The position numbers were made by a program, and so were the translations under genes. This document shows, piece by piece, positions 1 through 64,000 of a stretch of 64,000 bases of DNA (positions within the stretch are counted from its first letter, which is position 1; each line of letters opens with the position of its first letter). The stretch is from the NCBI GenBank assembly GCA_963663895.2, contig CAXXRD010000005.1, positions 160,408 to 224,407 of the forward strand, written 5' to 3'. The notes beneath the pieces are model-generated. The model did not search any database. It was given only the letters and a program-made list of their open reading frames with translations, and was not told the DNA's origin. Source of the stretch: Dehalococcoidia bacterium (GTDB lineage: Bacteria > Chloroflexota > Dehalococcoidia > Bin125).

Positions 1-256
1 TGCGGCCGCCGATCCGGCCGGTCTCGCGCGGAGAGCGGGTGTTCGTGCTGCGCGGCAGCATGCCGTACTCGGCGGTGATCCAGCCCGCACCACTGCCGCG
101 CAGGAAGGGCGGCACTCGCTCCTCGACCGAGACGGCACAGAGTACACGTGTCAGGCCGAGGGCGATCATCGTCGAGCCCTCGGCGTGCACTTGGATACCG
201 GTCTCGATCGTGAGGGGGCGCATGTCCCGCGGCTGTCGGCTGTCGGGTCGAGGCAT
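1..256 (-). CDS. rph: Ribonuclease PH, N-terminal part (gene runs off the window start)
   Basis: Minus-strand frame from ATG (256-254) stays open to the window edge and is not in the ORF track. It translates [78 protein letters not shown], matching the RNase PH N-terminus (AEGS, VLC, GWxTAEYxMLPRST). Confidence 0.85.
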
Positions 257-308
257 AGCGGGAGTCTAGCCGGGCCTGCCTCCGGCGTCCCGCATGGTGG
301 CGGTGCGG

Positions 309-1376
309 CTAGGGCGGTAGGCGGTCACTGCTGATGCGCAAGGTGGCGGCGTCTGATCGAAACGTGATTGTGCCGTGCTCGTCGGTGCGGAGCACGGTCA
401 CGTCTGTGAGGCGTTGGAGGACGCTCTCGCCTGGATGGCCGTAGGGGTTGTCCGATCCGGCGCTGATGACCGCGATGGCCGGTTGTACTCGGCGAAGCAG
501 CAGGTCCGTGGTGGAGCTGTCGCTGCCATGATGCGGGACCTTGAGCACCATGGCGGCAAGGTCACCGGGCGCACTCGCCAGGCGCAGCTCCGCTGGCGCC
601 TCGATATCGGCGGTGAAGAGAAAGCGGACATCGCCGTGCGCAAGCCGCAAGACGAGGCTGGCGTTGTTGATGCCAGCGCTCGTGATCGTGGTCGCCGTGC
701 CGTCGACAACGGGTGATGGGGGCGCGAGCACGTCGAGTGTGCTTTCGTCCGAAAGGCGAAGCTGCATTCCTGCCCAGAGCGTTTCCACGGCGACCCCGCG
801 CTCGATCGCCGCGGCAACTAGCCGGCGGCCCGGTTCCGTGAGTTTCTGCGCGGGAGCTACGTAGAGCACGTCGACGTGGTAGCGCTCCATCACGCCGAAG
901 AGGCCATTGACGTGATCTGCTTGGGGGTGCGTCGCCACGATCGCTTCGATCGAGCGTTCGCCCAAGGGCAGTACGTCGGCGAGGCGTTGGATGATGATCC
1001 GCTCGTCGGGTCCTCCGTCAATCAGTACGGTGGCTCCACGCGGATCGCGAATAAGCGTTGCGTCTCCCTGGCCGACGTCGAGAGCGTGAACGAGGAGATC
1101 GTCATCGTTTTCTTCGGTGACCGTGGACCAGACGACAATATTGATTGCGATCAGGACGCCGGCAGCGAGCCAGGCGACCGGCGCTTTCATGGACGGCAGA
1201 GTCCACTGGTTCGGTCGGCGGCGGCGGCAGATCCAAGCAGCAAGCGCGATCAAGACGCCGTAGATTACGAAGGTGTGCCAAAGACCGAATCCCTCGATCT
1301 GGAGCGCGGCGAACGGCAGATCGGCGAGTCTCTGCGCGACTTCGACGAACCAAGAGAGTGGCAGCCAGGCGATCAT
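309..1376 (-). CDS. comEC: ComEC/Rec2 C-terminal segment (last TMs plus metallo-beta-lactamase domain)
   Basis: Motifs LDVGQGDA, HPQADHVNG and VPHHGS typical of the ComEC MBL domain. Its reading frame stays open and hydrophobic upstream of the listed ATG (see frameshift finding). Confidence 0.85.
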   Translation of the reverse strand: MIAWLPLSWFVEVAQRLADLPFAALQIEGFGLWHTFVIYGVLIALAAWICRRRRPNQWTLPSMKAPVAWLAAGVLIAINIVVWSTVTEENDDDLLVHALDVGQGDATLIRDPRGATVLIDGGPDERIIIQRLADVLPLGERSIEAIVATHPQADHVNGLFGVMERYHVDVLYVAPAQKLTEPGRRLVAAAIERGVAVETLWAGMQLRLSDESTLDVLAPPSPVVDGTATTITSAGINNASLVLRLAHGDVRFLFTADIEAPAELRLASAPGDLAAMVLKVPHHGSDSSTTDLLLRRVQPAIAVISAGSDNPYGHPGESVLQRLTDVTVLRTDEHGTITFRSDAATLRISSDRLPP

Positions 1377-2746
1377 CCAGCCGACGCTGCTGCCGAGCGT
1401 GGCGGAGATCGTGCCGGCGATGCCGGTAGCAAGACTGCCGAGGAAGAGGAGGGGAAGGTTGGCGCGACCAGGAGGTTGGCGGGCACCGCGACGAGGGAGA
1501 GGCGTTCGAAGTGGAGGGCAATAAGCGGCAACGTGGCGGCCGTCGCGACGACGGTGATCACGGCAGTTTCGACCACTATTCGGATCAGAGTCGCGCCCCC
1601 CTTGCCTGACTCCGGTCTAGCACCGAGTTGCGCCGTGATGCGTTCACGTAGCGGCGTCGCCAGGAGGGCGAGCGCCGACGTGGCGGCGAAAGAGAGTTGG
1701 AAGGAAAGATTGGTGATCAGCGAGGGCGCAGCCGCCACCATGACCGCAGCGGCGAAAGTGACTGCGGGCACGGCGCTGCTGCTTCGACCCGAGATGCTGG
1801 CGCCGAGGAAAAGCGAGGTCATGATTGCGGCGCGGATGACGGGGGGATCCGCGCCGACGAACACAGCGTAGGCACCCATCAGGACGATGGCGATGACGAC
1901 TGCCCATCTGCGGCCGATCGCCCAAGCGATGGCGCCGACGAGCAGGGTCGCCAAGATGATGACATTGCTGCCCGAGATGACGACGAGGTGCGAAAGACTG
2001 GTGTCGTTGAGGTCCGTGCGGAACTCTGACTCCAACGTGCCGCGTCGTCCTGTCGCGATGCCTTGGGCGAGTCCGGCCAGCGGCTCATCGAGCGCATGCG
2101 CCAGCGCGCGGTCAACGTCCAGCCGGGCCTCGCCGAGGGCGGCACGCAGAGGATCGCCGTGGCCATGTGCAAGGACCTCGACGCTGGAGGCGGTACCGGT
2201 CGCGCTAATGCCCCGCTCGGACAAGAGGTCTCGCAGCATCCGAGGAGCGGCTGGCAACGGGTGCAGTGTAGTGGTCAGCCGTAGCCGGTCGCCGTAGGCG
2301 TACGCTGGGCCGAGCGGGGCGCGGATGAGCACCGTCCCGTCTGCATCGATCTGCTCGGTGCCGATCGTCAGCGTCTCGACATTGAGGCGAAGACGTTGGT
2401 CGGTTCCACGCCGCTCGATGTCCCCGACGATGGCGCCCGTAACCTCAACGCGCTCACCGGAGATGGATGCGACGCTTCCGAACGTGGGCGGTCCGTCGTC
2501 AGCGCGCGCGAGACCGACCGCGAAGGCCAGCGGGATGAGAATCGCCAAGACGAATGCTGTCCGCTTGCGGCGCCAGGTGAGAGGGCTGCTGGCCACGGCG
2601 ACGGCCGCGAGCGCCGCGAGTTCGATAGCGTCGCTGTCGAAGCCGGTTGCGGTGGCGACGCCTGCGACGAAGGCGAGGCAAACCGCCAACAGTGGTAGCG
2701 CGAGAAGGTAGCGAGTCAGGTACGAGCCCGGGCCGTGGGTGATCAC
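1373..2746 (-). CDS. comEC: ComEC/Rec2 N-terminal segment (DUF4131-like TMs plus competence channel domain)
   Basis: Polytopic membrane protein with the OB-like N-region and competence-domain pattern (SHLVVISGSNV). The last ~28 codons (TFPSSSSAVLLPASPARSPPRSAAASAG) look out of frame. Overlaps the downstream segment by ATGA. Confidence 0.8.
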   Translation of the reverse strand: MITHGPGSYLTRYLLALPLLAVCLAFVAGVATATGFDSDAIELAALAAVAVASSPLTWRRKRTAFVLAILIPLAFAVGLARADDGPPTFGSVASISGERVEVTGAIVGDIERRGTDQRLRLNVETLTIGTEQIDADGTVLIRAPLGPAYAYGDRLRLTTTLHPLPAAPRMLRDLLSERGISATGTASSVEVLAHGHGDPLRAALGEARLDVDRALAHALDEPLAGLAQGIATGRRGTLESEFRTDLNDTSLSHLVVISGSNVIILATLLVGAIAWAIGRRWAVVIAIVLMGAYAVFVGADPPVIRAAIMTSLFLGASISGRSSSAVPAVTFAAAVMVAAAPSLITNLSFQLSFAATSALALLATPLRERITAQLGARPESGKGGATLIRIVVETAVITVVATAATLPLIALHFERLSLVAVPANLLVAPTFPSSSSAVLLPASPARSPPRSAAASAG

Positions 2747-3288
2747 GGGGATACGCCTACCAATGGCCGCAGTGTCTCGGCGGTGCTGCGGGGCAGCAGG
2801 CCCCGATCCACCACATCCTGCAGCGACGCAAAGGGCTCGTCATGGCGTGCGTCGATGAGGGCTTTCGCGCGCTTCGCGCCGATGCCCGGTAGCGCCATGA
2901 GCTCGGCAAGGGAGGCTCGGTTGAGGTCGACGCGGTGGGCGATGCGCTGTGGAGCAGAAGGGGCGCCGTCTGCATCGACAGCGAGAAAAACGTGGACGCC
3001 ATCGAAGAGCTGCATCTTGGGGTCAATGTCGCCGCGGGCGGAGTCGAGTGGCCCGCCCGCAGCCAAAATGGCGTCTCCCAAAGTCGCTGCGGCGCTGAGT
3101 TCGTACTCGCCGGGCCGCGCGACGGCCCCGTCCACTCGGATCCGGATGGGGAGCTCTTCTGGCGAGAGATGCTGCGGTGGCTGCGGCACGCTCCCGGAAT
3201 CGGCGGCGAGAACGGCCAATCCGGCGACCAGCAGCAAGAACAAAGTGGCGGCGGGCCACCAGACAGGTTGCCTTAGGAGTGCGCGCAA
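2743..3288 (-). CDS. comEA: ComEA DNA receptor (SLBB plus helix-hairpin-helix)
   Basis: N-terminal TM. C-terminal DLNRASLAELMALPGIGAKRAKALIDAR HhH motif. Stop overlaps the comEC start. Confidence 0.85.
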   Translation of the reverse strand: MRALLRQPVWWPAATLFLLLVAGLAVLAADSGSVPQPPQHLSPEELPIRIRVDGAVARPGEYELSAAATLGDAILAAGGPLDSARGDIDPKMQLFDGVHVFLAVDADGAPSAPQRIAHRVDLNRASLAELMALPGIGAKRAKALIDARHDEPFASLQDVVDRGLLPRSTAETLRPLVGVSP

Positions 3289-3411
3289 GAAGTGAGCGCC
3301 CCCATCGTTGGTCTCGTGCTCTCGCCCGGCGGGATCGCATCGCGTCGGGTGCGCCGCAGGCTAACTGCTATCGACTGCTATAGTAGGCGCCCTTCGCGGA
3401 GGTTGGTGTCG

Positions 3412-4332
3412 ATGTGGCCCCGTTCGTTGCTGGCGATCGCCGATCTACCGCCTGCCGATATCGAGCTGTTGTTGGATAGAGCGCAGGCTCAGAAGGCCGA
3501 TCCGGGCGGTCCGCATGGGCGAGCCTGCGCCGGGCGATCGCTGGCGCTGCTGTTCGAGAAACCTTCGCTGCGGACGCGGGTCTCCTTCGAGCTGGCCATG
3601 CAGCGGTTGGGTGGTACAGCGCTCTATCTGTCCCCGGCGGAGGTGGGGCTGGGCAAGCGCGAGCCCGTCAAAGACGTGGCGCGCGTGCTCGGCGGCTACT
3701 GCGACGCCATCGCCTGCCGCACCTTCAGCCAGGAAGTGCTGGTCGAGCTTGCGGATTGGTCCGGCGTGCCGGTGATCAACGCCCTATCCGATTGGGAGCA
3801 TCCCTGCCAGGCGCTGGCGGATCTGCTCACCGTTCGGGAGCAGTTGGGAGGGACACAAGGGCACACGCTGGCCTACGTCGGAGATGGCAACAACGTGGCG
3901 CGTTCCCTGGCGCTTGGGGCAGCCTCCGTGGGAATGCATGTGCGCCTGGCGTCTCCGCCGGCGTTCGCGCTGGACGAGGCCAGCGCGGTGGCGGCGGCGA
4001 GTCGCGGAAAGGCGTCGGGCGGCAGCGTCCGGCTCCTGGAAGACCCTCGGGAAGCGGTTGCCGGGGCCGACGTCGTCTACACGGATGTTTGGACGAGCAT
4101 GGGGCAGGAGGACGAAGCCGCCGCGCGGCGGCGCGCGTTCTTCGGCTACCAGGTCTCACAGGAGTTGCTGGCGCTTGCCCGTCCCGGAGCGATCGTCATG
4201 CACGACCTTCCCGCCCATCGCGGGGAGGAGATCACGGACGCAGCGATCGAGAGCGAGCAATCGGTGGTGTTCGCGCAGGCCGAGAACCGGTTGCACGCCC
4301 AGCAAGCGGTGTTGTGGCAGCTGCTGGGCTAG
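3412..4332 (+). CDS. argF: Ornithine carbamoyltransferase
   Basis: Motifs FEKPSLRTRVSFE, HPCQALADL and DVWTSMG. Start moved to ATG 3412 (MWPRSLLAIADL), giving ~306 aa. Confidence 0.9.
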   Translation: MWPRSLLAIADLPPADIELLLDRAQAQKADPGGPHGRACAGRSLALLFEKPSLRTRVSFELAMQRLGGTALYLSPAEVGLGKREPVKDVARVLGGYCDAIACRTFSQEVLVELADWSGVPVINALSDWEHPCQALADLLTVREQLGGTQGHTLAYVGDGNNVARSLALGAASVGMHVRLASPPAFALDEASAVAAASRGKASGGSVRLLEDPREAVAGADVVYTDVWTSMGQEDEAAARRRAFFGYQVSQELLALARPGAIVMHDLPAHRGEEITDAAIESEQSVVFAQAENRLHAQQAVLWQLLG

Positions 4333-4474
4333 GATTGACGGCCGCCCGTGGGCGATGCAGGCCCGATGCGTGGGCCGTACGAGCGAGAATGTCGTTGCCA
4401 GGGGCCGGGACGTCCCTAGTGCGGCGTCAGGTGCGCGCGATGAGTAAAGCGTCGGCCGGACTCGCGGAACGCCC

Positions 4475-5305
4475 ATGAACGACGATCTATTCGACGCTAT
4501 TACGGACGTGTTTTCCGGCTTCGGCTGGCCGGCGGTGTTTGAGGTCGCGATCTTGGCCTTCGTGATCTTTGCGTTGCTGCGCTTGGTGCGTGGTACAAGC
4601 GCGATGCCGGTGGTGCGCGGCATCGGCATCGTGGTGGTGGCGATCGTGCTGGTGAGCCGCGTGTTCGACCTCGCCGTGCTGAGCTGGTTGGTCAATAACG
4701 CCCTCGCCGTACTGGCCTTGTTCGTGCTGATCGTGTTCCAACCGGAGTTCCGCCGTGCCCTGGAGCGCGTGGGGAGGACGGGAGTGCGCTCGCTCGTCGG
4801 CGTGAGACGGGACGGCTACGACCCACTGATCGACGCTGTGAGCGTGGCGGCTGGTGAGCTGTCGGCGCAGCGCGCGGGAGCGTTGATGGTGATCGAGCGG
4901 GAGACGGGATTGCAAGAGATCGCCGATACGGGGACGCCCGTCGATGCGCTCCCGACGCCCGCGCTGTTGGAGGGGATCTTCTACCCGAATTCGCCGCTGC
5001 ACGATGGGGCTGTACTGCTGCGGCCGGAGCGGGTCGTTGCAGCCGCTTGCACGCTGCCCGTATCGCCGCAGCGGACGGTCCGTGGCGCGCATGTGGGACT
5101 GCGACATCGGGCGGCGCTGGGGATCAGCGAACAGACCGACGCCATCGCGGTCGTGGTGTCCGAGGAGACGGGCGCGATCTCGGTCACGATGGGCGGACGG
5201 CTTGTGCAGCGGCTCAACGAGCAGCGGTTGCGCACGCTGCTTGGCACCCTCACGAGCGGTGCCTGGCGCGAGTTCCGGCTACGTACGTCGCGGACGGAGG
5301 CCTGA
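4475..5305 (+). CDS. cdaA: Diadenylate cyclase CdaA (3 N-terminal TMs plus DAC domain)
   Basis: Motifs PLHDGAVLL and GLRHRAALGISEQTDAIAVVVSEETGAIS. Confidence 0.9.
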   Translation: MNDDLFDAITDVFSGFGWPAVFEVAILAFVIFALLRLVRGTSAMPVVRGIGIVVVAIVLVSRVFDLAVLSWLVNNALAVLALFVLIVFQPEFRRALERVGRTGVRSLVGVRRDGYDPLIDAVSVAAGELSAQRAGALMVIERETGLQEIADTGTPVDALPTPALLEGIFYPNSPLHDGAVLLRPERVVAAACTLPVSPQRTVRGAHVGLRHRAALGISEQTDAIAVVVSEETGAISVTMGGRLVQRLNEQRLRTLLGTLTSGAWREFRLRTSRTEA

Positions 5306-6605
5306 GATACTGCGGGGTTGGCGACGATCGCGCCGGCGCGGGCGGAGTCTGGCGAGCAACCTCATCCTCGCCGCGGTCTCCGTGATTCTTGCGCTCGTGA
5401 TCTGGTTTTTGGTGACTGACTCTGAACTGGAGACGGTAGAGGAACGGCTGGGATTCGGGTTGGCAGTTGAGGCGGTCAACACGCCGAACGGCCTCGCACC
5501 GGCCAACCGGCTGCCCACGGCCTCCATCAATATCGCGGGCAGCGAGTCGAGTGTGCAGGCGGTGATCGCGGATGACTTCGTCGCGACCGTGGACTTGGCG
5601 GGACTCGAAGCGGGATCGCACAACATACCGGTGCGTGTACGGTCCTTGGCGGACGAGGTACGGGTCCGCTCGGTCACGCCGGAATCCGTGGAGGTGATCC
5701 TGGAGCCGGTGGAGCAGCGCTCGCTCCCGGTGACCGTAGTGCACGCGAACCCCCCGCCATTGGGATTCGAGGTCGGAGAACCGGAGTTGTCGGCGACAGC
5801 AGTGATGGTGAGCGGTATCCGGCAGCTTGTGGACCTTGTGGATGTCGTGGTGGCCGCGGTTGATCTTGGAGGAGCGACCGTTGCGATCGAGGTGACTGCG
5901 ATCCTCCAAGCTCGCACGGCCACCGGCGCCGCGGTCAGTGGTGTGCAGATTGTCCCGGCGACGGTCGATGTGCGGGTGCCCGTGGAGCAGGTGACGTTCC
6001 GCAGTTCTGTGGCGGTGGAACCCCAACTGACCGGGCGTCCCCGCACCGGTTTTCGGGTGGCTGGCGTGGGAGTGGAGCCGCTCAATGTGGTCGTCGTCGG
6101 GACGCTCGATGCACTGGGGGGTGTTGAAACGGTGATGACAGTGCCGATCTCCGTCGCCGCGCATGAGGCGGATTTCAGGACGGACGTGGGGTTGGTGCTC
6201 CCTGCCGGGCTGGCGCTTGAAACCGAGACGACCGTTTCTGTTCGGGTAGCGATCGAACCGATCCATACCGAAACAGCTTTCCTTCTGCTGGTGGAGGCGG
6301 TGGGGCTCGGCGACGGCTTGGTTGCGGATGTGCGCCCGCTCCTGGTTACCCTGACGCTCGAAGGACCGTCTGCGGCGATCGCCGAAATCGTGGAAGGGAG
6401 AGGCACTGCGATCGTTGATTTGACTGACTTGACGCCGGGCCTTTATCCGCTACCCGTGGAGTTCGATGCGATGCCCGGCGTGGCCGTGACGCTGCGCCCC
6501 GAGGAGGTGGTGGTGGTGATCGAGGAGGAAGAGGAAGAGGAAGAGGCGGCGGCGGAAGAAGACGAAGACGAGGACGAGGAAACGGACGAGGAAGCGTCGG
6601 AGTGA
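5259..6605 (+). CDS. cdaR: CdaR-like regulator with YbbR-type repeat domains and an acidic C-terminal tail
   Basis: Located directly after cdaA. Has an N-terminal TM (LILAAVSVILALVIWFLV) followed by repeated beta-rich YbbR-like modules. Start uncertain (GTG 5259 or later); the ORF-track start at 4944 overlaps cdaA too far. Confidence 0.7.
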   Translation: MPGASSGYVRRGRRPEILRGWRRSRRRGRSLASNLILAAVSVILALVIWFLVTDSELETVEERLGFGLAVEAVNTPNGLAPANRLPTASINIAGSESSVQAVIADDFVATVDLAGLEAGSHNIPVRVRSLADEVRVRSVTPESVEVILEPVEQRSLPVTVVHANPPPLGFEVGEPELSATAVMVSGIRQLVDLVDVVVAAVDLGGATVAIEVTAILQARTATGAAVSGVQIVPATVDVRVPVEQVTFRSSVAVEPQLTGRPRTGFRVAGVGVEPLNVVVVGTLDALGGVETVMTVPISVAAHEADFRTDVGLVLPAGLALETETTVSVRVAIEPIHTETAFLLLVEAVGLGDGLVADVRPLLVTLTLEGPSAAIAEIVEGRGTAIVDLTDLTPGLYPLPVEFDAMPGVAVTLRPEEVVVVIEEEEEEEEAAAEEDEDEDEETDEEASE

Positions 6606-7954
6606 CCACTAAGACCGGAATCCACACCCAACTCCCGCTCGTCGCGATCGTTGGGCGGCCCAACGTCGGGAAGTCGGCGCTGTTTAACAGGATCGTTGGG
6701 AGACGCAAGGCGATCGTGGAAAACGAGCCGGGAACGACGCGGGACCGGAACTACGATGACGCCGATTGGTGCGGGCGCGCGTTCCGCGTGGTCGATACCG
6801 GGGGATTGCTGGGTGAGGCGGTGTCGGGGCCGTACGCTACCCCGATCAGTGAACAGGTGGGCTACGCGCTCTCTGAGGCGGACGCAATTTGCTTCGTGGT
6901 CGATGTCCGCGATGGGCTGTTGCCGCTCGACATGGACGTGGCGGCTTTGCTGCGGGAGGCGTCGCAGCCGGTGTTCTTGGTCGGTAACAAGAGCGACAGC
7001 GCCGGGATGGAGGCCGCTGCGGCCGAGTTCTACGCGATCGGGCTCGGCGAGCCGCTGACCGTGAGCGCTCTCCACGGCCGCGGTGTGGGCGAGCTGTTGG
7101 ATCGAATGGTTGCTGGTCTGCCCGAGGGCTCGCCGCCGCCGCCGCCGACCTGCAGGCTGGCGATCGTGGGCCGGCCGAACGTGGGGAAATCGTCGATTGT
7201 GAATGCAATCCTTGATGCGGATCGGATGATCGTCAGTTCGACGCCCGGCACCACGCGGGACGCGGTCGATACGGAGATGGCGTTCGAGGGTAAGCGGTAC
7301 CTGTTGGTGGATACGGCGGGCGTGCGCAAGCGTGGGAAGGTCGAGCCGGGCGTGGAGCGCGCGTCCGTCGTTCGGGCGCGCCGGGCGATCGAGCGCGCCG
7401 ACGTTGCGGTGGTCGTCATGGACGCGGCCGAAGATATCGCCGCGCAAGACCAACACATCGTGGGCATGGCGCTTGAGACACATAGAGGTGTCGTTCTCGC
7501 GTTGAACAAGAGCGACCTGATCGCGGGTGATGTGGAGGCGATCGCGCGCCGGGAACGCCAACTGCGCTGGCGCGCCCGCTTCATGCCCTGGGCCCCGGCG
7601 ATTTGGATATCGGCCCTGCAAGGGAGCAACCTGGATCTCCTACTGCGTACGGCGACGACGGTGGCCGAGGAGCGCCGCCGCCGCGTTCCAACTGGGGAGC
7701 TGAACGCAGTGGTCAGGCAGGCGATGCGTGAGCATCCGCCTGGCGCCGTGCACGGACGGGCCGTGAAGCTCTTCTATGTGGCGCAGACGGACGTCGAGCC
7801 GCCGACCTTCCAGTTCTTTGTCAATTACCCTGATGGCGTGCATTTTTCATACCAGCGCTTTCTCGAGCGACAGATCCGCGACGCCTTCGGATTCGAGGGT
7901 GCCGCGATACGCATGGTGCTGCGCGGGCGCGACGGGCACGAAGCGGATCGTTGA
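6602..7954 (+). CDS. der: GTPase Der/EngA (two tandem GTPase domains plus KH-like C-terminus)
   Basis: P-loop motifs GRPNVGKSALFN and GRPNVGKSSIVN, with DTGG and DTAG. Confidence 0.92.
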   Translation: MTTKTGIHTQLPLVAIVGRPNVGKSALFNRIVGRRKAIVENEPGTTRDRNYDDADWCGRAFRVVDTGGLLGEAVSGPYATPISEQVGYALSEADAICFVVDVRDGLLPLDMDVAALLREASQPVFLVGNKSDSAGMEAAAAEFYAIGLGEPLTVSALHGRGVGELLDRMVAGLPEGSPPPPPTCRLAIVGRPNVGKSSIVNAILDADRMIVSSTPGTTRDAVDTEMAFEGKRYLLVDTAGVRKRGKVEPGVERASVVRARRAIERADVAVVVMDAAEDIAAQDQHIVGMALETHRGVVLALNKSDLIAGDVEAIARRERQLRWRARFMPWAPAIWISALQGSNLDLLLRTATTVAEERRRRVPTGELNAVVRQAMREHPPGAVHGRAVKLFYVAQTDVEPPTFQFFVNYPDGVHFSYQRFLERQIRDAFGFEGAAIRMVLRGRDGHEADR

Positions 7955-7973
7955 ATGCGGTTTCCAGTAGACC

Positions 7974-8621
7974 ATGGTTGAGGCCTGGCTCGTTGGCTGC
8001 GTGGCCGGATACCTGCTGGGCTCGATCCCGGTGGGGCTGTGGGTCGGTCGTGCTGTAGGCGGCGTCGACTTGCGACAGGTGGGGAGCGGGAAGATCGGCG
8101 CGACCAACACCTTGCGCCGATTGGGGAAGAAGTGGTCGCTGCTGGTGTTCGTCCTCGACGGGTCGAAGGGTGCCCTGGCGGTGCTCGTTCCCTATCTGAT
8201 TTGGGACAGTCCCACCGCGGAGGTGATCGGGGGGCTGGCCGCGATTGTCGGGCACATCTTCCCGATTTTCGCACGCTTCCGTGGGGGCCGCGGCGCCACG
8301 ACGGCGCTGGTTGCGTTGCTCGTACTCGCTCCGCCCCTGGGGGCGATCGGCTTCGCGTCCGGGATCTTCTTCGTTGTCGCTACGCGGATCGTGTCGATCG
8401 CGACTCTCGCGACGGCGGTCCTGCTCGCCATTCTGCTGTCGGCCTTTGTGGCGCTTGGGGAAGAGCCGACGGCGTACTATGCCTACGCTTGGTGCTCGTG
8501 CGTAATCATCCTGATCGCGCATCGCGACAATATTCGGCGGTTGCTGGCGGGTACCGAGCCTCGCATTGGGCAGATGGGTCGGACGGACAAGTTGACCACC
8601 GAGGCCGGGGAGCGACCGTGA
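7974..8621 (+). CDS. plsY: Glycerol-3-phosphate acyltransferase PlsY
   Basis: Motifs GSIPVGLWVGR and GSGKIGATN. Polytopic membrane protein. Confidence 0.9.
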   Translation: MVEAWLVGCVAGYLLGSIPVGLWVGRAVGGVDLRQVGSGKIGATNTLRRLGKKWSLLVFVLDGSKGALAVLVPYLIWDSPTAEVIGGLAAIVGHIFPIFARFRGGRGATTALVALLVLAPPLGAIGFASGIFFVVATRIVSIATLATAVLLAILLSAFVALGEEPTAYYAYAWCSCVIILIAHRDNIRRLLAGTEPRIGQMGRTDKLTTEAGERP

Positions 8622-9646
8622 GCGGGGCGCATGTCCTTGTCGTCGGCAGTACCTCCTGGGGTTGCACCCTGGCGATGCAACTCGCCCGCGCCGGCAGCCG
8701 TGTATCGCTCCACTGTCGTAGCGCGGCGGCGGCGGAGCAGCTCAGCGCGGAGCGAGAGGAGCGGCGGCTGCTCCCCGGCATCGCCTTGCCGGACTCGCTG
8801 GAGTTCACGACGACGGAGGCGGTTCCCCCGTCGCCGGACGCGATCTTCTTCGTCGTGCCCTCGCAGCGTTTGCGGGACAACGTTGAGGAGGTGTTGCCGG
8901 CGTTGGCGCGCCCCCTGCCGCCGCTGGTGAGCGCCAGCAAGGGACTGGAGATCGGCACGGAGTTGCGGATGACGGAGGTCATGGCGGAAAAGACGCGAAC
9001 CTTGGGGGAAGCGCCGCCGCTTGTGGCATTGTCCGGTCCCAACATCGCGCGAGAGGTGGCACTCGGACTGCCGGCGACGACGGTCGTCGCCTGCCGGGAC
9101 GTGGCGGTGGCGGAGACGCTGCGGGACATGCTGATGACCCCGGCCTTGCGGGTGTACACCAGCTCCGACATCGTCGGGGTGGAGTTGGGCGGGGCGCTGA
9201 AGAACGTGATCGCGATCGGCGTGGGAATCGGGGACGGACTCAACCTGGGCGAGAATGCGCGGGCTGCCCTGACTGCACGTGGGTTGGCCGAAATTACCCG
9301 GCTGGGGATGGCGTTGGGGGCAGAGCCGCTCACGCTGACGGGGTTAGCGGGATTAGGTGATCTGATCCTGACGTGTACGAGCCAGCGATCGCGCAATCGT
9401 TACGTTGGCGAGCAGATCGGCAAAGGTCGCTCCCTGGATACGGTCCTGGGGGAGATGGTGCACGTGGCGGAGGGTGTGGATACGACGCGCGTAGCGCGCA
9501 CCCTGGCCCGCCGGGTCGGTGTCGAGATGCCGATCGTGGACGCGATCTATCGGGTGTTGTCCGAGGGTCAACAGCCGATGGACGCCGTGCGATCCTTGAT
9601 GACGCGTGCTGCTCAGCAGGAACTGGTGGGACGATCGTCGCCCTAG
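8618..9646 (+). CDS. gpsA: NAD(P)H-dependent glycerol-3-phosphate dehydrogenase
   Basis: GTG 8618 overlaps the plsY stop (GTGA). Motifs LSGPNIAREV, GALKNVIAIG and RNRYVGEQIGKG. Confidence 0.9.
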   Translation: MSGAHVLVVGSTSWGCTLAMQLARAGSRVSLHCRSAAAAEQLSAEREERRLLPGIALPDSLEFTTTEAVPPSPDAIFFVVPSQRLRDNVEEVLPALARPLPPLVSASKGLEIGTELRMTEVMAEKTRTLGEAPPLVALSGPNIAREVALGLPATTVVACRDVAVAETLRDMLMTPALRVYTSSDIVGVELGGALKNVIAIGVGIGDGLNLGENARAALTARGLAEITRLGMALGAEPLTLTGLAGLGDLILTCTSQRSRNRYVGEQIGKGRSLDTVLGEMVHVAEGVDTTRVARTLARRVGVEMPIVDAIYRVLSEGQQPMDAVRSLMTRAAQQELVGRSSP

Positions 9647-9725
9647 CGTTCCCTGGCTCGTGCTTGGGGTCTCTTCGTACACTATGCGGGAACGAGGATG
9701 ACGGGGAGCGAAAACGGCGGGTCGC

Positions 9726-10691
9726 GTGATGGAGACCGCGTCGAGCCGGCCCACGAGCGCAGCGATCGACTTCGAGCGCTTGTTCGCGGCGCTCATGGAA
9801 CCGGGCGCGCTGCTTGATGACGAGGACTTGGAAGCGCTCATCGCGCTGAGGTCCGATGGACATCGGCAGCTGCGGACAGCACTCGATGGGCTTGATGCCA
9901 GTGCGCGATTCGGGGTGCTGGCTCGGCTGATCGATCTGGCGGAGGTGCAGGTCCGGTTCGATGCCGGCCCGATCTGCCTCGATCGCCTGCAGGACCCGGA
10001 TGCCGGTGTGCGCGCTCTGGCGGCGAACGGGCTGCGGGAGGTCGAAGGGCGTGAGGCATTGGCTCGCTTGCAGCAGATCGCTGCCGACGACCCGGACGCA
10101 CTGGTGCGGGCGGAGGCGATCGGAGCGCTCCGTCCTTGGGTCCTGCGTGCCGAATTCGGGCAGCTGCGGCCCGACGATCGATCGGGATTGATCGCGACCT
10201 TGCGGGAATTGGCTGAGGACGGCGGCACGGAGGCGTCGCTGCGGGGGAGCGCGGTCGAGAGCCTTGGCGTGCTGAGCGAGGAGTGGGTCCGCGAGCTGAT
10301 CCATGAGTCGTTCGCGGCGGAGGATCAAAGGCTGCGCCTTGGGGCGTTGCGCGCGATGGGCTGGAGCGCCGATCCCTACTGGCTGCCGACCGTCCTCGAC
10401 GCGGTCGCAGCGCTGGACGATGAAGAGCGGGCTGCGGCGGCGTTCGCGGCAGGCGAGATCGAGGATGAGGATGCGGTCCCATCGCTCCGCGATCTCCTTG
10501 AGGACGAGAGCCTGGATGTCGTCTTAACGGCCGTTGCGGCGCTGGGGGAGATCGGCGGCCCGCTGGCGTTGGAGGCGTTAGCGGCCGCCTCCACGCATCC
10601 TGAGGCGGAGGTACGGGACGCGGCAAGGGCCGTGAGCGAGAGGACGGCGATCCTCGCTGATCCGCTCGGCATGACGGGGATGCAGTACTGA
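9726..10691 (+). CDS. HEAT-repeat (PBS-lyase type) protein
   Basis: Repeated DPDAGVRALAANGL, DPDALVRAEAIGAL, DESLDVVLTAVAALGEIG and EAEVRDAARAV units. Confidence 0.65.
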   Translation: MMETASSRPTSAAIDFERLFAALMEPGALLDDEDLEALIALRSDGHRQLRTALDGLDASARFGVLARLIDLAEVQVRFDAGPICLDRLQDPDAGVRALAANGLREVEGREALARLQQIAADDPDALVRAEAIGALRPWVLRAEFGQLRPDDRSGLIATLRELAEDGGTEASLRGSAVESLGVLSEEWVRELIHESFAAEDQRLRLGALRAMGWSADPYWLPTVLDAVAALDDEERAAAAFAAGEIEDEDAVPSLRDLLEDESLDVVLTAVAALGEIGGPLALEALAAASTHPEAEVRDAARAVSERTAILADPLGMTGMQY

Positions 10692-10701
10692 GCTGGCCGC
10701 C

Positions 10702-11184
10702 GTGAAACGCGAAAATCGACTTCAAACACGACGAGCGGTCTCGGCCGGTGGCGTGGTGTATCGACGGACTGCGGGTGAGGTGGCGGTGCTGCTCGTCGAG
10801 ACGCCGGGAGGGCAGTGGGGCCTGCCCAAGGGGACGCCGGGCGGTGACGAAGAGCTAGAAGAGGCAGCGGTGCGCGAGGTGGTGGAGGAGACCGGCTTGC
10901 AGGTGGATCGGGAGGGCAAGATCGGGACTATCGAATACTGGTTCGTGCGGGCCGAGGAAGGACAGCGGGTGCACAAGTACGTGCACTTCTGGCTGATGCG
11001 GCCGACGGGGGGCAGCATCGCCGATCACGATGCCGAGCACATCTCCGTTCGCTGGTTTTCGTTGGAGCGGGCGCTCGAGCGGGCGACGCATGAGAACACG
11101 AAGGCGATTCTGCGGAAAGCGGCCACGCTGCTCGACAAAGGCGATGCGGCTTTCGAGGCGACCGGCCCCGCGGAGGCTGGCTGA
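10702..11184 (+). CDS. NUDIX hydrolase
   Basis: Nudix box GLPKGTPGGDEELEEAAVREVVEETGL. Confidence 0.85.
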   Translation: MKRENRLQTRRAVSAGGVVYRRTAGEVAVLLVETPGGQWGLPKGTPGGDEELEEAAVREVVEETGLQVDREGKIGTIEYWFVRAEEGQRVHKYVHFWLMRPTGGSIADHDAEHISVRWFSLERALERATHENTKAILRKAATLLDKGDAAFEATGPAEAG

Positions 11185-11747
11185 TGTCCGTCTATGAGGA
11201 AGAGAGGGGCGTGGCCCGTCATGACGGGGAACTGGCCCGTGGGACGCGGGTGGTGCTGCGGGGGAAGCGGCTGTCGGACGCCCCGCAGGACTACGCTTGG
11301 CGCAGCGATCCCAACCTGGCGCGCTACGATGCCAGTCCGCCGCTACGCGGAACGCAGGCTGAGTACGTCGCCAGCTACACTGAGGAGTTGCTCCATCCTC
11401 CCGCCTGTCGGCGCGTGATCGCCGTCGACGATCTGCAGGAGCGGCACATCGGCAACGTGATGTACTACAACATTGATCTCGCTCGTCGTGAGGCGGAGGT
11501 CGGTATCACCATCGGGGAGCCGGCCTACTGGGGCCGCGGCTACGGCAGCGAAGCCGTGCGGCTGCTGGTCGACTACATTTTCGCGACGACGTCCCTGACG
11601 CGGCTCTATCTGCATACACTCGACTGGAACCTGCGGGCGCAGCGCAGCTTCGCGCGCGCCGGGTTTCGCGATTGCGGCCGTGCCTACCGCAGCGGCCACA
11701 TCTTTCACGTGATGGAAGCGCGCCGGGAGTGGCGGCGAGAGGGCTAG
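11184..11747 (+). CDS. GNAT family N-acetyltransferase (RimJ/RimL-like)
   Basis: Acetyl-CoA binding pattern YWGRGYGSEAVRLLVDYIF. Confidence 0.75.
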   Translation: MSVYEEERGVARHDGELARGTRVVLRGKRLSDAPQDYAWRSDPNLARYDASPPLRGTQAEYVASYTEELLHPPACRRVIAVDDLQERHIGNVMYYNIDLARREAEVGITIGEPAYWGRGYGSEAVRLLVDYIFATTSLTRLYLHTLDWNLRAQRSFARAGFRDCGRAYRSGHIFHVMEARREWRREG

Positions 11748-11760
11748 CGGCCGGGCGCGG

Positions 11761-12204
11761 CTAGGGTTGGGCGGCGGGGCGGGAAGGCAGCGCGACGAGG
11801 GCGCTCCCTGGGGTCGTCTTCTCGCCGGATTCGTTCTCGCTCCAGATCTCCAGCTCCACGAGATTTTCGCCGTTCTCGCTGCGCGTGCCGGTCACGCGCC
11901 CCTTCACCGTGAGGTCCTGGTTGGGGTAGTCCTGGCCGCGGAACGAGCAAGCGATCCGCTTCACGGTTGCTTGGGGACCGGCCCAGCTGGAGACCAGACG
12001 GCTCAGCAGCGCGTGCTTGAACGGGCCATGCACTAGAACGGTGGGGACCCCGGTCCCGACCGCGAAGTCCTTGTCGTAGTGAACGGGGTAGAAGTCGCCC
12101 ACGGCGGCGGCCCAGTGGACGAGCTGCGTGGTCGTGGGGCGCTCCGTGATCTCGGGGAGCAGGTCGCCCTCGCCGATGTCTTCGAAGTAGATCTGGTCGG
12201 CCAT
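11761..12204 (-). CDS. MaoC-like (R)-specific dehydratase, catalytic hotdog subunit (HadB-like), pair 1
   Basis: MADQIYFEDIGEGD...GDFYPVHYDKDFA...VHGPFKH hydratase motif. Start trimmed to ATG 12204. Confidence 0.8.
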   Translation of the reverse strand: MADQIYFEDIGEGDLLPEITERPTTTQLVHWAAAVGDFYPVHYDKDFAVGTGVPTVLVHGPFKHALLSRLVSSWAGPQATVKRIACSFRGQDYPNQDLTVKGRVTGTRSENGENLVELEIWSENESGEKTTPGSALVALPSRPAAQP

Positions 12205-12206
12205 CT

Positions 12207-12755
12207 CTATGTCCCTTCTACGGGCGTGTAGCCGATGAGCGTGAAGCGGTAGACGGCGACCGGCGCCTCGTCGCGCCTGAAGGTCGTCGCGGTCGTTTGG
12301 ATGACCATGGGGCCGTTCAGCGCCTTGGAGTAGCGCTCGCGGATGTCCTCGAGCTTGGTCCGGGAGACGAGTACGTCGCCGGCGCAGATGTCTGGGTCGA
12401 TGTATTCGAGATCGAGGGAGCCTGCGAGGAGCTCGGTGTGGATGGATTGCACGGGTGAAAAGGGATGATTGACCGCAGCATTGGAGTCGAACGGCCAACT
12501 CATCAGGTAGTCGCTCTGCTCCGGATCGTAGGCGGGAAAGCCCAAGTGACCGGGCGGAGCTGGAAGGTCCCTGTAGCCGCGGCGCTTGGCCTCGTCCGCG
12601 TGGTAGTAGACGCGATCGCGGTAGCCGGCGGCCCGTGCGAAGGCGCGGATGCCCGGACGGGTCACCTCATGGGTGCAGGGTGCGCTTTCCACGCCCACGA
12701 GCGCCAGGATCTCATCCGTGAGCGAGGATTCGAACGCGGGCGTGTCGGTGGCCAT
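12207..12755 (-). CDS. MaoC_dehydrat_N/FAS1-DH-like hotdog subunit (HadA-like), pair 1
   Basis: Paralog of 15630-16145 (TDEILALVGVESAPCTHEVT...RGYRDLPAPPG). Ends 2 nt before the MaoC partner. Confidence 0.7.
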   Translation of the reverse strand: MATDTPAFESSLTDEILALVGVESAPCTHEVTRPGIRAFARAAGYRDRVYYHADEAKRRGYRDLPAPPGHLGFPAYDPEQSDYLMSWPFDSNAAVNHPFSPVQSIHTELLAGSLDLEYIDPDICAGDVLVSRTKLEDIRERYSKALNGPMVIQTTATTFRRDEAPVAVYRFTLIGYTPVEGT

Positions 12756-12773
12756 GGCGTCGCTCCAGGGTGG

Positions 12774-13205
12774 CTAGGCCCGCGACGGCAGGGTGACGAC
12801 GGCGGAGCCGGGCGTGGTCGTCTTGCCGTTCGCGTCCTCGACCCAGATCTCCAACTCGACGATGTTGCGGGCGCCCTCTTGGTACTTCTTGGTGATCTTG
12901 CCTTTGTGGGTCAGCCGCCGGTTGGGGAGGTCCATGCCCCGATAGGAGCAGGCGACCCGCTTGATGCGGCCGCCGGGCGCGACCCATTGGTGCAGCAGCT
13001 CGCCCAGGAAGGCGTGCTTGAGCGCGCCGTGCACGATCGGACCCTCCAGGCCGTTGCGCTTGGCGAATGCGGGGTCGTAGTGGATCTGGTAGAAGTCGCC
13101 GGAGCCCGCGGCCCATTGCACAAGCTGGAGGCTATCCGGCTCCTTCACCAAGCTCGGGATCTCCGCCCCGACCTCGACATCCTCGAAGTAGACCTGGTCC
13201 ACCAC
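12774..13205 (-). CDS. MaoC-like dehydratase, catalytic hotdog subunit (HadB-like), pair 2
   Basis: MVDQVYFEDVEVG...GDFYQIHYDPAFA...VHGALKH. GTG start with a GGGAGGGA RBS. Confidence 0.8.
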   Translation of the reverse strand: MVDQVYFEDVEVGAEIPSLVKEPDSLQLVQWAAGSGDFYQIHYDPAFAKRNGLEGPIVHGALKHAFLGELLHQWVAPGGRIKRVACSYRGMDLPNRRLTHKGKITKKYQEGARNIVELEIWVEDANGKTTTPGSAVVTLPSRA

Positions 13206-13393
13206 AGCTCCCTCCCGCCGTCAGGCTACCAGACCCGGTCGTGCACTAGAACTTACATTGGAAATTGGACAGGCTGGAGGGAGGCTTGCGTCCGCTCCAG
13301 TCGACTGGCACCGTTTCCAGCGAAGCAGCGCCGGATAGTGGCGTCAGCAGTACAGGCACAGTCGGACTAATTCCACTGAGCGAGGAGAACAGC

Positions 13394-15511
13394 ATGTCGC
13401 GCACACTCTTCCGAACGACGAGGTTCGACCTCGACCACCTCGTGAAGAACATCGACCGTGGCGACGTAGCCCTGCCCGATATCCAACGCCCTTTCGTGTG
13501 GTCGACCGCAAAGGTGCGCGACCTATTTGACTCCATGCTTAATGGCTTCCCGGTCGGGTACCTGCTCTTTTGGGTGACGGAGGCCCCCGCAGGCTCGCGG
13601 CAGATTGGGACGGACGCAAAGGAAGAGAGGATAGCGCGCTGGCTCATCGTCGACGGACAGCAGCGGCTCACCAGCCTATACGCGGTGATTACCGGTCACT
13701 CGATCGTACGGGAGGACTATACCGAGGCGCGCCTGCGTTTGGCGTTCTCCCCGCTTGATGGCCGTTTTGAGGTCACGGACGCTGCGATCGAACGCGATCC
13801 CGAGTTCCTCGCGGATATCACACCGATCTGGGACAACTACCGTGGGACTGTCCGCGCGTACACTGAGCGGCTCGAGTCCAGTCGTGGCCCCCTTAGCGCA
13901 GAGCTAGAAGACCTAATCGAGGAACGGTTCGATCGGCTGCGAGACCTGCGCTCGTACCCATTTGAAGTCGTCGAGCTCGACTCGGGGATGGACGAGGAGC
14001 GAGTCGCCGATGTCTTCGTGCGTATCAACTCGGAGGGAGTACTACTGAATCGCGCCGACTTCATCTTGACGCTCATGAGCGTCTTTCAGGAGGCGTCCCG
14101 CCGGCAGTTGGAAGAGTTCGCGAGGGCAGCAAAGCTGCCCCAGCCAGTCAAAGCCGGACCGTTCAACTGGTTCATCCAGCCGCAGCCAGATCAGCTCCTG
14201 CGTGTCTCGATCGCGCTCGCATTCCGCCGTGCCGTGCTTCGGCACGCATACTCGCTGCTCCGCGGGAAGGATCTCGAGACGGGCGAAGTCTCTTCGGAGA
14301 AGCGCGACGAGCAATTCGCGAGACTCCAGAAGGCGCAAACCCAGGTTGTCGACCTCACCAACTGGCATGAGTTCCTGCAGTGTTTGGAGCGAGCAGGGTT
14401 TCGTGGATCAAAGATGATTTCGAGTCAGAACGCTCTCCTTTACAGCTACGCACTCTGGCTTATCGGTCGTGTTGACTATCGGATTCCATTGCCCGTATTG
14501 CGTGATGTGATCGCGCGATGGTTCTTCATGGCCCACACCACTTCTCATTACTCCGGATCGTTCGAGACGCAGTTCGAGGCGGATGTCGCGCGGCTCGTGG
14601 ATCTGCCACCGAACGACTCCTCCGGATTCGTCAATACGCTCAACCAAATGATCGACGACACGCTCACCAGCGACTACTGGACGATCACGTTGCCGAATAA
14701 TCTCGCAACCTCGGCTCCGAAATCGCCAGCGCTGCTCGCTTACGTTGCCGCACTCAACATCCTCGATGCGGACGTGCTGCTGTCCGATACGAAGGTGCGA
14801 TCACGGCTGGAACCAGCCGTGACGCTGAAGAAAGGCATCGAACGACACCACCTGTTCCCTCGCGGTTATCTACGCAACGTGCTTGGAATTTCTGAGACTC
14901 GGTCCATCAATCAAATTGCCAACTACGCTCTCGTGGAGTGGTCAGACAACATTGCGATCAGTGACTCTCCTCCATCTGAGTACTGGCCTCGGCAGATCGC
15001 CGAGAAGCAGTTGGCGCCGGGGGAGCTCGAGGCCCACCGATACTGGCACGCCCTGCCAGAGGGCTGGGAGACGATGCCATTCGACGAATTCCTCGCGACC
15101 CGACGCCAATCCATGGCGCGAGTGGTACGAGACGCCTTCGCGCGGCTCACCGACGCGGGCTACAAGCCAGAGATGTTCCAAAGCGCCGCTCCTGCAGAAC
15201 CGGAGGTCTTGACCACCGAAGGCGGCCGCACAGAAGTTAGGTTCCGCGACTTGATCACTGCCGACGTTCTTCCCGCAGGCGTCTCTCTTCTACCGTCGAA
15301 TGGGGAGCTCGATCCAATTGCTACCGTTCTGCCTGACGGGAACGTGTACATGGATGGAGAGGCCTTTGAATCTCCATCCGAAGCAGCGACAGCTCTCCGT
15401 GGTGAGCTAACCAATGGTTGGGACTTCTGGAGCGCCGACCTTCCGGAAGGCCGTGTGCGGCTTCGTGTTCTGCGCGAAGATTACTTGCTGAGAGAGGGCG
15501 GCGGCGTTTGA
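13394..15511 (+). CDS. GmrSD-family type IV restriction enzyme-like protein (DUF262 + DUF1524 His-Me finger + RAMA/DUF4357-like C-terminal module)
   Basis: DUF262 motifs DIQRPFVW and DGQQRLTSL. DUF1524-type HHLFPRGYL...NYALVEWSDN. C-terminal FESPSEAATALRGELTNGWDFW. ATG 13394 is preceded by GAGGAG. GC is lower (48% in line 14401-14460). Confidence 0.8.
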   Translation: MSRTLFRTTRFDLDHLVKNIDRGDVALPDIQRPFVWSTAKVRDLFDSMLNGFPVGYLLFWVTEAPAGSRQIGTDAKEERIARWLIVDGQQRLTSLYAVITGHSIVREDYTEARLRLAFSPLDGRFEVTDAAIERDPEFLADITPIWDNYRGTVRAYTERLESSRGPLSAELEDLIEERFDRLRDLRSYPFEVVELDSGMDEERVADVFVRINSEGVLLNRADFILTLMSVFQEASRRQLEEFARAAKLPQPVKAGPFNWFIQPQPDQLLRVSIALAFRRAVLRHAYSLLRGKDLETGEVSSEKRDEQFARLQKAQTQVVDLTNWHEFLQCLERAGFRGSKMISSQNALLYSYALWLIGRVDYRIPLPVLRDVIARWFFMAHTTSHYSGSFETQFEADVARLVDLPPNDSSGFVNTLNQMIDDTLTSDYWTITLPNNLATSAPKSPALLAYVAALNILDADVLLSDTKVRSRLEPAVTLKKGIERHHLFPRGYLRNVLGISETRSINQIANYALVEWSDNIAISDSPPSEYWPRQIAEKQLAPGELEAHRYWHALPEGWETMPFDEFLATRRQSMARVVRDAFARLTDAGYKPEMFQSAAPAEPEVLTTEGGRTEVRFRDLITADVLPAGVSLLPSNGELDPIATVLPDGNVYMDGEAFESPSEAATALRGELTNGWDFWSADLPEGRVRLRVLREDYLLREGGGV

Positions 15512-15629
15512 GGCAGCTGGCGATGCGGGTACCTATTGCGGCGAGGGTCAGAGTCTCGTCCCGGCACGATGTCGTGGTGGAGGGCGACGGGATTTGGATC
15601 AGAGTGGGCTTGATCCTTCCTCTCTTCTC

Positions 15630-16145
15630 TTAGCTGCCGTAGGCGATGGAGGTGCCGCGCATGATGGCGACGACCCGGTCGTGCTGGTTGCGATAGGTGG
15701 TGGCCGTGACGCTGATCACCATCGCTCCTCCCAGCGCCTGGGAGTAGCGCTCGCTGAGCTGCTCGATCTTCATGCGGACGGTGAGCACGTCGCCGGCGCA
15801 GATGTCCTCGTCGAAGTACTCGATGTCGGTGCCGCCGTTGAGGGTGTTCTTGTAGGGCAGGTCGAGACGGGGGGAGAAGCCGGGCGGGCGGCCCCAAGTG
15901 CGATCGGGCGTCGCAGGATTGAAGACCAAGGTGCCCAGATAGGCGGGGGGCGCCGGCAGATCGCGGTAGCCGTGCCGCCGGGCCTCGTCGCGGTCGTAGA
16001 AGACCGGATCGCTGTAGCCGACCGCGCGGGCGAACATGCGGACGCCCGTGGTCGTCACCTCGTGCGTGGCGGGCGCGCCCTCAACCCCTACCTGGGCGCG
16101 CATGGCATCAGTGAGAACGGATTCGAATTGCGGGTCGTTGGCCAT
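15630..16145 (-). CDS. MaoC_dehydrat_N/FAS1-DH-like hotdog subunit (HadA-like), pair 2
   Basis: Paralog of 12207-12755 (TDAMRAQVGVEGAPATHEVT...HGYRDLPAPPA). Confidence 0.7.
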   Translation of the reverse strand: MANDPQFESVLTDAMRAQVGVEGAPATHEVTTTGVRMFARAVGYSDPVFYDRDEARRHGYRDLPAPPAYLGTLVFNPATPDRTWGRPPGFSPRLDLPYKNTLNGGTDIEYFDEDICAGDVLTVRMKIEQLSERYSQALGGAMVISVTATTYRNQHDRVVAIMRGTSIAYGS

Positions 16146-16195
16146 GGGTGCTCTCCGGGGCGGGTGGGTGGTGGGGTGGTCGGTATCGCCGGTTC

Positions 16196-16858
16196 TTAGC
16201 GGTTGCCGCTGATCTCCTGCTGGGTGCGCAGATCGACGGGGTGGTAGCGGCCCGATCGGAGCTCGCGCACGAGGTCCCGCCAGTCATGGATGTTATCGGA
16301 CTCGAAGTGTGTTGCGACGGCGCCCACGTCATGGACGGCATGCGAATCCGTGCCGCCCGTGCCGGGGAGCTCCATGCGCTCGCAGAGCTCGGCGCTGAAG
16401 CGGTTTTGCTTGTCGTTGCCGCGCCCGTTGAGCGCTTCGAGGGCGACGCATTGAGCGTAGCCGGGATTGCGGGCGGCCCGTTCGATGGCGCGGCGCCACT
16501 CGTCGGCGTCGTCGCGCCAGGGCATCAGGCGGCGATAAGGATGGGCGCCGACCATGGCGCCCCCGCGCTCCTGGACGTGGTCGGCGAGCTTCTGGGCGCG
16601 GTGCATCCCGAAGACGTACTTCTCGACGCCGAAAGCGAGGATGTGTCCGTCGTCGGTGCTGATCTCGACGCCGGGGATCACGAGGAAACCGGTCTCCGCG
16701 CAGAGTTGCTCGATCTCCGCGGCGGGCCAGACGGCGTCGTGCTCCGTGAGGCAGATCGCGTCCAGTCCCGCCTCCCGCGCCCGCGCGATGAGATCGAGCG
16801 GGTCAAGGACGGAATCGTGCGAGCGGGGCCAAGTGTGATTGTGGAGGTCGATCAGCAT
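16196..16858 (-). CDS. PHP-domain metal-dependent phosphoesterase
   Basis: MLIDLHNHTWPRSHDS...ICLTEHD PHP motifs. Confidence 0.75.
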   Translation of the reverse strand: MLIDLHNHTWPRSHDSVLDPLDLIARAREAGLDAICLTEHDAVWPAAEIEQLCAETGFLVIPGVEISTDDGHILAFGVEKYVFGMHRAQKLADHVQERGGAMVGAHPYRRLMPWRDDADEWRRAIERAARNPGYAQCVALEALNGRGNDKQNRFSAELCERMELPGTGGTDSHAVHDVGAVATHFESDNIHDWRDLVRELRSGRYHPVDLRTQQEISGNR

Positions 16859-16936
16859 GAGAGAAGCGGCGCGCTGGTCTTCGCCGCAGCGATCAGTCTA
16901 GGGGCGGCTCCGAGCGCCCTCAATCAATGGCGACGC

Positions 16937-18070
16937 TCACGCGGATGCGGCATCCTTCTGGTAGAGGCGGTAGCGCTTGTAGATGCGCCCGCCGGCGTGG
17001 CGCAGACTCTTATTGATGAGATCGTTGTCTTCCAGAACCCAGCTCAGCTCGGCCCAGCGGTAGCCGCAGCGCTGCCCCGCGTAGTGGATCTCGCCCAAGA
17101 GCAGCGCCGCCATCGAAGCGGTTGCGCTGCGCCTGAACTGGGGACGCACGCCGAGCAGGACGACACGCCCCCGCGGTGACCCGCGCCAGAGCCGCCACTT
17201 TAACTTAATAGCCCCCAGCGGGAAGAGGCGGCCGTCGAGGTCGCGGATCACGTGGTAGAGGTCGGGCAAGCCGACGACCATGCCGGCGGGTTCGCCGTCG
17301 ATCTCGATCAGCGAAGTGGCGCAGGTGTTGGCGAACTGGGCGAAGTCGTGGGCGGTGCGGTCCGCTTCGGCCTCGCTGATGGGAACGAAGCCCCAATTGT
17401 CCGCCCAGGCTTCGTTGAAGATCTGCGCGGCGATGCGGATGTCGTCACGCAGGTGCTTGCGGTCGAACGTCCGGATGTGCACGTTAGGTTTGGCGGCGGT
17501 GCGCGCGTAGAGCGCGGCGAGGCGCTTGCTGAGCCTTCCGACCGCGTAGGACCAGGCGTAGAGGTCTTTGGCTTTGTGGTATCCGGCCTGTTCGATCAGG
17601 GCGGGGTAGTAGTCGCGCGTATGCGCCATGCCCAGCACGGGTGGCGTATCCCAGCCTTCGATCAGCACGCCGATCTCTTGGTTCATCGTGAAGGAGATCG
17701 GACCGCGTATCCAATCGACGTTGTGCTGGGCGAGCCAGTTTTCCGCGCTCTCGAAGAGCGCCTGAGAGACGGCCGGGTCGTCGATCGACTCGAAGAATCC
17801 GAAGAAGCCGCCGCGCTCGTTGTGCGTCTCGTCGTGGACGGGGTTGATATGCGCGGAGATGCGGCCAACGACCTCGCCGTCACGCTCGGCGAGGAAGAGC
17901 TGCGCCGTGCCGTACTGGAGGAACGGATTCTTCTCCTGGTCCAATTGATCGCGCAGCATGCGGTGCAGCGGCGGGACCCACATGGGATCGTCGTCGTAAA
18001 TGCGCCACAGCAGTGCTGTGAAGGCCTTGCGATCGTGATTGAAGCCGATCGGGCGGACTCGCAGCGTCAT
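16937..18070 (-). CDS. Conserved ~377-aa protein, probably GNAT-fold acyltransferase-like
   Basis: Long ORF with core-like codon bias. Reminiscent of two-domain GNAT-like proteins, but there is no decisive motif. Confidence 0.45.
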   Translation of the reverse strand: MTLRVRPIGFNHDRKAFTALLWRIYDDDPMWVPPLHRMLRDQLDQEKNPFLQYGTAQLFLAERDGEVVGRISAHINPVHDETHNERGGFFGFFESIDDPAVSQALFESAENWLAQHNVDWIRGPISFTMNQEIGVLIEGWDTPPVLGMAHTRDYYPALIEQAGYHKAKDLYAWSYAVGRLSKRLAALYARTAAKPNVHIRTFDRKHLRDDIRIAAQIFNEAWADNWGFVPISEAEADRTAHDFAQFANTCATSLIEIDGEPAGMVVGLPDLYHVIRDLDGRLFPLGAIKLKWRLWRGSPRGRVVLLGVRPQFRRSATASMAALLLGEIHYAGQRCGYRWAELSWVLEDNDLINKSLRHAGGRIYKRYRLYQKDAASA

Positions 18071-18188
18071 GCGGCGAGCCGAAAGGCGCGTTCGTCTCGC
18101 TTAGCCAACGCGCGAGCGTTTGAGGAGGTCACAGGCCACTGCTATCCTGCTGTTTGCGCCGCTTTTCACAAGATTGGGAGGCCGCGAG

Positions 18189-18560
18189 GTGCTGGAGCAG
18201 TATAGCCACCTTGCGATTCTCCTCGTGTTCGCGCTGATCTTTCCCTCCATTCCTCTGGTCGCGTCCTGGGCCATGCACCAATTGCGCGTGCGCCCGCGGA
18301 TCCCCAACGTCGTGAAAGACGACACGTACGAATGCGGGGTCGAGACGGAGGGCCCGACTTGGGTCCAGTTCAACTTTCGCTATTACTTAATCGCCCTGGT
18401 GTTCGTGCTGTTCGACGTGGAGGTGGTATTCCTCTTCCCGCTCGCCGTGGCACTTGATGACGTCCTGACCTTCGGCTTGGTCGCGGGACTGATCTTCATC
18501 GGAGTGCTGGCGCTGGGGTTAGTGTACGAGTGGAAGAAACGCGCGTTGGAGTGGCGTTAG
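18189..18560 (+). CDS. nuoA: NADH-quinone oxidoreductase subunit A
   Basis: YECGVE...FNFRYYLIALVFVLFDVEVVFLFP. GTG 18189 with a GGGAGG RBS at 18176-18181. Confidence 0.9.
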   Translation: MLEQYSHLAILLVFALIFPSIPLVASWAMHQLRVRPRIPNVVKDDTYECGVETEGPTWVQFNFRYYLIALVFVLFDVEVVFLFPLAVALDDVLTFGLVAGLIFIGVLALGLVYEWKKRALEWR

Positions 18561-18561
18561 C

Positions 18562-19116
18562 GTGACCGTACTGCTCGACCCCCAAGTGGTGGCCGATCAG
18601 TTGCGCGGCGCCGTGCCCGAGTCCACACCACGCGCCGATGCGTGGGCGGTGATCGTCGCGGCCGGCCATCTGGTCGAGGCGGTGCGCTTCTTGGCGGGAA
18701 GCGCGCTGGACCTTTCGTTCCTGGCCAGCTTGACGGCCGTCGATCGCGAATCGCACTTCGAGCTGGTCTACCATCTGCAGTCGCTAGACCGGAATCACCT
18801 GATCACGCTGAAGACGGTCGCGGAAGATCATGAGGCGCCGTGTGTTCCCTCCTTGACGGGGGAGTACCGGGGAGCGCATCTCCAGGAGCGTGAGGTCTTC
18901 GACCTAATGGGGATTCGCTTCGAGGGTCACCCGGACCTGCGCCGGATGTTTCTCTGGGATGGATTTCCTGGCTACCCGCTCCGGAAGGACTTTTTGGGCA
19001 TGCCCGGAACGCTGAGCGCCGGTCTGCCCGGCTTCCCGCATGAGAGCGGGGAAAACCGTTGGCCGGTGCCGGGGAGCACCCCAGTGATCCCGCAGAGCCG
19101 AGACCACGATCGCTGA
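18562..19116 (+). CDS. nuoC: NADH-quinone oxidoreductase subunit C
   Basis: EREVFDLMGIRFEGHPDLRRMFL. Follows nuoA by 1 nt, so there is no room for nuoB. Confidence 0.88.
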   Translation: MTVLLDPQVVADQLRGAVPESTPRADAWAVIVAAGHLVEAVRFLAGSALDLSFLASLTAVDRESHFELVYHLQSLDRNHLITLKTVAEDHEAPCVPSLTGEYRGAHLQEREVFDLMGIRFEGHPDLRRMFLWDGFPGYPLRKDFLGMPGTLSAGLPGFPHESGENRWPVPGSTPVIPQSRDHDR

Positions 19117-20237
19117 TGGCTAGCGAGACTCCGAAACGCGTGCACTCCGAGCCGGTCGTGGTCAACATTGGTCCACAGCACCCATCGACCCACGGTGTGT
19201 TCCGGCTCAAGGCCACGCTGGACGGCGAGATCATCCAGGACGTCGACATGTTGATCGGCTATCTGCATCGCTCCATGGAGAAATTGGCCGAGGAGCGCAC
19301 CTTCACGCAGAACATTCCCTTCACGGACCGGATCGACTATCTGGCGGCGATGTCGAACAACCTGTCCTACTGTCTGGCGGTTGAGAAACTCGCGGGGATA
19401 GAAGTCCCGCTGCGCGGTCAGTGGCTTCGCGTCCTGTTCGCCGAGCTGCAGCGGATCGCCAGCCACGCGATGGCCAACGGGACCTTCGTGAACGACTGCG
19501 GCGCTTGGCAGACGCCGCTGATGTACATGTTCCGCGAGCGCGAGAAGATCCTCGACCTCTTCGAGATGACCTGCGGCGCGCGCCTGACGACGAACTACAT
19601 GCGCATTGGCGGCGTCGCCTTCGACCCGCCGCTGGAGCTGTGGCCGGCGCTTTGCAGTCTGCTTGACGAGATGCCCGAGCGGCTCGAAGAGTACGCCGCG
19701 TTGACAGTCGATAACGAGATCGTGCTGGCACGTTCCAAAGGCGTGGGCGTGATCAGTGCCGAGGCGGCGCTCAACGCGTCCTTGAGCGGGCCGCTTTTGC
19801 GCGGCAGCGGCGTGCCCTGGGATCTGCGCAAGGCCGATCCGTACTGTGTTTACGACCAGCTGGATTTTGACATCCCCGTGGGTCGCGATGGGGACTGTTA
19901 CGATCGCTTCCGTGTGCGCCTTGAAGAGGTGCGCCAGAGCGTGCGGATCCTCAACCAGGTCGTGGAGCGCATCCCTGGCGGTCCCTGGCAAGCGGAGGTG
20001 CCGCTGCACCTGCGGCCCGCCGCCGGCGAGGCCTACGCGCGCATCGAATCGCCACGGGGCGAGTTGGGCTTCTATGTCGTCAGCGACGGCGGCCCCACCC
20101 CCTGGCGCTTCCACTGCCGCGCTCCCAGCTTGATCAACCTGTCCGCACTTAAGGAGATGACGGTGGGGCGCTCGCTCGCGGATGCGATCGTGACCCTCGG
20201 CTCGATCGATATCGTGGTGGGAGAGATCGACCGGTGA
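19116..20237 (+). CDS. nuoD: NADH-quinone oxidoreductase subunit D
   Basis: VNIGPQHPSTHGVFRL and ESPRGELGFYVVSDG. ATG overlaps the nuoC stop. Confidence 0.92.
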   Translation: MASETPKRVHSEPVVVNIGPQHPSTHGVFRLKATLDGEIIQDVDMLIGYLHRSMEKLAEERTFTQNIPFTDRIDYLAAMSNNLSYCLAVEKLAGIEVPLRGQWLRVLFAELQRIASHAMANGTFVNDCGAWQTPLMYMFREREKILDLFEMTCGARLTTNYMRIGGVAFDPPLELWPALCSLLDEMPERLEEYAALTVDNEIVLARSKGVGVISAEAALNASLSGPLLRGSGVPWDLRKADPYCVYDQLDFDIPVGRDGDCYDRFRVRLEEVRQSVRILNQVVERIPGGPWQAEVPLHLRPAAGEAYARIESPRGELGFYVVSDGGPTPWRFHCRAPSLINLSALKEMTVGRSLADAIVTLGSIDIVVGEIDR

Positions 20238-21505
20238 GTGCTTGGCTCTTGGCGGCCTGGTACGACCTGCGCGACCTCAGCGGCATCAGCCGGGAGATTA
20301 CGGAGTGGGTTGCCAGCTGGGGGCCGGAGTGGCTTGCCTCCGCGGTATCGGGCGCGATCGGAGCGATCGCCATTCTCGCCGTTATTGGCCCGACGCTCAT
20401 GATCCTGATCTGGACGGAGCGGAAGGTCATCGCGCGATTGCAGGTGCGCTACGGCCCCAACCGCGTGGGACCGCGCGGGCTGCTGCAGCCCGTCGCGGAC
20501 GCCGTCAAACTCATCCTCAAAGAGGAGCTGGTGCCGCGCGCGGCGGACAAATGGCTGTTTTTCCTGCCGCCGGTTCTGGTGTTCATCCCGGCGCTGCTGG
20601 TGTGGGGCGTGCTGCCCTTCGGACCGCATATGCAAGTCGCCGACTTGAATGTGGGCGTGTTGTTCTTGCTTGCGGTCTCCGGCACGAACGTGCTTGCCGT
20701 CTTCATCGCCGGCTGGGCGTCGAACAATAAGTACGCGCTGTTCGGCGCGATGCGTGTGATCGCGATGACGATCAGCTACGAGATCGCGATGGTGTTGGCG
20801 CTGCTGACGGTCGTATTCCTCACCGGGACGATGAGCATTAACGGCATCGTGCTGTGGCAGCAGCAAGAGGACCTGATCTTGATCGTGCTTCTGCCGATGA
20901 CCGCACTGACTTTCTTGCTCGGCGCCACCGCGGAACTCAATCGCACGCCGATGGATATCGCGGAAGCGGAGTCGGAGATCGTGGCCGGGTACCACACCGA
21001 GTACTCGGGCATGCGCTTCGGCTTGTTCTACGCCGTCGAGCTGGCGAACACGCTTGTGATGTCCGCTTTCATGGCAACGTTCTTCTTGGGTGGCTGGTGG
21101 CTCTGGGGTCTGGATGCATGGGTGCCGAGCTGGATCATTCTGCTCGCCAAGACATCGCTGGTGTACTTCGTCTTCATCTGGCTGCGCGGGACGCTGCCGC
21201 GGCTTCGGATCGATCAGCTGATGGCGTTCTGCTGGAAGTTATTGGTGCCTGCCGGGCTCCTATTCGTGGCGATAGCGGCTGTGGAGCACACGTTGCTTTC
21301 CGAGTACGCCTGGGACCGCACGATCGCGCTGCCGGTGATGGCGGTGATCAATGCGGCCGTGACGGTTGCCGTGATTGGCGCATACGCTCGGGCGACCGGG
21401 GCAGGCGCGCATAGAGCGTCCGCGGGCCCGCGGATGGCGCGCGGGCGGCTGGGCGGGCTGCGGGCCGCTCGGCAGCTGGCTCAAGCACCGAGCGGGGGCG
21501 ACTAA
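20234..21505 (+). CDS. nuoH: NADH-quinone oxidoreductase subunit H (with N- and C-terminal extensions)
   Basis: Motifs ERKVIARLQVRYGPNRVGPRGLLQP and EAESEIVAGYHTEYSG. At 423 aa it is longer than usual. Confidence 0.9.
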   Translation: MSAWLLAAWYDLRDLSGISREITEWVASWGPEWLASAVSGAIGAIAILAVIGPTLMILIWTERKVIARLQVRYGPNRVGPRGLLQPVADAVKLILKEELVPRAADKWLFFLPPVLVFIPALLVWGVLPFGPHMQVADLNVGVLFLLAVSGTNVLAVFIAGWASNNKYALFGAMRVIAMTISYEIAMVLALLTVVFLTGTMSINGIVLWQQQEDLILIVLLPMTALTFLLGATAELNRTPMDIAEAESEIVAGYHTEYSGMRFGLFYAVELANTLVMSAFMATFFLGGWWLWGLDAWVPSWIILLAKTSLVYFVFIWLRGTLPRLRIDQLMAFCWKLLVPAGLLFVAIAAVEHTLLSEYAWDRTIALPVMAVINAAVTVAVIGAYARATGAGAHRASAGPRMARGRLGGLRAARQLAQAPSGGD

Positions 21506-21567
21506 CAGCCGCCTCTGGAGCGGCGTAAACAGGGCTGGCTTCGGCTGGTCAGTGCAGGCGAGGGTAC

Positions 21568-22128
21568 GTGGACGGCGTCGGACACCACTTAGCGTTTTGG
21601 TCGTTGGCGGTGATCACCGTTGGCGCCGCGCTCGGCATTCTTGTCAGCCGCAACCTCATTCACGCGATGGTTATGCTGATCTTGAGCTTCATCGGCGTCG
21701 CGGGCCTCTATCTATTGCTCTCGGCAGAGTTCATCGCCGTCGTCCAGATCTTGGTCTACGTCGGCGCCATTTCGGTGCTCATGCTGTTCGCGATCCTGCT
21801 CACTCCACGGGCGGCGCGGGATAATGCCGAAACGGCGATGCGCTACCCGGGATTGATTTTGATGGGCTTGGTCATCGCCGCGACCGTGTTCGTTGCACTC
21901 GAGACCGACTGGGGCGCCGTCCGCGAGGAGCCGGTGACGGAGTCGGCACGGATCATCGGCCAGTCGTTGATCAATGAATTCGTACTGCCGTTCGAGATCG
22001 CCGCCGTGCTGCTGACGGCGGCACTGGTCGGCGCAGTGGCGCTGGCACGCCGCGACGACGAGGATATCGACGCGCATGAACAGAGCCTGACCCTGGAGGG
22101 TCGGGAGGATTCGGGCGGAAGCTCGTGA
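21568..22128 (+). CDS. nuoJ: NADH-quinone oxidoreductase subunit J
   Basis: AEFIAVVQILVYVGAISVLMLFAILL. Confidence 0.88.
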   Translation: MDGVGHHLAFWSLAVITVGAALGILVSRNLIHAMVMLILSFIGVAGLYLLLSAEFIAVVQILVYVGAISVLMLFAILLTPRAARDNAETAMRYPGLILMGLVIAATVFVALETDWGAVREEPVTESARIIGQSLINEFVLPFEIAAVLLTAALVGAVALARRDDEDIDAHEQSLTLEGREDSGGSS

Positions 22129-22439
22129 CGATTGGGCTCGAACACTTTTTGGTGCTGGGGGCGCTGCTTTTCGGAGTGGGGTTGTACGTGGCGCTGGCCA
22201 AGCGCAACGCAATCGGCGTGCTGATGGGCGTCGAGTTGATGCTGAACGCGGTCAATTTAACGCTGGTGGCCTTTGGGCGTTTCGTGGAGAGTGAGGTAGC
22301 GCTGTCCACGAGCGTGTTCGTCGTGTTCATCATCGCAGTGGCGGCGGCGGAGATCGCGGTGGGTCTGGCACTCGCGATGGTCGTCTACCGCAATCGCGAC
22401 ACGATCAACGTCGATCGTGTGAACTTGCTGAAGTGGTAG
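22125..22439 (+). CDS. nuoK: NADH-quinone oxidoreductase subunit K
   Basis: 104-aa three-TM protein with GVELMLNAVNLTLVAF. Confidence 0.9.
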   Translation: MTIGLEHFLVLGALLFGVGLYVALAKRNAIGVLMGVELMLNAVNLTLVAFGRFVESEVALSTSVFVVFIIAVAAAEIAVGLALAMVVYRNRDTINVDRVNLLKW

Positions 22440-22445
22440 GCCGGC

Positions 22446-22646
22446 ATGTGGGCTGAGCTGATGGAGGTTCCGAACCGCTACGTGGCGGAGACGTGGCGTG
22501 AACTCTTCCACGCCGAGGGGATCGCGACGCGCCTCATCGTTACCGCTCCGCCGGAGGACGCTGTCGTGAGTGACTTCACGCCGCGCAAGATTTTCGTCCC
22601 CGATTCGAAGACGCACGTCGCGCGCGAAGTGATGCGCAAGGTTTGA
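22446..22646 (+). CDS. Small soluble protein embedded in the nuo operon (DUF2007-like pattern)
   Basis: 66-aa ORF fills the nuoK-nuoL gap exactly. Its stop overlaps the nuoL ATG (TGATG). The pattern VPNRYVAETWRELFHAEGIATRLI...IFVPDSKTHVAREVM resembles small beta-alpha-beta DUF2007 proteins. Confidence 0.5.
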   Translation: MWAELMEVPNRYVAETWRELFHAEGIATRLIVTAPPEDAVVSDFTPRKIFVPDSKTHVAREVMRKV

Positions 22647-24580
22647 TGAGCGCGCCGGTTTCCGAAGTCGTCGTTTGGCTGATTCTCGGGCTTCCAGTCG
22701 CGTCCTTCGTTCTGATCGCGGCGCTTTACCCGGTGCTGCGCAGATATCCGGCCCCCGCCGGATGGATCGCGATGCTCGCGATTGGGGGATCGCTGGGGAT
22801 CTCGGTCTGGCTGCTGATGGAAGCGATCGGCGCCGCCGGCCGGCCACTGGACTTCGAGACCCACGAGTTGGTCGATGTGGGATCGCTCTTGATCACGATC
22901 GGCATCCGGCTGGACGGGTTGACCGCCGTGATGACGGTGGTGGTAACGGCGGTATCGCTCTTAGTCCAAGTCTACTCGACCGGCTACATGCGCGGCGACC
23001 GCGGTTACGCGCGCTACTTCGCTTACATGTCGCTCTTCACGGCGGCGATGTTGGGCCTGGTGCTCGTCGATAACTTGGTGGTGCTGTTCGCCTTCTGGGA
23101 GCTTGTCGGTCTGGCCTCGTACTTGCTGATTGGCTTTTGGTTCCACAAACCCGCGGCGGCGGCCGCCGCCAAGAAGGCATTCCTCGTCACGCGCGCCGGC
23201 GATTTGGGGCTCTTGGCCGCGCTGATCTTTATCTGGGTGCGCGCCGGCACCTTGGATATCGCCACGATTAACACAGAGGTCGTGGGTGCAGTGGAGCTGG
23301 GGTTGCTGGGGCAGACGACCCTGACATTGTTTGCGGTCGGGCTGGTGGCGGGCGCGGTGGGCAAAAGCGCGCAGTTTCCGCTGCATATCTGGTTGCCGGA
23401 TGCGATGGAGGGACCGACGCCGGTCTCTGCGCTTATCCACGCGGCGACGATGGTCGTGGCGGGGGTCTACCTGTTAGGCCGCTTCTTCCCGGTGCTGGAG
23501 GCATCCGCGACCGCGAGTGACTTGATCGCGTGGATCGGCGTCGGGACGGCGCTCGGTGCGGGCTTAGTCGCGGTGGTGCAGACCGATATCAAGCGCGTAC
23601 TGGCCTACTCCACGATCAGTCAAATCGGCTACATGATGTTCGCGCTGGGCACGGGGGCCTACGCCGCCGCGTTCTTCCACTTGATGACTCACGCCTTCTT
23701 CAAAGCGCTGCTCTTCCTGGGCGCGGGCTCGGTCAACCACGCGACCAATACGTTTGATATGCGGCGCATGGGCGGGTTGCGCACCGTGATGCCGGTGACA
23801 TACCTGACCTTCGTGATCGGCGCGCTCTCCCTCTCCGGAGTGATTCCGCTGGCCGGCTTTTGGTCGAAAGATGAGATCTTGATCGAGGCCTGGGATCACC
23901 AGCCAGCGATCTTCGCCATTGCCCTCGTCGCGTCGGGGTTGACGGCGTTCTACATGTTCCGCGCGATCGTTCTGACCTTTCACGGCTCCTACCGGGGCGG
24001 CGGACAGCCGGAGCCGGGCGGGCATGGCGGTGACGCCGCTCACCCGCATGAGTCGTCTTGGAGCATGCGCGGAGTGCTGGTGCTGTTGGCAGTCCCCGCT
24101 GTTGCGGCCGGGTTCCTCACCTTCGGCGGTGAGTTTCAGACCTGGGTCCTGGGAGCGCTACCGCATCCGGAGGAAGGGCACTTCGTCTTTGATCTCGGCG
24201 TGTTCTTGGCATCGACGATCGTCGCGGCGGCTGGCATCGGCGGCGCGGTAGCGATCTACCGGCTGCGGCTCATCAACGTCGCGGCGCTGCGGACCGGGAT
24301 GCTGCGCCCGGTGTATCGCGCGCTCGAGAGCAAGCTCTACATGGACCTGTTGGTTGAGGACTGGCTGGTACGGCGCTTCTTCCACGGGGGGTTGGTGAAG
24401 GCTATGGCGCGCGTTGATGAGCAAGGGGTCGATCGGGCCTTGGACGGAGTCTGGCACGTGAGCTTCGAGGCGGGGCGCTGGGGGCGCTTGGTGCAGAACG
24501 GACAAGTCCAGATGATGGCGGTGGCGTTGGTTGCTGGCGGTGTCGTGGTTTGGGGCGCCGTCGTGCTCTTCTGGGCGTGA
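22646..24580 (+). CDS. nuoL: NADH-quinone oxidoreductase subunit L
   Basis: Antiporter-like subunit with WEL(V)GL(A)SYLLIGFW and SAQFPLHIWLPDAMEGPTPVSALIHAATMV. ATG 22646 (an in-frame TTG lies at 22643). Confidence 0.92.
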   Translation: MSAPVSEVVVWLILGLPVASFVLIAALYPVLRRYPAPAGWIAMLAIGGSLGISVWLLMEAIGAAGRPLDFETHELVDVGSLLITIGIRLDGLTAVMTVVVTAVSLLVQVYSTGYMRGDRGYARYFAYMSLFTAAMLGLVLVDNLVVLFAFWELVGLASYLLIGFWFHKPAAAAAAKKAFLVTRAGDLGLLAALIFIWVRAGTLDIATINTEVVGAVELGLLGQTTLTLFAVGLVAGAVGKSAQFPLHIWLPDAMEGPTPVSALIHAATMVVAGVYLLGRFFPVLEASATASDLIAWIGVGTALGAGLVAVVQTDIKRVLAYSTISQIGYMMFALGTGAYAAAFFHLMTHAFFKALLFLGAGSVNHATNTFDMRRMGGLRTVMPVTYLTFVIGALSLSGVIPLAGFWSKDEILIEAWDHQPAIFAIALVASGLTAFYMFRAIVLTFHGSYRGGGQPEPGGHGGDAAHPHESSWSMRGVLVLLAVPAVAAGFLTFGGEFQTWVLGALPHPEEGHFVFDLGVFLASTIVAAAGIGGAVAIYRLRLINVAALRTGMLRPVYRALESKLYMDLLVEDWLVRRFFHGGLVKAMARVDEQGVDRALDGVWHVSFEAGRWGRLVQNGQVQMMAVALVAGGVVVWGAVVLFWA

Positions 24581-24596
24581 GGAGCGTGCACGCATA

Positions 24597-26186
24597 ATGG
24601 GCGAGGGCTTTCCCATCCTCTCGATCCTGGTGTTCTTGCCCCTGGCTGGGGCGCTGCTGATCGCGCTCTTGCCGGGCCAGCGGGTGCCCTGGCCGGCGGC
24701 CGCGGTGCGTGCCCTGCCGGGTAACCAGCAAGCGCATGCCAAGTGGATCGCGCTCGCGGTCGCGTTCGCCACGCTGGTGATTGCGCTGGTGCTGTTCGTT
24801 CTCTTCGACCGCGCCGACAGTGGCTTTCAGTTCACCGATACGTTCCTGTGGATCAGCGCGCAGGATGCGGGGTTCGATGTTTCGTACGCCTTCGGCGTCG
24901 ACGGGCTGTCGATGCCGCTGGTGCTGCTGACGGGGTTGCTCACCACTATCGCCGTCCTGATCTCCTGGCGGATCGACGTGCGGCCCAAAGAGTACTTCGC
25001 CTGGCTGCTGGTGTTGGAGACGTCAGTCCTGGGCGTGTTCACGTCGTTGGACCTGATCTTCTTCTTCATCTTCTGGGAGCTCGAACTCTTGCCGATGTTC
25101 TTCCTGATCAGCGTCTGGGGAAGCGGGCGGCGTAGCTACTCGGCCATGAAGTTCGTCCTGTTCACTTTCTTCGGTTCCGCCTTCATGCTCGTCGGCTTCT
25201 TGGTCATGGGCGTGGTGGCCGGCACCTTCGATATGCGGGAGATCCAAGAGTCGGCGCTGGCGGGCGCGGTGCTGCCGGTACCCGCGATCTTCGCCTTCAT
25301 CTTCCTCGCATTCGGGATCAAGCTGCCGCTGGTTCCCGTCCACACGTGGCTGCCCGACGCGCACACCGACGCGCCCACCGCGGCGTCGGTGATGCTGGCG
25401 GGCGTCCTGCTCAAGATGGGGGGATACGGCATCCTGCGCTTGCTGTTCACGCTGATGCCGGAGACCGCTGCTGCAGCCGATGTGGCGCTGGCGATCCTCG
25501 CGGCCGTTTCGATCATCTACGGGGCGGTGATCACGGTGCGCCAGACCGATCTAAAGCGGCTGGTGGCCTACTCGTCCGTGTCGCATATGGGATTCGTGCT
25601 GTTGGGCGTTGCCGGGCTGGGCGTGGTGGGGATGAGCGGGGCGGCGATGCAGTTGGTGACGCACGGGCTGATCACCGGGATGCTGTTTGTGGTGGTGGGG
25701 ATGATCTACGACCGAACCCATACCCGTCAGATCTCAGCGATGCGGGGGCTGGCCCATTACCTGCCGCTGCTTAGCACGATGCTGGTCTTCGCAGGGCTAG
25801 CGGGGTTGGGACTTCCGGCCCTGGCGGGGTTTGTCTCCGAGGTGACGGTGTTCTTGGGCGCGTTCGGACGGCATGAGCCGCAGACGGCGGTGGCGCTGGT
25901 CGGGGTGCTGCTGGCTGCGGGCTATGTGCTATGGGCTCTGCAACGGTCGGTCTTCGGGCCGCGTGATGAGCGTTGGCGAGAACTGCAGGACGTGCGGGCC
26001 TGGTGGGAGTTTCTGCCGCTCGGGGCGCTGGTGAGCCTGATCGTCTTGCTGGGTGTGTACCCATCGGTGGTTTTGGACGTCTTCGAGTTGGGCGTGCGGC
26101 CGATCGCCGAGGGGATCGCGGTCTTCCAGCCTGACATCGTCGAGAGCGAGGCCTTGGAGGTCGCTCGACTGGGGAGGGGCGGCTGA
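24597..26186 (+). CDS. nuoM: NADH-quinone oxidoreductase subunit M
   Basis: Motifs FFFIFWELELLPMFFLI and VHTWLPDAHTDAPTAASVMLAGVLLKMG. Start trimmed to ATG 24597. Confidence 0.92.
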   Translation: MGEGFPILSILVFLPLAGALLIALLPGQRVPWPAAAVRALPGNQQAHAKWIALAVAFATLVIALVLFVLFDRADSGFQFTDTFLWISAQDAGFDVSYAFGVDGLSMPLVLLTGLLTTIAVLISWRIDVRPKEYFAWLLVLETSVLGVFTSLDLIFFFIFWELELLPMFFLISVWGSGRRSYSAMKFVLFTFFGSAFMLVGFLVMGVVAGTFDMREIQESALAGAVLPVPAIFAFIFLAFGIKLPLVPVHTWLPDAHTDAPTAASVMLAGVLLKMGGYGILRLLFTLMPETAAAADVALAILAAVSIIYGAVITVRQTDLKRLVAYSSVSHMGFVLLGVAGLGVVGMSGAAMQLVTHGLITGMLFVVVGMIYDRTHTRQISAMRGLAHYLPLLSTMLVFAGLAGLGLPALAGFVSEVTVFLGAFGRHEPQTAVALVGVLLAAGYVLWALQRSVFGPRDERWRELQDVRAWWEFLPLGALVSLIVLLGVYPSVVLDVFELGVRPIAEGIAVFQPDIVESEALEVARLGRGG

Positions 26187-27655
26187 TGCTGGGTGAAGTC
26201 AACCTCTTCGGGCCGCAACTCGTTTTGATGTGCGTCGGCGGCATGTTGCTGGTGGCGGAGCTGGTCGTGCGCGATCGCCGGGTGCTCGTCGCCATTGCCA
26301 TGGCGGCCGTGCTCGGCGCTGTGGCTTACAGCGCCATCCTTCTCGCCGATGGCAAAGTCGGGCGCACCGCTTTCGACGAGGTGTTGGTCTTTGATCAGTT
26401 CGCGCTGTTCTTCCAGTTCCTGCTGGGTGGCGTGGCATTGGCGGTGATCGCGGCGTCGTGGGACGCGCTGGCTCGCTTCCCGTCGCGCCAGGGCGAGTAC
26501 CTTGCCCTGCTGCTGTTCAGTACGGCCGGCTTGATGCTCTTGGCGGGGACGCGGGATCTGATCGGTATCTTCGTGGCCCTGGAGCTCACCAGCATCTCCC
26601 AGTACATCCTGGTCGGCTTTCATAAGGATCGCCTCTCCAGTGAGGCAGGGCTGAAGTATCTGCTGCTTGGGGCGATCGCTTCTGCGGTCTTGCTCTACGG
26701 GATGGCGATCCTGTTGGGGTTGAGTGGATCGACCAATCTGAGCGCCATCGCCGAATACGTCGCCGATGGCGACAGCGGGGTTATCGAGGCGCTGCTGCTC
26801 GCGATGGTGTTCCTGATCGTCGGCTTCGGATTCAAAGCGGCCATCGTGCCTTTCCAGATGTGGGTGCCCGATGTTTACCAAGGCGGCCCCACGCCCATTG
26901 CGGCCTATCTCTCTGTGGCCTCCAAGGCGGCTGCTTTCGCCATTCTGATACGCGTGTTTCTGGAAGCGCTCGGCGCCGAGCTGCTCAGCGCGCACTGGTC
27001 GACGATCTTCGCCGTGCTGGCGGTGCTCTCGATGTTCGTGGGCAACATCCTGGCGATTCAGCAGTCGGACCTCAAACGGATGCTGGGCTACTCGTCCATC
27101 GCACAGGCGGGCACGATCTTGATCGGCCTCGCAGCGATCACGGCGGACCGTTCGATCGCTCTGGGATCAGGGGGAATTCTGTTCTATTTGGCGGGATACG
27201 CCGTTACCAATCTGACCGCGTTCCTGGTTGTGATCGCGGTCTTCAATCGGATCGGGTCGTGCGAGATCGATGCCTATCGCGGACTGGGGAAGCGTGCGCC
27301 GTTGCTCGGGGCTTTGCTCGCCTTCAGCCTGATCTCCCTCACGGGCTTTCCGCCGACCGCAGGATTCTTCGGTAAGGTCTACCTGTTTGACGCCGCAGTC
27401 CAGAGCGATTTGGCCTGGCTGGCCGTGGTCGGGGTCGTGAACTCGGTGATCAGCGCCGTCTACTATCTCCGCCCGGTGAAGGCGATGTTCATTGACGAGA
27501 CTGCGTCCACCGTCGAGATGCCCGCGCGCTGGCGCCCCAACGCACCGCTTGCCCTGACACTGGGCCTGACGAGCGCGGGCGTGCTCGTGATCGGGCTGGC
27601 GCCCTCGCTGCTCATCGATGTCGCCAATGAGGCGGTCACCATCTTCGTTGGCTAA
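26186..27655 (+). CDS. nuoN: NADH-quinone oxidoreductase subunit N
   Basis: Motifs PFQMWVPDVYQGGPTPIAAYLSVASKAA and LKRMLGYSSIAQAG. Confidence 0.92.
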   Translation: MLGEVNLFGPQLVLMCVGGMLLVAELVVRDRRVLVAIAMAAVLGAVAYSAILLADGKVGRTAFDEVLVFDQFALFFQFLLGGVALAVIAASWDALARFPSRQGEYLALLLFSTAGLMLLAGTRDLIGIFVALELTSISQYILVGFHKDRLSSEAGLKYLLLGAIASAVLLYGMAILLGLSGSTNLSAIAEYVADGDSGVIEALLLAMVFLIVGFGFKAAIVPFQMWVPDVYQGGPTPIAAYLSVASKAAAFAILIRVFLEALGAELLSAHWSTIFAVLAVLSMFVGNILAIQQSDLKRMLGYSSIAQAGTILIGLAAITADRSIALGSGGILFYLAGYAVTNLTAFLVVIAVFNRIGSCEIDAYRGLGKRAPLLGALLAFSLISLTGFPPTAGFFGKVYLFDAAVQSDLAWLAVVGVVNSVISAVYYLRPVKAMFIDETASTVEMPARWRPNAPLALTLGLTSAGVLVIGLAPSLLIDVANEAVTIFVG

Positions 27656-28136
27656 GGGGGGAAAGCGCCCCGTCCCGCACCGGATCAGCGTTGCGGTGGA
27701 CCGAAGATACCGCCGTCGCGTTGATGCGAGCCTGTTGCGAGACACGGCCGTGGGCACGCTCTGCTCCCGGCGGCTGCGCTTGGCTCGAGCGGTGGCCATC
27801 ACCGTCACGGACACGGAAAGCGTCCGGCGTCTGAACCGCGACTACCTTGGACTGGACGAACCCACTGACGTGCTCGCGTTCGAGACCCGTTTCGAAGGGG
27901 TGCGGGGGCCGGATGGCGTGGAGGAGCTGGGCGCGGTTGTGATCGCGCTGCCGGTAGCGGCGCGCGGCGCGCGAGCGCGGGGCGTCACTCTGGAGGACGA
28001 GCTGGCGCTGCTGGTCGTGCACGGGACACTCCATTTGCTTGGAGTGGATCACGCTACGCGGCGCGACGATGCGGCCATGCGCGAGATGGAGCGCGTCGCG
28101 CTGGAGCGCGTTGGTCGTCCGGGAGCGGTGCGGTGA
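27618..28136 (+). CDS. ybeY: Endoribonuclease YbeY (rRNA maturation)
   Basis: Motifs EPTDVLAF and HGTLHLLGVDH. Start uncertain (ATG 27618 or 27627; both overlap the nuoN 3-prime end). Confidence 0.85.
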   Translation: MSPMRRSPSSLAKGGKRPVPHRISVAVDRRYRRRVDASLLRDTAVGTLCSRRLRLARAVAITVTDTESVRRLNRDYLGLDEPTDVLAFETRFEGVRGPDGVEELGAVVIALPVAARGARARGVTLEDELALLVVHGTLHLLGVDHATRRDDAAMREMERVALERVGRPGAVR

Positions 28137-28198
28137 GCAAGGGGCGATAACCAAGCGGCGCTGCGGCAGACCGGTGCTGGCGAGCCGCGATATCTCGA

Positions 28199-28204
28199 TA
28201 TAAT
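28199..28204 (+). promoter_or_regulatory. Candidate -10 box (perfect TATAAT) upstream of dnaX
   Basis: TATAAT at 28199-28204 lies in an otherwise GC-rich intergenic region, 39 nt before the dnaX GTG. No convincing -35 element. Confidence 0.3.
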
Positions 28205-28242
28205 GAGTCGCGCTTCCAGGTCGGCCGGACGAAGGGGTTGTC

Positions 28243-29880
28243 GTGACGGAAGCGGTGCTCTACCGCAAATGGCGCCCTCGGCGGTTCGCCGATCTAGTGG
28301 GCCAAGACCCCATCGTTCGCACGCTGCGCAACGCGGTGGCGCAGGGCAAACCGGCTCACGCTTATCTCTTCTCGGGCCCGCGTGGCACCGGTAAGACCAG
28401 TACAGGAAGGATCTTCGCGAAGGCCGTCAACTGCGCTCGTCCGGAAGACGGCGATCCTTGTGATCGTTGCGAAAGCTGCCGCCTCATTGATGAGGGGCGC
28501 GCGCTGGATCTCGTCGAGATCGACGCTGCCAGTAACCGTGGCATCGACAATATCCGCGACTTGCGCGAGCGCGCGAACTATGCGCCCGGCGCCGTCGCGG
28601 TGAAGGTGTACTTGATCGACGAGGTGCACCAGCTTACGGACGCCGCTGCGGACGCGTTGCTCAAGACGCTGGAAGAGCCGCCGCCGCACGTGCTATTCGT
28701 GCTGGCGACGACCGACCCGCAGAGTCTCAAGGCCACGATCGTGAGTCGCTGTCAGCGCTTCGACTTTCGGCGCGTCGGGGTGATGGAGATTCGCGGGCGC
28801 CTCCGCGAGATTGCTGAGGCGGAGGGCTACACGATTCCTGATGAGGCGCTGGACCTGATCGCACGTGAGGCGACCGGGTCACTGCGCGACGCCGTGAACC
28901 TGCTCGACCAGGCCGCCTCCTCCTACGGGAACCAGATCAGCGTGGAAAACACAGTGGCGGCGCTCGGCCTGAGCGCTGACTCCCGCGCGATGGAGGTGGC
29001 GCGGGCCGCCCTGCGCAAGGATCTCAACAAGGGAATCAGCGTGCTCGCGGCAGTGCAGGACGACGCCGTTGACATGGCTCGCTTCACCAAACAGGTCGTG
29101 ACGCATCTCCGGCAGGCCTTGCTTCTGCAAAGCGGTGCCGCGGCGGGACTCGCTCTCAGCGAACCCGAACTCGCCGCGCTGCGAGGGCTGGTTGATGGAG
29201 TGGAGCCTTCGACCACCGTGGCTGCGTTGCAAGCGTTTGGTAGTGCCGATGTGCAGAGTGACCCGTACACGTCGCTCCCGCTTGAGCTGGCGATGGCGGA
29301 CGTGGCGCTTGAGAGGCAGGCGCCGCTGGCCGTCGCCGGGCCCGCCGCCCCACCCGAACGCCGTACCCGGCCGTCTGGCGGCGCCGGTCGCGGGCGAGAC
29401 CAGCGGCGTGGCGAAGGAAAGCCGAAGCTTTCCTCCGCGCGTACGCCTGCCCCGCGAGCCGTGACGCCTCCGGCCAGGCGAGCCGCTGGGACGGTGCCGG
29501 CAACGGAGCCTCCTGCTCCCCCGTCGCCGCCTCGTCGTCGTGAACTGTCGCCGCAAGAGGAGATGCTGCGCGCGATCCGGCAGGGGGTCAAAGCGCGCGG
29601 AGACGGCGCGCTGGCTGCCTGGCTCAATTCCTCTTGTCGGATCACCGAGATGAGCGATGACACGCTCACGCTTGGTTTCTTCCCTAACTACGTGAAGATC
29701 CACAAGGGTAAGGTCGAAGAAGGCCGTGACGTGCTGGCCGCAGTGGCCAGCGAAATCGTTGGTCGGCCGATGGCGATCCGCTGCACTGTGGCCGACGACG
29801 CTGAGCAGACGAAGCATAGTGCGCTGGTCGAAGAGGCGGAGCGGCTGGGTGCGCGTGTGATAAGCAAGGCGGAAGGCTAA
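28243..29880 (+). CDS. dnaX: DNA polymerase III subunit gamma/tau
   Basis: Motifs YRKWRPRRFADLVGQD, GPRGTGKTS, a CxxC zinc module and VYLIDEVH. Confidence 0.92.
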   Translation: MTEAVLYRKWRPRRFADLVGQDPIVRTLRNAVAQGKPAHAYLFSGPRGTGKTSTGRIFAKAVNCARPEDGDPCDRCESCRLIDEGRALDLVEIDAASNRGIDNIRDLRERANYAPGAVAVKVYLIDEVHQLTDAAADALLKTLEEPPPHVLFVLATTDPQSLKATIVSRCQRFDFRRVGVMEIRGRLREIAEAEGYTIPDEALDLIAREATGSLRDAVNLLDQAASSYGNQISVENTVAALGLSADSRAMEVARAALRKDLNKGISVLAAVQDDAVDMARFTKQVVTHLRQALLLQSGAAAGLALSEPELAALRGLVDGVEPSTTVAALQAFGSADVQSDPYTSLPLELAMADVALERQAPLAVAGPAAPPERRTRPSGGAGRGRDQRRGEGKPKLSSARTPAPRAVTPPARRAAGTVPATEPPAPPSPPRRRELSPQEEMLRAIRQGVKARGDGALAAWLNSSCRITEMSDDTLTLGFFPNYVKIHKGKVEEGRDVLAAVASEIVGRPMAIRCTVADDAEQTKHSALVEEAERLGARVISKAEG

Positions 29881-29916
29881 AGAGCGGAGCGCGATTTGGC
29901 GAAATCTCGCGGTGGA

Positions 29917-30267
29917 ATGTTCCGGCAGCCCAAGCGCGGACCGAAGGGGGCGGGGGGCGGCATGTCTCCGGACGTGCTGCGTCGCGCGCAAGAGTTGCAA
30001 GCACAGATTGCCCAGGCGCAGGGAGAGCTGAAGGAGGCGACAGTCGAGGCGAGTGCGGGCGGGGGGGCGCTCACCGTCGAAATGACCGGCGCGCACAAAC
30101 TCAAGGCCGTGCGCGTCGATCCGGAGATCCTGGACCCTGATGATCCCGAGATGGTGCAGGATCTGATCATCGCGGCGGTGAATGATGCGGTCGATAAGCT
30201 TGCGGCGAAGCAAGCCGATCGCATGGCGGACTTCACGGACGGCCTCTCGCTGCCAGGGTTGACGTAG
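29917..30267 (+). CDS. ybaB: Nucleoid-associated protein YbaB/EbfC
   Basis: Canonical position in the dnaX-ybaB-recR order. Motifs LQAQIAQAQGELKEATVEASAGGGALTVEMTG and MVQDLIIAAVNDA. ATG 29917 (an in-frame TTG lies at 29896). Confidence 0.85.
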   Translation: MFRQPKRGPKGAGGGMSPDVLRRAQELQAQIAQAQGELKEATVEASAGGGALTVEMTGAHKLKAVRVDPEILDPDDPEMVQDLIIAAVNDAVDKLAAKQADRMADFTDGLSLPGLT

Positions 30268-30270
30268 GCA

Positions 30271-30921
30271 GTGAACGGCAGGCCGCTGGTCACGGCGCCG
30301 CCGGTGGCGCGCCTGATCGAAGCGTTCCACCGGCTGCCTGGCATTGGGCCGAAGAGCGCCCAGCGGTTGGCGTATCACGTCCTGCGCGCTCCGCGGGCGG
30401 AGGCGGAAGCTCTGGCGGCTGCGCTGGTCGATGTGAAGGATCGGGTCCGCCTTTGCAGTCGCTGCCAGAACGTAACGGAGCAGGACCCCTGCGATCTCTG
30501 CTCCGACGGGGCGCGGGACCAGGGACTGATCTGTGTGGTCGAGGAGCCGCTGGACACTCTGGCGGTGGAGCGAGCGGGAGTCTACGCGGGCCTCTACCAC
30601 GTGTTGCACGGCGCTCTTAGTCCGATGGACGGAGTGGGCCCCGAGAAGATCAAGATCCGGGAGCTCGTCGAGCGGGTGAGCCGTGGGGGCGTGCGGGAAG
30701 TGATCTTGGCGACAAACGCCACGATGGAGGGCGACGCGACGGCAAGCTATCTCGTGCGCTTGCTCCAGCCGTCCGGGGTGGCGGTTACGCGTATCGCGCG
30801 CGGACTGCCCGTCGGCGCAGACGTGGAGTATGCGGACGAGATCACGCTGGGCCGAGCGCTGCGGCAGCGGGTGCCGGTTGAGACGGAGGAGGGGACCGCC
30901 GTCGAAGGCGGGGAGCGGTAG
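30271..30921 (+). CDS. recR: Recombination protein RecR
   Basis: Motifs LPGIGPKSAQRLAYH, CSRCQNVTEQDPCDLC and a Toprim region. Confidence 0.92.
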   Translation: MNGRPLVTAPPVARLIEAFHRLPGIGPKSAQRLAYHVLRAPRAEAEALAAALVDVKDRVRLCSRCQNVTEQDPCDLCSDGARDQGLICVVEEPLDTLAVERAGVYAGLYHVLHGALSPMDGVGPEKIKIRELVERVSRGGVREVILATNATMEGDATASYLVRLLQPSGVAVTRIARGLPVGADVEYADEITLGRALRQRVPVETEEGTAVEGGER

Positions 30922-30923
30922 CG

Positions 30924-31709
30924 GTGGCGCTTCGCATCTACCGAACCGAAGCCGTCGTCCTCCGTCAGCGGCGCCTGGGCGATGCCGGTAAGATCTGCGT
31001 GCTGTTTACGCCCAACCTCGGGCGTATTGAGGCGGTCGCGAAGGGTGTACGCCGTCCCCGGAGCAAGCTAGCCGGGCATCTGGAGCCATTGACGCGAGTA
31101 TCTCTGCTGCTGGCGAAGGGGCGATCGCTCGATACCATCACGCAAGCGCAGGCGTTGGATAGCTTCGCGCCGCTGCGCGAAGAGATCGAGCGTCTCAGCC
31201 GGGCGTTGTACGTAGCGGAACTCGTCGATCGCATGACGGACGCGGCTCCCGATGTCGGCGGGCTCTACCGCTTGCTGATCGATACCATCGAGCGTCTCGG
31301 CGCGACCGAGGCGCTGGACCTCGCGGTACGCTGGTTTGAGATGCGGCTGCTGATGGAGCAGGGCTACCAGCCCAATCTGGAGCGATGCGTCCGCTGCAAT
31401 GCCGAACTGGCGCTCGAGGGCAACGGCTTCGCCGCACTCGCGGGCGGCGTGGTCTGTCCGGGTTGCCGCGAAGCGCCCGGGAGCCGGCCATTGTCCGGGG
31501 CCGCGTTCAAGCTGTTACGCTACATGCAACGCAGACCGTTCGCTGAAGTGGCTCGCGTTCGCGTCGATGCGGTGTTGGGTCGAGAGCTGGAGATGCACCT
31601 TCGGCAGGCCGTTCAGGCGGCGCTGGACCAAGAGGTGAAGGCCGGAGAGTTCGTCGATGCTGTGCGTGCGACCAGCCCGGTTGCAGCCCAACGGAGCGGA
31701 AGGCGTTAG
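30924..31709 (+). CDS. recO: DNA repair protein RecO
   Basis: OB-fold N-terminus (EAVVLRQRRLGDAGKICVLFT) and a CxxC...CxxC zinc motif (CVRCNA...CPGC). Confidence 0.85.
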   Translation: MALRIYRTEAVVLRQRRLGDAGKICVLFTPNLGRIEAVAKGVRRPRSKLAGHLEPLTRVSLLLAKGRSLDTITQAQALDSFAPLREEIERLSRALYVAELVDRMTDAAPDVGGLYRLLIDTIERLGATEALDLAVRWFEMRLLMEQGYQPNLERCVRCNAELALEGNGFAALAGGVVCPGCREAPGSRPLSGAAFKLLRYMQRRPFAEVARVRVDAVLGRELEMHLRQAVQAALDQEVKAGEFVDAVRATSPVAAQRSGRR

Positions 31710-31711
31710 CG

Positions 31712-32152
31712 ATGCCGGTGTATGAGTATTACTGCGAGCCCTGCGACGGCATCTTCGAGCTGGTTCGAACGATGCGCGAAGCCGATGAGCCGGGTTCGTG
31801 TCCGCTCTGCGACGAGGATGCCCAGCGTGTCATGCCGTCAACCTTCAATGCCTTCATCGTGCGCGGCGGTTTTCCCCGCAAGATCCCTGACAAAGGCACT
31901 TACTGGCATATGGGTAAAGAGGTGTCACAGCTATCGCGCGGCGGTAATCCCTATACCCATGCGGAGCTCGAGGCGAAAAAGGGGAAGCAGACGCCGCCGG
32001 TGTCCAAGCAGGATTTTGTCGATGCGGTGGATAAGCGCCGAGAGGAACGCCGCGCGAAGCGCGAAAGACGTCGCGCTGAACTTGAGAATAAATGGCACTG
32101 GAAGGATAAGCGCGGCGAGTTGGTGAAGAGGAAAGGCTTTCGCAAGAGCTAG
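31712..32152 (+). CDS. FmdB-family zinc-ribbon protein with a K/R/E-rich tail
   Basis: MPVYEYYCEPCDGIFE...CPLCD (CxxC_CxxC_SSSS pattern). Confidence 0.75.
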   Translation: MPVYEYYCEPCDGIFELVRTMREADEPGSCPLCDEDAQRVMPSTFNAFIVRGGFPRKIPDKGTYWHMGKEVSQLSRGGNPYTHAELEAKKGKQTPPVSKQDFVDAVDKRREERRAKRERRRAELENKWHWKDKRGELVKRKGFRKS

Positions 32153-32174
32153 CGCTCAGGCGCTGCGCCTCTCT

Positions 32175-33155
32175 CTAGAAGCTCCGGCCGGTAATGAACG
32201 CGGCGATATCCTCCAGCGCTCGCCGGTGAGATCCGTTTGGCAAGGGCTCCAGTGCGCGCAAGGCCGTATCGCGCCACTCCAGCGCAATGGCGTTTGAGCA
32301 GCCGAGGATGTCAGCGTCCGCGATCGCCTGCAGCACTGCTTGGAGCTGCTGGGCGCGAGCATCAGGATCTTCCGTGACGAACAGCCGTCGCACCGGATTG
32401 TCTTTCGGGTTCGCTTCCATCAGTAAGATCGCGGGCAGTGTGAGCGTGCCGGCTAGCAAGTCCCCTCCGACAGGCTTGCCCAGCGTCTCGGCGTCGCTGG
32501 TGAAGTCGAGGATGTCATCCACGATTTGGAAGGCCATGCCCACGGAGTGACCGTACGAGCGCAGCGCGCAGACGACTCTTTCGTCGGCGTGAGCCAGCAT
32601 CGCACCCCCGGTGCCGGCCGTGGCGAAGAGGGAAGCGGTTTTACCGTCGATACGCTCGTAGTAGTCGCGCAAGTTCCCGGCTGCCATGTCGTAAGCGCTG
32701 ATATCTTGGCTCAGCTCGCCTTTGGCCATGACCATGAGGGTCTCGGCGAAGAGCCGGACGACCCGGATATCGTCGGTGCGCGCGACGAGCTCCGCAGCGT
32801 GCGCGAACATGTAGTCGCCCAGCATGACGCTGGCGGCGTTGTCATAGTTGGAATTAGCGGTCGGGCGACCGCGCCGCGTGTCGGCGGTGTCGATCACGTC
32901 GTCGTGGACGAGCGTCGCCGTGTGCAACAGCTCGATCGAAGCGGCCAGCGGCACCTGTCGGTCGCTGTCGTACGTTCCAAACCCCCCGGCTAGGAGCGCA
33001 ATCGCCGGGCGCAAGCGCTTACCGCCCCGGTGGAGGACGTGCTGAAGCATCTCCGTGAGGGGCGCGTAATCAGCGGTCGCTACCGAAGTGAGCGTCTCTT
33101 CGACGCGGGCGAGATCTTCGGCGACCGGTCCGTAAAGCGCCGTCACGCTTGTCAT
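32175..33155 (-). CDS. Polyprenyl diphosphate synthase (trans-IPPS, chain length not determinable)
   Basis: FARM LVHDDVIDTADTRRG and SARM FQIVDDILD. Start trimmed to ATG 33155, which overlaps the tatD stop. Confidence 0.88.
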   Translation of the reverse strand: MTSVTALYGPVAEDLARVEETLTSVATADYAPLTEMLQHVLHRGGKRLRPAIALLAGGFGTYDSDRQVPLAASIELLHTATLVHDDVIDTADTRRGRPTANSNYDNAASVMLGDYMFAHAAELVARTDDIRVVRLFAETLMVMAKGELSQDISAYDMAAGNLRDYYERIDGKTASLFATAGTGGAMLAHADERVVCALRSYGHSVGMAFQIVDDILDFTSDAETLGKPVGGDLLAGTLTLPAILLMEANPKDNPVRRLFVTEDPDARAQQLQAVLQAIADADILGCSNAIALEWRDTALRALEPLPNGSHRRALEDIAAFITGRSF

Positions 33156-33967
33156 GCAGGGATTCCGCAGGTGGAGGATGCAACGGGCAGGCGGAAGAGC
33201 CGTCTTGCATTTTCGCCGCAAATGGTGAGCAATTCGTCGCCGTCGGTTCCGCGCAGCTTCGCGATGTAACGAGCCGTTTCGAAGATGCGCTCGGGCTCAT
33301 TGCGTTGCCCACGCCAGCGCTGGGGTGGGAGATAGGGCGCGTCGGTCTCGACGACCAAAGACTCCAGCGGGATGACTGTCGCTACCGAGCGGGTACGGTC
33401 GCTTTTGGGGTAGGTGACGGGCCCGGCGATCGAGATGAGGAACCCCAGCTGGATGTAGCGCATGGCGAGGGCGGTATCGCCGGCGAAGCAATGCAGCACG
33501 CCCAGCGGGTAGCCGCAAGTGGCGCTGGGCGCCCATTCTGCCAGGATGGACGCGGCGGGCTCGTCCGCTGCGCGTACGTGCACCACCACGGGCAAGTGCA
33601 GCTCGTTCGCGGTTTCCAGCTGCTCGTGGAAGGCGCGCTGCTGGGCGCTCTGTGGTGAGAGGAGACGAAAGTAGTCCAGCCCTATCTCACCGATCGCCAC
33701 GACTGCGTCGCGTCGGGCTAGGGCGACGAGTCGCTCGCGCAGGTGCGTGTCCCAGTCCTTGGCATCGTGAGGGTGCAGGCCGACCGTGGCGAAGACGTCG
33801 GATTCGGCTTCCGCCAGCGCAACGGCGGCTTCGCACTCGACTCGGTCCGTGCCGACGGTCACGATCGCTGCAAGGCCGGCCGCACGGGCGCGGGCGAGTA
33901 CGGAGGCCCGGTCCGAATCGAAAGCGCGATCGTGGAGATGGGCGTGTGTGTCGATGAGGCCGCTCAT
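33152..33967 (-). CDS. tatD: TatD-family metal-dependent hydrolase/DNase
   Basis: Motifs LIDTHAHL, HVRAA and ETDAPYL. Confidence 0.88.
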   Translation of the reverse strand: MSGLIDTHAHLHDRAFDSDRASVLARARAAGLAAIVTVGTDRVECEAAVALAEAESDVFATVGLHPHDAKDWDTHLRERLVALARRDAVVAIGEIGLDYFRLLSPQSAQQRAFHEQLETANELHLPVVVHVRAADEPAASILAEWAPSATCGYPLGVLHCFAGDTALAMRYIQLGFLISIAGPVTYPKSDRTRSVATVIPLESLVVETDAPYLPPQRWRGQRNEPERIFETARYIAKLRGTDGDELLTICGENARRLFRLPVASSTCGIPA

Positions 33968-35631
33968 GCGCCGAGCCGTGCTTCCTCTTTCTCGATGATG
34001 CTCGGATCGAGCTTGCGGAACAGCGGCTGAGGGTCGCCCAGCTTGGTTCCTGGCTCGAGCGCGGCGAGACGCCAGCCAGCCTCCTCTACGGTACCTTGCG
34101 CGCCAAGGTATCCGTGCAGCACTGTGCAGGTGAACGGCAGATAGGGATACAGCGCGGTGCGCAGCCCTGCGATGACGTTGAGCGTCGTGTACAGCGACCG
34201 GGCGGCCGCCTGCCGGTTCGAAGCGATGGTGCGCCAGGGCGCCGTAGAGTCGAGGTAGCGGTTCGCCTCTTGCGCCAGTCCGAAAGCGGTTTGCAGGCCC
34301 TGTCGGAGATGCACCGCGTGGAGTGACGCATCGACGCTGTCCAGCGCCGACTGCGTGGCGTCCAGCAGCCGTCGTGCCTCTTCATCAAGGGGGCCCGGGT
34401 CTGGCACCTTCCCGTCGAAGTGGCGGGCGGTGAAGGTCAAGACACGGTTGACGAGGTTGCCCCAGGTGCCGACCAGCTCGTCGTTATTGCGCCGTAAGAA
34501 CTCCGACCAACTGAAGTCGCTATCGCTGGTCTCCGGCATCTGTGCGGCGAGCGCGTAGCGGAGCGGATCGGGGTCATGGCGTGATAGGTAATCGAGAACC
34601 CAGACGGCCCAGTTTTGACTTGTGCTGGCCTTGCTCCCCGACATGGTGATGTATTGGTTGGCGGGTACGTCGTAGGGGAGGGCCAGTCCGCCGACGCCCA
34701 TCAACATGGCCGGCCAGACGATCGTGTGGAATGGGACGTTGTCCTTGCCGATAAAGTAGTACGACTTCGCATCAGGGTTCTGCCAGAAGTCGCGCCAGGC
34801 ATCCGGATCGCCCGTGCGCTGGGCCCACTCTTTGACGGCGGAGAGGTAGCCGATTACCGCCTCGAACCAGACGTAGATCCGTTTCTGGGTGAAACCATCA
34901 ACTGGGACGGGCACGCCCCAGCCGATGTCGCGGGTAATGGGGCGGTCGTGGAGCCCTTCGCGGAGCATGCCGAGGCTGAAATTCAGCACATGCTTTCGCC
35001 AGTGGTCTTTGTCGTGGCCGAGCCACTCTTCAAGTTGGTCGTTCAGCGCCGAGAGCTTGAGGAAGTAATGCTCGCTTTCGCGCAGCACTGGGGTAGTGCC
35101 GCTGATCTTGCTCCGCGGAGCGATCAAATCCGCCGCGTTGAGCTGGCGGCCACAGTCATCGCATTGATCACCCCGTGCCTTGTCGTAGTCGCAGTGCGGG
35201 CAGGTGCCCTCAACGTAGCGATCCGGAAGGAAGCGTTGCGCTTCGGCGTCGAAGTGGAGCGTCTGCGTTGCCGTGTAGAGGTAGCCCGCGTTGAGCAGGC
35301 TGCGGAAAATGTCCTGCGAGACGGTTGCATGGTTGGCGGTGGCGGTGGATGTGAAGAGATCGAATGAGATCCCGATCCGTTGCCAGGTTTCCAGGAAGCC
35401 GGCGTGGTATTCCTCTACTACCTCGCCCGGCGTCCGGTCCTCGTTCTCGGCGCGGACAGTGACGGGCGTACCGTGCGCATCTGAGCCGGAAACCATGAGA
35501 ACGCGATTCCCCTTGGTGCGGTGGTAGCGGGCAAAGATGTCGGCGGGGAGGTAGGCGCCGCCGAGCTGTCCGTGATGAATCGGCCCGTTGGCGTAGGGCC
35601 AGGCGACCGCGACCAGGATCGTCTCACTCAC
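33964..35631 (-). CDS. metG: Methionine--tRNA ligase
   Basis: Motifs WPYANGPIHHGQL, a CPHC...CDDC knuckle and a KMSKS-like MSGSKAS. GTG 35631 chosen; the 684-aa track ORF has a non-protein-like extension. Confidence 0.9.
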   Translation of the reverse strand: MSETILVAVAWPYANGPIHHGQLGGAYLPADIFARYHRTKGNRVLMVSGSDAHGTPVTVRAENEDRTPGEVVEEYHAGFLETWQRIGISFDLFTSTATANHATVSQDIFRSLLNAGYLYTATQTLHFDAEAQRFLPDRYVEGTCPHCDYDKARGDQCDDCGRQLNAADLIAPRSKISGTTPVLRESEHYFLKLSALNDQLEEWLGHDKDHWRKHVLNFSLGMLREGLHDRPITRDIGWGVPVPVDGFTQKRIYVWFEAVIGYLSAVKEWAQRTGDPDAWRDFWQNPDAKSYYFIGKDNVPFHTIVWPAMLMGVGGLALPYDVPANQYITMSGSKASTSQNWAVWVLDYLSRHDPDPLRYALAAQMPETSDSDFSWSEFLRRNNDELVGTWGNLVNRVLTFTARHFDGKVPDPGPLDEEARRLLDATQSALDSVDASLHAVHLRQGLQTAFGLAQEANRYLDSTAPWRTIASNRQAAARSLYTTLNVIAGLRTALYPYLPFTCTVLHGYLGAQGTVEEAGWRLAALEPGTKLGDPQPLFRKLDPSIIEKEEARLGA

Positions 35632-35785
35632 ACCGGGCTCACTTCGGTGACGGATAGGTCGCTCACGAACGAGAGATCCTGCGCAACGCTGGCTGCCGAG
35701 CGCGCGGAAGGCGCGCTGAGCGTGACGATCGCTTGTCGTTGATGGTACCAAGCACACCGCGGCGTGTCTGAGCTGGTGCGCCCGG

Positions 35786-36607
35786 CTAGTGCTGCTCTGT
35801 AGCCCACAGAGCGTAGACCGCTTGGCGCGGCCTACCCGCGGCGGCGGCGACGGCCGCCGCCGCCTTGGAACGGCTGACGCCGTTATCGCGCTGGGCGAGG
35901 AGGGCGGCGCGGACTTCGTCATCGGACCAGGCGCGGGGCTGGTCGCTGGGGACGAGCAAGAGCGTGAATTCCCCTCGGGGACTGCTGAAGTGCGCGAGCG
36001 CCTCCTCTGGCGTGCCACGCCAGATCTCTTCGTGGAGCTTGGTTAACTCCCGCCCGACGACCAGTTGAGCCGTGGGCAGGAGATCCGTGATCTCCGCGAG
36101 GGTCTGTCGTAGGCGATGCGGTGACTCGAAAGCGATCACGGGGTCGGTCCCCTTCGCTAGCGTGGTGAGCAGGCGCCGCCGTTCGGCCGTGCGTTTGGGC
36201 AGGAAGCCGATAATCGTGACAGTCCGGGTGCGCGTCCCCGCCACCGAGAGCAACGCCGTTGCGGCGGATGGCCCTGGAATGGGGGTGACGGCCGCCCCCG
36301 CCTCGACTGCGGCGGCGACGAGATCCTGGCCGGGATCCGAGAGGCCGGGCGTTCCTGCGTCGCAGATCAGTGCGACGCTGTCACCCGCTCGGAGCGCGTT
36401 CAGGAGACGCTGGGTGGTACGGCGCTTATTACGATCGTTGTAGGAAAGGCAACGAGCCTCAATGGCAAGATGACGTAAGAGCTTCTTGGCTGTCTGAACA
36501 CGCTCTGCCGCAACGATCTCAGCCTCGGCGAGAACGCGCGCCGCTCGGGCCGATAGGTCCTCAAGGTTGCCGATTGGCGTCGCAACGACGTAAAGCGTGC
36601 CCGGCAC
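35786..36607 (-). CDS. rsmI: 16S rRNA (cytidine1402-2-O)-methyltransferase RsmI
   Basis: GTLYVVATPIGNLEDLSARA. Start GTG 36607 is preferred (274 aa); the ORF is open to 36730. Confidence 0.85.
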   Translation of the reverse strand: MPGTLYVVATPIGNLEDLSARAARVLAEAEIVAAERVQTAKKLLRHLAIEARCLSYNDRNKRRTTQRLLNALRAGDSVALICDAGTPGLSDPGQDLVAAAVEAGAAVTPIPGPSAATALLSVAGTRTRTVTIIGFLPKRTAERRRLLTTLAKGTDPVIAFESPHRLRQTLAEITDLLPTAQLVVGRELTKLHEEIWRGTPEEALAHFSSPRGEFTLLLVPSDQPRAWSDDEVRAALLAQRDNGVSRSKAAAAVAAAAGRPRQAVYALWATEQH

Positions 36608-36898
36608 GCGGGAAAGTATAGAGCCGCCCCGCCGCAAACGTGGCGCAGCGTTCGGCCACGTGCGCGCTGTGATAAGCGCGATAAGCTGGGCTTTGCTCGG
36701 CTCCGGCGACGGCGCGTATACTTCGCGCACTTACTCAGTGCGCTTGAAGAGGACTGAGTGATACAGCAGCGGAGGGTGGATCGCTTGCCTGGGCCTGCTG
36801 CCCCGACCCCAGAGACTGGAAATGCCGCGCGGCCGAATGCCGCGCGGTTTGCGTATGGGGCACTGGACAGCAGTGCTCCCTACGAGGAAAGGGAAGCC

Positions 36899-38035
36899 AT
36901 GTCGATTCCGTACTTGAAAGACCTGCGTCAAGCGTACGGTTTCGATGACGTGGCGATCGTCCCCGGCACGACCACTCTTAATCCGGATATGACCGATGTT
37001 CAGCTGGCCGTGGGCGAACTCCGGTTCGAGTTGCCGATTCTCGCGGCTGCGATGGACGCCGTCGTCGATCCCCAGGTGGCGATCGCCTATGGCCGTATGG
37101 GCGGGCTGGCCGTGCTCAACTTGGAGGGCTTGCAGTGCCGGTTCGATGAGCCGTGCGAGATTTTGCAACGGGTCGCGGCGGCCGACAAGACCGGGGCGAC
37201 CGCGATCTTGCAGGAAGCGTACCGTGCGCCTGTCCGCGATGACTTGGTCGCTCAACGGATCCAAGAGATCCGGGCAGGCGGTGTGCCCGCTGCGGTTGCT
37301 GCCACGCCGGCGAAAACCAAGCATTTGGCGTCGGTTGCCGAGGAAGCAGGCGCGGATCTCTTCGTCGTACAGTCCACGGTGACAACGGCGCGGCACATTT
37401 CACACTCGCTCCGTGGGCTGATCCTGAACGAGCTCGTGGATCAGGTTTCGATGCCAGTGATCGTTGGCAATACCGTCAGTTATCAGGGTGCCCTGGAGTT
37501 GTTTCGTGAGGGCATCGCGGGATTGCTTGTCGGAGTGGGGCCCGGCGCTGCCTGCACCAGCCGTGAAGTGTTGGGCGTGGGGGTGCCGCAAGTCACGGCG
37601 ACCATTGATTGCGCTGCCGCCCGCGACAAGTACTACGCTGATAGCGGCCGCTACGTGCCGATCATTACCGATGGAGGCATCCGCACGGGCGGCGACATGT
37701 GCAAGGCTTTCGTGGCCGGAGCGGACGCGGTCATGCTGGGATCGCCCTTCGCAGGGACGGCAGAGGCGCCGGGTGGTGGCTTCCATTGGGGCATGGCGAC
37801 GGCCCACGCGGACCTGCCGCGCGGCGTGCGGGTGGAGGTTGGCCAGCGCACGACGCTGCAGCGGCTGCTGTTCGGTCCGACAAGCAGGACGAACGGCAGC
37901 GAGAATCTCGCCGGCGCCCTCCGCACCTGCATGGCGATGGTGGGCGCACGCAACATCCGTGAGATGCACCGAGCCGAGATGGTGATCGCTCCCGCAATCA
38001 AAACCGAAGGCAAGCTCTACCAGCTTTCGCAATAG
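36899..38035 (+). CDS. IMP dehydrogenase-family protein lacking a CBS pair (GuaB3-like)
   Basis: Motifs YGFDDVAIVPG, GVGPGAACTSREVLGVG and DGGIRTGGD. At ~378 aa it is too short to hold a CBS insert. Confidence 0.8.
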   Translation: MSIPYLKDLRQAYGFDDVAIVPGTTTLNPDMTDVQLAVGELRFELPILAAAMDAVVDPQVAIAYGRMGGLAVLNLEGLQCRFDEPCEILQRVAAADKTGATAILQEAYRAPVRDDLVAQRIQEIRAGGVPAAVAATPAKTKHLASVAEEAGADLFVVQSTVTTARHISHSLRGLILNELVDQVSMPVIVGNTVSYQGALELFREGIAGLLVGVGPGAACTSREVLGVGVPQVTATIDCAAARDKYYADSGRYVPIITDGGIRTGGDMCKAFVAGADAVMLGSPFAGTAEAPGGGFHWGMATAHADLPRGVRVEVGQRTTLQRLLFGPTSRTNGSENLAGALRTCMAMVGARNIREMHRAEMVIAPAIKTEGKLYQLSQ

Positions 38036-38065
38036 CTCGCGTCGGGCAGCAGTGGTTTAGGGCTG

Positions 38066-38935
38066 TTAGCCAGCGGCGACGCGGAGCGCGCGCGCGTCCC
38101 CACCCAAGTCCTGTAGAAGATCAAGCTTGGCGTCGGGCAGGAGCTGGCGTGCTGCGTCGCTGACCTGATCGGCGCAGTGTGGATCGATCTCCAGCACGGC
38201 TATCCCTCGGGGAGCCAGCCGGCGTGCGAGCTGCGTGAGTAGCCGTAGGATGAGATCGGCGCCGTTGCCACCGGGCGTGACGAGCGCTTGGCGCGGCTCG
38301 AAGTCGGCGATCTCGGGCGGGAGCTGCTCCAGTGCTTCCTCGGAGATATACGGGAGATTGGCGACGATGCAGTCGACCGGGCCGGCCAGGGCCGTGAGCA
38401 AGTCCGCCTGTAGCCAGAGTCGAGGGGTTTTGGGGATGAGACGGGCGCCGTTCGCGGCCGCGACGCGCAGCGCCGAGCGCGACTGATCGATGCCGACCAG
38501 CCGGACGCCGCGGCGATTCTTCGCGATGGCGATGCCGAGGGCGCCGGAACCGGTTCCCACGTCCACGACGAGCGCTTGACGCACCCGTTGTCCTTTGAGG
38601 GCATCCAAGGCTGTCTCGACCAGCAGCTCCGACTCCGGGCGGGGGATGAGGACGTCGGGTGTGACCTGTATGTCGAGACCATAGAACTCGCGGTGCCCAA
38701 TGATGTAGGCCAACGGCTCACGTCGTGCCCGCCGTGCCAGGGCTGCCTCGAATTCCAGCTGGGCTGCGGGATCGACGGTTTCGGTGAGGTTGGCGTAGAG
38801 ATCGGAGCGCGTGCGGCCGCTGGCGTGACGCAGGAGGACTTCCGCCTCGAAGCGGGCGTCGTCCACGCCTGCACGGTTCAGACGATCGGCGCCATCCATC
38901 CAGGCGTCCCGCAGCGTCGCTGGAAGCGGGCTCAT
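38066..38935 (-). CDS. prmC: Release-factor glutamine methyltransferase
   Basis: Motifs [13 protein letters not shown] and NLPYI. The ATG overlaps the prfA stop. Confidence 0.88.
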
Positions 38936-40002
38936 GCGACCTGTTGCTGGAGTTGCTTGGCTTCCGCCGCGGCGGCGACAGCGGCAAGGAGATCGCCCAG
39001 CTCGCCGTCCAGCGCCGCTGTGAGGTTGTGCATGGTGATGCCGGCGCGATGGTCGGAGATACGGTTCTCCGGGAAGTTGTAGGTTCGGATCTTTTCCGAG
39101 CGCTCTCCCGTTCCAACCTGGGCGCGCCGGCTCTCCGAGCGCTCGTCCTGCAGGCGCTGCCGCTCGCGCTCGTAGAGGCGAGCCCGAAGGATGCTCATCG
39201 CTTGCATGCGATTCTTGAGCTGCGAGCGCTCGCCGGTGCAGGTCACGACGATGCCGGTCGGCTCGTGGGTGAGACGCACGCCGGTTTCCACCTTGTTGAC
39301 GTTTTGCCCGCCGGCCCCGCCGGAGTGGAAGCGGTCCATCCGGATATCCGCTTCGTTGAGTTCGATATCGATATCCTGCGCTTTCGGCAGCACCGCCACC
39401 GTTGCCGTTGACGTGTGGATGCGCCCCTGCGCCTCCGTCTGCGGGACGCGCTGCACGCGGTGGACTCCGCTCTCGTACTTGAACCGCGAAAACGCCCCCG
39501 TCCCTTGCACTTCGAAGATGATCTCTTTGAAGCCGCCTGCGGCGTTCTCGCTGGCAGCCAGCACGTCGGTACGCCAGCCGTTGCTTTCGGCGTGGCGCGT
39601 ATAGGCGCGGAAGAGGTCGGCGGCCCATAACCCTGCCTCGTCGCCGCCCGTCCCGGCGCGAATCTCAATGATGACGTCTCGCTCGTCGTTGACGTCCTTG
39701 GGGAGGAGCGCCTTCTTGGCGCGTGCAGTCAGATCTTCGAGGCGCTCGCTCAGCGCGGCGATCTCTTGATGGGCCATCTCTTGAAGCGCGGCGTCCTGCT
39801 CGTTTTCGAGCAGCTCGCGCGCCTGCCGCAGGTTATCTTCGAGTTGCGTGTGCTCGCCGGCGATGGCGACCAGCTCCTCCAGCTCTGCACGCTTCTTCGC
39901 GAGCGCCTGTAGGCGTGCGGCATCCGTCGCGACCGCCGGCGCGGCCATCTCCGCTTCGAGTGCGTCGAAGCGACGGCGTGTCGCGTGAACGTGATCCCAC
40001 AT
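38932..40002 (-). CDS. prfA: Peptide chain release factor 1
   Basis: Motifs [17 protein letters not shown] (GGQ) and a PxT region. Start trimmed to ATG 40002. Confidence 0.92.
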
Positions 40003-40024
40003 ACCGGTGTTTTCCGCAGATGCG

Positions 40025-41329
40025 TCAGCCACCTGCTCGCTCTTCAGTATAAAGACCGGCGGCGGCAAGCTCGGCGACGACCCGATCGATCGCAACTTCG
40101 CGCTGCTGGCTATCGGCCAGATCACGGATGGTGGCTTGGCCCTGCTGGAGTTCACGCTCCCCGATGATCACCGCCATGCGCGCGCCTGTTCGCCCCGCGT
40201 GCCGCAGTTGCGCTTTCAACGAGCGATCGCCGAAGACGAGGTGTGCGCCGATCCCTTCGCGTCGCAAGGCGGATGCAATCCGCGCCGCCGCTCTGCGCGC
40301 CGCTGCTCCGAGGTGGACCAGGACGACCGGGGGCGCGGGCGGCGATACGGCCCCGAGCCCTTGCGCGTCGAGCGTCAATGCGAAACGCTCGATCCCCATT
40401 CCAAAGCCGATCCCTGGGGTGTGCGGCCCGCCGAGCTCCTCGATCAAGCCGTCGTAGCGCCCGCCGGCGATCAGCGTCACCTGCGAGCCGCTGGTGGGCG
40501 GTTCGATCTCGAAGACGGTGTGCGTGTAATAGTCCAGGCCGCGCACGAGTGTTGGACGTTCCTTGAAGGGGATGCCGATCGCCTCCAGCGAGAGCTTGAG
40601 TTCGTCGTAATAGGCTCTCGACTCGGGACGCAAGTGCTCGCTCATCCGAGGTGCGCCGGTGCGGAAGGGCCGGCAACGATCTTGCTTGCAATCGAGTAGC
40701 CGCAGGGGAGCTCGCTCGAAGCGGTCGCGACAGTCATCGCAGAGGTGGTCCTGGTGGGGCCGGAAATGATCGCGCAGCAGCGGAACGTAGCGCTGGCGGT
40801 CCTGCGCGTCTCCGATGCTGTTGATGGAGAGCGTCAGCTGCTTGATGCCGAGCGCCTCGGGGATTCGCCAGCCTAGTTCGATGACCTCCGCATCAAGGGC
40901 GGCGTCCCGGATGCCGATCGCCTCGATCCCGAACTGCGTATGTTGACGGAAGCGCCCGGCCTGCGGGCGTTCGTAGCGAAAGATGGGCAGGTGGTAGTGG
41001 AGCTTGACCGGTTGGAGCTGGTTAGCCATCCCGTGCTCGAGATAGGCGCGGCAGGCTGAGGCCGTGCCCTCGGGACGCAATGCGAGCCGGTCGCCACTGC
41101 GGTCTTCGAAGAGGTACATCTCTTTCTCGACGATGTCCGTCCCCGCGCCCACGCCGCGGATGAAGAGATCGGCTTGCTCGAAGGTCGGGGGCTCGAAGCC
41201 GCGGTAGCCGGCCAGTTCCGCCAGCTGTTGCGCCGTGGCGACGATGTGTCGGCGAGTGGGCTGGTCGCTGGGGAGAATGTCGTGGGTGCCGCGGGGGGCG
41301 CGCAACACGGTGCCACTCCTCATGATCAT
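40025..41329 (-). CDS. hisS: Histidine--tRNA ligase
   Basis: Motifs [34 protein letters not shown] and GGRYDGL. Start is ATG 41329 or 41323. Confidence 0.9.
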
Positions 41330-41416
41330 CCACGGGGATGCTGCGTGGTTGACCGCTGTGCACCGAACATCGTACGGGCGGTCTCTGCCCTGCGGAAGCA
41401 CGCGCTAGACTGAAGC

Positions 41417-43627
41417 ATGGTCGCGGAGGCGGAACGGCAGCGGGCGGAGCCGATCCGGCCGACCTATGAAGATCTCCACCAGCGTGTGGAGCGTTACCTG
41501 GATGAGGCGCAGATTGCGGAGGTCCGGCGCGCGTACGCGTTCGCCGAGGCGGCGCACCAAGGCCAGTCGCGGCTGACCGGCGATCCGTACATCGTCCATC
41601 CGCTGGCGGCGGCGGTTTCCTGCGCGGAGCTCAAACTAGACGTGGCGACGCTTAAGGCGGCGCTGCTGCACGATGTTGAAGAGGACTGTGGCGTCAGCCA
41701 CGGCGAACTCGCCGCGGCGTTTGGAGAGGAAACCGCCCGCCTTGTGGACGGCGTGACCAAGCTGGGCACGATTCCCTGGGGTGATCGGAGCGAGGCGCCC
41801 GGTGCCGAAGCAGTGCAGGCCGAGAACCTGCGCAAGATGTTCATTGCGATGGCGGAGGATGTTCGCGTCGTCATCGTGAAGCTGGCTGACCGCCTCCACA
41901 ACATGCGCACGCTGGAACCGCTACCAGCCGAGAAGCGTGTAGCGGTCGCCCAAGAGACGATGGAGATCTACGCGCCGCTGGCGTCGCGGCTTGGGATTTG
42001 GCAGCTCAAATGGGAGCTGGAAGATCTCGCCTTCCGCTATCTCGACCCCGAGCAGTACCGGCATATCGCCAGGCTGGTGGCGAACCGCCGGGCGACGCGC
42101 GAGCGCTACGTTGAGCAACTCCGTCGCAAGCTGCAAGAGGCGCTTTCGGCGGAAGGCCTGGCGGCGGACGTGAAGGGGCGTGTCAAGAACATCTACTCGA
42201 TCCACCAGAAGATCCGGAAATACGCGAAGCAAGGACGTTCCTTCAGCGAGATCTACGACCTGCTCGCGCTGCGGGTCCTCGTGCAGCGCAAGGAGGATTG
42301 CTACAACGCGCTCGGCAGCGTGCACGCCCTCTGGCGCCCGATCGCGGGCGAATTCGACGACTACATCGGGAACCCCAAGCCCAACGGGTACCAGTCGCTA
42401 CACACGACGGTGTACTGGCAGGGAATCCGCCCGCTGGAGGTCCAAATCCGGACCCGGGAGATGGATCGTGAGGCCGAGTACGGCGTCGCGGCGCACTGGA
42501 GCTACAAGGAAGGGGATGTGGGGCGCCGTCCCGACGAAGAGCGCATCGCCTGGCTGCGCCGGTTGGTCGATTGGCAGCGCGACCTGTCGGGCGCCGCTGA
42601 GTTCGTCGAAACGATCAAGGCGGATATCTTCCAAGACCAGGTCTACGTCTTCACGCCCAAGGGCGAAGTGAAAGACCTACCCGCAGGCGCGACGCCGCTG
42701 GATTTTGCCTTCCTCATCCACACGGAGGTCGGATATTCGTGTGTGGGCGCGAAGGTGAATGGGCGCCTTGTGCAGCTCTCCACGCCGCTGCAGAACGGGG
42801 ATGTCGTCGAGATCCTCACCAGTCGCACGTCGCGCGGGCCTTCCCGCGACTGGCTCAATCCGACTCTGGGGTACCTCAAGACGCAGCACGCGCGGGTCCG
42901 GGTCCGGCAGGCGTTCCGGCGACAAGAGCGCGAAGAGAACATCGCGCGTGGCCGCGAGCAGATGGAGCGTGAGCTGCGGCGCCTCAATCTCAGGCTAGGA
43001 GAGATCGAAGCGGATCTCTTGCGGATCACGGCACACGACACGTTGGATGACCTCTGCCAGGCGATCGGGCGCGGCGATCTCTCGGCGCACCAAGTGGCGC
43101 TCAAGCTGGCTACCCACGCCCTGGCCGACGAGATCCCTTCTGGGTCGGTACCGCTGGCGCAGTCGACACGGGCCCGGGACCGTGCCATGACGGGTGTGCA
43201 CGTCCTCGGCGCCCGCAACGTTCTCACCCGTCTCGCCAATTGCTGTGGCCCGGTCTCCGGGGACCCCATTGCAGGCTATATCACGCGTGGGCGGGGGGTG
43301 ACGGTGCATCGCAGCGACTGCCGTAGCATCGTGAACAGCGCCGAGCCGGAGCGCGTCGTCGAGGTACAGTGGGGGAGTGCGCCGGGCACGCACTACGCTT
43401 CCCAGATTCGAATCGTGGGCTGGGATCGCGTGGGGCTGGTCCGGGATGTTTCCACGATTCTGGCGGATGAAGATATCAATATGGTCGGGCTCCGCACCGA
43501 CGAATCGGGCGACGGGTTGGTCACGCTGCGGATGGCGGTGGAGGCCAGCGGGGTCGCGCAGTTGCAGCGCGTCATGACCAAGGTCGACGCGGTTCGCGGT
43601 GTCTTGAGCGTGGAGCGCGCACGCTAG
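41417..43627 (+). CDS. rel: Bifunctional (p)ppGpp synthetase/hydrolase Rel (HD-Synth-TGS-ACT)
   Basis: Motifs HPLAAA...LLHDVEED (HD), YIGNPKPNGYQSLHTTV (synthetase) and TPKGEVKDLPAGATPLDFAF (TGS). Confidence 0.92.
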   Translation: MVAEAERQRAEPIRPTYEDLHQRVERYLDEAQIAEVRRAYAFAEAAHQGQSRLTGDPYIVHPLAAAVSCAELKLDVATLKAALLHDVEEDCGVSHGELAAAFGEETARLVDGVTKLGTIPWGDRSEAPGAEAVQAENLRKMFIAMAEDVRVVIVKLADRLHNMRTLEPLPAEKRVAVAQETMEIYAPLASRLGIWQLKWELEDLAFRYLDPEQYRHIARLVANRRATRERYVEQLRRKLQEALSAEGLAADVKGRVKNIYSIHQKIRKYAKQGRSFSEIYDLLALRVLVQRKEDCYNALGSVHALWRPIAGEFDDYIGNPKPNGYQSLHTTVYWQGIRPLEVQIRTREMDREAEYGVAAHWSYKEGDVGRRPDEERIAWLRRLVDWQRDLSGAAEFVETIKADIFQDQVYVFTPKGEVKDLPAGATPLDFAFLIHTEVGYSCVGAKVNGRLVQLSTPLQNGDVVEILTSRTSRGPSRDWLNPTLGYLKTQHARVRVRQAFRRQEREENIARGREQMERELRRLNLRLGEIEADLLRITAHDTLDDLCQAIGRGDLSAHQVALKLATHALADEIPSGSVPLAQSTRARDRAMTGVHVLGARNVLTRLANCCGPVSGDPIAGYITRGRGVTVHRSDCRSIVNSAEPERVVEVQWGSAPGTHYASQIRIVGWDRVGLVRDVSTILADEDINMVGLRTDESGDGLVTLRMAVEASGVAQLQRVMTKVDAVRGVLSVERAR

Positions 43628-43667
43628 CCTTTTCCCTGGCATTCATTCCCCTGGCGCGCGGTACTCT

Positions 43668-45212
43668 ATGCGGGTGATGCTCGCGAGGGTCATGGGCTGC
43701 GCAGTGGTCGGGCTGGTCGGTGAGCCCGTCAGCGTGGAAGTGGATATCGCACCCACGGGTCTGCCCGCCTTTAACATTGTTGGTCTGCCTGACGCCGCAG
43801 TGTCGGAGGCGAAAGAGCGCGTGCGGGCGGCGATCCGCAACGCGGGCGCGACCTTTCCGCAGAAGCGAATCACTGTCAACCTCGCGCCGGCCGATCTGCG
43901 CAAGGAAGGGTCGGGCTACGACCTGCCCATCGCGGCGGGCATTCTCGTCGCCTCCGAGCAGATGCCAGCGGCCGTTTGCGACCAGACCGTTTTTCTCGGA
44001 GAGCTGGCTCTCGATGGAGAGGTACGGCACGTACCGGGTGCGCTGTCCGTCGCTGCCATGGCCCGCGACGGTGGGCTGCGGCGCCTCGTCGTCGGCGCCG
44101 TCGACGCGCCCGAGGCCGCGCTGATCCGGGAGATCGAGGTGCAGCCCCTCCCATCATTGCGACAGCTCATTGACGTGGCGCGTGGGTCCGCGGCCTTGGA
44201 GCTGTTCGATCGGGATGCTGCGGTGGTGGACGAGCCCGAGCCCGAGCCCGTCGTCGACTTCGGCGATGTGCGGGGCCAAGAACATGTGAAACGCGCACTG
44301 GAGGTCGCCGCGGCTGGCGGGCATAACGTTCTGATGGTCGGTCCTCCTGGGGCCGGCAAAACCCTCCTCGCCAAGGCGATGCGCGATGTCCTTCCGCGCC
44401 TCACGCTGGAGGAAGCACTGGAGGTGGCCAAGATCTACAGCGTCAACGGCTCGCTCCCGGAAGGGGGCGCCCTGCTGCGTCAGCGCCCCTTCCGAGCGCC
44501 GCATCACACGATCTCCAACGCAGGACTCGTGGGCGGAGGGCGCCAGCCTCGGCCGGGCGAGATCAGCCTGAGTAATCACGGGATGTTGTTTCTCGACGAG
44601 TTGCCCGAGTTTGGGGTCGCGGCGCTCGAGGCGCTGCGCCAGCCGCTGGAGGATCACCAGGTGACGATCGCGCGGGCTCACGGCGCGGTGACCTATCCGG
44701 CCCGCTTCATGCTGGTAGCGGCGATGAACCCCTGTCCTTGCGGCTACTACGGCGACGCGGTCCGCGCCTGTACCTGCTCGGAAGGCAGCGTGCAACGGTA
44801 CCAGCGCCGCATCTCCGGCCCGCTTCTTGACCGCATCGATATTTTCGTCGAGGTCCCGCGCCTGGACTATGAGAAGCTGGCGGGGACCACCGTGGGCGAA
44901 TCGTCGGCCGCCGTTCGCGAGCGGATCACCGCCGCTCAGGCGCGCCAGCGATCGCGCCTTGCGGCGGACGGTTCGGGCCTGAACGCGGGAATGTCGCCGC
45001 GGCAGGTGCGGGTGCATTGTCAGGAGCTGCTGGCGCCCGAGGCGGCGTCGATCCTGCGCATGGCGATGGCGCAGCTTTCCTTGTCGGCCCGGGCCTTCCA
45101 CCGGGTGCTGAAGGTCGCTCGCAGCATTGCCGACCTCGGCGGCGCCGAGGAGATCGGCCCGGAGCAGATGGCCGAGGCGCTGGTCTATCGTCAGCGGGGC
45201 GCGGATCGCTAG
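43668..45212 (+). CDS. comM: Mg-chelatase-like ATPase YifB/ComM
   Basis: Motifs ADLRKEGSGYDLPIA, GPPGAGKT, GMLFLDELPEF and CPCGYYGD. Confidence 0.9.
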   Translation: MRVMLARVMGCAVVGLVGEPVSVEVDIAPTGLPAFNIVGLPDAAVSEAKERVRAAIRNAGATFPQKRITVNLAPADLRKEGSGYDLPIAAGILVASEQMPAAVCDQTVFLGELALDGEVRHVPGALSVAAMARDGGLRRLVVGAVDAPEAALIREIEVQPLPSLRQLIDVARGSAALELFDRDAAVVDEPEPEPVVDFGDVRGQEHVKRALEVAAAGGHNVLMVGPPGAGKTLLAKAMRDVLPRLTLEEALEVAKIYSVNGSLPEGGALLRQRPFRAPHHTISNAGLVGGGRQPRPGEISLSNHGMLFLDELPEFGVAALEALRQPLEDHQVTIARAHGAVTYPARFMLVAAMNPCPCGYYGDAVRACTCSEGSVQRYQRRISGPLLDRIDIFVEVPRLDYEKLAGTTVGESSAAVRERITAAQARQRSRLAADGSGLNAGMSPRQVRVHCQELLAPEAASILRMAMAQLSLSARAFHRVLKVARSIADLGGAEEIGPEQMAEALVYRQRGADR

Positions 45213-45235
45213 GACGTCTGGAGGCGAAGCGCCCG

Positions 45236-45679
45236 ATGAACCGCTTGGATCACGCACATCTCTTCTCATCCGACATCGAGAAGACGGTCGAATTCTTCAC
45301 GACCATGTTCGGGGGCACCATCGTCTACGACACCGAGCTCGTGGGCCAGCGCAACGTGCGGGTGGATATCGGTGGCGGCGCCGTACATGTCTATGAGCAG
45401 CCGCCGCGCGGCGCGGGGCGGCCTTTGATTCACCACCTCGGGATCCGCACGGACGACCTAGACGCGCTGGTCGCGCATATGCGGGCGCAGGGGGCTGCTT
45501 TCCCGAGAGGAATCCGTGAGGCTCCCGCTTTCCGTTACACGATGTGCGAAGCGCCCGATGGTTTGCTCTTGGAGCTCTACCAGGTCAAGCCCGGTGGGGA
45601 GTGGATGGTGGGCGCGGGGGAGCCGCCCCCGCAAGACCCAGCAGCGGCCCCATCTCGACAGATCGGTGCGGTGGGATAA
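45236..45679 (+). CDS. VOC/glyoxalase-family protein
   Basis: MNRLDHAHLFSSDIEKTVEFF...HHLGIRTDDLD. Start trimmed to ATG 45236. Confidence 0.7.
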   Translation: MNRLDHAHLFSSDIEKTVEFFTTMFGGTIVYDTELVGQRNVRVDIGGGAVHVYEQPPRGAGRPLIHHLGIRTDDLDALVAHMRAQGAAFPRGIREAPAFRYTMCEAPDGLLLELYQVKPGGEWMVGAGEPPPQDPAAAPSRQIGAVG

Positions 45680-45694
45680 GATCGGGGGAAGCGT

Positions 45695-45770
45695 GCCCCC
45701 GTAGCTCAGCCGGATAGAGCGTCGGCCTCCGGAGCCGGAAGCGCAGGTTCGAGTCCTGCCGGGGGTACCA
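45695..45770 (+). tRNA. tRNA-Arg (anticodon CCG), CCA encoded
   Basis: Hand-folded cloverleaf:
- acceptor GCCCCCG/CGGGGGT
- D arm GCTC-AGCCGGATA-GAGC
- anticodon arm TCGGC-CTCCGGA-GCCGG (U33, CCG, G37)
- T arm GCAGG-TTCGAGT-CCTGC
- A73-CCA. Confidence 0.9.
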
Positions 45771-45804
45771 GACGAGACTGTACACGTTGCCGCAGCCCCC
45801 TGGC

Positions 45805-47409
45805 CTAGCACTTCCGAAGGACGATGACCTCGTTCTCGGTGATCGCGTTCTTTACATGCGCAAAGTTCTGTGTTGTCACAGTAATGGGAATCGACTTCTC
45901 CCAAGAAAAGCCAACCTGTTCCGCTATCCGAACGATGTGGGAGCAGGTCGTAATTTGGAACTGTCGCCCGTCACCAAGAACGGTCTTACTGTCACCCAGA
46001 ACCAGGCGGGCTTCCGCCCCAACTCTCATGGCTGCAGAAACATTTTCTAGAGAACGACGCATTCCTGTAAAGTACCGGTATAATAACGCCGCAGTGTTCC
46101 GTTTCCTGAACCCAACCTCAAATTTCTCATTAGTCTCCATAATTTCACGAATATCTCCTCCCACCTCCGAAGGTAGCCTCGCCAAGCCTCCTTCAAGCAT
46201 CTCCTGCTCAATGCTCCTACGCCACCTTTCTGGAATCTCTCTACTTCCAATAATCTCCTTTTCCAACCTAGATCTGTCTTTGTGCGACATCAATCCAAGT
46301 ACGGTAAATGACAAGCGTTCCGTGTCCACATAGGGAAGAGCGGTCGCGTAGGGTGGACTGCTGACGACAGCATCTACCGGATGCTGGGCCAAGACAGGAT
46401 GCAGCCCTGGCGCTAGGGTCCTTGTATCCTCCTCCTGGACATCAACGTTGGGCTCTTTCCACGGGTAATGTCTCGTGAGGTCCTGCCCCGCTCTGATTTT
46501 TTTCATCTCACTTATCGCCTTGTTCACTGTCATAGTGAACAGAGGAGCGTCCCGGATAGGTTCCGGCCTTCGTCGCATCCGCAGATCCCGTGGGTCTTGC
46601 TGAGAGCACGACCGTAGCTGGTCGGACAAGCAGACCTTCAAAAAGTCCTGAATGCCGGGCTCTGCGATGCTGTCTATCGCCTGCAGCGTAATCGCAAGCT
46701 TGTGGCGGACGGACCCGGGAAACCAGCCTCGCAGTTCTGCTTCCGCCCCCGGCACACCACACAGCGCAGCGAGCCGGCTCGCTTCGTAGTCGGAACGCCC
46801 TGGTGGCTCCTTTTCTCCAAGGCCGCCCCATGCAATGCCCTCTGCCTTCGCCAAGCGGATCAGGTCGTCCTCAAATCTCTCGATAGCCACAGCAATTGAG
46901 TGAGCGGGGGTTCGAAGCATTCGCACCTTCGTCCTGGCAATGAGAACGGCAAGCGGGTTGACATCGAAACCAAGGGCGTCGACTCCAAGCAGCCAGGCCT
47001 CGACTAGCGAAGTCCCACTACCAGCGAACGGGTCGACCACGAGATCGCCCGGCGACACCTTCGCATGATTGAGAAGGGCCCGGGCAAGCTGCGGGTAGAA
47101 CTTTCCCTTAAACCGGTGGAGACCATGTGTGAGGTAGTTCGACTCTTTCCGGCCACTGTGACGACCTTGCAGTGCCAGTGTGGCCTGCTCAAGGAGAGAG
47201 ACGTCAGTGGTGACTTCAACGCCGTGTCCGGAAACCCTCGACGAAAAGGCAATGCGACGCAGCACTTCGGGTGAGATTCTCAGTGGCGTAGCAACCGTAC
47301 TCCCGGAAAGAGGCGTGCCGTTAGCGAGAGCAACAAGTTCGTGCTGGGCAAGCGTCTCCTCGTAGGGAAACGGCTGGTAGCCAGGCTTCGCGATCTTGTA
47401 CTCAAACAC
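45805..47409 (-). CDS. DNA methyltransferase (N4-C/N6-A SPPY type), M2 of the island
   Basis: Motif I DPFAGSGTSLVEA, then ~230 aa later motif IV VVSSPPYATALPY. Paralogous architecture to 47413-48801. Confidence 0.8.
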   Translation of the reverse strand: MFEYKIAKPGYQPFPYEETLAQHELVALANGTPLSGSTVATPLRISPEVLRRIAFSSRVSGHGVEVTTDVSLLEQATLALQGRHSGRKESNYLTHGLHRFKGKFYPQLARALLNHAKVSPGDLVVDPFAGSGTSLVEAWLLGVDALGFDVNPLAVLIARTKVRMLRTPAHSIAVAIERFEDDLIRLAKAEGIAWGGLGEKEPPGRSDYEASRLAALCGVPGAEAELRGWFPGSVRHKLAITLQAIDSIAEPGIQDFLKVCLSDQLRSCSQQDPRDLRMRRRPEPIRDAPLFTMTVNKAISEMKKIRAGQDLTRHYPWKEPNVDVQEEDTRTLAPGLHPVLAQHPVDAVVSSPPYATALPYVDTERLSFTVLGLMSHKDRSRLEKEIIGSREIPERWRRSIEQEMLEGGLARLPSEVGGDIREIMETNEKFEVGFRKRNTAALLYRYFTGMRRSLENVSAAMRVGAEARLVLGDSKTVLGDGRQFQITTCSHIVRIAEQVGFSWEKSIPITVTTQNFAHVKNAITENEVIVLRKC

Positions 47410-47412
47410 CAG

Positions 47413-48801
47413 CTATTCCTTTACCAACAGCAAGATGTGCTCCTTGCGGGCCCGGCGTGCGGCGTGGATCATTGAACGTTTCCTTGGGTGAATTACCCGG
47501 CCGACGCATGCGATGGTGCGGAGACCAAGCCGCCGGGAGACTCCAGAGAGCACTACAGCGTTGTTCACGAGCCTGCCACCAAACACGGAGTCCCCAACTA
47601 CGAAGGCAATCGGCCGTCTAGGCTGCAGGCAGGTCATGACTGAGGCGAGACACTCCCTGAGGTCGTCCTGGTAGATGCTGATGGCGTTCGCCTGACCTTG
47701 GTGGTTTAGGTGAGAGCCAATCTCCGCCTCGCGAACCTGCTTTGGGTCGAATCCGAGCCAATAGAGGCGGTGGCGGTGGTACAAGTGGTAGTCGAAAGCG
47801 TTGGCATAGGGTGGGGAGGTGATGACTGCGTCCACGAGCCCGATTTCACTGGCGTCAAGTTGACGAGCATCCCCGACAAGGGCTGTGGCCGCCGAGGATG
47901 AAGCGCCCCTTAGCCACCCGCGGTGCATCCGCACGGTATGCATCAGCTTTTCCCGAAAGCGGCGGAGGACATCGCCAACTTCGACGGTCTTCGCCCTCGC
48001 CGTGTAGCGCGTCTCGGAGTCCTGATTGGAAGCTTGGACGAGGATGGCTGAGAAGCATGCCCGCGCCACTGTAGCTGCGGACGGATGAGCCAGCTCGTCA
48101 ACCCTCGCTAGGATCATGCCCAGCTCATGCATCGCCTGGGGCGTGAACCAACGTTCTCGATTCGGGATCTGTGGAGGGGTAACTGGTGCGATGTCCGGTG
48201 TGACTGTTGCCATGAGGATTGGCTGGCCGGTGATGCGGGAGATATCCGCCTCAACAGCCTTGTCGAGCCCATCCAGGGCACTAAAGCCGGGACTATCCAG
48301 AACAAGGGTCTTGGCTAGCGATGCAAGAACCGCGACAGGGTTTGAATCGATCCCGATGCTGCTTCGGCCGAGAGCCCTTGCTTCGACCAAGGTAGTGCCC
48401 GATCCGCAGAAGGGGTCAAGGACCGTATCTCCTGGACTCGTGAGGACGTTGATCAGCCGGCGCGGGATTTGGGGGGGAAACTTGGCCGGATAGGGGTGGA
48501 GATTGTGGGTCCATTCGTCGGTCCGCTCGTCCTCGAACGCCCAGTCGGAATCATCGAGGATGCGCTTCCACTCGCGCTCAGAGTCATCCCTGGGTTCGTC
48601 AAGGGGAACTTCATCGTGATGCTCTTCAGCAGACTGCTGCGCGAGCCACGCCTCCAGAGCGGCGGGCTCATACCGAACATTCGAGCCTACCCTGACGAAA
48701 GGAATGTCCCCTCGAGTTCGGAGTCGCCAGAGCGTCGTCCGAGACACCCCCAGAATATCTTCGACCTCAGCCTCTGTGAGGAGATGATCTGGGTGAAACA
48801 T
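47413..48801 (-). CDS. DNA methyltransferase (SPPY type) with an N-terminal excisionase/MerR-type HTH, M1 of the island
   Basis: HTH LTEAEVEDILGVSRTTLWRLRTRGDIPFVRVG. Motif I DPFCGSGTTLVEA. Motif IV VITSPPYANAFDY. Confidence 0.8.
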   Translation of the reverse strand: MFHPDHLLTEAEVEDILGVSRTTLWRLRTRGDIPFVRVGSNVRYEPAALEAWLAQQSAEEHHDEVPLDEPRDDSEREWKRILDDSDWAFEDERTDEWTHNLHPYPAKFPPQIPRRLINVLTSPGDTVLDPFCGSGTTLVEARALGRSSIGIDSNPVAVLASLAKTLVLDSPGFSALDGLDKAVEADISRITGQPILMATVTPDIAPVTPPQIPNRERWFTPQAMHELGMILARVDELAHPSAATVARACFSAILVQASNQDSETRYTARAKTVEVGDVLRRFREKLMHTVRMHRGWLRGASSSAATALVGDARQLDASEIGLVDAVITSPPYANAFDYHLYHRHRLYWLGFDPKQVREAEIGSHLNHQGQANAISIYQDDLRECLASVMTCLQPRRPIAFVVGDSVFGGRLVNNAVVLSGVSRRLGLRTIACVGRVIHPRKRSMIHAARRARKEHILLLVKE

Positions 48802-48849
48802 GGGGAAACGATAGTCGCAGTGTGAGGAACCGTCAAGACGAGTCCGTGT

Positions 48850-50142
48850 TCAGACCCACCCCATCCTGCGCGCCCGTGGCTTACCACCGGATGGCAGTGT
48901 CTGGTCGCACCGCGTAATCCACTTCCGGTAGCCAGGGGAACCTTCCGGGTGGACCTCCATCTCGTAGTTCGTCCCCTGCTCCAAGCCTTCGTCGGCATGG
49001 CGAATGAGGAGGAGAGAGTACGGAGGAATGTACTGACGCAGCTCCTGACCAACAGTCATCCGTACGTCGGCGTTGTGGTATTTCATGATCTCAGGCCGAA
49101 TCGTGGTCTTCTCAGCAACCTTGCCTGTGCTGTCGAAGGCAACGAATCGTACAGTCGGGTGAGGATCCATCTTAGGGTAGGGTTTGTTGCCGGCGACTTT
49201 TGGAGTCGTTTGTCCAGACCAAGGCCACCCAAAGAATCCGGGGTTTTGGTCAATGGCCCTGGCGCTGAGAAAAACCTCAGAGTTGGGTCTTGGTACAACC
49301 TCGATCAGCAACACTGAGGCGATGGCACTGAATCCGCTCGCGGCACTCTCATGTGTCCTCAAAAACCCTTTGTTTGTGTGTGCGGGTATCGCAGACGGTG
49401 GCGCAATCCCAGAGGTCCTGAATGGAAGCTGGGCCTCCCGCTCCTCGGTGCCTCCGTGCTCGCCACGCTCAACCCGTGACCGCGCTTGAATCGCCCGTTC
49501 TGGCTCAACGAGCCCTGCGCTGACCAGCTCGTCTATCAGTTCCGTATCCAGTGCAGCCGCGCTCGGCGAAGCGGAAGGCAGCATCGCAGACCACGCGACG
49601 TCGAATTGGGACCACTGCTCAGACTCCGCGGGAAGGGAAAACTCAAAGGCAACCCCCGCTTCGTAGTTAAGCTCCAGTCCACCGAGAGTCAGGTTGTGGG
49701 AGCCGACAAGTGCTTGCGCTTCGGTAGCACCGTCGAACAAGTACAGTTTCGGATGGAAAGTCACGCTCGGATTCGGTTCGTAAAGGACACTCACCGCATC
49801 GAAGCGATCAAGCAGCAGGCGGAGTGCTTCCTCGCTGGTCCCACGATGGTCGATTCCAATAATGGCTTCCGCGCGACCACCCCGGGCACGGAACTCGTCA
49901 ACGGCCTGGATGATTCGGACGACACCAGCCTTGCGAGCAAAGGCAACTGCGACCCGAGCTCGTGTGAACCTCTCGTCGTGGAGGTAACCAGCTACGAACT
50001 CTCGTGCCCGAACCTTGCCGGCCGGCGCCTCATGAGGGGCAAGAAGCTTGAAGTTCACGGCCGTCTGGCATCCAGTGGGGCTGCGATTCTCACGTGCGGC
50101 GCATTTTGACACACTCAGACGGTGGTAGTCCGGTCCCTGCAT
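48850..50142 (-). CDS. PLD/HKD-family nuclease with a probable B3-like DNA-binding C-terminal domain (BfiI/NgoFVII-like restriction endonuclease)
   Basis: Single HKD motif FHPKLYLFDG...LVGSHNLTLGGL in the N-terminal half, followed by a ~170-aa beta-rich C-terminal domain. Sits in an operon with two MTases. Confidence 0.7.
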   Translation of the reverse strand: MQGPDYHRLSVSKCAARENRSPTGCQTAVNFKLLAPHEAPAGKVRAREFVAGYLHDERFTRARVAVAFARKAGVVRIIQAVDEFRARGGRAEAIIGIDHRGTSEEALRLLLDRFDAVSVLYEPNPSVTFHPKLYLFDGATEAQALVGSHNLTLGGLELNYEAGVAFEFSLPAESEQWSQFDVAWSAMLPSASPSAAALDTELIDELVSAGLVEPERAIQARSRVERGEHGGTEEREAQLPFRTSGIAPPSAIPAHTNKGFLRTHESAASGFSAIASVLLIEVVPRPNSEVFLSARAIDQNPGFFGWPWSGQTTPKVAGNKPYPKMDPHPTVRFVAFDSTGKVAEKTTIRPEIMKYHNADVRMTVGQELRQYIPPYSLLLIRHADEGLEQGTNYEMEVHPEGSPGYRKWITRCDQTLPSGGKPRARRMGWV

Positions 50143-50372
50143 GGGTTGCAGCCCCTATGTGGGGCTCGTGTCAGGTCCCCTTCCTACGGAGACCCGAAGT
50201 ACGCTCAGAACGAGAGCTTTACGTAGAATCGGGCGCATCTCTTTTCGCACGAGCGCGTCGTCATGCCGATGTCTCTGCTGTGCTAGGGGGATGACACAGC
50301 CTGTTTCGGGCGGACCGGCTGAACACCAGGATCTAGGTGCCTGGCTACAGAGCCATGGCCAACTCGAACGTG

Positions 50373-50383
50373 CGTAGTACAGT
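50373..50383 (+). repeat. CGTAGTACAGT motif, copy 1
   Basis: Exact 11-mer. With flanks, CGAACGTGCGTAGTACAGT (50365-50383) matches copy 3 at 18/19. Confidence 0.6.
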
Positions 50384-50399
50384 CCCGTCGGGTGTACCA
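50381..50399 (+). repeat. Degenerate direct repeat of the tRNA-Arg 3-prime end (candidate attR)
   Basis: AGTCCCGTCGGGTGTACCA versus tRNA 45752-45770 AGTCCTGCCGGGGGTACCA: 16 of 19 identical, same orientation. Confidence 0.5.
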
Positions 50400-50461
50400 A
50401 TGTGGACTGTGGGAGTAATTGGCTCTGGTGGCCGAAGCGGATTGTGGTCGCCTGGACGACG

Positions 50462-51031
50462 CTAGATCTGCCCGTAGCGGGAGCAGCTTGTGAGGTGGTC
50501 GTTCACGAGGCCGGCGGACTGCATGAAGGCGTAGCAGATCGTCGGGCCGACGAAGGAGAAGCCGTAGCGGCGCAGCGTCTTGCTCATGGTGCGTGACTCG
50601 TCTGTCTGCGCTGGCAGGTCGGCGAGGCTGAGGAAGGCGTTGCGGCGGGACTCGCCCTTGACGAAACTCCAGAGGAAAGCGTCGAGGGAGCCCTGCTCGG
50701 CCTGCACGGCGAGCGTCGCGCGGGCGTTGGCGATGGCGGCGGCGATCTTGGCGCGGTTGCGGATGATGCGGGCGTCGCCGCGGAGCCGTTCGCAGTCGGC
50801 ATCGTCGTAAGCAACGACGGTCGCGATGTCGAAGCCGTCGAAGGCGGCGCGGTAGCCCTCGCGCCTGTGGAGAACGGTGCGCCAGGAGAGCCCCGCCTGC
50901 GCCCCTTCGAGGACGAGGAGCTCGAAGAGAGCGCGGTCGTCGCGGATGGGGACGCCCCACTCTTCATCGTGGTAGCGCTGCATGAGGGGGTCGTCGCCGG
51001 CCCACGCGCAGCGGGTGAAGAGATCGGTCAC
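50462..51031 (-). CDS. tag: DNA-3-methyladenine glycosylase I
   Basis: RCAWAGDDPLMQRYHDEEWGVP...LVLEGAQAGLSW. Confidence 0.9.
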   Translation of the reverse strand: MTDLFTRCAWAGDDPLMQRYHDEEWGVPIRDDRALFELLVLEGAQAGLSWRTVLHRREGYRAAFDGFDIATVVAYDDADCERLRGDARIIRNRAKIAAAIANARATLAVQAEQGSLDAFLWSFVKGESRRNAFLSLADLPAQTDESRTMSKTLRRYGFSFVGPTICYAFMQSAGLVNDHLTSCSRYGQI

Positions 51032-51190
51032 GGCGGGAGAGGGTAGCAGGGCGTACGAGGGCGACGCTTACGATCCGCACACACCCGGCAGGGCCAGGAG
51101 GCCAACCTGTCAGAAGACGCTACGCCGACTAGCCAGCAGCCAACGACGGTGGTAGGACAGGAGGCCATGGCAGCCAGCGGGAGAGGGCCC

Positions 51191-52549
51191 ATGCCACGGC
51201 GCATTGCCATTGTTGGTGGCGGCATTTCAGGGCTGGGCGCCGCCTGGGCGCTGTATCACCACCCGGACCGTTTTGATTTTCGGCTGTTCGAGGCGCGGGA
51301 ACAGGTTGGCGGCAATGCGATTACCGCTGATATGCCGCAGGATGACGGCAGCTCGATTCCCTTCGACATCTCTGTCACCGCTTGTATCCCGTCGGTCTAT
51401 CACCACGTTCTGCTGCTGATGGAAAAGTTCGGCATCGAGCTGATCGATACCCGGTTCAGCTACAGCGTGAAGTACGGCGGGCAGGTCTACGCCCACGATT
51501 TCGATTCCGAGATCAGGGAGCAGCTGCAAGCGGAGATCGCGAGGTTCCAGCGAGTCTTGAGATGGTTGCATTGGTTTGGTTGGCTGAGCCGCTCCCAATC
51601 GAAGTTGCTGAACGCCCTCAATCCGTTCAATTACCTCAGCATGGGGACGATCCTGAATCTGGGAGGATTTTCTGGAGACTTCCGCTACAAGATTCTGAAG
51701 CCTATGTTCGTCAATTTCCTGATGGCGACGAACGTATTCGATATGCCTGCGGCGCTCTTCGCGAGGTATCTCGAATTCTTCGATATCGAAACCGCGACGC
51801 CCATGCGGACCTGGGACCAGGGAACGCGACGCATCTACGAAAACTTAGCGGCCAACTTTCGGGACAAGATCTACCTCAACCGGCCCGTCCGAAAGGTGTA
51901 CCGGCGGGCGTCCCGCGTCGTAGTCGAGGACGAGGACGGCGTACGGGAGACGTTCGACCAAGTGGTGTTCGCCTGCAATGCGAACCAGACGCTGATGATC
52001 CTCGACAACCCCACGCTTCTTGAGCGCTATATCCTCTCGTCGATCCGCTATGAGAGTGAACTTCACAACCACGCGGTCGTCCACTCCGACGCCTCAGTCC
52101 TGCCGGACAACGAGGTGAAGCCCCTGACAACGCGGAGCACGCATGTCGAGCAGTACGGCGCGAGACCGGACAACTATGAGATCACATACATCATGCACAA
52201 CCAGCAACCATGGGCGAATCGGTCCGATAAGCCTTGTCTGGTGACCTACAACCCGATCAGCTCCATTGATGAACGAAAGATCGTCAAGAGGTGGTGGTTT
52301 CAGCACATCGTCCATGACGTGCGCCACGTGGTATTGCTCGTCAACTTGTTCCGCTTCATTCAGGGCAAGAGGCGCACGTGGCACTGTGGCGCTCACACGC
52401 TGATCAACAGCCAGGAAACCTGCCTCGTTACCGGGCTCGCCACTGCCAGACAGATCGGCGCCGACTACCCCTTCGACGATCCTGCGGCGAAGCGGTCGTT
52501 CAACTATTACGGGAGCATCATGTACGGCTCGCGATTCCGGAAGGCGTAG
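51191..52549 (+). CDS. NAD/FAD-binding oxidoreductase (COG2907, amine-oxidase/CrtI-like fold)
   Basis: Dinucleotide fold RIAIVGGGISGLGAAWAL...FEAREQVGGN. C-terminal WHCGAHT...ETCLVTG. ATG 51191 is preferred (the ORF is open from 51149). Confidence 0.75.
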   Translation: MPRRIAIVGGGISGLGAAWALYHHPDRFDFRLFEAREQVGGNAITADMPQDDGSSIPFDISVTACIPSVYHHVLLLMEKFGIELIDTRFSYSVKYGGQVYAHDFDSEIREQLQAEIARFQRVLRWLHWFGWLSRSQSKLLNALNPFNYLSMGTILNLGGFSGDFRYKILKPMFVNFLMATNVFDMPAALFARYLEFFDIETATPMRTWDQGTRRIYENLAANFRDKIYLNRPVRKVYRRASRVVVEDEDGVRETFDQVVFACNANQTLMILDNPTLLERYILSSIRYESELHNHAVVHSDASVLPDNEVKPLTTRSTHVEQYGARPDNYEITYIMHNQQPWANRSDKPCLVTYNPISSIDERKIVKRWWFQHIVHDVRHVVLLVNLFRFIQGKRRTWHCGAHTLINSQETCLVTGLATARQIGADYPFDDPAAKRSFNYYGSIMYGSRFRKA

Positions 52550-52627
52550 CGCTGGATGCCATGGAACCTCCGCGGCCGGAGATCATCCGAGCGGGGAGCG
52601 CGTCCGTCCTGGAGTCGTAACATGAGG

Positions 52628-53683
52628 CTATGTCGTCGATGTGGAGTCCCCGTAATCGCTCAGATCGGGATAGAACTGGGCGCAATAAGCTCGAAAGGTC
52701 CGCATCTCCCCATCGGAGCGGCAGAGGCGCGGATGGGAGAGGTACTGTTTGCGGCCCCAGATCACCACGTCCTGCAGCACGTCATGCTTCTGCTGCAGCG
52801 ACATGAACTTGTTCATGAGGGGCGCGCGCAGCCTCCGCGGCAGAAATCCCAGACCGACAATCCGCCGCCTCGGGTTGCGTATCTCCCGCACCTGCGAGAC
52901 CAGCGACAGGTCGATGAGCGTGCCGTCGACCGGCGTCGCCAATACCCACAGACGCAGATCCATGTCGATCGAACGCTCGTGGATCTCCACGAACGAGTAG
53001 CCCAGCCCATAGATGCGGGCTTTGGCGGAGATGTCGAAGTTGAGGGTCATGATTCCGGCGATCCGCCGGGATGACCGGAAGTCGAAGCCGGTCTTGAGCA
53101 AGGGACCGTCCACCGCTACCGGATCGACGCCGCCCACATTGTCGTATCCGTGGACGTAGCGAAGGTGAGCCAGATCCACGGAGTTCTCCGTGGTCTCCTG
53201 GGGATGGCCGGGGAAGCGCAGGGTTTGGATCTTGAAGTCACTCCAGCCGGCCTGGTCCGGGTCCGCAGGCAGGTGCCATTGCGGCGCTCGGCCCTCGATC
53301 CCCCACCAGGCGAAGATCAGGCCGTGGATCACTCGTGTCTCGAAGACTCGCAACCTCGCGGACCTGGGTGGGGCGGCGAAGGGAGTGGCGACGCATTGAC
53401 CGGTAGTATCGAACTCAAAGCCGTGGAAGGGGCAGACGAGCCGGCCATCGCAAATGCGCCCCCCCGCGGCGGGTCCCAGATCGGAGCCCAGGTGCGGGCA
53501 GACGGCCTCGGCGACGCAGACGCGCCCGTTCTCTTCACTCCAGACGACAACGTTCTCGTCCATCCAGGTCTTTTGGATGAGCTTCGCCTTCAGGATGTCC
53601 CGGCGGCTTGCGACGAAATACCATCCCTCGGGAAACAGGGAAGGGAATGGGGCGATCGCGGGTTCCCCACGCTGGGTTGGCAT
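52628..53683 (-). CDS. Rieske [2Fe-2S] non-heme-iron oxygenase (KshA/Neverland/SdmA-like class)
   Basis: Rieske CPHLGSDL...CPFHGFEF. Mononuclear iron motif ENSVDLAHLRYVH. GAGGAG RBS before ATG 53683. Confidence 0.85.
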   Translation of the reverse strand: MPTQRGEPAIAPFPSLFPEGWYFVASRRDILKAKLIQKTWMDENVVVWSEENGRVCVAEAVCPHLGSDLGPAAGGRICDGRLVCPFHGFEFDTTGQCVATPFAAPPRSARLRVFETRVIHGLIFAWWGIEGRAPQWHLPADPDQAGWSDFKIQTLRFPGHPQETTENSVDLAHLRYVHGYDNVGGVDPVAVDGPLLKTGFDFRSSRRIAGIMTLNFDISAKARIYGLGYSFVEIHERSIDMDLRLWVLATPVDGTLIDLSLVSQVREIRNPRRRIVGLGFLPRRLRAPLMNKFMSLQQKHDVLQDVVIWGRKQYLSHPRLCRSDGEMRTFRAYCAQFYPDLSDYGDSTSTT

Positions 53684-53858
53684 CCTTCGATACTCCTCAC
53701 TCGGAATCTCGGGTTGCCGGCCTCCATTGCCAAGATACCCGTCTAGGATACGAGAACCGCTTGCCCATCACACCCGGTCCACCCACTTGCCTGTGCGTCC
53801 CGCGTCCCCTGCGGGACGGTCATCCGTCTTTTTCCCTGCCCGGTAAGTAAGGTAGACT

Positions 53859-53907
53859 GTCCATTATGGGGAAAGTCTAAGCCGCTTAGGCTTTCCCCAT
53901 AATGGAC
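53859..53907. promoter_or_regulatory. Perfect 49-nt palindrome/hairpin covering the first ATG of the GPP34-P450 gene
   Basis: GTCCATTATGGGGAAAG (53859-53875) pairs perfectly with CTTTCCCCATAATGGAC (53891-53907). The inner CTAAG/CTTAG stem has a 3-nt CCG loop. This gives 22 Watson-Crick pairs plus one T-G. Confidence 0.85.
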
Positions 53908-55947
53908 GGGGCAAAACTCATGGCTATCGCGACGAAAGCTGGGGTCACCCAGTCGCTCAGTTTGCCCGACGAGCTCGTCCTGATGCTCCTCAACGAAGAG
54001 AGCGGCTACTTTCGCCAAATACCCGGCTGGAATTTGAACTGCGCCGTCGTCGGCGCCGTACTCGCGGAACTGTCGCTGGACTCTCGCATTGACACGGATA
54101 TGGAGTCCCTGATCCTTCTGGACCAGACGGAGACGGGCGACCCGGCCCTGGACCCCATCCTGAAGGAGATTGCAAGCGAACCAGTGCAACGGAACGCCCA
54201 GTATTGGGTTGAGCGGCTCGCTCCCCATGCGGAGTCGATCATTGATTTGACCATGGATCGCTTGGTTGACCTGAAGATCCTGCAACGCCACGAAGGCGAT
54301 TTTTGGTCGCTGGCCAGTACTGCTTGGCAGACGGATCTACTCAGCAACTCCCATGAAGGCACCGCGGCTGAGTTCGTCAGAACGCGCATCAACAGAGTGA
54401 TCTTCAGCAACGAGATTCCGAGCCCGAGAGATATCATCCTTGTTTGCCTCATCGATACGTGCGATCTCTTTCGCTTCATGTTCCAACTCGAGGACGAGTC
54501 GGAGGAACGGATCCAGCTCATCTGCAAGATGGATTTGATCGGCCGGTCCATCGCCGAGGCGGTCTCCGTCAACATCGCCAGTCCGGCGCTTCGGCGCCCC
54601 GCCTTGACTAAGTCAATTCCGACTGTCCCGCTGCGGCGGCTCCTGCTCAATCCCCATGCTCGCGGCGGCAATATTCCCGCACTCTTTGCGGATCTCGCCG
54701 AGAAGCACGGCCCGGTGTTCGAGATCCGCCCGCCGTTTAAGAAACCCATGATCTTTCTGGCCGGGCCCGAGACAAATCACTGGGCACATCGGCACGGGCG
54801 GATGTACCTGAGAGCCAGGGACTATCTCCATGACTTCGAGAAGATCTATGGCGCGTCTGGACTACTGCCGGCGCTGGACGGCGCCGATCATTTTCGCTTG
54901 CGCAAGTCCCTGCAGCAGGGTTACTCGCGCGCGAGATTGGAAGGGCAGGTGGATCAGCTCTACCGTCTTGCCCGGACGCACATGGCGGATTGGACGGTTG
55001 GAGACATTGTCCCCATGGTCACCCTGTGCCGGCGTTTGATGAACGCGCAAATCTCGCCGCTCTTAACCAGCGTGGATTCGCAGGATCTCTTCGACGATCT
55101 AGTCAAATTCAAGGACCGGGCACTCAAAACGACGCTCTTGGGGGTCATGCCCAAGTTCATGCTGCATACCCCGAGCATGAAACGCCGGGCGAAGCAGATC
55201 GACGTACTGATGGAGCGGGTCCAGAGTAGCCATACGCCCGCCCAGCGGACTGGCCGTCCTCGTGATCTTGCGGATGAGTTTCTCAGCCTGCACGCGAGCG
55301 ATCCACAGTTCCTACCGGAGTCGAATCTGCGCTTCAAATTTACGGCGCCGGTGATCGCCAGCATGTACAGCGGCGATACGCTGAGCTTCGTGGTCCACGC
55401 CATGGTGTCGCAGCCTGCGTTCTACGAGAGAATCCGGAGTGAAGCCGATGCCTTGTTTGACGGCGGCGATCCGGACGGCAAGGATTTCACCCCATCCGCG
55501 ATCGATGTCACTCGCCGTTTCATCATGGAGTGCCTGCGCCTGTATCCGATCATCCCGATGTCGATTCGAAACGTGATGAATACGTGCGTGGTTGAGGACT
55601 ACGAACTGCCGGAGGGGGCGCAGGTTTACGTAGCCCAAACCGCCACGCATTACATGAGCGACGCTTTCCCGGAGCCCCTCTCTTTCGATATCGATCGCTA
55701 CCTGCCTCCGCGCGGTGAACATATTGGTCCCAACTACGCCCCGTTCGGACTGGGCACGCACACATGTCTCGGCGGCCGGTGGGTGGAACTGCAAGTGGCG
55801 ATCAACCTGCTGATGCTCGCGCATTACTTCACGTTCGAGCTGTCGCCCCCGAACTCCAAGCTCCGGGTCAACATGTTTCCGTCGATGTCTATCAAGAAGA
55901 AGGTGAAGTGCGTCATCGCTGAGCAGAGACGCGAGTTGAACGTCTAA
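53902..55947 (+). CDS. GPP34 (GOLPH3-like) domain fused to cytochrome P450
   Basis: - N-terminal ~200 aa: GPP34 pattern (LSLPDELVLMLLNEESGYF, CAVVGAVLAELSLDSRI, TGDPALDPIL).
- C-terminal ~450 aa: P450 (ExxR ECLRLYP, FDIDRYLPPR, heme loop FGLGTHTCLGGRWVELQ).
- Start is ATG 53902 or 53920. Confidence 0.8.
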   Translation: MDGAKLMAIATKAGVTQSLSLPDELVLMLLNEESGYFRQIPGWNLNCAVVGAVLAELSLDSRIDTDMESLILLDQTETGDPALDPILKEIASEPVQRNAQYWVERLAPHAESIIDLTMDRLVDLKILQRHEGDFWSLASTAWQTDLLSNSHEGTAAEFVRTRINRVIFSNEIPSPRDIILVCLIDTCDLFRFMFQLEDESEERIQLICKMDLIGRSIAEAVSVNIASPALRRPALTKSIPTVPLRRLLLNPHARGGNIPALFADLAEKHGPVFEIRPPFKKPMIFLAGPETNHWAHRHGRMYLRARDYLHDFEKIYGASGLLPALDGADHFRLRKSLQQGYSRARLEGQVDQLYRLARTHMADWTVGDIVPMVTLCRRLMNAQISPLLTSVDSQDLFDDLVKFKDRALKTTLLGVMPKFMLHTPSMKRRAKQIDVLMERVQSSHTPAQRTGRPRDLADEFLSLHASDPQFLPESNLRFKFTAPVIASMYSGDTLSFVVHAMVSQPAFYERIRSEADALFDGGDPDGKDFTPSAIDVTRRFIMECLRLYPIIPMSIRNVMNTCVVEDYELPEGAQVYVAQTATHYMSDAFPEPLSFDIDRYLPPRGEHIGPNYAPFGLGTHTCLGGRWVELQVAINLLMLAHYFTFELSPPNSKLRVNMFPSMSIKKKVKCVIAEQRRELNV

Positions 55948-57032
55948 CGCACCAATGGATCACAACCCAGAGATTGGGAAGGAGATGGCCTGAGGGGTTT
56001 GCGTGCCAGGAAACAGTACAATGGCGTGAAGATTCCGGCCCTGCCGCCGGCGACATAGGCATTTGCGGTCCGATCCATCAACCTGACAACGTCCGCAGAA
56101 CCCTTGGGGAACGCCCCAAGGACCTCAGCCAGCCTGGATGCCCCGATGAGCGCTTTACGGCCCAGCGGAGTTCTCCGCAAGCGCGTTGCCCGTGTTCTGT
56201 GTGTGGTTTCCATGGGTTGATACCACGGCGTGGTCAGACCGTTTCTCCTCGGCGAGACGGCACGGTCCAATCCCTCAATGACCTCGAATCCCGCCGTTAC
56301 GAGCGCCCGATTCACTCCATCCATCGTCGCGATATCCTTGAGCGCGATGCCGTGCATCAGGTCCTGCTTGATGGCCCGATGCCGATTATCGTCGGGATGA
56401 AACTTGTCCGTCATGCACATTTCCTGACCCCAGAAGAGGGCTCCGGGCTTCAGCACCCGGTAGATCTCGGCGAACGCGCTTACCTTGTCAGGCGCATGGC
56501 ACGTCGATTCGATCGCATAACCCCGGTCGAACGTGTCGTCCGCAATGGCGCCCATGTCCATGAAGCTGCACTCAAGGTAGTCGACCATGTGGTCAAGTCC
56601 CGCCTCAGCGTTCAAGGATTTCGCCTTGTCAAGCTGGAGTTTATTGTTGTTGACCCCGACGACCCTAACACCGGCCTCACGGACGACCCGGCGCATCGGG
56701 CCGCCGATCCCGCAACCGACATCGACCACCGTCATGCCTGGCGTAACCTCCAGCTTGGCGATCATCAGTCGCTGATGCCGGATCTTGGACTCCTCCAAGC
56801 TCTCCCCTGGCGATAGTGGCGCGAAGTGCAGGGATTCGCCCCAACCAAAAACCATGAACTCGCCGCAAAGGTCGTAGTATTCCTTGACGGTTTCGGTGTG
56901 GTCGTAGCCCAGTGCGCCAGCCTCCTCTGTGGACATTCTGTCGGTCCATCCATCAAAGCGTTGCACGCGACGGGCGACACTCGACCCTTGATACGCGACC
57001 TTCAAGCCTTTTCCTAGCTTGCGGAGTTGCAT
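55944..57032 (-). CDS. Sterol 24-C-methyltransferase (ERG6/SMT) family SAM-dependent methyltransferase
   Basis: All SMT hallmark blocks are present: YYDLCGEFMVFGWGESLHFAP, VVDVGCGIGGP, VGVNNN, YAIESTCHAPD and YRVLKPG...MCMTDKF. ATG 57032 is preceded by AAAGGGGA (an in-frame TTG lies at 57047). Confidence 0.8.
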   Translation of the reverse strand: MQLRKLGKGLKVAYQGSSVARRVQRFDGWTDRMSTEEAGALGYDHTETVKEYYDLCGEFMVFGWGESLHFAPLSPGESLEESKIRHQRLMIAKLEVTPGMTVVDVGCGIGGPMRRVVREAGVRVVGVNNNKLQLDKAKSLNAEAGLDHMVDYLECSFMDMGAIADDTFDRGYAIESTCHAPDKVSAFAEIYRVLKPGALFWGQEMCMTDKFHPDDNRHRAIKQDLMHGIALKDIATMDGVNRALVTAGFEVIEGLDRAVSPRRNGLTTPWYQPMETTHRTRATRLRRTPLGRKALIGASRLAEVLGAFPKGSADVVRLMDRTANAYVAGGRAGIFTPLYCFLARKPLRPSPSQSLGCDPLVR

Positions 57033-57165
57033 GAGATCCCCTTTCAAAACAGCTAAGGCGAGCGGATTGTTCGCCGGAGACCCGACTGAGCGGCATCCGT
57101 GCCGTGGCCGAGGCCGGCTAGACCATTGAGGTCGTCGGCCGGTAGCGGTGTTCCCCTACGATCGC

Positions 57166-59676
57166 CTACGACGAGGCCTGTTCCTGCTCGTGGCGTTGAT
57201 GGACTTGCTCGATCACCACGTCAAGCTCCTCCGCCATACGCTCCGCCATCGAGCGGAGCCGCGCGTTCTGGTACGCGCCCCAGACCGTCATCGCGGGCGG
57301 GACGACCAGGATGGCGACGATCAGCGAATAGGCGATCGTGATCGCCGCCGTGATGCCGAACTGCTGGAACGCCAGCAGCGGCGAGGCCACCAGTACTCCT
57401 AACCCGAGCGCCGTCGTGAGCCCGGAGCCCAACAGCGCCGAGCCCGTGGTCGAAAGCGTCCGGATCGCCGCCTTCTCCGGGTTGCGCAGGCGCGCGAACT
57501 CCTCCCGGTAGCGATGAATCACATGGATCGTGTAGTCCACCCCGATCCCGATCGAGAGCGCCGTAATGATCGAGGTGACGAGGGTGTAGGGAATACCCAG
57601 CAGCGCCATCGTGCCCAGCACCCAGATGAGGACGAATACGATCGGGCCCACCGCGATGATGGCCAGCACGGGTTGGCGCAGCGTCAGCCAGAAGAAGATG
57701 GCGAGGATGCCGAGGGCCAGCGCAATGGTCGCGCTGATCGACTCTGTCTGTCGGCTCGTGATCTCGTCCGTGACCGTAACCGCGGTGATACTCGACGAAG
57801 TCGCCGTGATCGCATGGTCGTCGCCCAACCAGAGCGCGTCGATCTCCTCCTGGATCCGCTCCGTTTCCTCGGGATCGTCCGTATAGGCCGGGAACTGGAG
57901 CAGCATTGCGTCAATGCCCTCTGGGTCGTTGATCAAAACATGCGCGACGGCGGGATCCCTCGCCTCCAGCTTGTCGAGGAGCTCCTGCATCAGCGCTGAA
58001 TCGAGCTCTACTCCCACCGAGGCTTCCCGGAAGAGCGCGGCGAGCTCCGGGTCGTATTTGTCGCCGGGCTCCCCGCTGTCGTTGGTCCAGTCACGTACGA
58101 GCAACTCGTACGATGCCAGAATCGGTCCCGCTGCCGCCCGGGGGCGGCGCCGTTCGTCCTCAAAGGCGGTCGTGAGATCCTGCAGGTTCAGAAGCGTGCG
58201 GGTCTCGGTGGCCTCGGCCTTCACGAGGACGCTGGCCATCTCCGTTGAGCCGCCGACGGCTGCGTCGAGGGTCTCCATGTCTTCCACCACGCTCCCGTCA
58301 CTGGGCAGGATGTCGCGGATGCTGAATTCCGATTTGAGCCCCGTGGCCGCGAACCCGAGCCCGATCGTCGCCGCGACCACGACGACGAAGTAAGGTGCTG
58401 GCCTGCGTGCGGCCCCCGCTCCCAGCAACTCCGCCCCCCGTTTGATTCCGGGCAGGGCGTTCGCGATCGGGCGGGGCGGTTTCAGCGTGCCCCGTGACTC
58501 GCGCCGCCGGTCGATGATCGTCCGCGCGGCCGGGAGCAGCGTCAGCATCACGATCAGGCTCATCCCCACACCCAGCCCCGCGACGATGCCGAAGTCGCCG
58601 ATCACGCCGATAGGGGAGAACAGATTCGCCAACAGACTCACGATCGTCGTGACAGCGGCGAGCGTGAGCGGGGCGGCGACGTTTCGCAGTCCCCTCCGGA
58701 CCGCTCCCCGCACCGGCTCGCCGGCAGCGCGCTGCTCGCGGTAGTGCGAGACGGCCTGAATCGCATAGTCCACGGTGAGGCTGATCATGATGATCGGCAC
58801 TACCACTGTGAGCGAACTGGGCGGGCCGATCAGACCCAGCGCATCCGGCCCAAGCCAGCCCTCCGCCCCGATGATCCAGATCACCGCAATCAGTAGCCCC
58901 CCCAGGGTGAGCAGCAGATCGGAGAGCGATCGCATGAAGACCAAGATCAGCGCTGCGATCAGCAGCAGCGCCACCCCAATCAGCTGCTGCATCCCCTGCT
59001 CCGTGGCCTCCTTGTACTCATCTTCAACCACCACGGGCGACACGCTGCTCACGCGCAGCAGACCCTCGTCCCCGGCCGCCAGATCGCTGATCTTCCGTTC
59101 GGCGTCCTGAATTCTCTCGTCGTCCGTGTCACGCAGGCGGATGGTGGCGATGGCGACCGGCGTGCCGTCCGTGTCGGTTCCCGTCATCCCGGCGAGCGCC
59201 CCATCGATCTCCGGGGCGCTGCGGGCGGAGTCGATCTCGGCCTGCGTGACCGACTCGAAGCCGTCCACTCGGAGAAGGTCCTTGATCAGCGACGTCGGTG
59301 TGGCAATGGGATCGGCAGGCGCCAGTAGCTCCCTTACGCTTGGGTCGCTAACGATCGCATCGACCAGGGTGTCCATCTGAGAGAGTCCGGCGGGCGTGAG
59401 CGCCTCCCCGCGGAAGACGAGCGTGACAACACGGACCTCGCCGGAGTCCCCAAAGCGCGCATCGATCTCCTCAATCGCCTCGGCGACGGCGTTCCCTGGG
59501 GGAAGGAACGCCAAGGATGCGCCCTCCACCAGTGGTGCGCGCCGCATCGTGCCCGCAGCCAGCAGAACGGTAATGATGAGGAGAACAAGGATCGTGATGT
59601 ACGGGCGGGCCGTGACCAGCCGGCTCAACCTGTCGAGTACCTGATTCATGGCGCGCATTCTAACCGAGGAGGGCAC
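57166..59676 (-). CDS. MMPL/RND-superfamily lipid transporter (HpnN-like, two 6-TM bundles)
   Basis: 836 aa with duplicated TM bundles and large periplasmic loops. The typical MMPL N-terminus LDRLSRLVTARPYITILVLLIITVLL is present. Start uncertain (59676, 59658 or 59649). Confidence 0.8.
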   Translation of the reverse strand: MPSSVRMRAMNQVLDRLSRLVTARPYITILVLLIITVLLAAGTMRRAPLVEGASLAFLPPGNAVAEAIEEIDARFGDSGEVRVVTLVFRGEALTPAGLSQMDTLVDAIVSDPSVRELLAPADPIATPTSLIKDLLRVDGFESVTQAEIDSARSAPEIDGALAGMTGTDTDGTPVAIATIRLRDTDDERIQDAERKISDLAAGDEGLLRVSSVSPVVVEDEYKEATEQGMQQLIGVALLLIAALILVFMRSLSDLLLTLGGLLIAVIWIIGAEGWLGPDALGLIGPPSSLTVVVPIIMISLTVDYAIQAVSHYREQRAAGEPVRGAVRRGLRNVAAPLTLAAVTTIVSLLANLFSPIGVIGDFGIVAGLGVGMSLIVMLTLLPAARTIIDRRRESRGTLKPPRPIANALPGIKRGAELLGAGAARRPAPYFVVVVAATIGLGFAATGLKSEFSIRDILPSDGSVVEDMETLDAAVGGSTEMASVLVKAEATETRTLLNLQDLTTAFEDERRRPRAAAGPILASYELLVRDWTNDSGEPGDKYDPELAALFREASVGVELDSALMQELLDKLEARDPAVAHVLINDPEGIDAMLLQFPAYTDDPEETERIQEEIDALWLGDDHAITATSSSITAVTVTDEITSRQTESISATIALALGILAIFFWLTLRQPVLAIIAVGPIVFVLIWVLGTMALLGIPYTLVTSIITALSIGIGVDYTIHVIHRYREEFARLRNPEKAAIRTLSTTGSALLGSGLTTALGLGVLVASPLLAFQQFGITAAITIAYSLIVAILVVPPAMTVWGAYQNARLRSMAERMAEELDVVIEQVHQRHEQEQASS

Positions 59677-59894
59677 CGGAGGCGGTACCGGCCGGCGCGA
59701 GCGGCTTCGCCGGTAGGTCGAACTGCTACTGTGACTTTCCCCGTCCGCGCCGGTGTCCAGCGGCCGGGCATGTCCCTCGCCGCTGCCGCCTGGAGGTTGT
59801 CGAGGCGCCCCGCATCTCCAGCAGCCCAGCCGTCTGGGAGCTGGCCCTCCGAGGGGCGTGACCTAGTGGCTCACGGCCAGCCCGACCGGTCGGT

Positions 59895-59905
59895 CGTAGT
59901 ACAGT
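59895..59905 (+). repeat. CGTAGTACAGT motif, copy 2
   Basis: TCGTAGTACAGTTTC (59894-59908) is identical to copy 3 over 15 nt. Lies in the divergent MMPL/GT2 intergenic region. Confidence 0.6.
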
Positions 59906-60084
59906 TTCGGTCGGTGTACCGACGCTCGCCGATGAGAATAGCGAAGGGCATGGGAGGGGTTAAGTCGCGCAGCCGGACGGGATGCGGCGGAGCCTCGTCT
60001 TCCGCTCTACCCTTCCTGCCTCAACGCTCTCGAAGCGGGGGCGAGGTTCCATCGATCGCTGACCCGCTTTACCCTCGGCCGCCT

Positions 60085-60810
60085 GTGAAGCTCACGATCA
60101 TCGTCCCCGCTTTCAACGAAGAGAGCTACCTCGCCGCGACTCTGGATTCGATCCAGGCCACCGCGGCGCAGTTACGCGCTCGCTCCGATGTCGACATCGA
60201 GACGATCGTCGTCGACAACAACAGCGCCGATGAGACCGCCGCCATTGCCCGGAGCAAGGGCGCGACGGTCGTGCACGAGCTGGTGCAGGGCATTGCGCGG
60301 GCTCGCAACGCCGGGGCGCGCCATGCCCAAGGGGACGTGCTCGTCTTCGTCGACGCGGACGTGATCGTGCCCTGCGCGCTCCTCGCCGCGATCCACGCGA
60401 CCATGAGCGACCCGGCTTGCATCGGCGGTGGCGTGGACGTGGATTACCGGCCCCGACGCCTCTCCATCAGGCTCTACCTGTGCGCTTGGCGGCTCCTCGG
60501 CCGTCTCCTGGGGATGGGCCAAGGTGCCACGCAGTTCTGCCGGAAGTGCGTCTTTGAACGGGTCGGCGGCTACGACGAACGGGTCTGGATCGGCGAGGAT
60601 GTCGACTTCTATTGGAGCCTCAAGCGTCTCGCAAGGGAAACAGGCCACTCGGTCCGGTTCATACGGAATCCGCGCGTGCGGCCATCCTGCCGCCGCTTCG
60701 ACCAGTGGCCGCTGTGGAAGGTTCTGATCTGGACCAACCCGCTCTTCATCGTGGTGTTCCGCCGCCGCAAGGCCTTCTGGCAGGGCTGGTACTCGCATGC
60801 GGTACGGTAG
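60085..60810 (+). CDS. Family 2 glycosyltransferase
   Basis: LTIIVPAFNEESYL...IVVDNNSADET...VFVDADV (DxD)...GEDVDF. GTG 60085 chosen; the upstream in-frame extension is not protein-like. Confidence 0.8.
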   Translation: MKLTIIVPAFNEESYLAATLDSIQATAAQLRARSDVDIETIVVDNNSADETAAIARSKGATVVHELVQGIARARNAGARHAQGDVLVFVDADVIVPCALLAAIHATMSDPACIGGGVDVDYRPRRLSIRLYLCAWRLLGRLLGMGQGATQFCRKCVFERVGGYDERVWIGEDVDFYWSLKRLARETGHSVRFIRNPRVRPSCRRFDQWPLWKVLIWTNPLFIVVFRRRKAFWQGWYSHAVR

Positions 60811-60910
60811 AGCGCGAGGAACCCGAGCAGAAAAAGACGGTCGCTACGCCACGAATGCTACGTGCAGGGGCGGGCCGTGCCGTGATGGCGCAGCTGCCAG
60901 CGCGAACGTT

Positions 60911-60921
60911 CGTAGTACAGT
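60911..60921 (+). repeat. CGTAGTACAGT motif, copy 3
   Basis: CGAACGTTCGTAGTACAGTTTC (60903-60924), about 70 nt upstream of the PPIase start. Confidence 0.6.
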
Positions 60922-60994
60922 TTCCCTACCATCCTTGTTAGAGGAGGGGTGCCGGTCGAACGTCTCCCGGCGGGTGGAGTGAAAGGGTCGTCCA

Positions 60995-61846
60995 GTGACG
61001 AGGAAGCGTCGGCTGAGCCCGCGCCAGCACGCCCAGCGTGTCCGGCAGCGCCAGGCCGGAACACGCGGCTTCGACCGCGGCGGCGGTCGCCGCTCCATCT
61101 TTCGCTCGAAATACGCCAAGGTGTTCTATGTCGTCGGCATCGTCGGCATCGTCGGCAGCCTGGTGCCCCTGCTGCTGGTCGGCGGAGGGCAGCCGTCCGG
61201 ACCGGCGGCGAGCCGCGGCGAGGGACCCGCGCCGATTTCGCCGCTCGATGAAGATTCCGACGCCGCAAGTCTCGACGAAGCATTGGAGGATGCTGCAGTG
61301 AAGCCTCGATTCGACGCCCCGCCCGCGCTCGCGCTCGATCCTGATACCGAATACTCCGCCATCATGACGCTCGAGGGGGGTGGGGTAATCGAGTTCGAGT
61401 TGTTCGCGGATGTCGCACCGATCCACGCGAACAACTTCATCTTCTTGGCCGAGCAGGGATTCTACGACGGCCTCACCTTTCACCGGGTCCTGGCGGACTT
61501 CGTGGCGCAGGGCGGCGATCCCACCGCGACGGGGACGGGGAGCGCCGGCTACACGCTTCCCGACGAGGTGGTGGGAGGCAATGCGGCGGCGCTGAGCCTC
61601 GGCGGGACCGGGGTCATCTCGATGGCTCGTGGCCCGCGGGGCGCCTCGTCCTCGCAGTTTTTCATCACCCTGACGCCGCAGAGCAGGCTGGACGCCCAGG
61701 GCTTTACGGCCTTCGGCCGCGTCGTCGCCGGCTTCGACGCCGTGCAGGGGATCCGGCTGCGGGATCCCGAAGCGTTCCCGACTCCTCCCGCCGGTACCCG
61801 CATCGTCGGCGTCACGATCGAGCGCGACGGAGCCGGCCGGGAGTGA
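60995..61846 (+). CDS. Cyclophilin-type peptidyl-prolyl isomerase with an N-terminal membrane anchor
   Basis: TM VFYVVGIVGIVGSLVPLLLV. Cyclophilin FHRVLADFVAQGGDPTATGTGSAGYTLPDE...SQFFITL. Confidence 0.85.
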   Translation: MTRKRRLSPRQHAQRVRQRQAGTRGFDRGGGRRSIFRSKYAKVFYVVGIVGIVGSLVPLLLVGGGQPSGPAASRGEGPAPISPLDEDSDAASLDEALEDAAVKPRFDAPPALALDPDTEYSAIMTLEGGGVIEFELFADVAPIHANNFIFLAEQGFYDGLTFHRVLADFVAQGGDPTATGTGSAGYTLPDEVVGGNAAALSLGGTGVISMARGPRGASSSQFFITLTPQSRLDAQGFTAFGRVVAGFDAVQGIRLRDPEAFPTPPAGTRIVGVTIERDGAGRE

Positions 61847-61914
61847 GTCGGCGGGTTCGAGGCGGGAAAAGCCGCCGCCGGCTTGGCTGCTGAGCGGGAG
61901 GGAATTGCGGGCGG

Positions 61915-62184
61915 CTATTCCGGTAGTTGGGGAATCAGCCGCTCGACGATATACATCATCCCAAAGAACGGGATCGAAGCGGCGGCGGAGACGCCCGCCC
62001 AGAGCCATTCCGCTGCGACCAGCAGCAGGATCACCGCACCCAGCGAGAGGCCCATCCCCAGGATGGCGATCACCCGCAACACGACGGCCGTCACCGGAAT
62101 CGGGGGCTGTTGGATCGTCACAACGGTGCGAGCGTACCACTCGGCCTCACCGTAATGGCGGGTAGGGAGCGGGTGCCGCGTCAC
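61915..62184 (-). CDS. Small two-TM membrane protein (hypothetical)
   Basis: 89-aa ORF with two clear hydrophobic helices and GC-rich third positions. No recognisable family. Confidence 0.4.
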   Translation of the reverse strand: MTRHPLPTRHYGEAEWYARTVVTIQQPPIPVTAVVLRVIAILGMGLSLGAVILLLVAAEWLWAGVSAAASIPFFGMMYIVERLIPQLPE

Positions 62185-62400
62185 GGCCGGGCCTGCGGCC
62201 GTCCCGTACGGACACGAATCGAGCCACGTTTCGTCCGTTTTCGTGCGTTGGCGACGCTTATGTTCCTATCTGGCGTGCCGGGTACGTGCGCGGAAATCCC
62301 GAGAAATGATCCCCAAGAGCGCGACGGCCGTTAGCCTCCTGTCGGGCATCCGACGATTCCCAATCTCGTTCTCACCGGACGCTTCCTGGCGAAGCCGCGG

Positions 62401-64000
62401 TCACTCACCAGCCGGTTGTGCGACCGCCACTTCGATTGCGCTGCTGCGGAGCCAGACTCCGACCGGCAATTCCGCCGGCAGGAACAGGAGATCGGGCGTG
62501 ATGGCGCGGCCGGTCGTGTCGCGGAAGCCCAACTCGATGCGGCCGTCGGCGAGGCGCCGGGTGCGGACCTTGCCGAGCGTCTCCTCGGAGAACACGATGT
62601 CGCTGGTCACGTGCCACAGAGCGATCGGGGCATCGGCCAGCAGGAGGCGCGCGCGCGGCAGGATCTGCTGGCCGTTGGCCAACTCCACCCCGTGCTCGAC
62701 ACTCCCATCCTCGGTCAGCCGCGCGATGATGCGCAGCTGATGGGGTTCGGCCGGCGGGTCCAGCACTACCTCCGGCGGTTGATCCGGCGCGTGTAGCGAA
62801 CCGACCTCCGGGTCGGAGGAGATCCCAAGACGGTCCAGGAAGCGCGAGTTCTCGCCGTCCCCGGAGGAAGCCGCGCAGAGCGCTGCGTCGCTCCCGAACC
62901 CGAAGAGGGGCAAGGCGGCGCGAAGCTCCGCGTCTTGCGCGTGCGGGTAGGGTTCGGCGCCGCAAGAGGCCTGTGCGGCCAGCTCATTGATCATCGCCCG
63001 GACGGCCGGGTCCTGCCAGCCCGCTTCCGCCTCCCGCGCGGCCCGGACGGTGTCGCCCGCGGCCGCCAGCGGCGCGAGGATGCGCTCCGCGTAGGCCAGC
63101 TCGCTGTGGAGCGCGACCGCCTCCGCGAACGAGATCGCCCCGCCGCCTGCGATCCGCTCCGCAAGCGCGCTCCAGGAGGCCGACAGCGCTGCGTAATGCC
63201 GGGCTCCCCTGTCGGCCATCCGCAGCACGAGCTCCTCCACCGCGAGCGGATTGATCGCCTCGCTCGCAGCCAGCGTCTCCTCAAGGCCGGATCGCTCGAT
63301 GGCGTCTGCGTACTGCTCCGCGAACGCTTGGAACAGCGTGTCCGATGATGCGTTCGCGATGCTGATTGCCAGTGGCTCTTCGCTCGCCGTCAGGCCCGCG
63401 AGCCCGGGCCGCTCGAAGATCCCGTCCAAGAGGAGCGCATGCACGGCCGCGGCGTAGATCGCCTTGGCCCGCACTGTCTCAGCGACCTCCCCCTCGGGCT
63501 CCATGATGGCGGTGACCGTGGTGGTCACGAGCCCTTCGGCGTCGGCCGTGGCCGCGACCGCGTATTCCGAGCCGTCGATCGTGACCGTGACCGGGCCGAA
63601 GGTGGTGGGGCCGCTCACCACCCGCAGGTTCTGCCAAAGGCCGTGCCAGGCGATCTCCTCGTCGTCTGCGTCGAAAGCGAGGACGGCGACGAACACCCAT
63701 GAGGGGCCTGGCCGGGAGAGAGTCATCGTGATCGGCTGCACCTCGGCCAGCGTCGTGCTGGTGGCATTGGCCAGCTCTGGGCTGGAGTGGTAGGCCACTC
63801 CGGCTTGCCAGCGGTCCTCGGACACTGAAATCGTGTTGAGCCGTTCGAACTCGCGCGGGGCGACCGCGTAGAGGATGACGCTCGTCCCCTCGGGGAGTGC
63901 CCCGCCGCCCAGGTTGCCGATCCGATAGTTGGCGGCGAAGGGCTCGCCTGCAATCACCTCGTCGGGGACAGCCGTTTCCTCGATCTTGAGGAGGAAGGTA
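62401..64000 (-). CDS. Large hypothetical protein, 5-prime end probably outside the window
   Basis: Frame is open from 62401 to the window edge; the listed GTG 63957 is only the first possible start. No motif recognised. Confidence 0.5.
   Translation of the reverse strand, partial: TFLLKIEETAVPDEVIAGEPFAANYRIGNLGGGALPEGTSVILYAVAPREFERLNTISVSEDRWQAGVAYHSSPELANATSTTLAEVQPITMTLSRPGPSWVFVAVLAFDADDEEIAWHGLWQNLRVVSGPTTFGPVTVTIDGSEYAVAATADAEGLVTTTVTAIMEPEGEVAETVRAKAIYAAAVHALLLDGIFERPGLAGLTASEEPLAISIANASSDTLFQAFAEQYADAIERSGLEETLAASEAINPLAVEELVLRMADRGARHYAALSASWSALAERIAGGGAISFAEAVALHSELAYAERILAPLAAAGDTVRAAREAEAGWQDPAVRAMINELAAQASCGAEPYPHAQDAELRAALPLFGFGSDAALCAASSGDGENSRFLDRLGISSDPEVGSLHAPDQPPEVVLDPPAEPHQLRIIARLTEDGSVEHGVELANGQQILPRARLLLADAPIALWHVTSDIVFSEETLGKVRTRRLADGRIELGFRDTTGRAITPDLLFLPAELPVGVWLRSSAIEVAVAQPAGE

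Follow-up and report, generated by a model that had tools for sequence, protein, structure and literature searches.

Background

Sterol gene clusters and an enrichment of sterol methyltransferases (SMTs) are already known in sponge-symbiont Chloroflexota/Dehalococcoidia (PMC9531527). Functional SMTs reportedly share 25 conserved residues, and the GWGxxFHF motif, T78, and L341 are kept in every SMT active on desmosterol or 24-methylenecholesterol (10.64898/2025.12.19.695621). A total of 656 proteins that join a GPP34 domain to a cytochrome P450 (GPP34_L) have been reported as exclusive to sponge symbionts and as a single clade, and PI4P binding and evasion of phagocytosis were proposed for them; the main text of that report makes no mention of sterols, methyltransferases, or MMPL (Microbiome 2025, PMC11706023). 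In the furan fatty acid pathway, the SAM methylase UfaM and the phytoene-desaturase-like FAD desaturase UfaD act on a lipid alkene (PMC7380195).

In the present study, we analyzed a 64,000-nucleotide stretch of DNA from a Dehalococcoidia bacterium (contig CAXXRD010000005.1, positions 160,408 to 224,407; hereafter, the window), in which a preliminary description had pointed to five adjacent genes of sterol-tailoring classes. We found that these genes represent a mobile module that is almost confined to bacteria living inside sponges. Judging from the sequences, the module is probably a horizontally mobile accessory unit, specific to sponge symbionts, for putative sterol tailoring and export, which is relevant wherever fossil "sponge" sterols are read as traces of the earliest animals.

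Gene layout and composition

ORF calls and Pfam searches bore out the five genes with the coordinates and domains first assigned to them:

51191-52549, + strand: FAD gene, Amino_oxidase/NAD_binding_8 flavoprotein (Pfam)
52628-53683, - strand: Rieske gene, Rieske and KshA_C domains (Pfam)
53684-53901, no strand: intergenic region of 218 bp, separating the divergent Rieske and GPP34-P450 genes
53902-55947, + strand: GPP34-P450 gene, single ORF of 681 aa, GPP34 and P450 domains (Pfam)
55944-57032, - strand: SMT gene, class I methyltransferase with Sterol_MT_C (Pfam)
57166-59676, - strand: MMPL gene, MMPL with sterol-sensing/Patched-type matches (Pfam)

The intergenic region presumably holds putative promoters for both divergent genes; consensus promoter and terminator scans of it gave nothing above chance, and it had no Rfam match. 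The stop codons of the GPP34-P450 and SMT genes do overlap (TAA at 55945-55947 on the + strand; TAG, read as CTA, at 55944-55946 on the - strand) because the window SMT has a 15-aa C-terminal extension, and the overlap is not kept in its relatives.

Genes for a cyclase, squalene epoxidase, CYP51, ERG24, and SdmAB are all missing from the window module. The lack of a cyclase in the window, already observed in the preliminary description, held in Pfam searches of 30 ORFs spread across the window and in a six-frame search for cyclase motifs. Neither the P450 nor the Rieske protein has a ferredoxin or reductase partner encoded in the module.

The GC contents of the FAD (57.5%), GPP34-P450 (58.7%), and SMT (59.2%) genes are below those of core genes (64-69%), as claimed earlier; however, the gap is smaller than the 60-base lines originally compared had implied, and the Rieske (63.4%) and MMPL (65.8%) genes are host-like. 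The tRNA-linked island to which the cluster had been tied is unrelated to it: the island is a 4.6-kb restriction-modification insertion, and a 97-98% identical relative lacks it while having the module at the same site.

Predicted products

The assignment of the SMT homolog stands: the protein matched Sterol_MT_C (57.8 bits; cut-off, 21.7) and Methyltransf_11 in Pfam and was 36% identical to yeast ERG6 at full length (347 aa, 2e-72). It keeps 22 of the 25 functional-SMT residues (list from 10.64898/2025.12.19.695621) and deviates at F89L, within the GWGxxFHF motif, and at T78 and L341. Its Region I sequence is EFMVFGWGESLHF, and the substitutions Y81M, E82V, Y83F, and F89L and the pair IA at 249-250 are clade-wide. 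The window SMT falls in a divergent SMT subfamily whose sterol-binding motif is altered; species-representative genomes yielded 512 related loci. In A. aerophoba, the window-type SMT is 34.9% identical to ERG6, and the published value for SMT '2 of 2' is 35.16%; because of this match and the synteny, the window-type SMT appears to be the protein published as SMT '2 of 2' in the A. aerophoba cluster. This ortholog is probably inactive on both standard sterols, and we infer that the window SMT would be inactive on the standard test sterols as well.

The GPP34 domain of the fusion protein spans aa 21-221 (about nt 53962-54564; Pfam, 1.4e-30) and the P450 domain aa 254-660 (about nt 54661-55881; Pfam, 4.6e-35), the latter with the heme motif FGLGTHTCLG and an ECLR motif. 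Identification as CYP51 was rejected, since the window P450 lacks the CYP51 I-helix signature 'GQHT' and shows 25-28% identity to the CYP51-like P450s that accompany the module in the superclusters described below. At E<=1e-20, 2168 homologs were obtained; all of the 120 listed have GPP34 and P450 domains at 67-93% identity, and the few source-named among the matches listed came from Nitrospira, Deltaproteobacteria, Rhodospirillaceae, and Opitutae genomes. The fusion, at first thought to be undescribed, had already been published (PMC11706023).

The Rieske protein matched Pfam Rieske (1.9e-18) and KshA_C (2.9e-23), and the motifs CxH...CxxH and NxxDxxHxxxxH are readable in its translation. Its best solved relative is KshA (7e-24), with a sequence match confined to about the first 170 residues. 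It is predicted to be a KshA-type Rieske non-heme-iron oxygenase. SdmA was rejected as an identity, because the protein scored 34 bits on the SdmA model (cut-off, 600) and was 21-22% identical to the SdmA-like proteins found in L081 and L098; its identity to the KshA_C-type Rieske protein found in L081 was 66%.

The flavoprotein (Amino_oxidase, 1.5e-17, and NAD_binding_8 in Pfam) is a predicted LkcE-like FAD-dependent oxidoreductase of the amine-oxidase/phytoene-desaturase fold. Among solved relatives, it is closest to LkcE (2.7e-30, full length), which acts on a polyketide amide, and to 2b9w, a fatty-acid isomerase from P. acnes that acts on linoleic acid. No other module member is as well conserved; its identity is 84-89% across Gemmatimonadota, Acidimicrobiia, and Chloroflexi genomes.

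The MMPL protein, predicted to be an MMPL/HAE3-type RND membrane transporter, matched MMPL (1e-48), Sterol-sensing (5e-14), and Patched (4e-12) in Pfam, and scored 204 bits on TIGR00921 HAE3 (cut-off, 352) and 118 bits on HpnN (cut-off, 752). At 45 bits on the BstA model (cut-off, 1400), it was rejected as BstA.

Conservation in sponge symbionts

Linkage was studied in 81 SMT-anchored loci from distinct genomes, with partners counted within 10 kb of the SMT gene. The GPP34-P450 gene was found in 57 of the 81 loci, convergent with the SMT gene, and the MMPL, Rieske, and FAD genes in 54, 52, and 37, respectively. In an independent metagenome set, GPP34-P450 was present at 18 of 27 long loci. When all ORFs in the 81 loci were clustered without supervision, the five module families were the only widely shared ones; besides them, an efflux MFS transporter (DHA2) and one unknown protein were shared. 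As the five families recur while the flanks are otherwise unrelated, the grouping exceeds chance. Synteny, proposed beforehand as a check, extends across about 80 genomes, with the gene order shuffled around an invariant MMPL>SMT><GPP34-P450 core. The MMPL and SMT genes are indeed co-directional (both on the - strand, MMPL upstream), and MMPL>SMT> was found in all 54 loci having MMPL.

A tripartite AcrB/adaptor/OEP pump replaces MMPL in Gemmatimonadetes, in Opitutae, and on a 6.6-Mb contig (L152). An RND-type pump is the constant partner in each phylum sampled. Five loci additionally have a canonical SMT with G249. L087 and L152 have GPP34-P450, Rieske, and RND genes but no SMT; in L082-L084, the SMT is the only one of these genes.

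Sponge-symbiont genomes from eight or more phyla have the module, and all metagenome matches with an identifiable source were from sponges. Because protein identity across these phyla is 62-89%, the horizontal acquisition suggested earlier is supported, on this ground and not by the tRNA-linked island. The host is not non-canonical, as had been thought: the nearest relatives are sponge-symbiont Chloroflexota/Dehalococcoidia, from which sterol clusters have been published (PMC9531527).

Junction with de novo sterol clusters

On a Binatia chromosome and on Nitrospira-type contigs (two sponge species), the module directly adjoins a complete de novo sterol cluster with a squalene-epoxidase/oxidosqualene-cyclase fusion, CYP51-like P450, ERG24, SdmA, SdmB, and a canonical SMT. 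The Binatia chromosome (L081) has both module-type genes (a KshA-Rieske, two GPP34-P450, an FAD, and a window-type SMT gene with 77% identity) and SdmB-like, SdmA-like, canonical SMT, SE+cyclase fusion (with VTDCTAE), CYP51-like P450, and ERG24 genes. The same junction was found in A. aerophoba (L098/L099) and in Nitrospira sp. SB0662_bin_26 (L150, reached from the P450 side, not via SMT anchoring), with 720 bits on the oxidosqualene-cyclase model and 410 bits on SdmA. In three lineages, the module is physically fused to a de novo sterol cluster. Its Rieske protein, P450, and pump are extra enzymes beside the canonical ones. Among about 108 long SMT-anchored loci, a cyclase lies within 10 kb in only two distinct lineages (L081; L098/L099).

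The conserved synteny and this contiguity bear out the early view of the five genes as a functional unit linked to sterol chemistry, and a role in sterol metabolism is therefore indicated for the GPP34-P450 protein.

Putative function

We favor sterol tailoring and export because of the linkage in 81 loci, the junctions with sterol clusters, the family membership of the SMT, the constant RND-type pump, and the UfaM/UfaD precedent (PMC7380195). The sterol would come from the bacterium's own oxidosqualene-cyclase cluster, where present, or from the sponge host. The divergent SMT would alkylate the side chain with SAM, its preferred substrate probably being neither desmosterol nor 24-methylenecholesterol; the phytoene-desaturase-like flavoprotein may desaturate, isomerize, or reduce the side chain beside the new branch; and the KshA-type Rieske protein and the P450 may put oxygen or double bonds into the nucleus or side chain, with the N-terminal GPP34 domain possibly anchoring the P450 at the membrane or binding lipid. 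The RND pump (MMPL in Chloroflexota; tripartite AcrB-type in Gemmatimonadetes, Opitutae, and L152) would export the product from the cytoplasmic membrane. Some observations speak against this reading: the SMT departures (F89L, T78, and L341) and the presumed inactivity of the ortholog, the rarity of nearby cyclases and their lack in the window, the partial modules (L087, L152; L082-L084), and the missing redox partners.

It is possible, but rather unlikely, that the module acts on a non-sterol hydrophobic olefin (a sponge or bacterial terpenoid, hopanoid, carotenoid, or unusual fatty acid), the SMT-like enzyme having switched substrate as Region I changed. The clade-wide rebuilding of Region I (Y81M, E82V, F89L, IA at 249-250), the probable inactivity of the ortholog on two standard sterols, the substrates of the flavoprotein's nearest solved relatives, and the lack of a nearby cyclase at most module loci are consistent with such a switch; however, Binatia and Nitrospira-type genomes have the module physically embedded in de novo sterol clusters, the SMT keeps Sterol_MT_C and most functional-SMT residues (22/25), the Rieske protein ends in the steroid-oxygenase domain KshA_C, and the transporter has sterol-sensing/Patched-type matches.

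The published proposal would make the GPP34-P450 protein a eukaryote-like PI4P-binding effector that blocks phagosome maturation in sponge cells, with incidental neighbors; its restriction to sponge symbionts in one clade and its true GPP34 domain agree with this, but the silence of that main text on sterols, methyltransferases, and MMPL does not (PMC11706023). We regard it as improbable, since the conserved linkage to SMT, Rieske, FAD, and RND genes argues that the neighbors are not incidental, and the N-terminus shows neither a signal peptide nor a transmembrane segment. In favor of the effector reading, clade alignments show little or no variation at the tryptophan matching GOLPH3 W81, but in a profile alignment (85.6% probability) R90, R171, and R174 are replaced by V, E, and I, so that three of the four PI4P-contact positions are non-basic, provided that the contact residues and the GOLPH3 sequence used are correct (the first 102 residues of the latter were confirmed).

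Least probable of all is that the module imports and catabolizes host sterols, with the KshA-type Rieske protein, P450, and flavoprotein opening the steroid in the way that actinobacteria degrade cholesterol. In its favor, the Rieske protein is closest to KshA among solved relatives, steroid catabolism genes are reportedly common in sponge metagenomes, and the window is cyclase-free, but a methyltransferase plays no catabolic part, no further catabolic family recurs in the flanks, the partner pumps are of exporter types (tripartite AcrB/OEP, DHA2 efflux MFS), and the module adjoins biosynthetic, not degradative, clusters.

Comparison with known systems

The Methylococcus capsulatus system (SdmA/SdmB, CYP51, BstA), to which the genes had been likened, is similar by class (Rieske oxygenase, P450, RND transporter), but by the scores and identities given above (34/600 bits; 25-28%; 45/1400 bits) no module protein is orthologous, and true SdmA/SdmB/CYP51 homologs coexist with the module in L081 and L098. 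The sponge-symbiont sterol clusters (Brown et al. 2023, PMC10070321; Kelly et al. 2022, PMC9531527) share the niche, the evidence for horizontal transfer, and an SMT; the window module differs in having no cyclase genes, other P450 and Rieske families, and always an exporter, and searches of the main texts of both papers and of the supplements of Brown 2023 gave no mention of GPP34-P450, a KshA-type Rieske protein, or a transporter partner. GPP34_L (PMC11706023) has the same two-domain architecture and restriction to sponge symbionts of many phyla, whereas the main text of that study reports no SMT, Rieske, FAD, or RND link. The KshA 3-ketosteroid 9-alpha-hydroxylase family has the same Rieske N-terminal and KshA_C catalytic domains, but here neither a KshB reductase nor another catabolic gene is nearby. 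The HpnN and HAE3 RND lipid exporters share the MMPL architecture and are the best curated matches of the transporter, although both scores are under the family cut-offs. Finally, the UfaM/UfaD pathway (PMC7380195) differs in lipid class but is alike in its logic: a SAM-dependent C-methylase modifies an alkene, and a phytoene-desaturase-like FAD enzyme then works beside the new methyl branch.

Gene content of the window and conservation of the module

The preliminary description had proposed five adjacent genes with coordinates and domains, and all five were found by ORF calls and domain searches, as listed below.

Genes of the five-gene module in the window
51191-52549, + strand: FAD flavoprotein, amine-oxidase fold (ORF and domains)
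52628-53683, - strand: Rieske and KshA_C oxygenase (ORF and domains)
53902-55947, + strand: GPP34 and P450 in a single 681-aa protein (ORF and Pfam domains)
55944-57032, - strand: methyltransferase (SMT) with Sterol_MT_C (ORF and domains)
57166-59676, - strand: MMPL transporter with sterol-sensing/Patched-type matches (ORF and domains)

The reported tail-to-tail overlap of the P450 and SMT stop codons is real. It results from a 15-aa C-terminal extension of the window SMT (55944-55988, RPSPSQSLGCDPLVR), which is absent from the relatives; these align to residues 1-347 only. Elsewhere, the window carries ordinary chromosomal genes (complex I, tRNA synthetases, RelA, EngA, and a polyprenyl synthase), and, as had been noted, no cyclase was found within the 64 kb. 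The drop in GC content described earlier (55% versus 73%) is a real contrast of smaller size at the gene level: the FAD, GPP34-P450, and SMT genes have 57.5-59.2% GC versus 64-69% in core genes, and the Rieske and MMPL genes are host-like. The Rfam scan of the window gave a tRNA as the sole match, and the promoter and terminator scans gave no signal above chance (at or below it). Two encoded proteins of 576 and 518 aa (28879-30609 and 62401-63957, both on the - strand) had no Pfam match at E<=1e-5.

Relatives of the SMT were scanned in one genome per species, and 512 loci were found to encode one; the best 80 of the 512 are 74-88% identical. Within 10 kb of the SMT, the GPP34-P450 gene was present in 57 of 81 loci, the MMPL gene in 54, the Rieske gene in 52, and the FAD gene in 37. 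When every ORF in these loci was clustered all against all, only the five module families were widely shared; the next-commonest families, a 270-aa protein and a DHA2-type efflux MFS transporter, occurred in 16-17 loci. The core is fixed, with the MMPL gene reading toward the SMT gene and the latter converging with GPP34-P450 (MMPL>SMT><GPP34-P450); the positions of the Rieske and FAD genes vary around it, and the DNA beyond the module differs from locus to locus. In an independent metagenome scan, the fusion gene was found in 18 of 27 long loci. In the gene-neighbourhood comparison suggested in the preliminary description, the five genes travel together, and we regard them as a real conserved and mobile unit.

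The pair of the 270-aa protein (no Pfam match; L034:3817-4629 in one homologous locus) and the DHA2/EmrB-type efflux MFS transporter (L034:4672-6144) was seen in about a fifth of the genomes, mostly between the FAD and Rieske genes. The parts of the module are separable: solo SMT copies exist, and an Opitutae genome and a 6.6-Mb contig have GPP34-P450, Rieske (with or without FAD), and pump genes without an SMT. Solo SMTs of the window type lie among unrelated genes in L003, L005, and L082-L084, and some adjoin restriction-modification or toxin-antitoxin genes. Both L003 and L005 are on the Dehalococcoidia contig CBDEGP010000002.1, with the two SMT copies 110 kb apart. Strong purifying selection acts on the window-type SMT gene. 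Two genes downstream of GPP34-P450, one module also has a short GPP34 gene standing on its own (L151:12901-13524).

Genomic site and host range

In the near relative of the window (L001), the flanks are 97-98% identical to the window at the DNA level, and the module is at the same site, with a methyladenine glycosylase gene on one side and GT2/cyclophilin genes on the other. L001 does not contain the segment equivalent to window 45774-50395 (4.6 kb), which was inserted cleanly and immediately follows tRNA-Arg(CCG) at 45695-45770. The insertion encodes two N6/N4 DNA methyltransferases and a PLD/NgoFVII-like nuclease.

Genes of the insertion after tRNA-Arg(CCG)
45805-47409, - strand: island gene, low GC (56-60%)
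47413-48801, - strand: island gene, low GC (56-60%)
48850-50142, - strand: island gene, low GC (56-60%)

This segment is a restriction-modification island unrelated to the module. The cluster had been tied to this tRNA-linked island; L001, which carries the module at the same place without the island, refutes the tie, and the island was rejected as the vehicle of the module.

A GmrSD_N and RAMA protein with 59.5% GC is encoded at 13265-15511 (+ strand), in a low-GC dip at about 13-16 kb; it resembles a type IV restriction enzyme and appears to be another small defence-gene insertion into the core chromosome. Between window 50396-57075 and L001:9960-16628, the module is 94.4% identical, below the value of the flanks, and the identity drops steadily, to 88-91% at the 3' ends of P450 and SMT; this pattern suggests a recombination tract. 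In addition, an IS1595-type transposase fragment separates MMPL from SMT in L001, where the Rieske gene is broken.

Most of the genome records from the SMT scan belong to Dehalococcoidia/Chloroflexota; further carriers are Acidimicrobiia, Thermodesulfobacteriota, Alphaproteobacteria, and Binatia, and several of the assemblies are at the chromosome level. The search anchored on the fusion or the flavoprotein added genomes named Nitrospira, Deltaproteobacteria, Rhodospirillaceae, Opitutae, and Gemmatimonadota, in which these proteins are 67-89% identical. Such identity across phyla indicates horizontal transfer of the module; thus, the earlier suggestion of horizontal acquisition stands without the island as its route.

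Among 241 million metagenome records, 62 matches were obtained from just ten sample prefixes, and all identifiable prefixes are sponge metagenomes: Petrosia ficiformis (LXNJ), Sarcotragus foetidus (LXNI), Aplysina aerophoba (JGIcombinedJ30088 and Ga0209021), and MKWU, which we take to be A. aerophoba as well. The closest named relative of the window is 'Chloroflexota bacterium COS3_bin_3'; by our matching of prefixes to species, genome names such as COS, RHO, and APA appear to correspond to sponges sampled in a published survey.

Junction with de novo sterol clusters

On the Binatia chromosome OZ242288.1 (L081), the module genes are contiguous with a sterol cluster. The order is KshA-type Rieske, GPP34-P450, FAD, SdmB-like, SdmA-like, canonical SMT, window-type SMT (77% identical), a second GPP34-P450, two unknown genes, a 1269-aa squalene-epoxidase/oxidosqualene-cyclase fusion with VTDCTAE, a CYP51-like P450, and ERG24. 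The same junction was found in two A. aerophoba contigs (L098 and L099) and in Nitrospira sp. SB0662_bin_26 (L150), with scores of 720 bits for the oxidosqualene-cyclase model, 410 bits for SdmA (model NF052579, L098 protein), and 301 bits for SdmB. As the module adjoins complete sterol clusters, we link it to sterols, and this junction is the decisive evidence that the module is most probably associated with them.

Squalene epoxidase and oxidosqualene cyclase are encoded in one ORF of about 1150-1270 aa at L081:15427-19236, L098:4360-8022, and L150:13995-17465; these fusions occur in sterol clusters of Binatia and Nitrospira-type symbionts. Between the canonical and window-type SMT genes of L098, a C-terminal remnant of a KshA_C-type Rieske gene (L098:9143-10000) is a trace of module decay.

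In five loci, a second, canonical SMT gene lies beside the module.

Canonical SMT genes beside the module
L013:17223-18251
L027:14423-15439
L032:14438-15511
L075:18080-19177
L081:8751-9782

These canonical SMTs have the Region I sequence YEY/YEF...SFHF and share about 40% identity with the window SMT. Residue 249 is glycine in four of the five and asparagine in the L081 copy; according to a preprint, G249 is necessary for propylation/24-isopropyl sterols (10.64898/2025.12.19.695621).

A divergent SMT subfamily

The window SMT retains the class I SAM-binding motif DxGxGxxGP of Region II as VDVGCGIGGP, and D125, G127, G129, G132, and P133 are kept in 75-76 of the 76 clade members. Its Sterol_MT_C domain (PF08498) reached 57.8 bits (cut-off 21.7), with G333, G352, F357, and P359 conserved in the clade, and the full-length protein shares 36% identity with ERG6. 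An exact look-up of the ERG6 reference sequence gave no match; its numbering reproduces the published residue positions.

Region I does not follow the motif Y81-E-Y-G-W-G-x-x-F89-H-F: the window SMT has M-V-F-G-W-G-E-S-L-H-F, that is, EFMVFGWGESLHF versus DFYEYGWGxSFHF. F89L is found in 71 and Y81M in 70 of the 76 clade members, and residues 249-250 are IA clade-wide. In a set of 107 sequences representing the family as a whole, these changes in Region I and at 249-250 are confined to a few close relatives. The preprint reports 25 residues as conserved in every SMT with activity on desmosterol or 24-methylenecholesterol (10.64898/2025.12.19.695621); the window SMT keeps 22 of them and differs at T78 (G), F89 (L), and L341 (M). 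Judged from its sequence, the window SMT is a divergent paralogue in a distinct subfamily with a putatively rebuilt sterol pocket. The PDB sequence search yielded no true SMT, only generic methyltransferases.

The two SMTs of L098 are 34.9% and 42.0% identical to the ERG6 reference, and an earlier study gives 35.16% and 42.36% for two A. aerophoba cluster SMTs (PMC10070321). By synteny and this matching identity, the window-type SMT would be the published 'A. aerophoba ...10000835 2 of 2'. This orthologue is presumably inactive on desmosterol and 24-methylenecholesterol, because all SMTs reported as active keep F89. The later preprint chose further SMTs by a glycine or a gap at position 249 (10.64898/2025.12.19.695621), a criterion that excludes the window-type clade. 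We found no report in the literature of activity of a window-type SMT on the standard substrates.

Relation to published work and possible role

Bacterial SMTs of sponge symbionts and de novo sterol clusters have been published (PMC10070321), as have symbiont sterol gene clusters and their horizontal transfer in Dehalococcoidia, Binatia, Nitrospiria, and other classes (PMC9531527). In the open-access literature, where absence is not proof, we found no account that treats the five genes as one module, describes how nearly constantly they are paired with an RND exporter, notes that they adjoin cyclase clusters, or recognises the commonest symbiont SMT-like gene as a distinct subfamily with a rebuilt sterol pocket.

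Side-chain-alkylated steranes (24-isopropylcholestane and 26-methylstigmastane) serve as the oldest chemical evidence for animals, and the early-animal argument hinges on who makes their precursors. The module could be the missing machinery of the unconventional demosponge sterols, for instance of extra side-chain alkylation (as in 26-methyl or C30-C31 sterols) and unusual oxidation; as a joint reading, we consider this improbable. The divergent SMT would alkylate sterols already methylated at C-24, of host or bacterial origin; the flavoprotein would restore the double bond that a further round of alkylation requires, and the pump would pass the products to the sponge. If so, the 'sponge' sterane biomarkers would have a partly bacterial source, and GPP34-P450 would be an enzyme of sterol metabolism, not a phagocytosis effector. 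About 500 loci in species-representative genomes carry the putative SMT paralogue, and the module is a defined gene set bearing on whether symbionts make or remodel sponge-type sterols.

Comparison with known enzymes and transporters

The closest solved relatives of the flavoprotein are LkcE (full length, about 3e-30) and the P. acnes fatty-acid double-bond isomerase. A precedent for the combination of SMT and flavoprotein is furan fatty acid synthesis, in which a methylase is paired with a phytoene-desaturase-like FAD desaturase (PMC7380195). BfaA/BfaB was rejected as a precedent, as BfaA is a MurB-like FAD-linked oxidoreductase with a different fold.

The pump had been compared with BstA of Methylococcus, a likeness that its score (45 bits against a cut-off of 1400) contradicts. 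It has the Pfam MMPL domain (166 bits) and is similar to HpnN and HAE3, yet falls under both family cut-offs (118.5 against 752 and 204 against 352 bits, respectively). In Gemmatimonadetes, Opitutae, and the 6.6-Mb contig, the MMPL gene is replaced by a tripartite AcrB/adaptor/outer-membrane-factor pump, which argues for export.

The GPP34-P450 fusion, thought in the preliminary description to be undescribed, is already published as GPP34_L, defined as the GPP34 and P450 fusion of sponge symbionts; it is a hallmark of these bacteria and was read as a modulator of phagocytosis (PMC11706023). As an alternative, the gene context suggests a metabolic explanation, which can be tested. Both Pfam domains lie in the one window ORF, the same architecture was present in all 120 homologues among the matches listed, and no signal peptide is visible in the sequence. 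Of the residues that we take to form the PI4P pocket of GOLPH3 (W81, R90, R171, and R174), the tryptophan equivalent to W81 is invariant or nearly so in the GPP34 clade alignments, and the arginines appear to be replaced (R90 by V, R171 by E, and R174 by I) in a profile alignment to GOLPH3 (hhalign probability 85.6%, low sequence diversity). The AlphaFold model of the fusion is poor (mean pLDDT 64, below 50 in the substrate-recognition regions).

The Rieske and P450 enzymes had been likened to SdmA and CYP51. The window Rieske protein scored 34.4 bits against the cut-off of 600 on NF052579 and shares 21-22% identity with the SdmA-like proteins encoded in L081 and L098. The P450 has no CYP51 I-helix signature 'GQHT', its domain is 25-28% identical to the co-resident CYP51-like P450s, and the nearest solved P450s are an uncharacterised P450 and CYP51 C-terminal parts only (about 1e-19). 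Neither identification holds, and both enzymes are, as predicted from these comparisons, additions to the demethylases rather than substitutes for them. The closest solved relative of the Rieske protein is KshA, the 3-ketosteroid 9-alpha-hydroxylase, which it resembles in its Rieske and KshA_C Pfam domains and in the ligand motifs CPH...CPFH and NSVDLAHLRYVH, readable in the translation. The low identity to the co-resident SdmA-like and CYP51-like proteins overturns the analogy with Methylococcus and strengthens the sterol reading.

Follow-up and report, generated by a model that had tools for sequence, protein, structure and literature searches.

We found that the 64-kb stretch of Dehalococcoidia DNA analysed here (the window) carries a genuine one-gene fusion of a GPP34 domain to a cytochrome P450, which sits in a module of neighbouring genes that is conserved, though rearranged, across about 10 phyla. 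As the best explanation we propose, with a probability of roughly 0.5, that the fusion is an in-cell sterol-modifying enzyme whose GPP34 domain acts as a PI4P-independent adaptor or localiser. The architecture itself is already known: it was published in 2025 under the name "GPP34_L", with 656 proteins found in sponge symbionts only (Ferreira et al. 2025, Microbiome 13:4, PMC11706023). Its N-terminal GPP34 and C-terminal P450, joined in a single polypeptide of the family's size (about 650-700 aa), make the window gene a typical representative. Two points seem to be new: the fusion is accompanied across many phyla by sterol-type enzymes and lipid pumps, and its GPP34 domain, judging by alignment, seems to lack the lipid-binding pocket on which the published model relies. 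A literature search found no paper linking the GPP34–P450 fusion to sterols. The features of the locus are collected in Table 1.

Table 1. Features at and around the fusion gene (positions in the window).
Feature	Position	Strand	Remarks
FAD-dependent amine-oxidase-fold oxidoreductase (LkcE-like)	51149..52549	+	Pfam Amino_oxidase
Rieske [2Fe-2S]/KshA_C oxygenase	52628..53683	-	divergent from fusion gene; Pfam Rieske and KshA_C
Hairpin/palindrome in 5' leader, 24-nt arms	53859..53907	+	13 nt upstream of likely start
GPP34–cytochrome P450 fusion gene	53920..55947	+	675 aa from conserved, probable start; ORF readable from 53902; both domains found by Pfam
GPP34 domain	53962..54564	+	aa 15-215 of 675-aa protein; PF05719
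Cytochrome P450 domain	54661..55881	+	aa 248-654 of 675-aa protein; Cys loop FGLGTHTCLGG, ExxR, FDIDRY
Non-canonical I-helix	55357..55389	+	ASMY-SGDTLSF; clade consensus ASVYLGDALSF; from family alignments
Sterol methyltransferase homolog (SMT)	55944..57047	-	convergent with fusion gene, 4-nt overlap; Methyltransf_11 and Sterol_MT_C
MMPL/HAE3-type RND lipid transporter	57166..59676	-	Pfam MMPL, Sterol-sensing, Patched

Both domains were matched by Pfam over nearly their full lengths and in the order that the initial annotation of this DNA had given, i.e. GPP34 followed by P450 in a single ORF: PF05719 at aa 21-221 of the 681-aa ORF (E 1.4e-30, 107.3 bits against a cut-off of 29.1, profile positions 1-198 of 201) and PF00067 at aa 254-660 (E 4.6e-35, 121.7 bits against 22.8). 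The P450 motifs quoted there were recovered as well, namely ExxR (as ECLR), FDIDRY and the Cys loop. The ORF assigned to the fusion, 53902..55947 (+), exists and encodes 681 aa when the first ATG is used, but translation probably starts at 53920, because the homologs of about 675 aa align to the window protein from Met7 onwards, the closest ortholog (L001) keeps only the second of the two ATGs, and the first ATG falls within an arm of the leader hairpin. The arms of this hairpin are 96% complementary (dG -44.5 kcal/mol, z -7.1), and L001 carries a degenerate copy of it with compensatory changes. Two further expectations of the initial annotation did not fully hold. Bacterial GPP34 proteins were thought to be normally stand-alone, which fails in sponge symbionts, where the P450-fused form makes up about 47.5% of GPP34 proteins (PMC11706023). 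Likewise the fusion, whose novelty had been implied, is common and was described in the 2025 study.

The published family is restricted to symbionts, spans more than 16 phyla and is expressed in the sponge, and GPP34 has other fusion partners as well, namely a Rieske domain and an ABC ATPase (PMC11706023), which fits a portable adaptor. In most phyla 50-95% of the symbiont genomes encode GPP34_L, which free-living relatives lack almost entirely. The nearest relatives of the window gene are sponge-derived MAGs of the datasets used in that study (SB06xx, COS3, RHO, APA), and all related loci carry sponge-type MAG or metagenome names. The nearest genome, the Chloroflexota MAG COS3_bin_3, shows 93% identity and is syntenic over the whole neighbourhood. 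Sterols are not mentioned in PMC11706023, and the flanks, pocket residues and signal peptides of GPP34_L lay outside its analysis.

The GPP34 domain is predicted to adopt the GOLPH3/Vps74 fold. Its AF2 model (pLDDT 84, pTM 0.83) gave a TM score of 0.69 to 9qpq_B (TMt 0.66) and of 0.66 to 3kn1 (TMt 0.64), a Foldseek search with this model returned only GOLPH3 and Vps74 as significant PDB matches (E<1e-3), and an HMM of the fusion family scored 58.9 bits against GOLPH3. Eukaryotic members of the family bind PI4P. The binding pocket of GOLPH3 is taken here to consist of W81, R90, R171 and R174 (presumably as in Wood 2009, Dippold 2009). According to the alignment, R90, R171 and R174 would be replaced by Val, Glu and Ile in the window protein. 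Within the clade, the R90 equivalent is V, A or I in 20/20 members, and it is non-basic in all 44 diverse representatives and thus in 64/64 sequences overall. The R171 equivalent is E or D in 20/20 clade members (Asp/Glu in 49 of the 64 sequences), and R174 corresponds to I or V in 20/20. At W81 the alignment is ambiguous, so that the Trp is possibly retained. The aligned residues thus indicate a GPP34 domain devoid of the pocket arginines of GOLPH3. Its net charge is about -16 (median -16.5) compared to +1 for GOLPH3; such acidity speaks against attachment to anionic bacterial membranes by simple electrostatics, and makes binding of anionic lipids less likely. The phosphoinositide-style tethering that the initial annotation had implied by analogy with GOLPH3 is disfavoured by this charge and by the replaced arginines, and the basic pocket whose conservation it had proposed to check is not seen in the alignment. 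If GPP34 localises the enzyme, it probably does so via a protein partner or another non-PI4P mode.

The P450 domain looks catalytically intact, with a heme Cys loop, an ExxR and a PERF-like motif that are shared throughout the superfamily (heme Cys, Gly610 and Gly612 each in 46 of 47 representatives). Its I-helix deviates from the canonical pattern: family alignments and HMMER alignments to CYP184A1 and CYP51 revealed no (A/G)Gx(D/E)T acid–Thr pair. In the clade the Tyr of this helix is invariant (34/34) and the Thr is replaced by Leu in 28 of 34 members, while paralogs at 33-35% identity keep a canonical G-x-(E/D/H)-T. Orthology to CYP51 was considered and rejected, since the match (E ~1e-19) covers the C-terminal half only at about 20% identity, and none of the NCBIfam equivalogs came near its cut-off. 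The domain search detected GPP34 as the only extra domain of the fusion and no cofactor-binding motifs; GPP34 cannot supply electrons. Only two Cys are conserved in the fusion clade, and these are not conserved across the superfamily.

The translation of the neighbouring SMT homolog matches PF08241 (61.6 bits) and PF08498 (57.8 bits, cut-off 21.7) and contains GWGESLHF, DVGCGIGGP and IESTCHAP. These correspond to the three classic SMT motifs, regions I-III, which we take to read YEYGWGxSFHF, LDVGCGVGGP and YAIEATCHAP (Nes 2003). By domains and motifs the gene would qualify as a sterol C-24 methyltransferase. The Rieske protein shows the CxH/CxxH and DxxHxxxxH motifs, and its closest solved relatives are KshA 3-ketosteroid 9α-hydroxylases (7e-24). 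An assignment as SdmA ortholog was rejected (34 bits against a cut-off of 600). The FAD-dependent oxidoreductase is 74-95% identical across phyla and matches LkcE (2e-30) and the fatty-acid isomerase 2b9w (1e-9) in the PDB. The MMPL protein has PDB matches to MmpL3/4/5, Patched and NPC1. It scored below the NCBIfam cut-offs of HAE3 (204/352 bits), HpnN (118/752) and BstA (45/1400), and was accordingly rejected as BstA ortholog. Matches to the sterol-sensing domain are generic to the MMPL transporter class.

To put this neighbourhood into context we compared the genes lying no more than 10 kb from the fusion in 80 genomes, which represent about 10 phyla. Of these 80, 67 have the Rieske gene, 62 the SMT, 50 the FAD oxidoreductase and 45 the MMPL gene, which bears out the connection to SMT, Rieske and MMPL genes that the initial annotation had drawn from the window. 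A transporter of the RND superfamily was found in 68 of 78 fusion loci, as MMPL in Chloroflexota and Acidimicrobiia and as three-part OMF–MFP–AcrB pump in Gram-negative-type phyla. The SMT gene lies directly downstream of the fusion in 47/78 loci, 18 of them with both genes on the same strand and gaps of 4-77 bp. In 17 loci the gene directly upstream, in the same orientation, is AcrB. This synteny is matched by independent Pfam-annotated contexts and by sponge metagenomes, and LprG-like and TP_0789/LolA-like lipid carriers lie near the fusion in some loci. The Rieske partner is retained beside paralogs of 41-44% identity too, some of which have an RND pump nearby and some not. Other fused subfamilies have sulfotransferase or GNAT/creatininase neighbours instead, such that the superfamily is not uniformly tied to SMT. 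No ferredoxin or reductase was conserved near the fusion in the loci compared. OSC, CYP51, ERG24 and SdmAB were found neither among the scanned genes of the window (its first 38 kb being partly scanned) nor as conserved neighbours in the 80 loci. Overall, the synteny with SMT, Rieske and RND genes fits an in-cell lipid or sterol enzyme better than a secreted effector.

In the mechanism that we favour, the fusion would provide the P450 oxygenase for a module that is shared horizontally and serves to modify and transport lipids, with sterols as the most probable class. Its place of action would be within the bacterium, on the cytoplasmic membrane or close to it. The sterols may be made by the symbiont or, more likely, derive from the sponge host. 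De novo ERG24–CYP51–LSS clusters were found in 115 of 537 MAGs (Kelly et al. 2022, PMC9531527), and the far commoner GPP34_L suggests an action often on sterols that the bacterium did not make. The P450 and the KshA-like Rieske oxygenase would oxidise or desaturate the sterol, the adjacent SMT would alkylate its side chain and the LkcE-like flavoenzyme would act on a double bond, while the RND-superfamily transporter, of MMPL or OMF–MFP–AcrB type depending on the phylum, would carry substrate or product across the envelope. GPP34 would serve as non-catalytic adaptor that places the P450 beside a membrane-embedded substrate or a partner protein, taking the position of the N-terminal membrane anchor of eukaryotic P450s. 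Whereas the fusion, its fold, the loss of the pocket residues and the conserved synteny rest on observation, the order of reactions and the adaptor role are inferred, and so is the sterol substrate, the latter solely from the neighbouring genes. A sterol is suggested by the Sterol_MT_C domain and motifs of the SMT and by the KshA-like Rieske protein, and a bacterial CYP51 is among the nearest structures of the P450. The sterol reading is weakened by the P450 itself, which is only about 20% identical to CYP51 and structurally closest to a fatty-acid binder, as well as by an MMPL that is no BstA ortholog, a Rieske protein that is no SdmA ortholog, the lack of OSC, CYP51 and ERG24 among the scanned genes of the window and of a conserved ferredoxin or reductase nearby, and the other neighbours of some fused subfamilies. 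It partly supports the initial annotation and, for the long form only, speaks against the effector role proposed in PMC11706023.

A broader picture can be put forward tentatively. In it an island passed on by horizontal exchange, with the fusion as its hallmark oxygenase, would enable unrelated sponge symbionts of at least 10 phyla to modify and export sterols, mostly host-derived ones: side chains would be alkylated, rings or side chains oxidised and, in the case of paralogous islands, sterols sulfated. The GOLPH3 fold would have lost its role in recognising PI4P and become an adaptor independent of this lipid, which links soluble oxygenases with a membrane-bound substrate or with RND transporters. 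GPP34_L is among the most widespread symbiont-specific genes of sponge microbiomes, and evasion of phagocytosis is the sole published hypothesis for it. If the link to sterols is true, experiments would move from effector biology to lipid enzymology. The P450, the KshA-like Rieske protein, the LkcE-like flavoenzyme, the SMT and the RND pump would then be candidate genes for the long-debated microbial part in unusual sponge sterols. The module would contribute to the sponge sterol repertoire and to the sterane biomarkers attributed to sponges, with a bearing on 24-isopropylcholestane and related steranes as animal biomarkers, and would give a bacterial GOLPH3-fold domain its first functional context. 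If the link is wrong, the window gene is one more copy of a described fusion.

A different role of GPP34 within the same module is conceivable but rather unlikely: as a lipid- or sterol-binding cargo domain it could pull the substrate out of the membrane, or off the transporter, and hand it to the P450. Across P450 subfamilies as distant as about 26% identity, 44 of 47 long representatives retain the fusion, which implies a general service of GPP34 to the P450, and the linker between the domains is conserved. With its basic residues exchanged for neutral or acidic ones, the pocket could accommodate a ligand without phosphate, and the lipid carriers mentioned above co-occur with the fusion. Against this, sterol binding is known for no GPP34 protein, and the fold is a compact helical bundle that is not known to contain a lipid tunnel. 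The full-length AF2 model is mediocre (pLDDT 67.7, pTM 0.52), and its GPP34–P450 contacts are not reliable enough to provide a usable prediction.

We also regard it as improbable that the module acts on a non-sterol lipid (a hopanoid or other triterpenoid, a fatty acid or a polyketide-like lipid) or degrades host steroids as in KshA/CYP125-type pathways. The nearest P450 structures are compatible with such substrates: CYP184A1, the best structural match, binds a fatty acid (oleic acid), and besides the M. capsulatus CYP51 (6mcw/7snm) the heme domain of the fatty-acid hydroxylase BM3 follows. In addition, similarity links the MMPL protein to HpnN, which transports hopanoids, and the FAD enzyme to LkcE and to a fatty-acid isomerase. 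KshA has a catabolic function, and the SMT also matches the cyclopropane-fatty-acid-synthase family CMAS. Of 10 SMT homologs of sponge symbionts, 2 were inactive on the sterols tested, while 8 methylated desmosterol, in favour of the sterol reading (Brown et al. 2023, PMC10070321). The SMT of the window, moreover, carries Sterol_MT_C and the sterol-binding region-I motif GWGxSxHF. Breakdown of steroids is further disfavoured by the lack of conserved KstD, CYP125, Mce4 or β-oxidation genes in the 80 loci, and a methyltransferase together with an efflux pump makes little sense in such a pathway.

The published model has, in our view, little chance of applying to the long form. It holds that GPP34 proteins including the P450-fused ones are secreted effectors, which bind host PI4P on phagosomes and block their maturation so that the symbiont avoids digestion (PMC11706023). 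The symbiont restriction, wide distribution and expression of the family speak for it, as does the GOLPH3/Vps74 fold confirmed by our model, with its PI4P-binding eukaryotic members and a Trp that may be retained at W81. The replaced pocket arginines and the acidic charge, however, do not suit PI4P recognition. Hydropathy analysis and inspection, which speak to Sec and Tat export and not to type III, IV or VI secretion, revealed neither a hydrophobic N-terminal segment nor twin arginines: the N-terminus MAIATKAGVTQSLSLPDELV has no hydrophobic core, the first GPP34 helix begins at residue 15, and the top KD19 hydropathy of the fusion (1.7) lies inside the domain. Moreover, the heme-thiolate P450 motifs are all kept, and such an enzyme needs heme and a bacterial electron supply. 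The operon partners of the fusion are apparently enzymes and efflux pumps rather than secretion systems. These arguments concern the long form and not GPP34_S.

That two genes were wrongly merged into an apparent fusion by a frameshift, an overlooked stop codon or a faulty assembly, a concern already raised by the initial annotation, can practically be dismissed, as a single ORF with both domains, about 675 aa long, recurs in more than 120 clusters of proteins (built at 90% identity) at 67-93% identity, and as a single gene in at least 179 species-level genomes including closed long-read chromosomes, the window protein is 62-93% identical to sponge-MAG proteins of the datasets used in PMC11706023, the junction segment is conserved, and GC/GC3 is equal on either side of it (0.579/0.754 and 0.591/0.752).

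Compared to known systems, the window gene shares the two-domain architecture and length of GPP34_L, a single clade present in many phyla, without any structural difference; what differs is the proposed function, here an in-cell enzyme of a sterol-type module and in PMC11706023 a secreted PI4P-binding effector. With GOLPH3/Vps74 (PDB 3kn1, 9qpq, 2zih) its GPP34 domain has the Pfam family and predicted fold in common, including the PTGDxLLD core and the β-hairpin, at about 17% identity and with different pocket residues and charge. GOLPH3/Vps74 are stand-alone proteins, whereas the window domain is fused to an enzyme in a bacterium, which has no Golgi. The Methylococcus capsulatus CYP51–ferredoxin (6mcw/7snm) and P450 BM3 are likewise bacterial P450s covalently joined to a helper domain; there the partner is a C-terminal redox domain, here an N-terminal GOLPH3 fold. 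Eukaryotic ER-anchored sterol P450s (CYP51, CYP710/CYP61) have an N-terminal extension at the anchor position, as the window fusion does, and also keep company with SMT. In contrast to them, the fusion possesses no transmembrane helix and no I-helix acid–Thr pair, and its identity to CYP51 is low.

The sterol clusters of sponge symbionts (CSGs, PMC9531527; OSC/CYP51/ERG24/SMT/sdmAB, PMC10070321) occur in the same hosts and phyla and contain an SMT homolog, and they share with the GPP34–P450 module a pattern of horizontal transfer under purifying selection. OSC, CYP51, ERG24 and sdmB belong to these clusters but not to the module, the Rieske protein of the window is not an SdmA ortholog, and neither paper mentions GPP34 or a P450 of the window type. 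Among the lipid RND systems HpnN (hopanoids), MmpL3 (mycolates) and BstA/B/C (sterols; Zhai et al. 2024, PMC10942540), the window MMPL stays below the cut-offs available for HAE3, HpnN and BstA, and lipid carriers accompany some fusion loci. Common to all of them is the arrangement also seen here, in which an RND transporter lies beside lipid-tailoring enzymes.

The GPP34 and cytochrome P450 domains were found in a single open reading frame, as the initial annotation had it. Both gave full-length Pfam matches (107 bits against a cut-off of 29.1 for GPP34 and 121.7 bits for the P450), and the ExxR, FDIDRY and Cys-loop (FGLGTHTCLGG) motifs of the P450 were present. A frameshift or assembly join is ruled out: the two domains occur on one protein in more than 120 protein clusters at 67-93% identity, the fusion is a single gene in 179 species-representative genomes, many of them closed long-read chromosomes, and the composition is equal left and right of the domain junction. 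We are thus virtually certain that the gene is truly fused. The frame itself stands, and only its start likely has to be moved 3′ (see table), because the homologs (~675 aa) align from Met7 onwards, the closest ortholog (locus L001) retains only the second ATG, and the first ATG falls within the 3′ arm of a hairpin.

Positions of the features discussed (coordinates of the window unless a homologous locus is named)
Feature	Position	Remarks
GPP34-P450 fusion ORF	53902..55947	+ strand; likely start 53920
GPP34 domain (PF05719)	aa 21-221 of ORF	
P450 domain (PF00067)	aa 254-660 of ORF	
Non-canonical I-helix	55357-55389 (aa 480-490 of fusion)	includes Tyr483 and Asp486; observation also cites proteins P0286, P0296, P0297, P0303, P0369
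LkcE-like, amine-oxidase-fold FAD enzyme	51149-52549	
Rieske/KshA_C oxygenase	52628-53683	divergent from fusion; homologs mostly 52-75% identical, 93% in L001
Sterol methyltransferase (SMT) homolog	55944-57047	convergent with fusion; Sterol_MT_C; GWGESLHF, DVGCGIGGP, IESTCHAP; homologs mostly 64-80% identical, 88% in L001
MMPL/HAE3 RND transporter	57166-59676	homologs 66-76% identical, 94% in L001
MFS transporter, example	L003 16858-18504	
LppX_LprAFG-like lipoprotein, example	L016 17203-18198	
Leader hairpin	53859-53907	24-nt arms
DNA methyltransferases and PLD-family nuclease	45805-50142	
GmrSD-type restriction endonuclease	13265-15511	C-terminal RAMA domain
Putative genes	60938-62140, 62401-63957, 50283-50960	400, 518 and 225 aa
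33-35% paralogs with sulfotransferases	L084 4241-9983; L088 8001-11130	
48-50% paralogs with GNAT	L086 6166-10052; L090 6241-10103	

The hairpin is a near-perfect palindrome (dG -44.5 kcal/mol, z -7.1) that takes in the first ATG and lies 13 nt 5′ of the likely start. L001 has a degenerate version of it, whose apical stem carries compensatory changes; none was found in the remaining loci, such that a family-wide element is ruled out. A role as an operator, or as a regulatory hairpin within the 5′ untranslated leader, is conceivable.

The architecture, which the initial annotation had taken as unusual, was already published in 2025, so its novelty is low and it can largely be regarded as common and already described. 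Ferreira et al. (2025, Microbiome 13:4, PMC11706023) divided GPP34 proteins into a short form, GPP34_S, and a long form, GPP34_L, with 656 of the 663 long forms combining GPP34 and P450. All GPP34_L came from sponge symbionts of many phyla, formed one clade and were expressed in the sponge. Coral symbionts are also mentioned in that study (PMC11706023). We found the fusion together with its neighbours in locus L043 (JAAXHH010000129.1), from the Latescibacterota isolate ‘Plut_88884’, whose name points to a coral (Porites lutea); ‘sponge-exclusive’ may therefore be slightly too narrow. The locus represents a testable lead of moderate interest, not the discovery of a new fusion.

Flanking genes, pocket residues and export signals of GPP34_L were outside the published analysis (PMC11706023). 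We consider here the genes within 10 kb of the fusion, counted by tblastn in 80 loci that span Chloroflexota, Latescibacterota, Binatia, Opitutales, Thermodesulfobacteriota, Nitrospirota, Gemmatimonadota, Acidimicrobiia and others. The linkage to the neighbouring Rieske, SMT and MMPL genes, proposed from the window, held up in 67/80, 62/80 and 45/80 loci, respectively; the FAD oxidoreductase was present in 50/80. Assumption-free clustering of all ORFs provided additional neighbours. In Gram-negative-type phyla without MMPL an OMF-MFP-AcrB pump was found (AcrB in 19, MFP in 16 and OMF in 12 loci), and a second MMPL type in Binatia and Thermodesulfobacteriota loci. An RND-superfamily transporter accompanied the fusion in 68/78 loci. 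Some Chloroflexota loci (about 17-18) additionally contain genes for an MFS transporter and for a lipoprotein of LprG/LppX type, resembling the mycobacterial lprG-rv1410c lipid-export pair. The SMT was the next gene downstream of the fusion in 47/78 loci. In 17 loci AcrB, GPP34-P450 and SMT follow each other on one strand with only 4-77 bp between the latter two, an arrangement that looks like an operon. The same set of genes was seen amid housekeeping genes on Pfam-annotated contigs of another collection and in Petrosia, Sarcotragus and Aplysina metagenomes. We assign a probability of roughly 85% to the fusion being part of a conserved lipid-tailoring and transport module.

The gene order of the module varies by phylum. 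The identity of the fusion to the window protein remains flat at 62-70% irrespective of phylum, which indicates, as far as sequence comparison goes, that the module spread horizontally under strong constraint. For this genome the compositional case for a recent transfer is weak: the GC3 of the module is 0.71-0.81 vs 0.77-0.83 in housekeeping genes. Clearly atypical is only the adjoining block of two DNA methyltransferases (one with HTH_17) and a PLD-family nuclease (GC 0.56-0.60, GC3 0.61-0.68), which looks like a restriction-modification system. For its nuclease, the only block gene compared with the loci, no counterpart was found in L001, a locus that is syntenic elsewhere, and the block is probably a recent insertion beside the module. 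With the GmrSD-type endonuclease the window has a second defence gene, which agrees with reports that defence systems are enriched among sponge symbionts. For three further putative genes without Pfam or NCBIfam match, L001 is the only locus with conserved counterparts (80-84%).

The best-conserved gene of the module is the LkcE-like FAD oxidoreductase, with 74-95% amino acid identity across phyla; its NCBIfam matches span only the dinucleotide-binding motif, and past this motif no curated family matched. SdmA as identity of the Rieske protein (34 bits vs a cut-off of 600) and BstA as that of the MMPL protein (45 vs 1400) were ruled out. No structure useful for comparison with the SMT was found in the PDB. 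A conserved ferredoxin or reductase near the fusion was seen neither in the 80 loci nor in the Pfam-annotated contexts.

In our reading the fusion would work inside the bacterial cell and act on a membrane lipid, with a sterol as the likeliest candidate. We consider a sterol substrate probable because of the SMT signature, the activity of 8/10 sponge-symbiont SMT homologs on desmosterol (Brown et al., PMC10070321), the KshA-type Rieske protein and the sterol-rich host. GPP34_L is far commoner than de novo sterol clusters, and exogenous host sterols are therefore plausible substrates. The sponge-symbiont sterol clusters described by Brown 2023 (PMC10070321) and Kelly 2022 (PMC9531527) differ from the module, and neither paper mentions GPP34 or this P450. 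To connect the SMT of the module with one of the 24 SMTs assayed by Brown et al., we compared contig identifiers; their 97 kb A. aerophoba contig (Ga0209021_1000146), of similar length to L081 and L082, was not among our metagenome scan results. Sterols are nowhere mentioned by Ferreira et al. (PMC11706023). Full-text searching found no literature connecting GPP34-P450 with sterol clusters, and within the literature searched the sterol-type module around the fusion appears unreported.

The published model places GPP34_L outside the bacterium, as a secreted, host-PI4P-binding effector that halts phagosome maturation (PMC11706023). The membership of the domain in the GPP34 family and fold is solid, since its predicted structure (pLDDT 84, pTM 0.83) has GOLPH3 (TM 0.69) and Vps74 as sole PDB matches. 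Conservation of the basic pocket, a check proposed in the initial annotation, was not borne out. In all 20 clade members the equivalents of the GOLPH3 residues R90, R171 and R174 are replaced, by V/A/I, E/D and I/V, respectively. Among 44 diverse representatives the R90 position is non-basic in all, the R171 position is acidic in 29 and basic in none, yet the R174 position is Arg in 21; for W81 the alignment is ambiguous. Judged from these alignments, the PI4P-pocket arginines are not kept. The fusion carries no signal-peptide-like or twin-arginine features at its N-terminus and no transmembrane segment. We consider a secreted PI4P effector quite improbable; for the long form, the evidence favours the inference from gene context in the initial annotation over the published functional model by a substantial margin.

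For the P450 domain the heme-thiolate motifs are kept throughout the superfamily. Its nearest structures (CYP184A1 in complex with oleic acid, M. capsulatus CYP51 and the BM3 heme domain) share 16-22% identity; by sequence it falls outside all characterised CYP families. CYP51 itself is ruled out, with only ~20% identity over half the domain. All members with at least 41% identity to the window protein have a non-canonical I-helix, A(S/G)x-Y-L-G-(D/S)-A, in which the Tyr is invariant, the Thr and with it the acid-Thr pair are absent and one residue is deleted compared to CYP51 and CYP184A1. The pattern is a hint that this large clade activates oxygen atypically or carries out non-hydroxylating chemistry. 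The C-22 desaturases CYP710/CYP61 are likewise not known to carry the I-helix Thr. The 33-35% paralogs associated with sulfotransferases retain the canonical G-x-(E/D/H)-T.

When only the P450 domain served as query, fused-length proteins were recovered among 50%-identity representatives down to ~26% identity, and 44 of the 47 long representatives carried GPP34 and P450. Paralogs of 41-44% identity neighbour an orthologous Rieske/KshA_C (52-66% identical to that of the window) with or without an AcrB pump (3/3 sampled), those of 48-50% a GNAT, a creatininase-like gene and PhyH (2/2), and those of 33-35% between one and three tandem sulfotransferases, close to PhyH (2/2; sulfatase in 1/2). From these differing neighbours it follows that GPP34-P450 is a platform serving several small-molecule tailoring contexts; its deepest association is the Rieske pairing. 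The sulfotransferases are of PAPS type; L084 has a tandem of three, and L088, the locus with the sulfatase, a single one. That they recall polysulfated sponge sterols is pure speculation. The 48-50% paralogs (L086, L090) share a divergent GNAT acetyltransferase and also Peptidase_M19, and none of their surrounding genes is sterol-type.

The GPP34 domain contains no redox-cofactor motifs. Its charge is -16 (clade median -16.5, range -24 to -10), compared to +1 for GOLPH3 residues 53-260; so acidic a surface makes simple attachment to anionic membranes less likely and would point to a protein partner instead. The full-length AF2 model (pTM 0.52) is too uncertain for the mutual orientation of both domains. 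GPP34 might serve as a PI4P-independent adaptor or localiser of the P450, to which we give even odds, because it is retained across all P450 subfamilies, occasionally has an ABC ATPase or a Rieske domain as fusion partner instead (PMC11706023), and holds the position that in eukaryotic P450s is occupied by the membrane anchor.

Follow-up and report, generated by a model that had tools for sequence, protein, structure and literature searches.

Whether a Dehalococcoidia bacterium encodes a methyltransferase of the kind that alkylates sterol side chains in yeast and plants, and on which substrate such an enzyme would act, is the question raised by an open reading frame (ORF) within a 64-kb window, this being the whole stretch of DNA analysed (Table 1). 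The original prediction described the product as a sterol C-24 methyltransferase (SMT) with a full set of signature blocks. A longer ORF on the same strand (55944..57047, 367 aa) begins at an in-frame TTG, but the ATG at 57032 is the better start, since 345-aa homologues begin at the equivalent residue and a Shine-Dalgarno-like element precedes this ATG.

Table 1. Features of the SMT locus, with positions in the 64-kb window
Feature	Position	Strand	Evidence and remarks
LkcE-like flavin amine-oxidase-family protein	51149..52549	+	Pfam Amino_oxidase 1.5e-17; best PDB match LkcE 2e-30
KshA-like Rieske non-haem-iron oxygenase, 351 aa	52628..53683	-	Pfam Rieske 1.9e-18, KshA_C 2.9e-23
Patch of raised divergence versus relative L001	~53200..57350 (boundaries approximate)		Half of Rieske gene, GPP34-P450, SMT
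GPP34 (GOLPH3-like)-cytochrome P450 fusion	53902..55947	+	Pfam GPP34 aa 21-221, 1.4e-30; p450 aa 254-660, 4.6e-35
Divergent SMT-family methyltransferase CDS	55944..57032	-	362 aa from ATG; ORF, motifs, Pfam, ERG6 alignment
Shine-Dalgarno-like element AAAGGGGA	57037..57044	-	4 nt upstream of ATG 57032; read from sequence
RND-superfamily MMPL transporter with sterol-sensing/Patched-type domains	57166..59676	-	Pfam MMPL 1e-48, Sterol-sensing 5e-14, Patched 4e-12

Judged by sequence, this bacterial gene is truly related to the sterol side-chain methyltransferases of yeast and plants, with a similarity to this family far beyond chance. BLASTP with S. cerevisiae ERG6 (NP_013706.1, verified by exact look-up) gave a collinear alignment of 347 aa that spans both termini, with 36% identity (E 1e-72), and the likeness in regions I and III that had been read from motifs thus holds in a real alignment. 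The Sterol_MT_C domain (PF08498) expected at the C-terminus was found by Pfam at aa 288-351, with 57.8 bits against a cutoff of 21.7 (E 1.2e-15), next to matches to Methyltransf_11 (E 1.2e-16) and Methyltransf_25/31. An exhaustive search of 1.84 billion representatives returned SMT-family proteins (plant SMT1-like, fungal ERG6 and 'sterol 24-C-methyltransferase family' proteins) as relatives, in agreement with the expectation that these would not be non-sterol methyltransferases. Such enzymes do top the PDB and NCBIfam lists, and were rejected as they match the generic Rossmann domain only and fall far below their own cutoffs, the sarcosine/dimethylglycine N-methyltransferase model of NCBIfam scoring 72.2 bits over the Rossmann domain against an equivalog cutoff of 550; no SMT structure has been reported to date (Brown & Welander, bioRxiv 10.64898/2025.12.19.695621). 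Public databases label members of the subfamily described below merely as generic methyltransferase.

All strings quoted in the original prediction are present in the translation (MVFGWGESLHFAP, VDVGCGIGGP, GVNNN, IESTCHAPD, YRVLKPGA and QEMCMTDKF), and regions II and III are canonical, but regions I and IV, a caveat to the 'full set', are degenerate at sites that hardly vary elsewhere (Y81M, F89L, Y223Q and W225M; ERG6 numbering throughout). The class I SAM-dependent methyltransferase fold carries the region II motif DxGxGxxGP, with D125, G127, G129, G132 and P133 invariant in all 84 sequences of the clade alignment, and region III reads YAIESTCHAP, with Y192 and E195 kept in 84/84. The region I core (G84, W85, G86, H90 and F91) is retained around the clade-wide changes to M at position 81 and L at 89, while region IV keeps LKPGA and G217 (83/84) and differs at the neighbouring G218A, T219L, Y223Q and W225M. 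The Sterol_MT_C residues G333, G352, F357 and P359 are also kept.

These substitutions place the protein in a distinct and strongly conserved subfamily, which is monophyletic in a tree of 96 full-length cluster representatives and was found in 513 species-level genomes. Within the clade F89L, Y223Q and W225M occur in 84/84 sequences and Y81M and D249I in 83/84, with G218A, T219L and G250A as further clade-wide changes compared to ERG6; among the representatives outside the subfamily Y81 and F89 predominate, and Y223 and W225 do so less strongly. The gene is under purifying selection (dN/dS 0.13-0.28). From the 25 residues conserved among functionally verified SMTs, a set that is an empirical predictor and not a definition of the family (Brown & Welander 2025), 22 are kept, including D125/G127/G129/G132/P133, W85, H90, F91, Y192, E195, G217 and W286. 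The three that differ are T78 (G in this protein; S, G or N across the clade), F89 (L) and L341 (M in this protein; 43 L and 41 M in the clade), all of which are kept in every functional SMT of the published panel, where SMTs inactive on desmosterol or 24-methylenecholesterol often deviated from the set, and the published models put positions 81 and 249 no more than 5 Å from the docked sterol (Brown & Welander, bioRxiv 10.64898/2025.12.19.695621). With T78 and F89 lost clade-wide, L341 lost in part, and deviation common among inactive SMTs, this protein may not accept standard sterols. Compared to canonical C-24 SMTs, it probably prefers another substrate or makes another product, because several residues lining the predicted side-chain pocket have given way to aliphatic or polar ones (M81, L89, Q223, M225 and I249). 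The original assignment therefore stands for family membership but not for the canonical C-24 type: methylation of a standard substrate at C-24 would be a matter of inference and not a given, because T78, F89 and L341 are changed and four aromatic or acidic pocket residues are replaced.

The neighbouring genes were compared in the related loci of 80 species. The MMPL gene is co-directional with the SMT gene and 133 nt upstream of it, and the two are probably co-transcribed given this orientation and distance; it is present in 51/80 loci, in 44 of which it directly precedes the SMT gene on the same strand. On the other side, the GPP34-P450 and SMT genes are convergent with overlapping stop codons (CTAA, 55944-55947). 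The fusion carries the haem-ligand motif FGLGTHTCLG and was found in 51 of the loci, with 49 intact fusions and 43 genes that abut the SMT 3′ end. Its P450 domain gave a weak, partial match to CYP51 structures (~1e-19), no better than to unrelated P450s. The Rieske protein (52/80 loci) has 3-ketosteroid 9-alpha-hydroxylase KshA as best PDB matches (7e-24), and a plus-strand ORF at 53150-53746 was rejected as an antisense shadow overlapping its gene. The LkcE-like gene is a looser member of the neighbourhood (32/80). The roles suggested for P450, Rieske protein and flavoprotein derive from distant similarity, and the window neighbours do not correspond to CYP51 and the SdmA/SdmB C-4 demethylation pair, as the P450 is only weakly CYP51-like and the Rieske protein scores 34 bits against an SdmA cutoff of 600.

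The same tight arrangement recurs in 43-44 of the 80 loci. The cassette is not obligatory for the SMT, since 22/80 loci carry the SMT gene in unrelated contexts without any cassette gene. Some of these SMT-alone loci (L026, L002) adjoin sarcosine-oxidase or GCV_T-type genes. In the sister cluster P0154 a convergent 656-aa gene follows the SMT gene and matches the GPP34-P450 gene in size, and in one relative (L002/L007) the MMPL and GPP34-P450 genes next to the SMT gene are broken into fragments. ERG4/ERG24 reductases are located within 10 kb of the SMT gene in Dadabacteria (L031, L034) and Chloroflexota (L058, L060, L067, L068 and L079), and were confirmed by Pfam in L034, which also has a 3-beta-HSD-like gene, and in L067, where they form a tandem pair. 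A second, canonical SMT is present nearby in L015, L029, L037 and L076. No cyclase was found among the large ORFs scanned across the window, and no DCTAE/QW or epoxidase motifs were found in the window or in 83 loci, although this motif search is weak, a similar regular expression having missed ERG4/ERG24.

Sequence divergence and tree topology indicate that the SMT subfamily has moved between bacterial phyla by horizontal transfer. Copies 74-88% identical occur in metagenome-assembled genomes (MAGs) of Chloroflexota, Acidimicrobiia, Dadabacteria and Alphaproteobacteria; the copies of the latter three nest among those of Chloroflexota in the SMT tree and differ from the window gene by an unsaturated dS of 0.42-0.77. 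In Dadabacteria, in which the cassette was also found on a 1.59-Mb chromosome, the SMT gene has a GC content of 0.58-0.59 between flanks of 0.47-0.49. The association of carriers with sponges is supported by MAG names and by the published finding that GPP34-P450 fusions are confined to sponge symbionts. On a smaller scale, identity to the relative L001 in 300-column windows drops to 86-96% within the patch listed in Table 1, from 97-100% outside it. The SMT gene itself differs from that of L001 with a dS of 0.22 and a dN/dS of 0.27, and since its synonymous sites have diverged considerably as well, the patch is better explained by allelic replacement through recombination than by relaxed constraint.

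Our preferred reading, which we consider likely without being confident of it, is that an SMT-family enzyme of a distinct subfamily acts in a small mobile sterol-tailoring cassette on what is most likely a pre-formed sterol, because neither a cyclase nor an epoxidase turned up beside the cassette. In this sponge-symbiotic Chloroflexota bacterium (Dehalococcoidia/SAR202-type), the sterol-sensing-domain RND transporter would move the sterol, obtained from the sponge or made by enzymes encoded elsewhere in the genome, within the envelope or across it. The SMT, a predicted SAM-dependent enzyme that retains its SAM site and the catalytic core of regions I and III, would place the SAM methyl group on a side-chain double bond, following the mechanism of its family, and the GPP34-P450 fusion and the KshA-like oxygenase may oxidise or desaturate the sterol, with ERG4/ERG24-type reductases and the second, canonical SMT possibly completing the side-chain chemistry in some genomes. 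Support for a sterol as substrate comes from genomic context; the substrate itself, the regiochemistry and the parts given to the neighbouring genes are what we infer from sequence. The carriers may also synthesise sterols de novo, since ERG24-CYP51-LSS clusters were reported in sponge Dehalococcoidia (Kelly 2022, PMC9531527).

The latter leads to an explanation that we regard as unlikely but credible, namely that the gene encodes an ordinary C-24 SMT of the bacterium's own de novo pathway, with cyclase, epoxidase, CYP51 and C-4 demethylases located elsewhere and the pocket changes reflecting neutral lineage drift. The catalytic core residues are indeed kept, such clusters are also reported for sponge-symbiont Acidimicrobiia MAGs, whose sterol genes are described as 'often scattered around the chromosome' (PMC9531527), and 8/10 sponge-symbiont SMTs tested methylated desmosterol (Brown 2023, PMC10070321). 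However, the substitutions are not drift-like, as they are fixed clade-wide under purifying selection at sites that hardly vary in other SMT clusters, two of them close to the docked sterol, and the genomes that keep a canonical SMT beside the divergent one suggest non-redundant functions. The linked genes encode a transporter and tailoring enzymes and, in the loci searched by motif, never a cyclase, and the presence of the cassette on the 1.59-Mb Dadabacteria chromosome also speaks against this explanation.

Some SMT-like algal enzymes act on squalene-type or hopanoid-type isoprenoid olefins, and the Botryococcus triterpene methyltransferases are SMT-like. A non-sterol substrate of the window protein, either another such olefin or a small amine, with Sterol_MT_C serving as a structural lid only, would fit with the loss of aromatic pocket residues, which could mean another substrate class, with the resemblance of the upstream transporter to the hopanoid transporter HpnN, and with sarcosine/dimethylglycine N-methyltransferase as best NCBIfam match and the sarcosine-related genes next to two SMT-alone loci. 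We consider this very unlikely, as the NCBIfam match is confined to the Rossmann domain whereas ERG6 aligns end to end, and the linked families are sterol-specific (ERG4/ERG24 reductases, canonical SMT and KshA-like oxygenase); adjacency to sarcosine genes is weak evidence, because sarcosine/dimethylglycine oxidase genes abound in SAR202 genomes. The chance that this is not a working bacterial gene is negligible and effectively refuted by genomic context and selection data: SMTs are typical of eukaryotes, but sponge contamination is contradicted by the bacterial genes of the window (nuo, aminoacyl-tRNA synthetase, relA and restriction-modification genes), the Shine-Dalgarno-like element, the stop codon overlapping that of the neighbour and subfamily genes on complete bacterial chromosomes, while a decaying or inactive pseudo-enzyme, to which the three changed residues of the 'functional' set and the fragmented neighbours in L002/L007 might point, is contradicted by an ORF intact in 84/84 clade copies, the low dN/dS and the invariant SAM site.

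Sterol tailoring by a mobile cassette, the reading we prefer, can be extended to a bolder version that we hold to be decidedly unlikely as a whole: SMT, GPP34-P450, transporter and Rieske oxygenase would allow sponge symbionts of at least four phyla to take up and re-tailor host sterols, the remodelled pocket would perform side-chain methylation beyond that of canonical SMTs, and the GPP34-P450 fusion would act in a sterol pathway, instead of or besides serving as a PI4P-binding anti-phagocytosis effector. Candidate reactions would then include adding a methyl group to a side chain that already carries an alkyl group, or at C-26/C-27, where no known enzyme acts, and symbionts would be one source of 'sponge-specific' sterols and of the steranes fossilised from them. 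Alkylated steranes (24-isopropylcholestane and 26-methylstigmastane) serve as the oldest chemical evidence for animals, an argument that depends on which organisms alkylate sterol side chains. Among the few dozen bacterial SMTs tested in published work, only those with a canonical pocket were functional. The present subfamily may represent a large share of the candidate sterol-modifying capacity in sponge holobionts, given its occurrence in 513 species-level genomes, horizontal spread, purifying selection, generic annotation and different pocket.

Compared to the eukaryotic SMTs (S. cerevisiae ERG6, plant SMT1/SMT2), the protein has the same architecture of class I SAM methyltransferase and Sterol_MT_C, and shares region II, region III (YAIExTCHAP), the GWG..HF core of region I, G217 and W286, but it has a bacterial host and the clade substitutions, and its gene is linked to a transporter and oxygenases instead of an ergosterol or phytosterol pathway. 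Bacterial SMTs in sponge symbionts are already known as a kind, being functional in vitro (Brown 2023, PMC10070321) and enriched in sponge-symbiont MAGs (Kelly 2022, PMC9531527). Those tested (PMC10070321; bioRxiv 10.64898/2025.12.19.695621) are likewise bacterial homologues, many from demosponge metagenomes and some from genomes with two paralogues, and are equally relevant to 24-alkyl sterane biomarkers, but their clusters contain fused SMO-OSC, CYP51, ERG24 and SdmA/SdmB, none of which is within reach of the window cassette, and position 249 is Ile in this clade whereas Gly was found necessary for propylation (Brown & Welander). The MMPL transporter is RND/HAE3-type with a sterol-sensing domain, like HpnN (hopanoids) and BstA (bacterial sterols); its NCBIfam matches to HAE3, HpnN and BstA are sub-threshold, and the partial matches to the latter two fall far below the equivalog cutoffs (HpnN 118 vs 752, BstA 45 vs 1400), and it represents a different subfamily. 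The fusion has exactly the architecture of GPP34_L, recently reported as exclusive to sponge-symbiotic bacteria, of the same phyla as here, presented as a signature of this symbiosis and proposed to bind PI4P and interfere with phagosome maturation, in a study whose main text makes no mention of sterols, methyltransferases or MMPL (PMC11706023). In our loci none of these fusions has a basic residue at the position of GOLPH3 R90 in the alignment, and the fusion abuts the SMT gene in 43/80 species, a tight linkage that gives it a concrete alternative candidate function in sterol tailoring. By comparative sequence analysis, the distinct subfamily, the conserved cassette and the horizontal transfer take this SMT beyond the kind already known.

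The gene for the sterol methyltransferase (SMT) family protein can be read from a TTG or an ATG codon, of which the ATG at 57032 is the likely start, since homologues 345 aa in length start at the corresponding residue and a AAAGGGGA element lies 4 nt upstream. All motifs quoted in the original prediction (region I, VDVGCGIGGP, GVNNN, IESTCHAPD, YRVLKPGA and QEMCMTDKF) were found in the translated ORF. The protein matched Methyltransf_11 in Pfam (E 1.2e-16), and the expected C-terminal Sterol_MT_C domain (PF08498) was detected at aa 288-351 (57.8 bits against a cut-off of 21.7, E 1.2e-15). The similarity to ERG6 (NP_013706.1, identified by exact sequence match) was collinear from end to end, with 36% identity over 347 aa in BLASTP (E 1e-72). 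The bacterial SMT-family identity was thus borne out, and none of the observations that the prediction had named as speaking against it was made.

Brown & Welander (bioRxiv 10.64898/2025.12.19.695621), who state that no SMT structure has been reported so far, described 25 residues conserved across every SMT proven functional. The window protein retains 22 of these, as judged from a MAFFT alignment that joined it and 83 relatives (84 clade members in all) to ERG6, whose numbering is used here. Among those kept are the entire SAM motif, W85, H90, F91, E195, G217 and W286, with the SAM site and catalytic core intact; the three that differ are T78G, F89L and L341M. Leucine replaces F89 in 84/84 clade members, and the clade as a whole has S, G or N at position 78. 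The clade-specific remodelling of the pocket extends to Y223 (Q), W225 (M) and G250 (A) in all 84 members, and to Y81 (M), G218 (A), T219 (L) and D249 (I) in 83 of the 84. Positions 81 and 249 are within 5 Å of the sterol in the docked models of Brown & Welander, who found Gly249 to be needed for propylation, so that an enzyme with Ile here would not be expected to catalyse propylation as published.

Searching 1.84 billion cluster representatives exhaustively with HMMER gave 253 SMT-family clusters at E ≤ 1e-30. The combination of 'SLHF' in region I and 'LFW-x-QE' in region IV was found in only three further protein clusters (P0154, P0156 and P0157, with 55%, 50% and 41% identity, respectively), which form one monophyletic group with the window clade on a long stem. 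Y81 and F89 are retained in almost all other SMT clusters, and Y223 and W225 in most. The NCBI name for the clade is only 'class I SAM-dependent methyltransferase'; for the canonical sponge-symbiont clade P0159 (Acidimicrobiia/Ca. Poriferisocius) it is 'sterol 24-C-methyltransferase family protein'. The window protein thus belongs to the SMT family, as part of a distinct, uncharacterised subfamily. The clade motifs had no match in the searchable supplement text of Brown 2023 (PMC10070321) or of Brown & Welander.

Features of the proposed sterol cassette and of the remaining window
Feature	Window position	Strand	Remarks
SMT-family ORF, from TTG	55944-57047	-	367 aa; translated ORF, motifs
SMT-family ORF, from ATG	55944-57032	-	362 aa
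MMPL (RND) transporter	57166-59676		sterol-sensing/Patched domains; upstream of and co-directional with SMT
GPP34-P450 fusion	53902-55947		681 aa; convergent to SMT, stop codons overlap
KshA-like Rieske oxygenase	52628-53683		best PDB match KshA, 7e-24
LkcE-like flavin amine-oxidase-family gene	51149-52549		last gene of the arrangement
Family-2 glycosyltransferase	59731-60810		divergent from MMPL gene
Large ORF	60938-62140	-	400 aa; conserved, 96% in L001, 82% in L004
Large ORF	62401-63957	-	518 aa; of L001 and L004, found only in L004 (84%)
Low-GC insertion	45774-50395		4.6 kb, GC 0.56-0.60; adjoins sterol cassette
N6/N4 DNA methyltransferase	45805-47409
N6/N4 DNA methyltransferase	47413-48801		with HTH_17 domain
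PLD-family nuclease	48850-50142		within the insertion
GmrSD-type (type IV) restriction endonuclease	13265-15511		C-terminal RAMA domain

The neighbouring genes form a conserved cassette of the SMT, a transporter with a sterol-sensing domain and two oxygenases. In loci of ±10 kb around the SMT from the best 80 of 513 species, the GPP34-P450 gene was present in 51/80 (49 intact fusions, 43 abutting the SMT 3′ end), MMPL in 51/80 (44 directly upstream and co-directional), the Rieske gene in 52/80 and the flavoprotein gene in 32/80, and 22/80 had none of the four, with the SMT in unrelated contexts. In sister cluster P0154 a convergent gene of matching size (656 aa, product unannotated) comes after the SMT. 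Assignment of the Rieske neighbour as SdmA was ruled out (34 bits against a cut-off of 600), as was that of the P450 as CYP51, which matched no better than generic P450 similarity, and the ORF at 53150-53746 (+) is an antisense shadow of the Rieske gene. The glycosyltransferase is probably not a cassette gene, since it is kept in the closest relatives only; its best model is TIGR04283 ('arsenosugar biosynthesis glycosyltransferase'), below threshold (110 versus 182). On one complete chromosome (OZ253558.1, loci L002/L007, 7486-13107) the MMPL gene was called in two pieces (364 and 100 aa) and the fusion is split into short ORFs for GPP34 and P450, next to an intact SMT, which represents either cassette decay around a kept SMT or long-read indel errors.

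Fusions of GPP34 and P450 were recently described as 'GPP34_L' (PMC11706023, Microbiome 2025), a monophyletic group of 656 proteins exclusive to sponge-symbiotic bacteria and proposed to bind PI4P and allow evasion of phagosome maturation; rare GPP34-Rieske fusions were described as well. Sterols, methyltransferases and MMPL go unmentioned in the main text of that study, and our full-text literature search found no paper joining GPP34, P450, bacteria and sterol. The linkage to the SMT suggests that the GPP34-P450 fusion is part of a sterol-tailoring unit. In a weak alignment of the GPP34 domain (53902-54600) to human GOLPH3 (E 0.4), the equivalent of W81 is kept in 50/51 SMT-linked fusions. 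At the position equivalent to R90, which we take to be the PI4P-binding arginine, all 51 fusions carry V, I, A, T or M and none a basic residue. Judged from this alignment, simple PI4P binding by the fusions would not fit.

Taken as a whole, we consider it reasonably probable that the cassette tailors a pre-formed sterol. The sterol would come from the host or from synthesis encoded elsewhere in the genome, the SMT would methylate a side-chain olefin on it, the transporter would supply or export it, and the P450 and Rieske enzymes may oxidise or desaturate it, with the pocket changes shifting substrate or product away from those of canonical C-24 SMTs. No cyclase, epoxidase or CYP51 motifs were found in the window or the loci examined using a regex scan, which is weak evidence because the regex overlooked real ERG4/ERG24 genes later detected by Pfam and tblastn, and neither SdmA nor SdmB was annotated in the window or any of these loci. 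An ordinary C-24 SMT working within a de novo sterol pathway is an explanation that we regard as rather unlikely. Other sterol genes occasionally accompany the SMT: a complete 1.59-Mb Dadabacteria chromosome (OX638332.1, locus L034, 4655-12636) has a compact row of an ERG4/ERG24 reductase, MMPL/SSD, KshA-like Rieske, the divergent SMT and a 3-beta-HSD-like/DUF2867 gene. Homologues of this reductase lie ≤10 kb from the SMT in five Chloroflexota species, with 71-73% identity across phyla, and locus L067 has two ERG4/ERG24 reductases in tandem (17477-19880). In four Chloroflexota species (L015, L029 at 14426-15442, L037 and L076) there is also a canonical SMT 3-7 kb from the divergent one (85.7 bits for Sterol_MT_C, YEYGWG.SFHF-type region I). 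A substrate other than a sterol is doubtful, and less credible than the de novo pathway. Another Dadabacteria MAG has a second SMT paralogue (P0161 cluster) on the same contig, 13 accession numbers off.

SMT relatives were detected in 513 species (one genome per GTDB species), the best 80 of which have 74-88% identity to the window protein and are mostly Dehalococcoidia/Chloroflexota MAGs, including one 'SAR202 cluster' bin, together with Acidimicrobiia, Dadabacteria/Thermodesulfobacteriota and one alphaproteobacterium. Bin names such as COS, RHO, APA and SB06xx agree with the demosponge symbiont MAG sets of PMC8163846, and the naming style of the UUID-named MAGs suggests an origin in sponge genome projects, one example being PMC13224822, where a sponge genome was reported together with its metagenome bins. 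The window is 94-98% identical in nucleotide sequence to metagenome contig L001 and 88-95% to the Coscinoderma-type bin COS3_bin_3 (L004). One Dehalococcoidia genome (CBDEGP010000002.1, loci L005 and L008 at 1.25 and 1.36 Mb) carries two divergent SMT copies ~110 kb apart, both with 82% identity to the window protein, with no cassette gene near either copy in tblastn and with tRNA synthetase genes beside the SMT of L005, the one of the two annotated with Pfam.

The SMT has crossed phyla, as unsaturated dS values between the window SMT and those of Acidimicrobiales (0.42), Alphaproteobacteria (0.65), Dadabacteria (0.74) and Acidimicrobiia (0.77) are incompatible with vertical descent, and non-Chloroflexota copies are nested among Chloroflexota ones, inside a tight radiation, in an NJ tree. 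In Dadabacteria the SMT has a GC content of 0.58-0.59 versus 0.47-0.49 for its flanks (~10 points higher in L034), and in the window the SMT (0.591), P450 (0.587) and flavoprotein (0.579) genes are all below the housekeeping genes (0.63-0.69). The SMT is under purifying selection (dN/dS 0.13-0.28, Nei-Gojobori), several of the genomes carrying it are complete chromosomes, and a contaminant or dead gene is a highly improbable explanation. Between window ~53200-57350 and L001 9960-14000, a ~4-kb patch spanning SMT, GPP34-P450 and half of the Rieske gene has 86-96% identity versus 97-100% in the flanks, and synonymous sites of the SMT are substantially diverged as well (dS 0.22). A divergent patch of this kind within near-identical flanks looks like allelic replacement through recombination, and suggests that the SMT-P450 pair was swapped as one unit. 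In L001, the closest relative, 773 bp that include a fragment of an IS1595-family DDE transposase (9187-9959) are inserted precisely between MMPL and SMT, corresponding to window junction 57075/57076.

The remaining window contains ordinary bacterial housekeeping genes (nuoL/M/N, MetRS, HisRS, RelA, a ComM-like gene and PrmC) and restriction systems. The window is rich in defence genes, with the GmrSD-type endonuclease and the low-GC insertion, which is missing from the otherwise syntenic L001 and L004 and has clean junctions, and thus represents a strain-specific restriction-modification island. The two large ORFs beyond the glycosyltransferase had no Pfam or NCBIfam match.

Previous publications have covered bacterial SMTs, the enrichment of these enzymes in sponge symbionts and horizontal transfer of sterol genes among the symbionts. 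The loci described here differ from the classical clusters of Brown 2023 and Kelly 2022 (PMC9531527) in that no cyclase, epoxidase or CYP51 motifs were seen in our weak scan. As far as the literature consulted shows, the recognition of a divergent SMT subfamily with its own pocket signature is new, as is its fixed association with an SSD transporter, the fusion of GPP34 and P450, and an oxygenase of the KshA-like kind.
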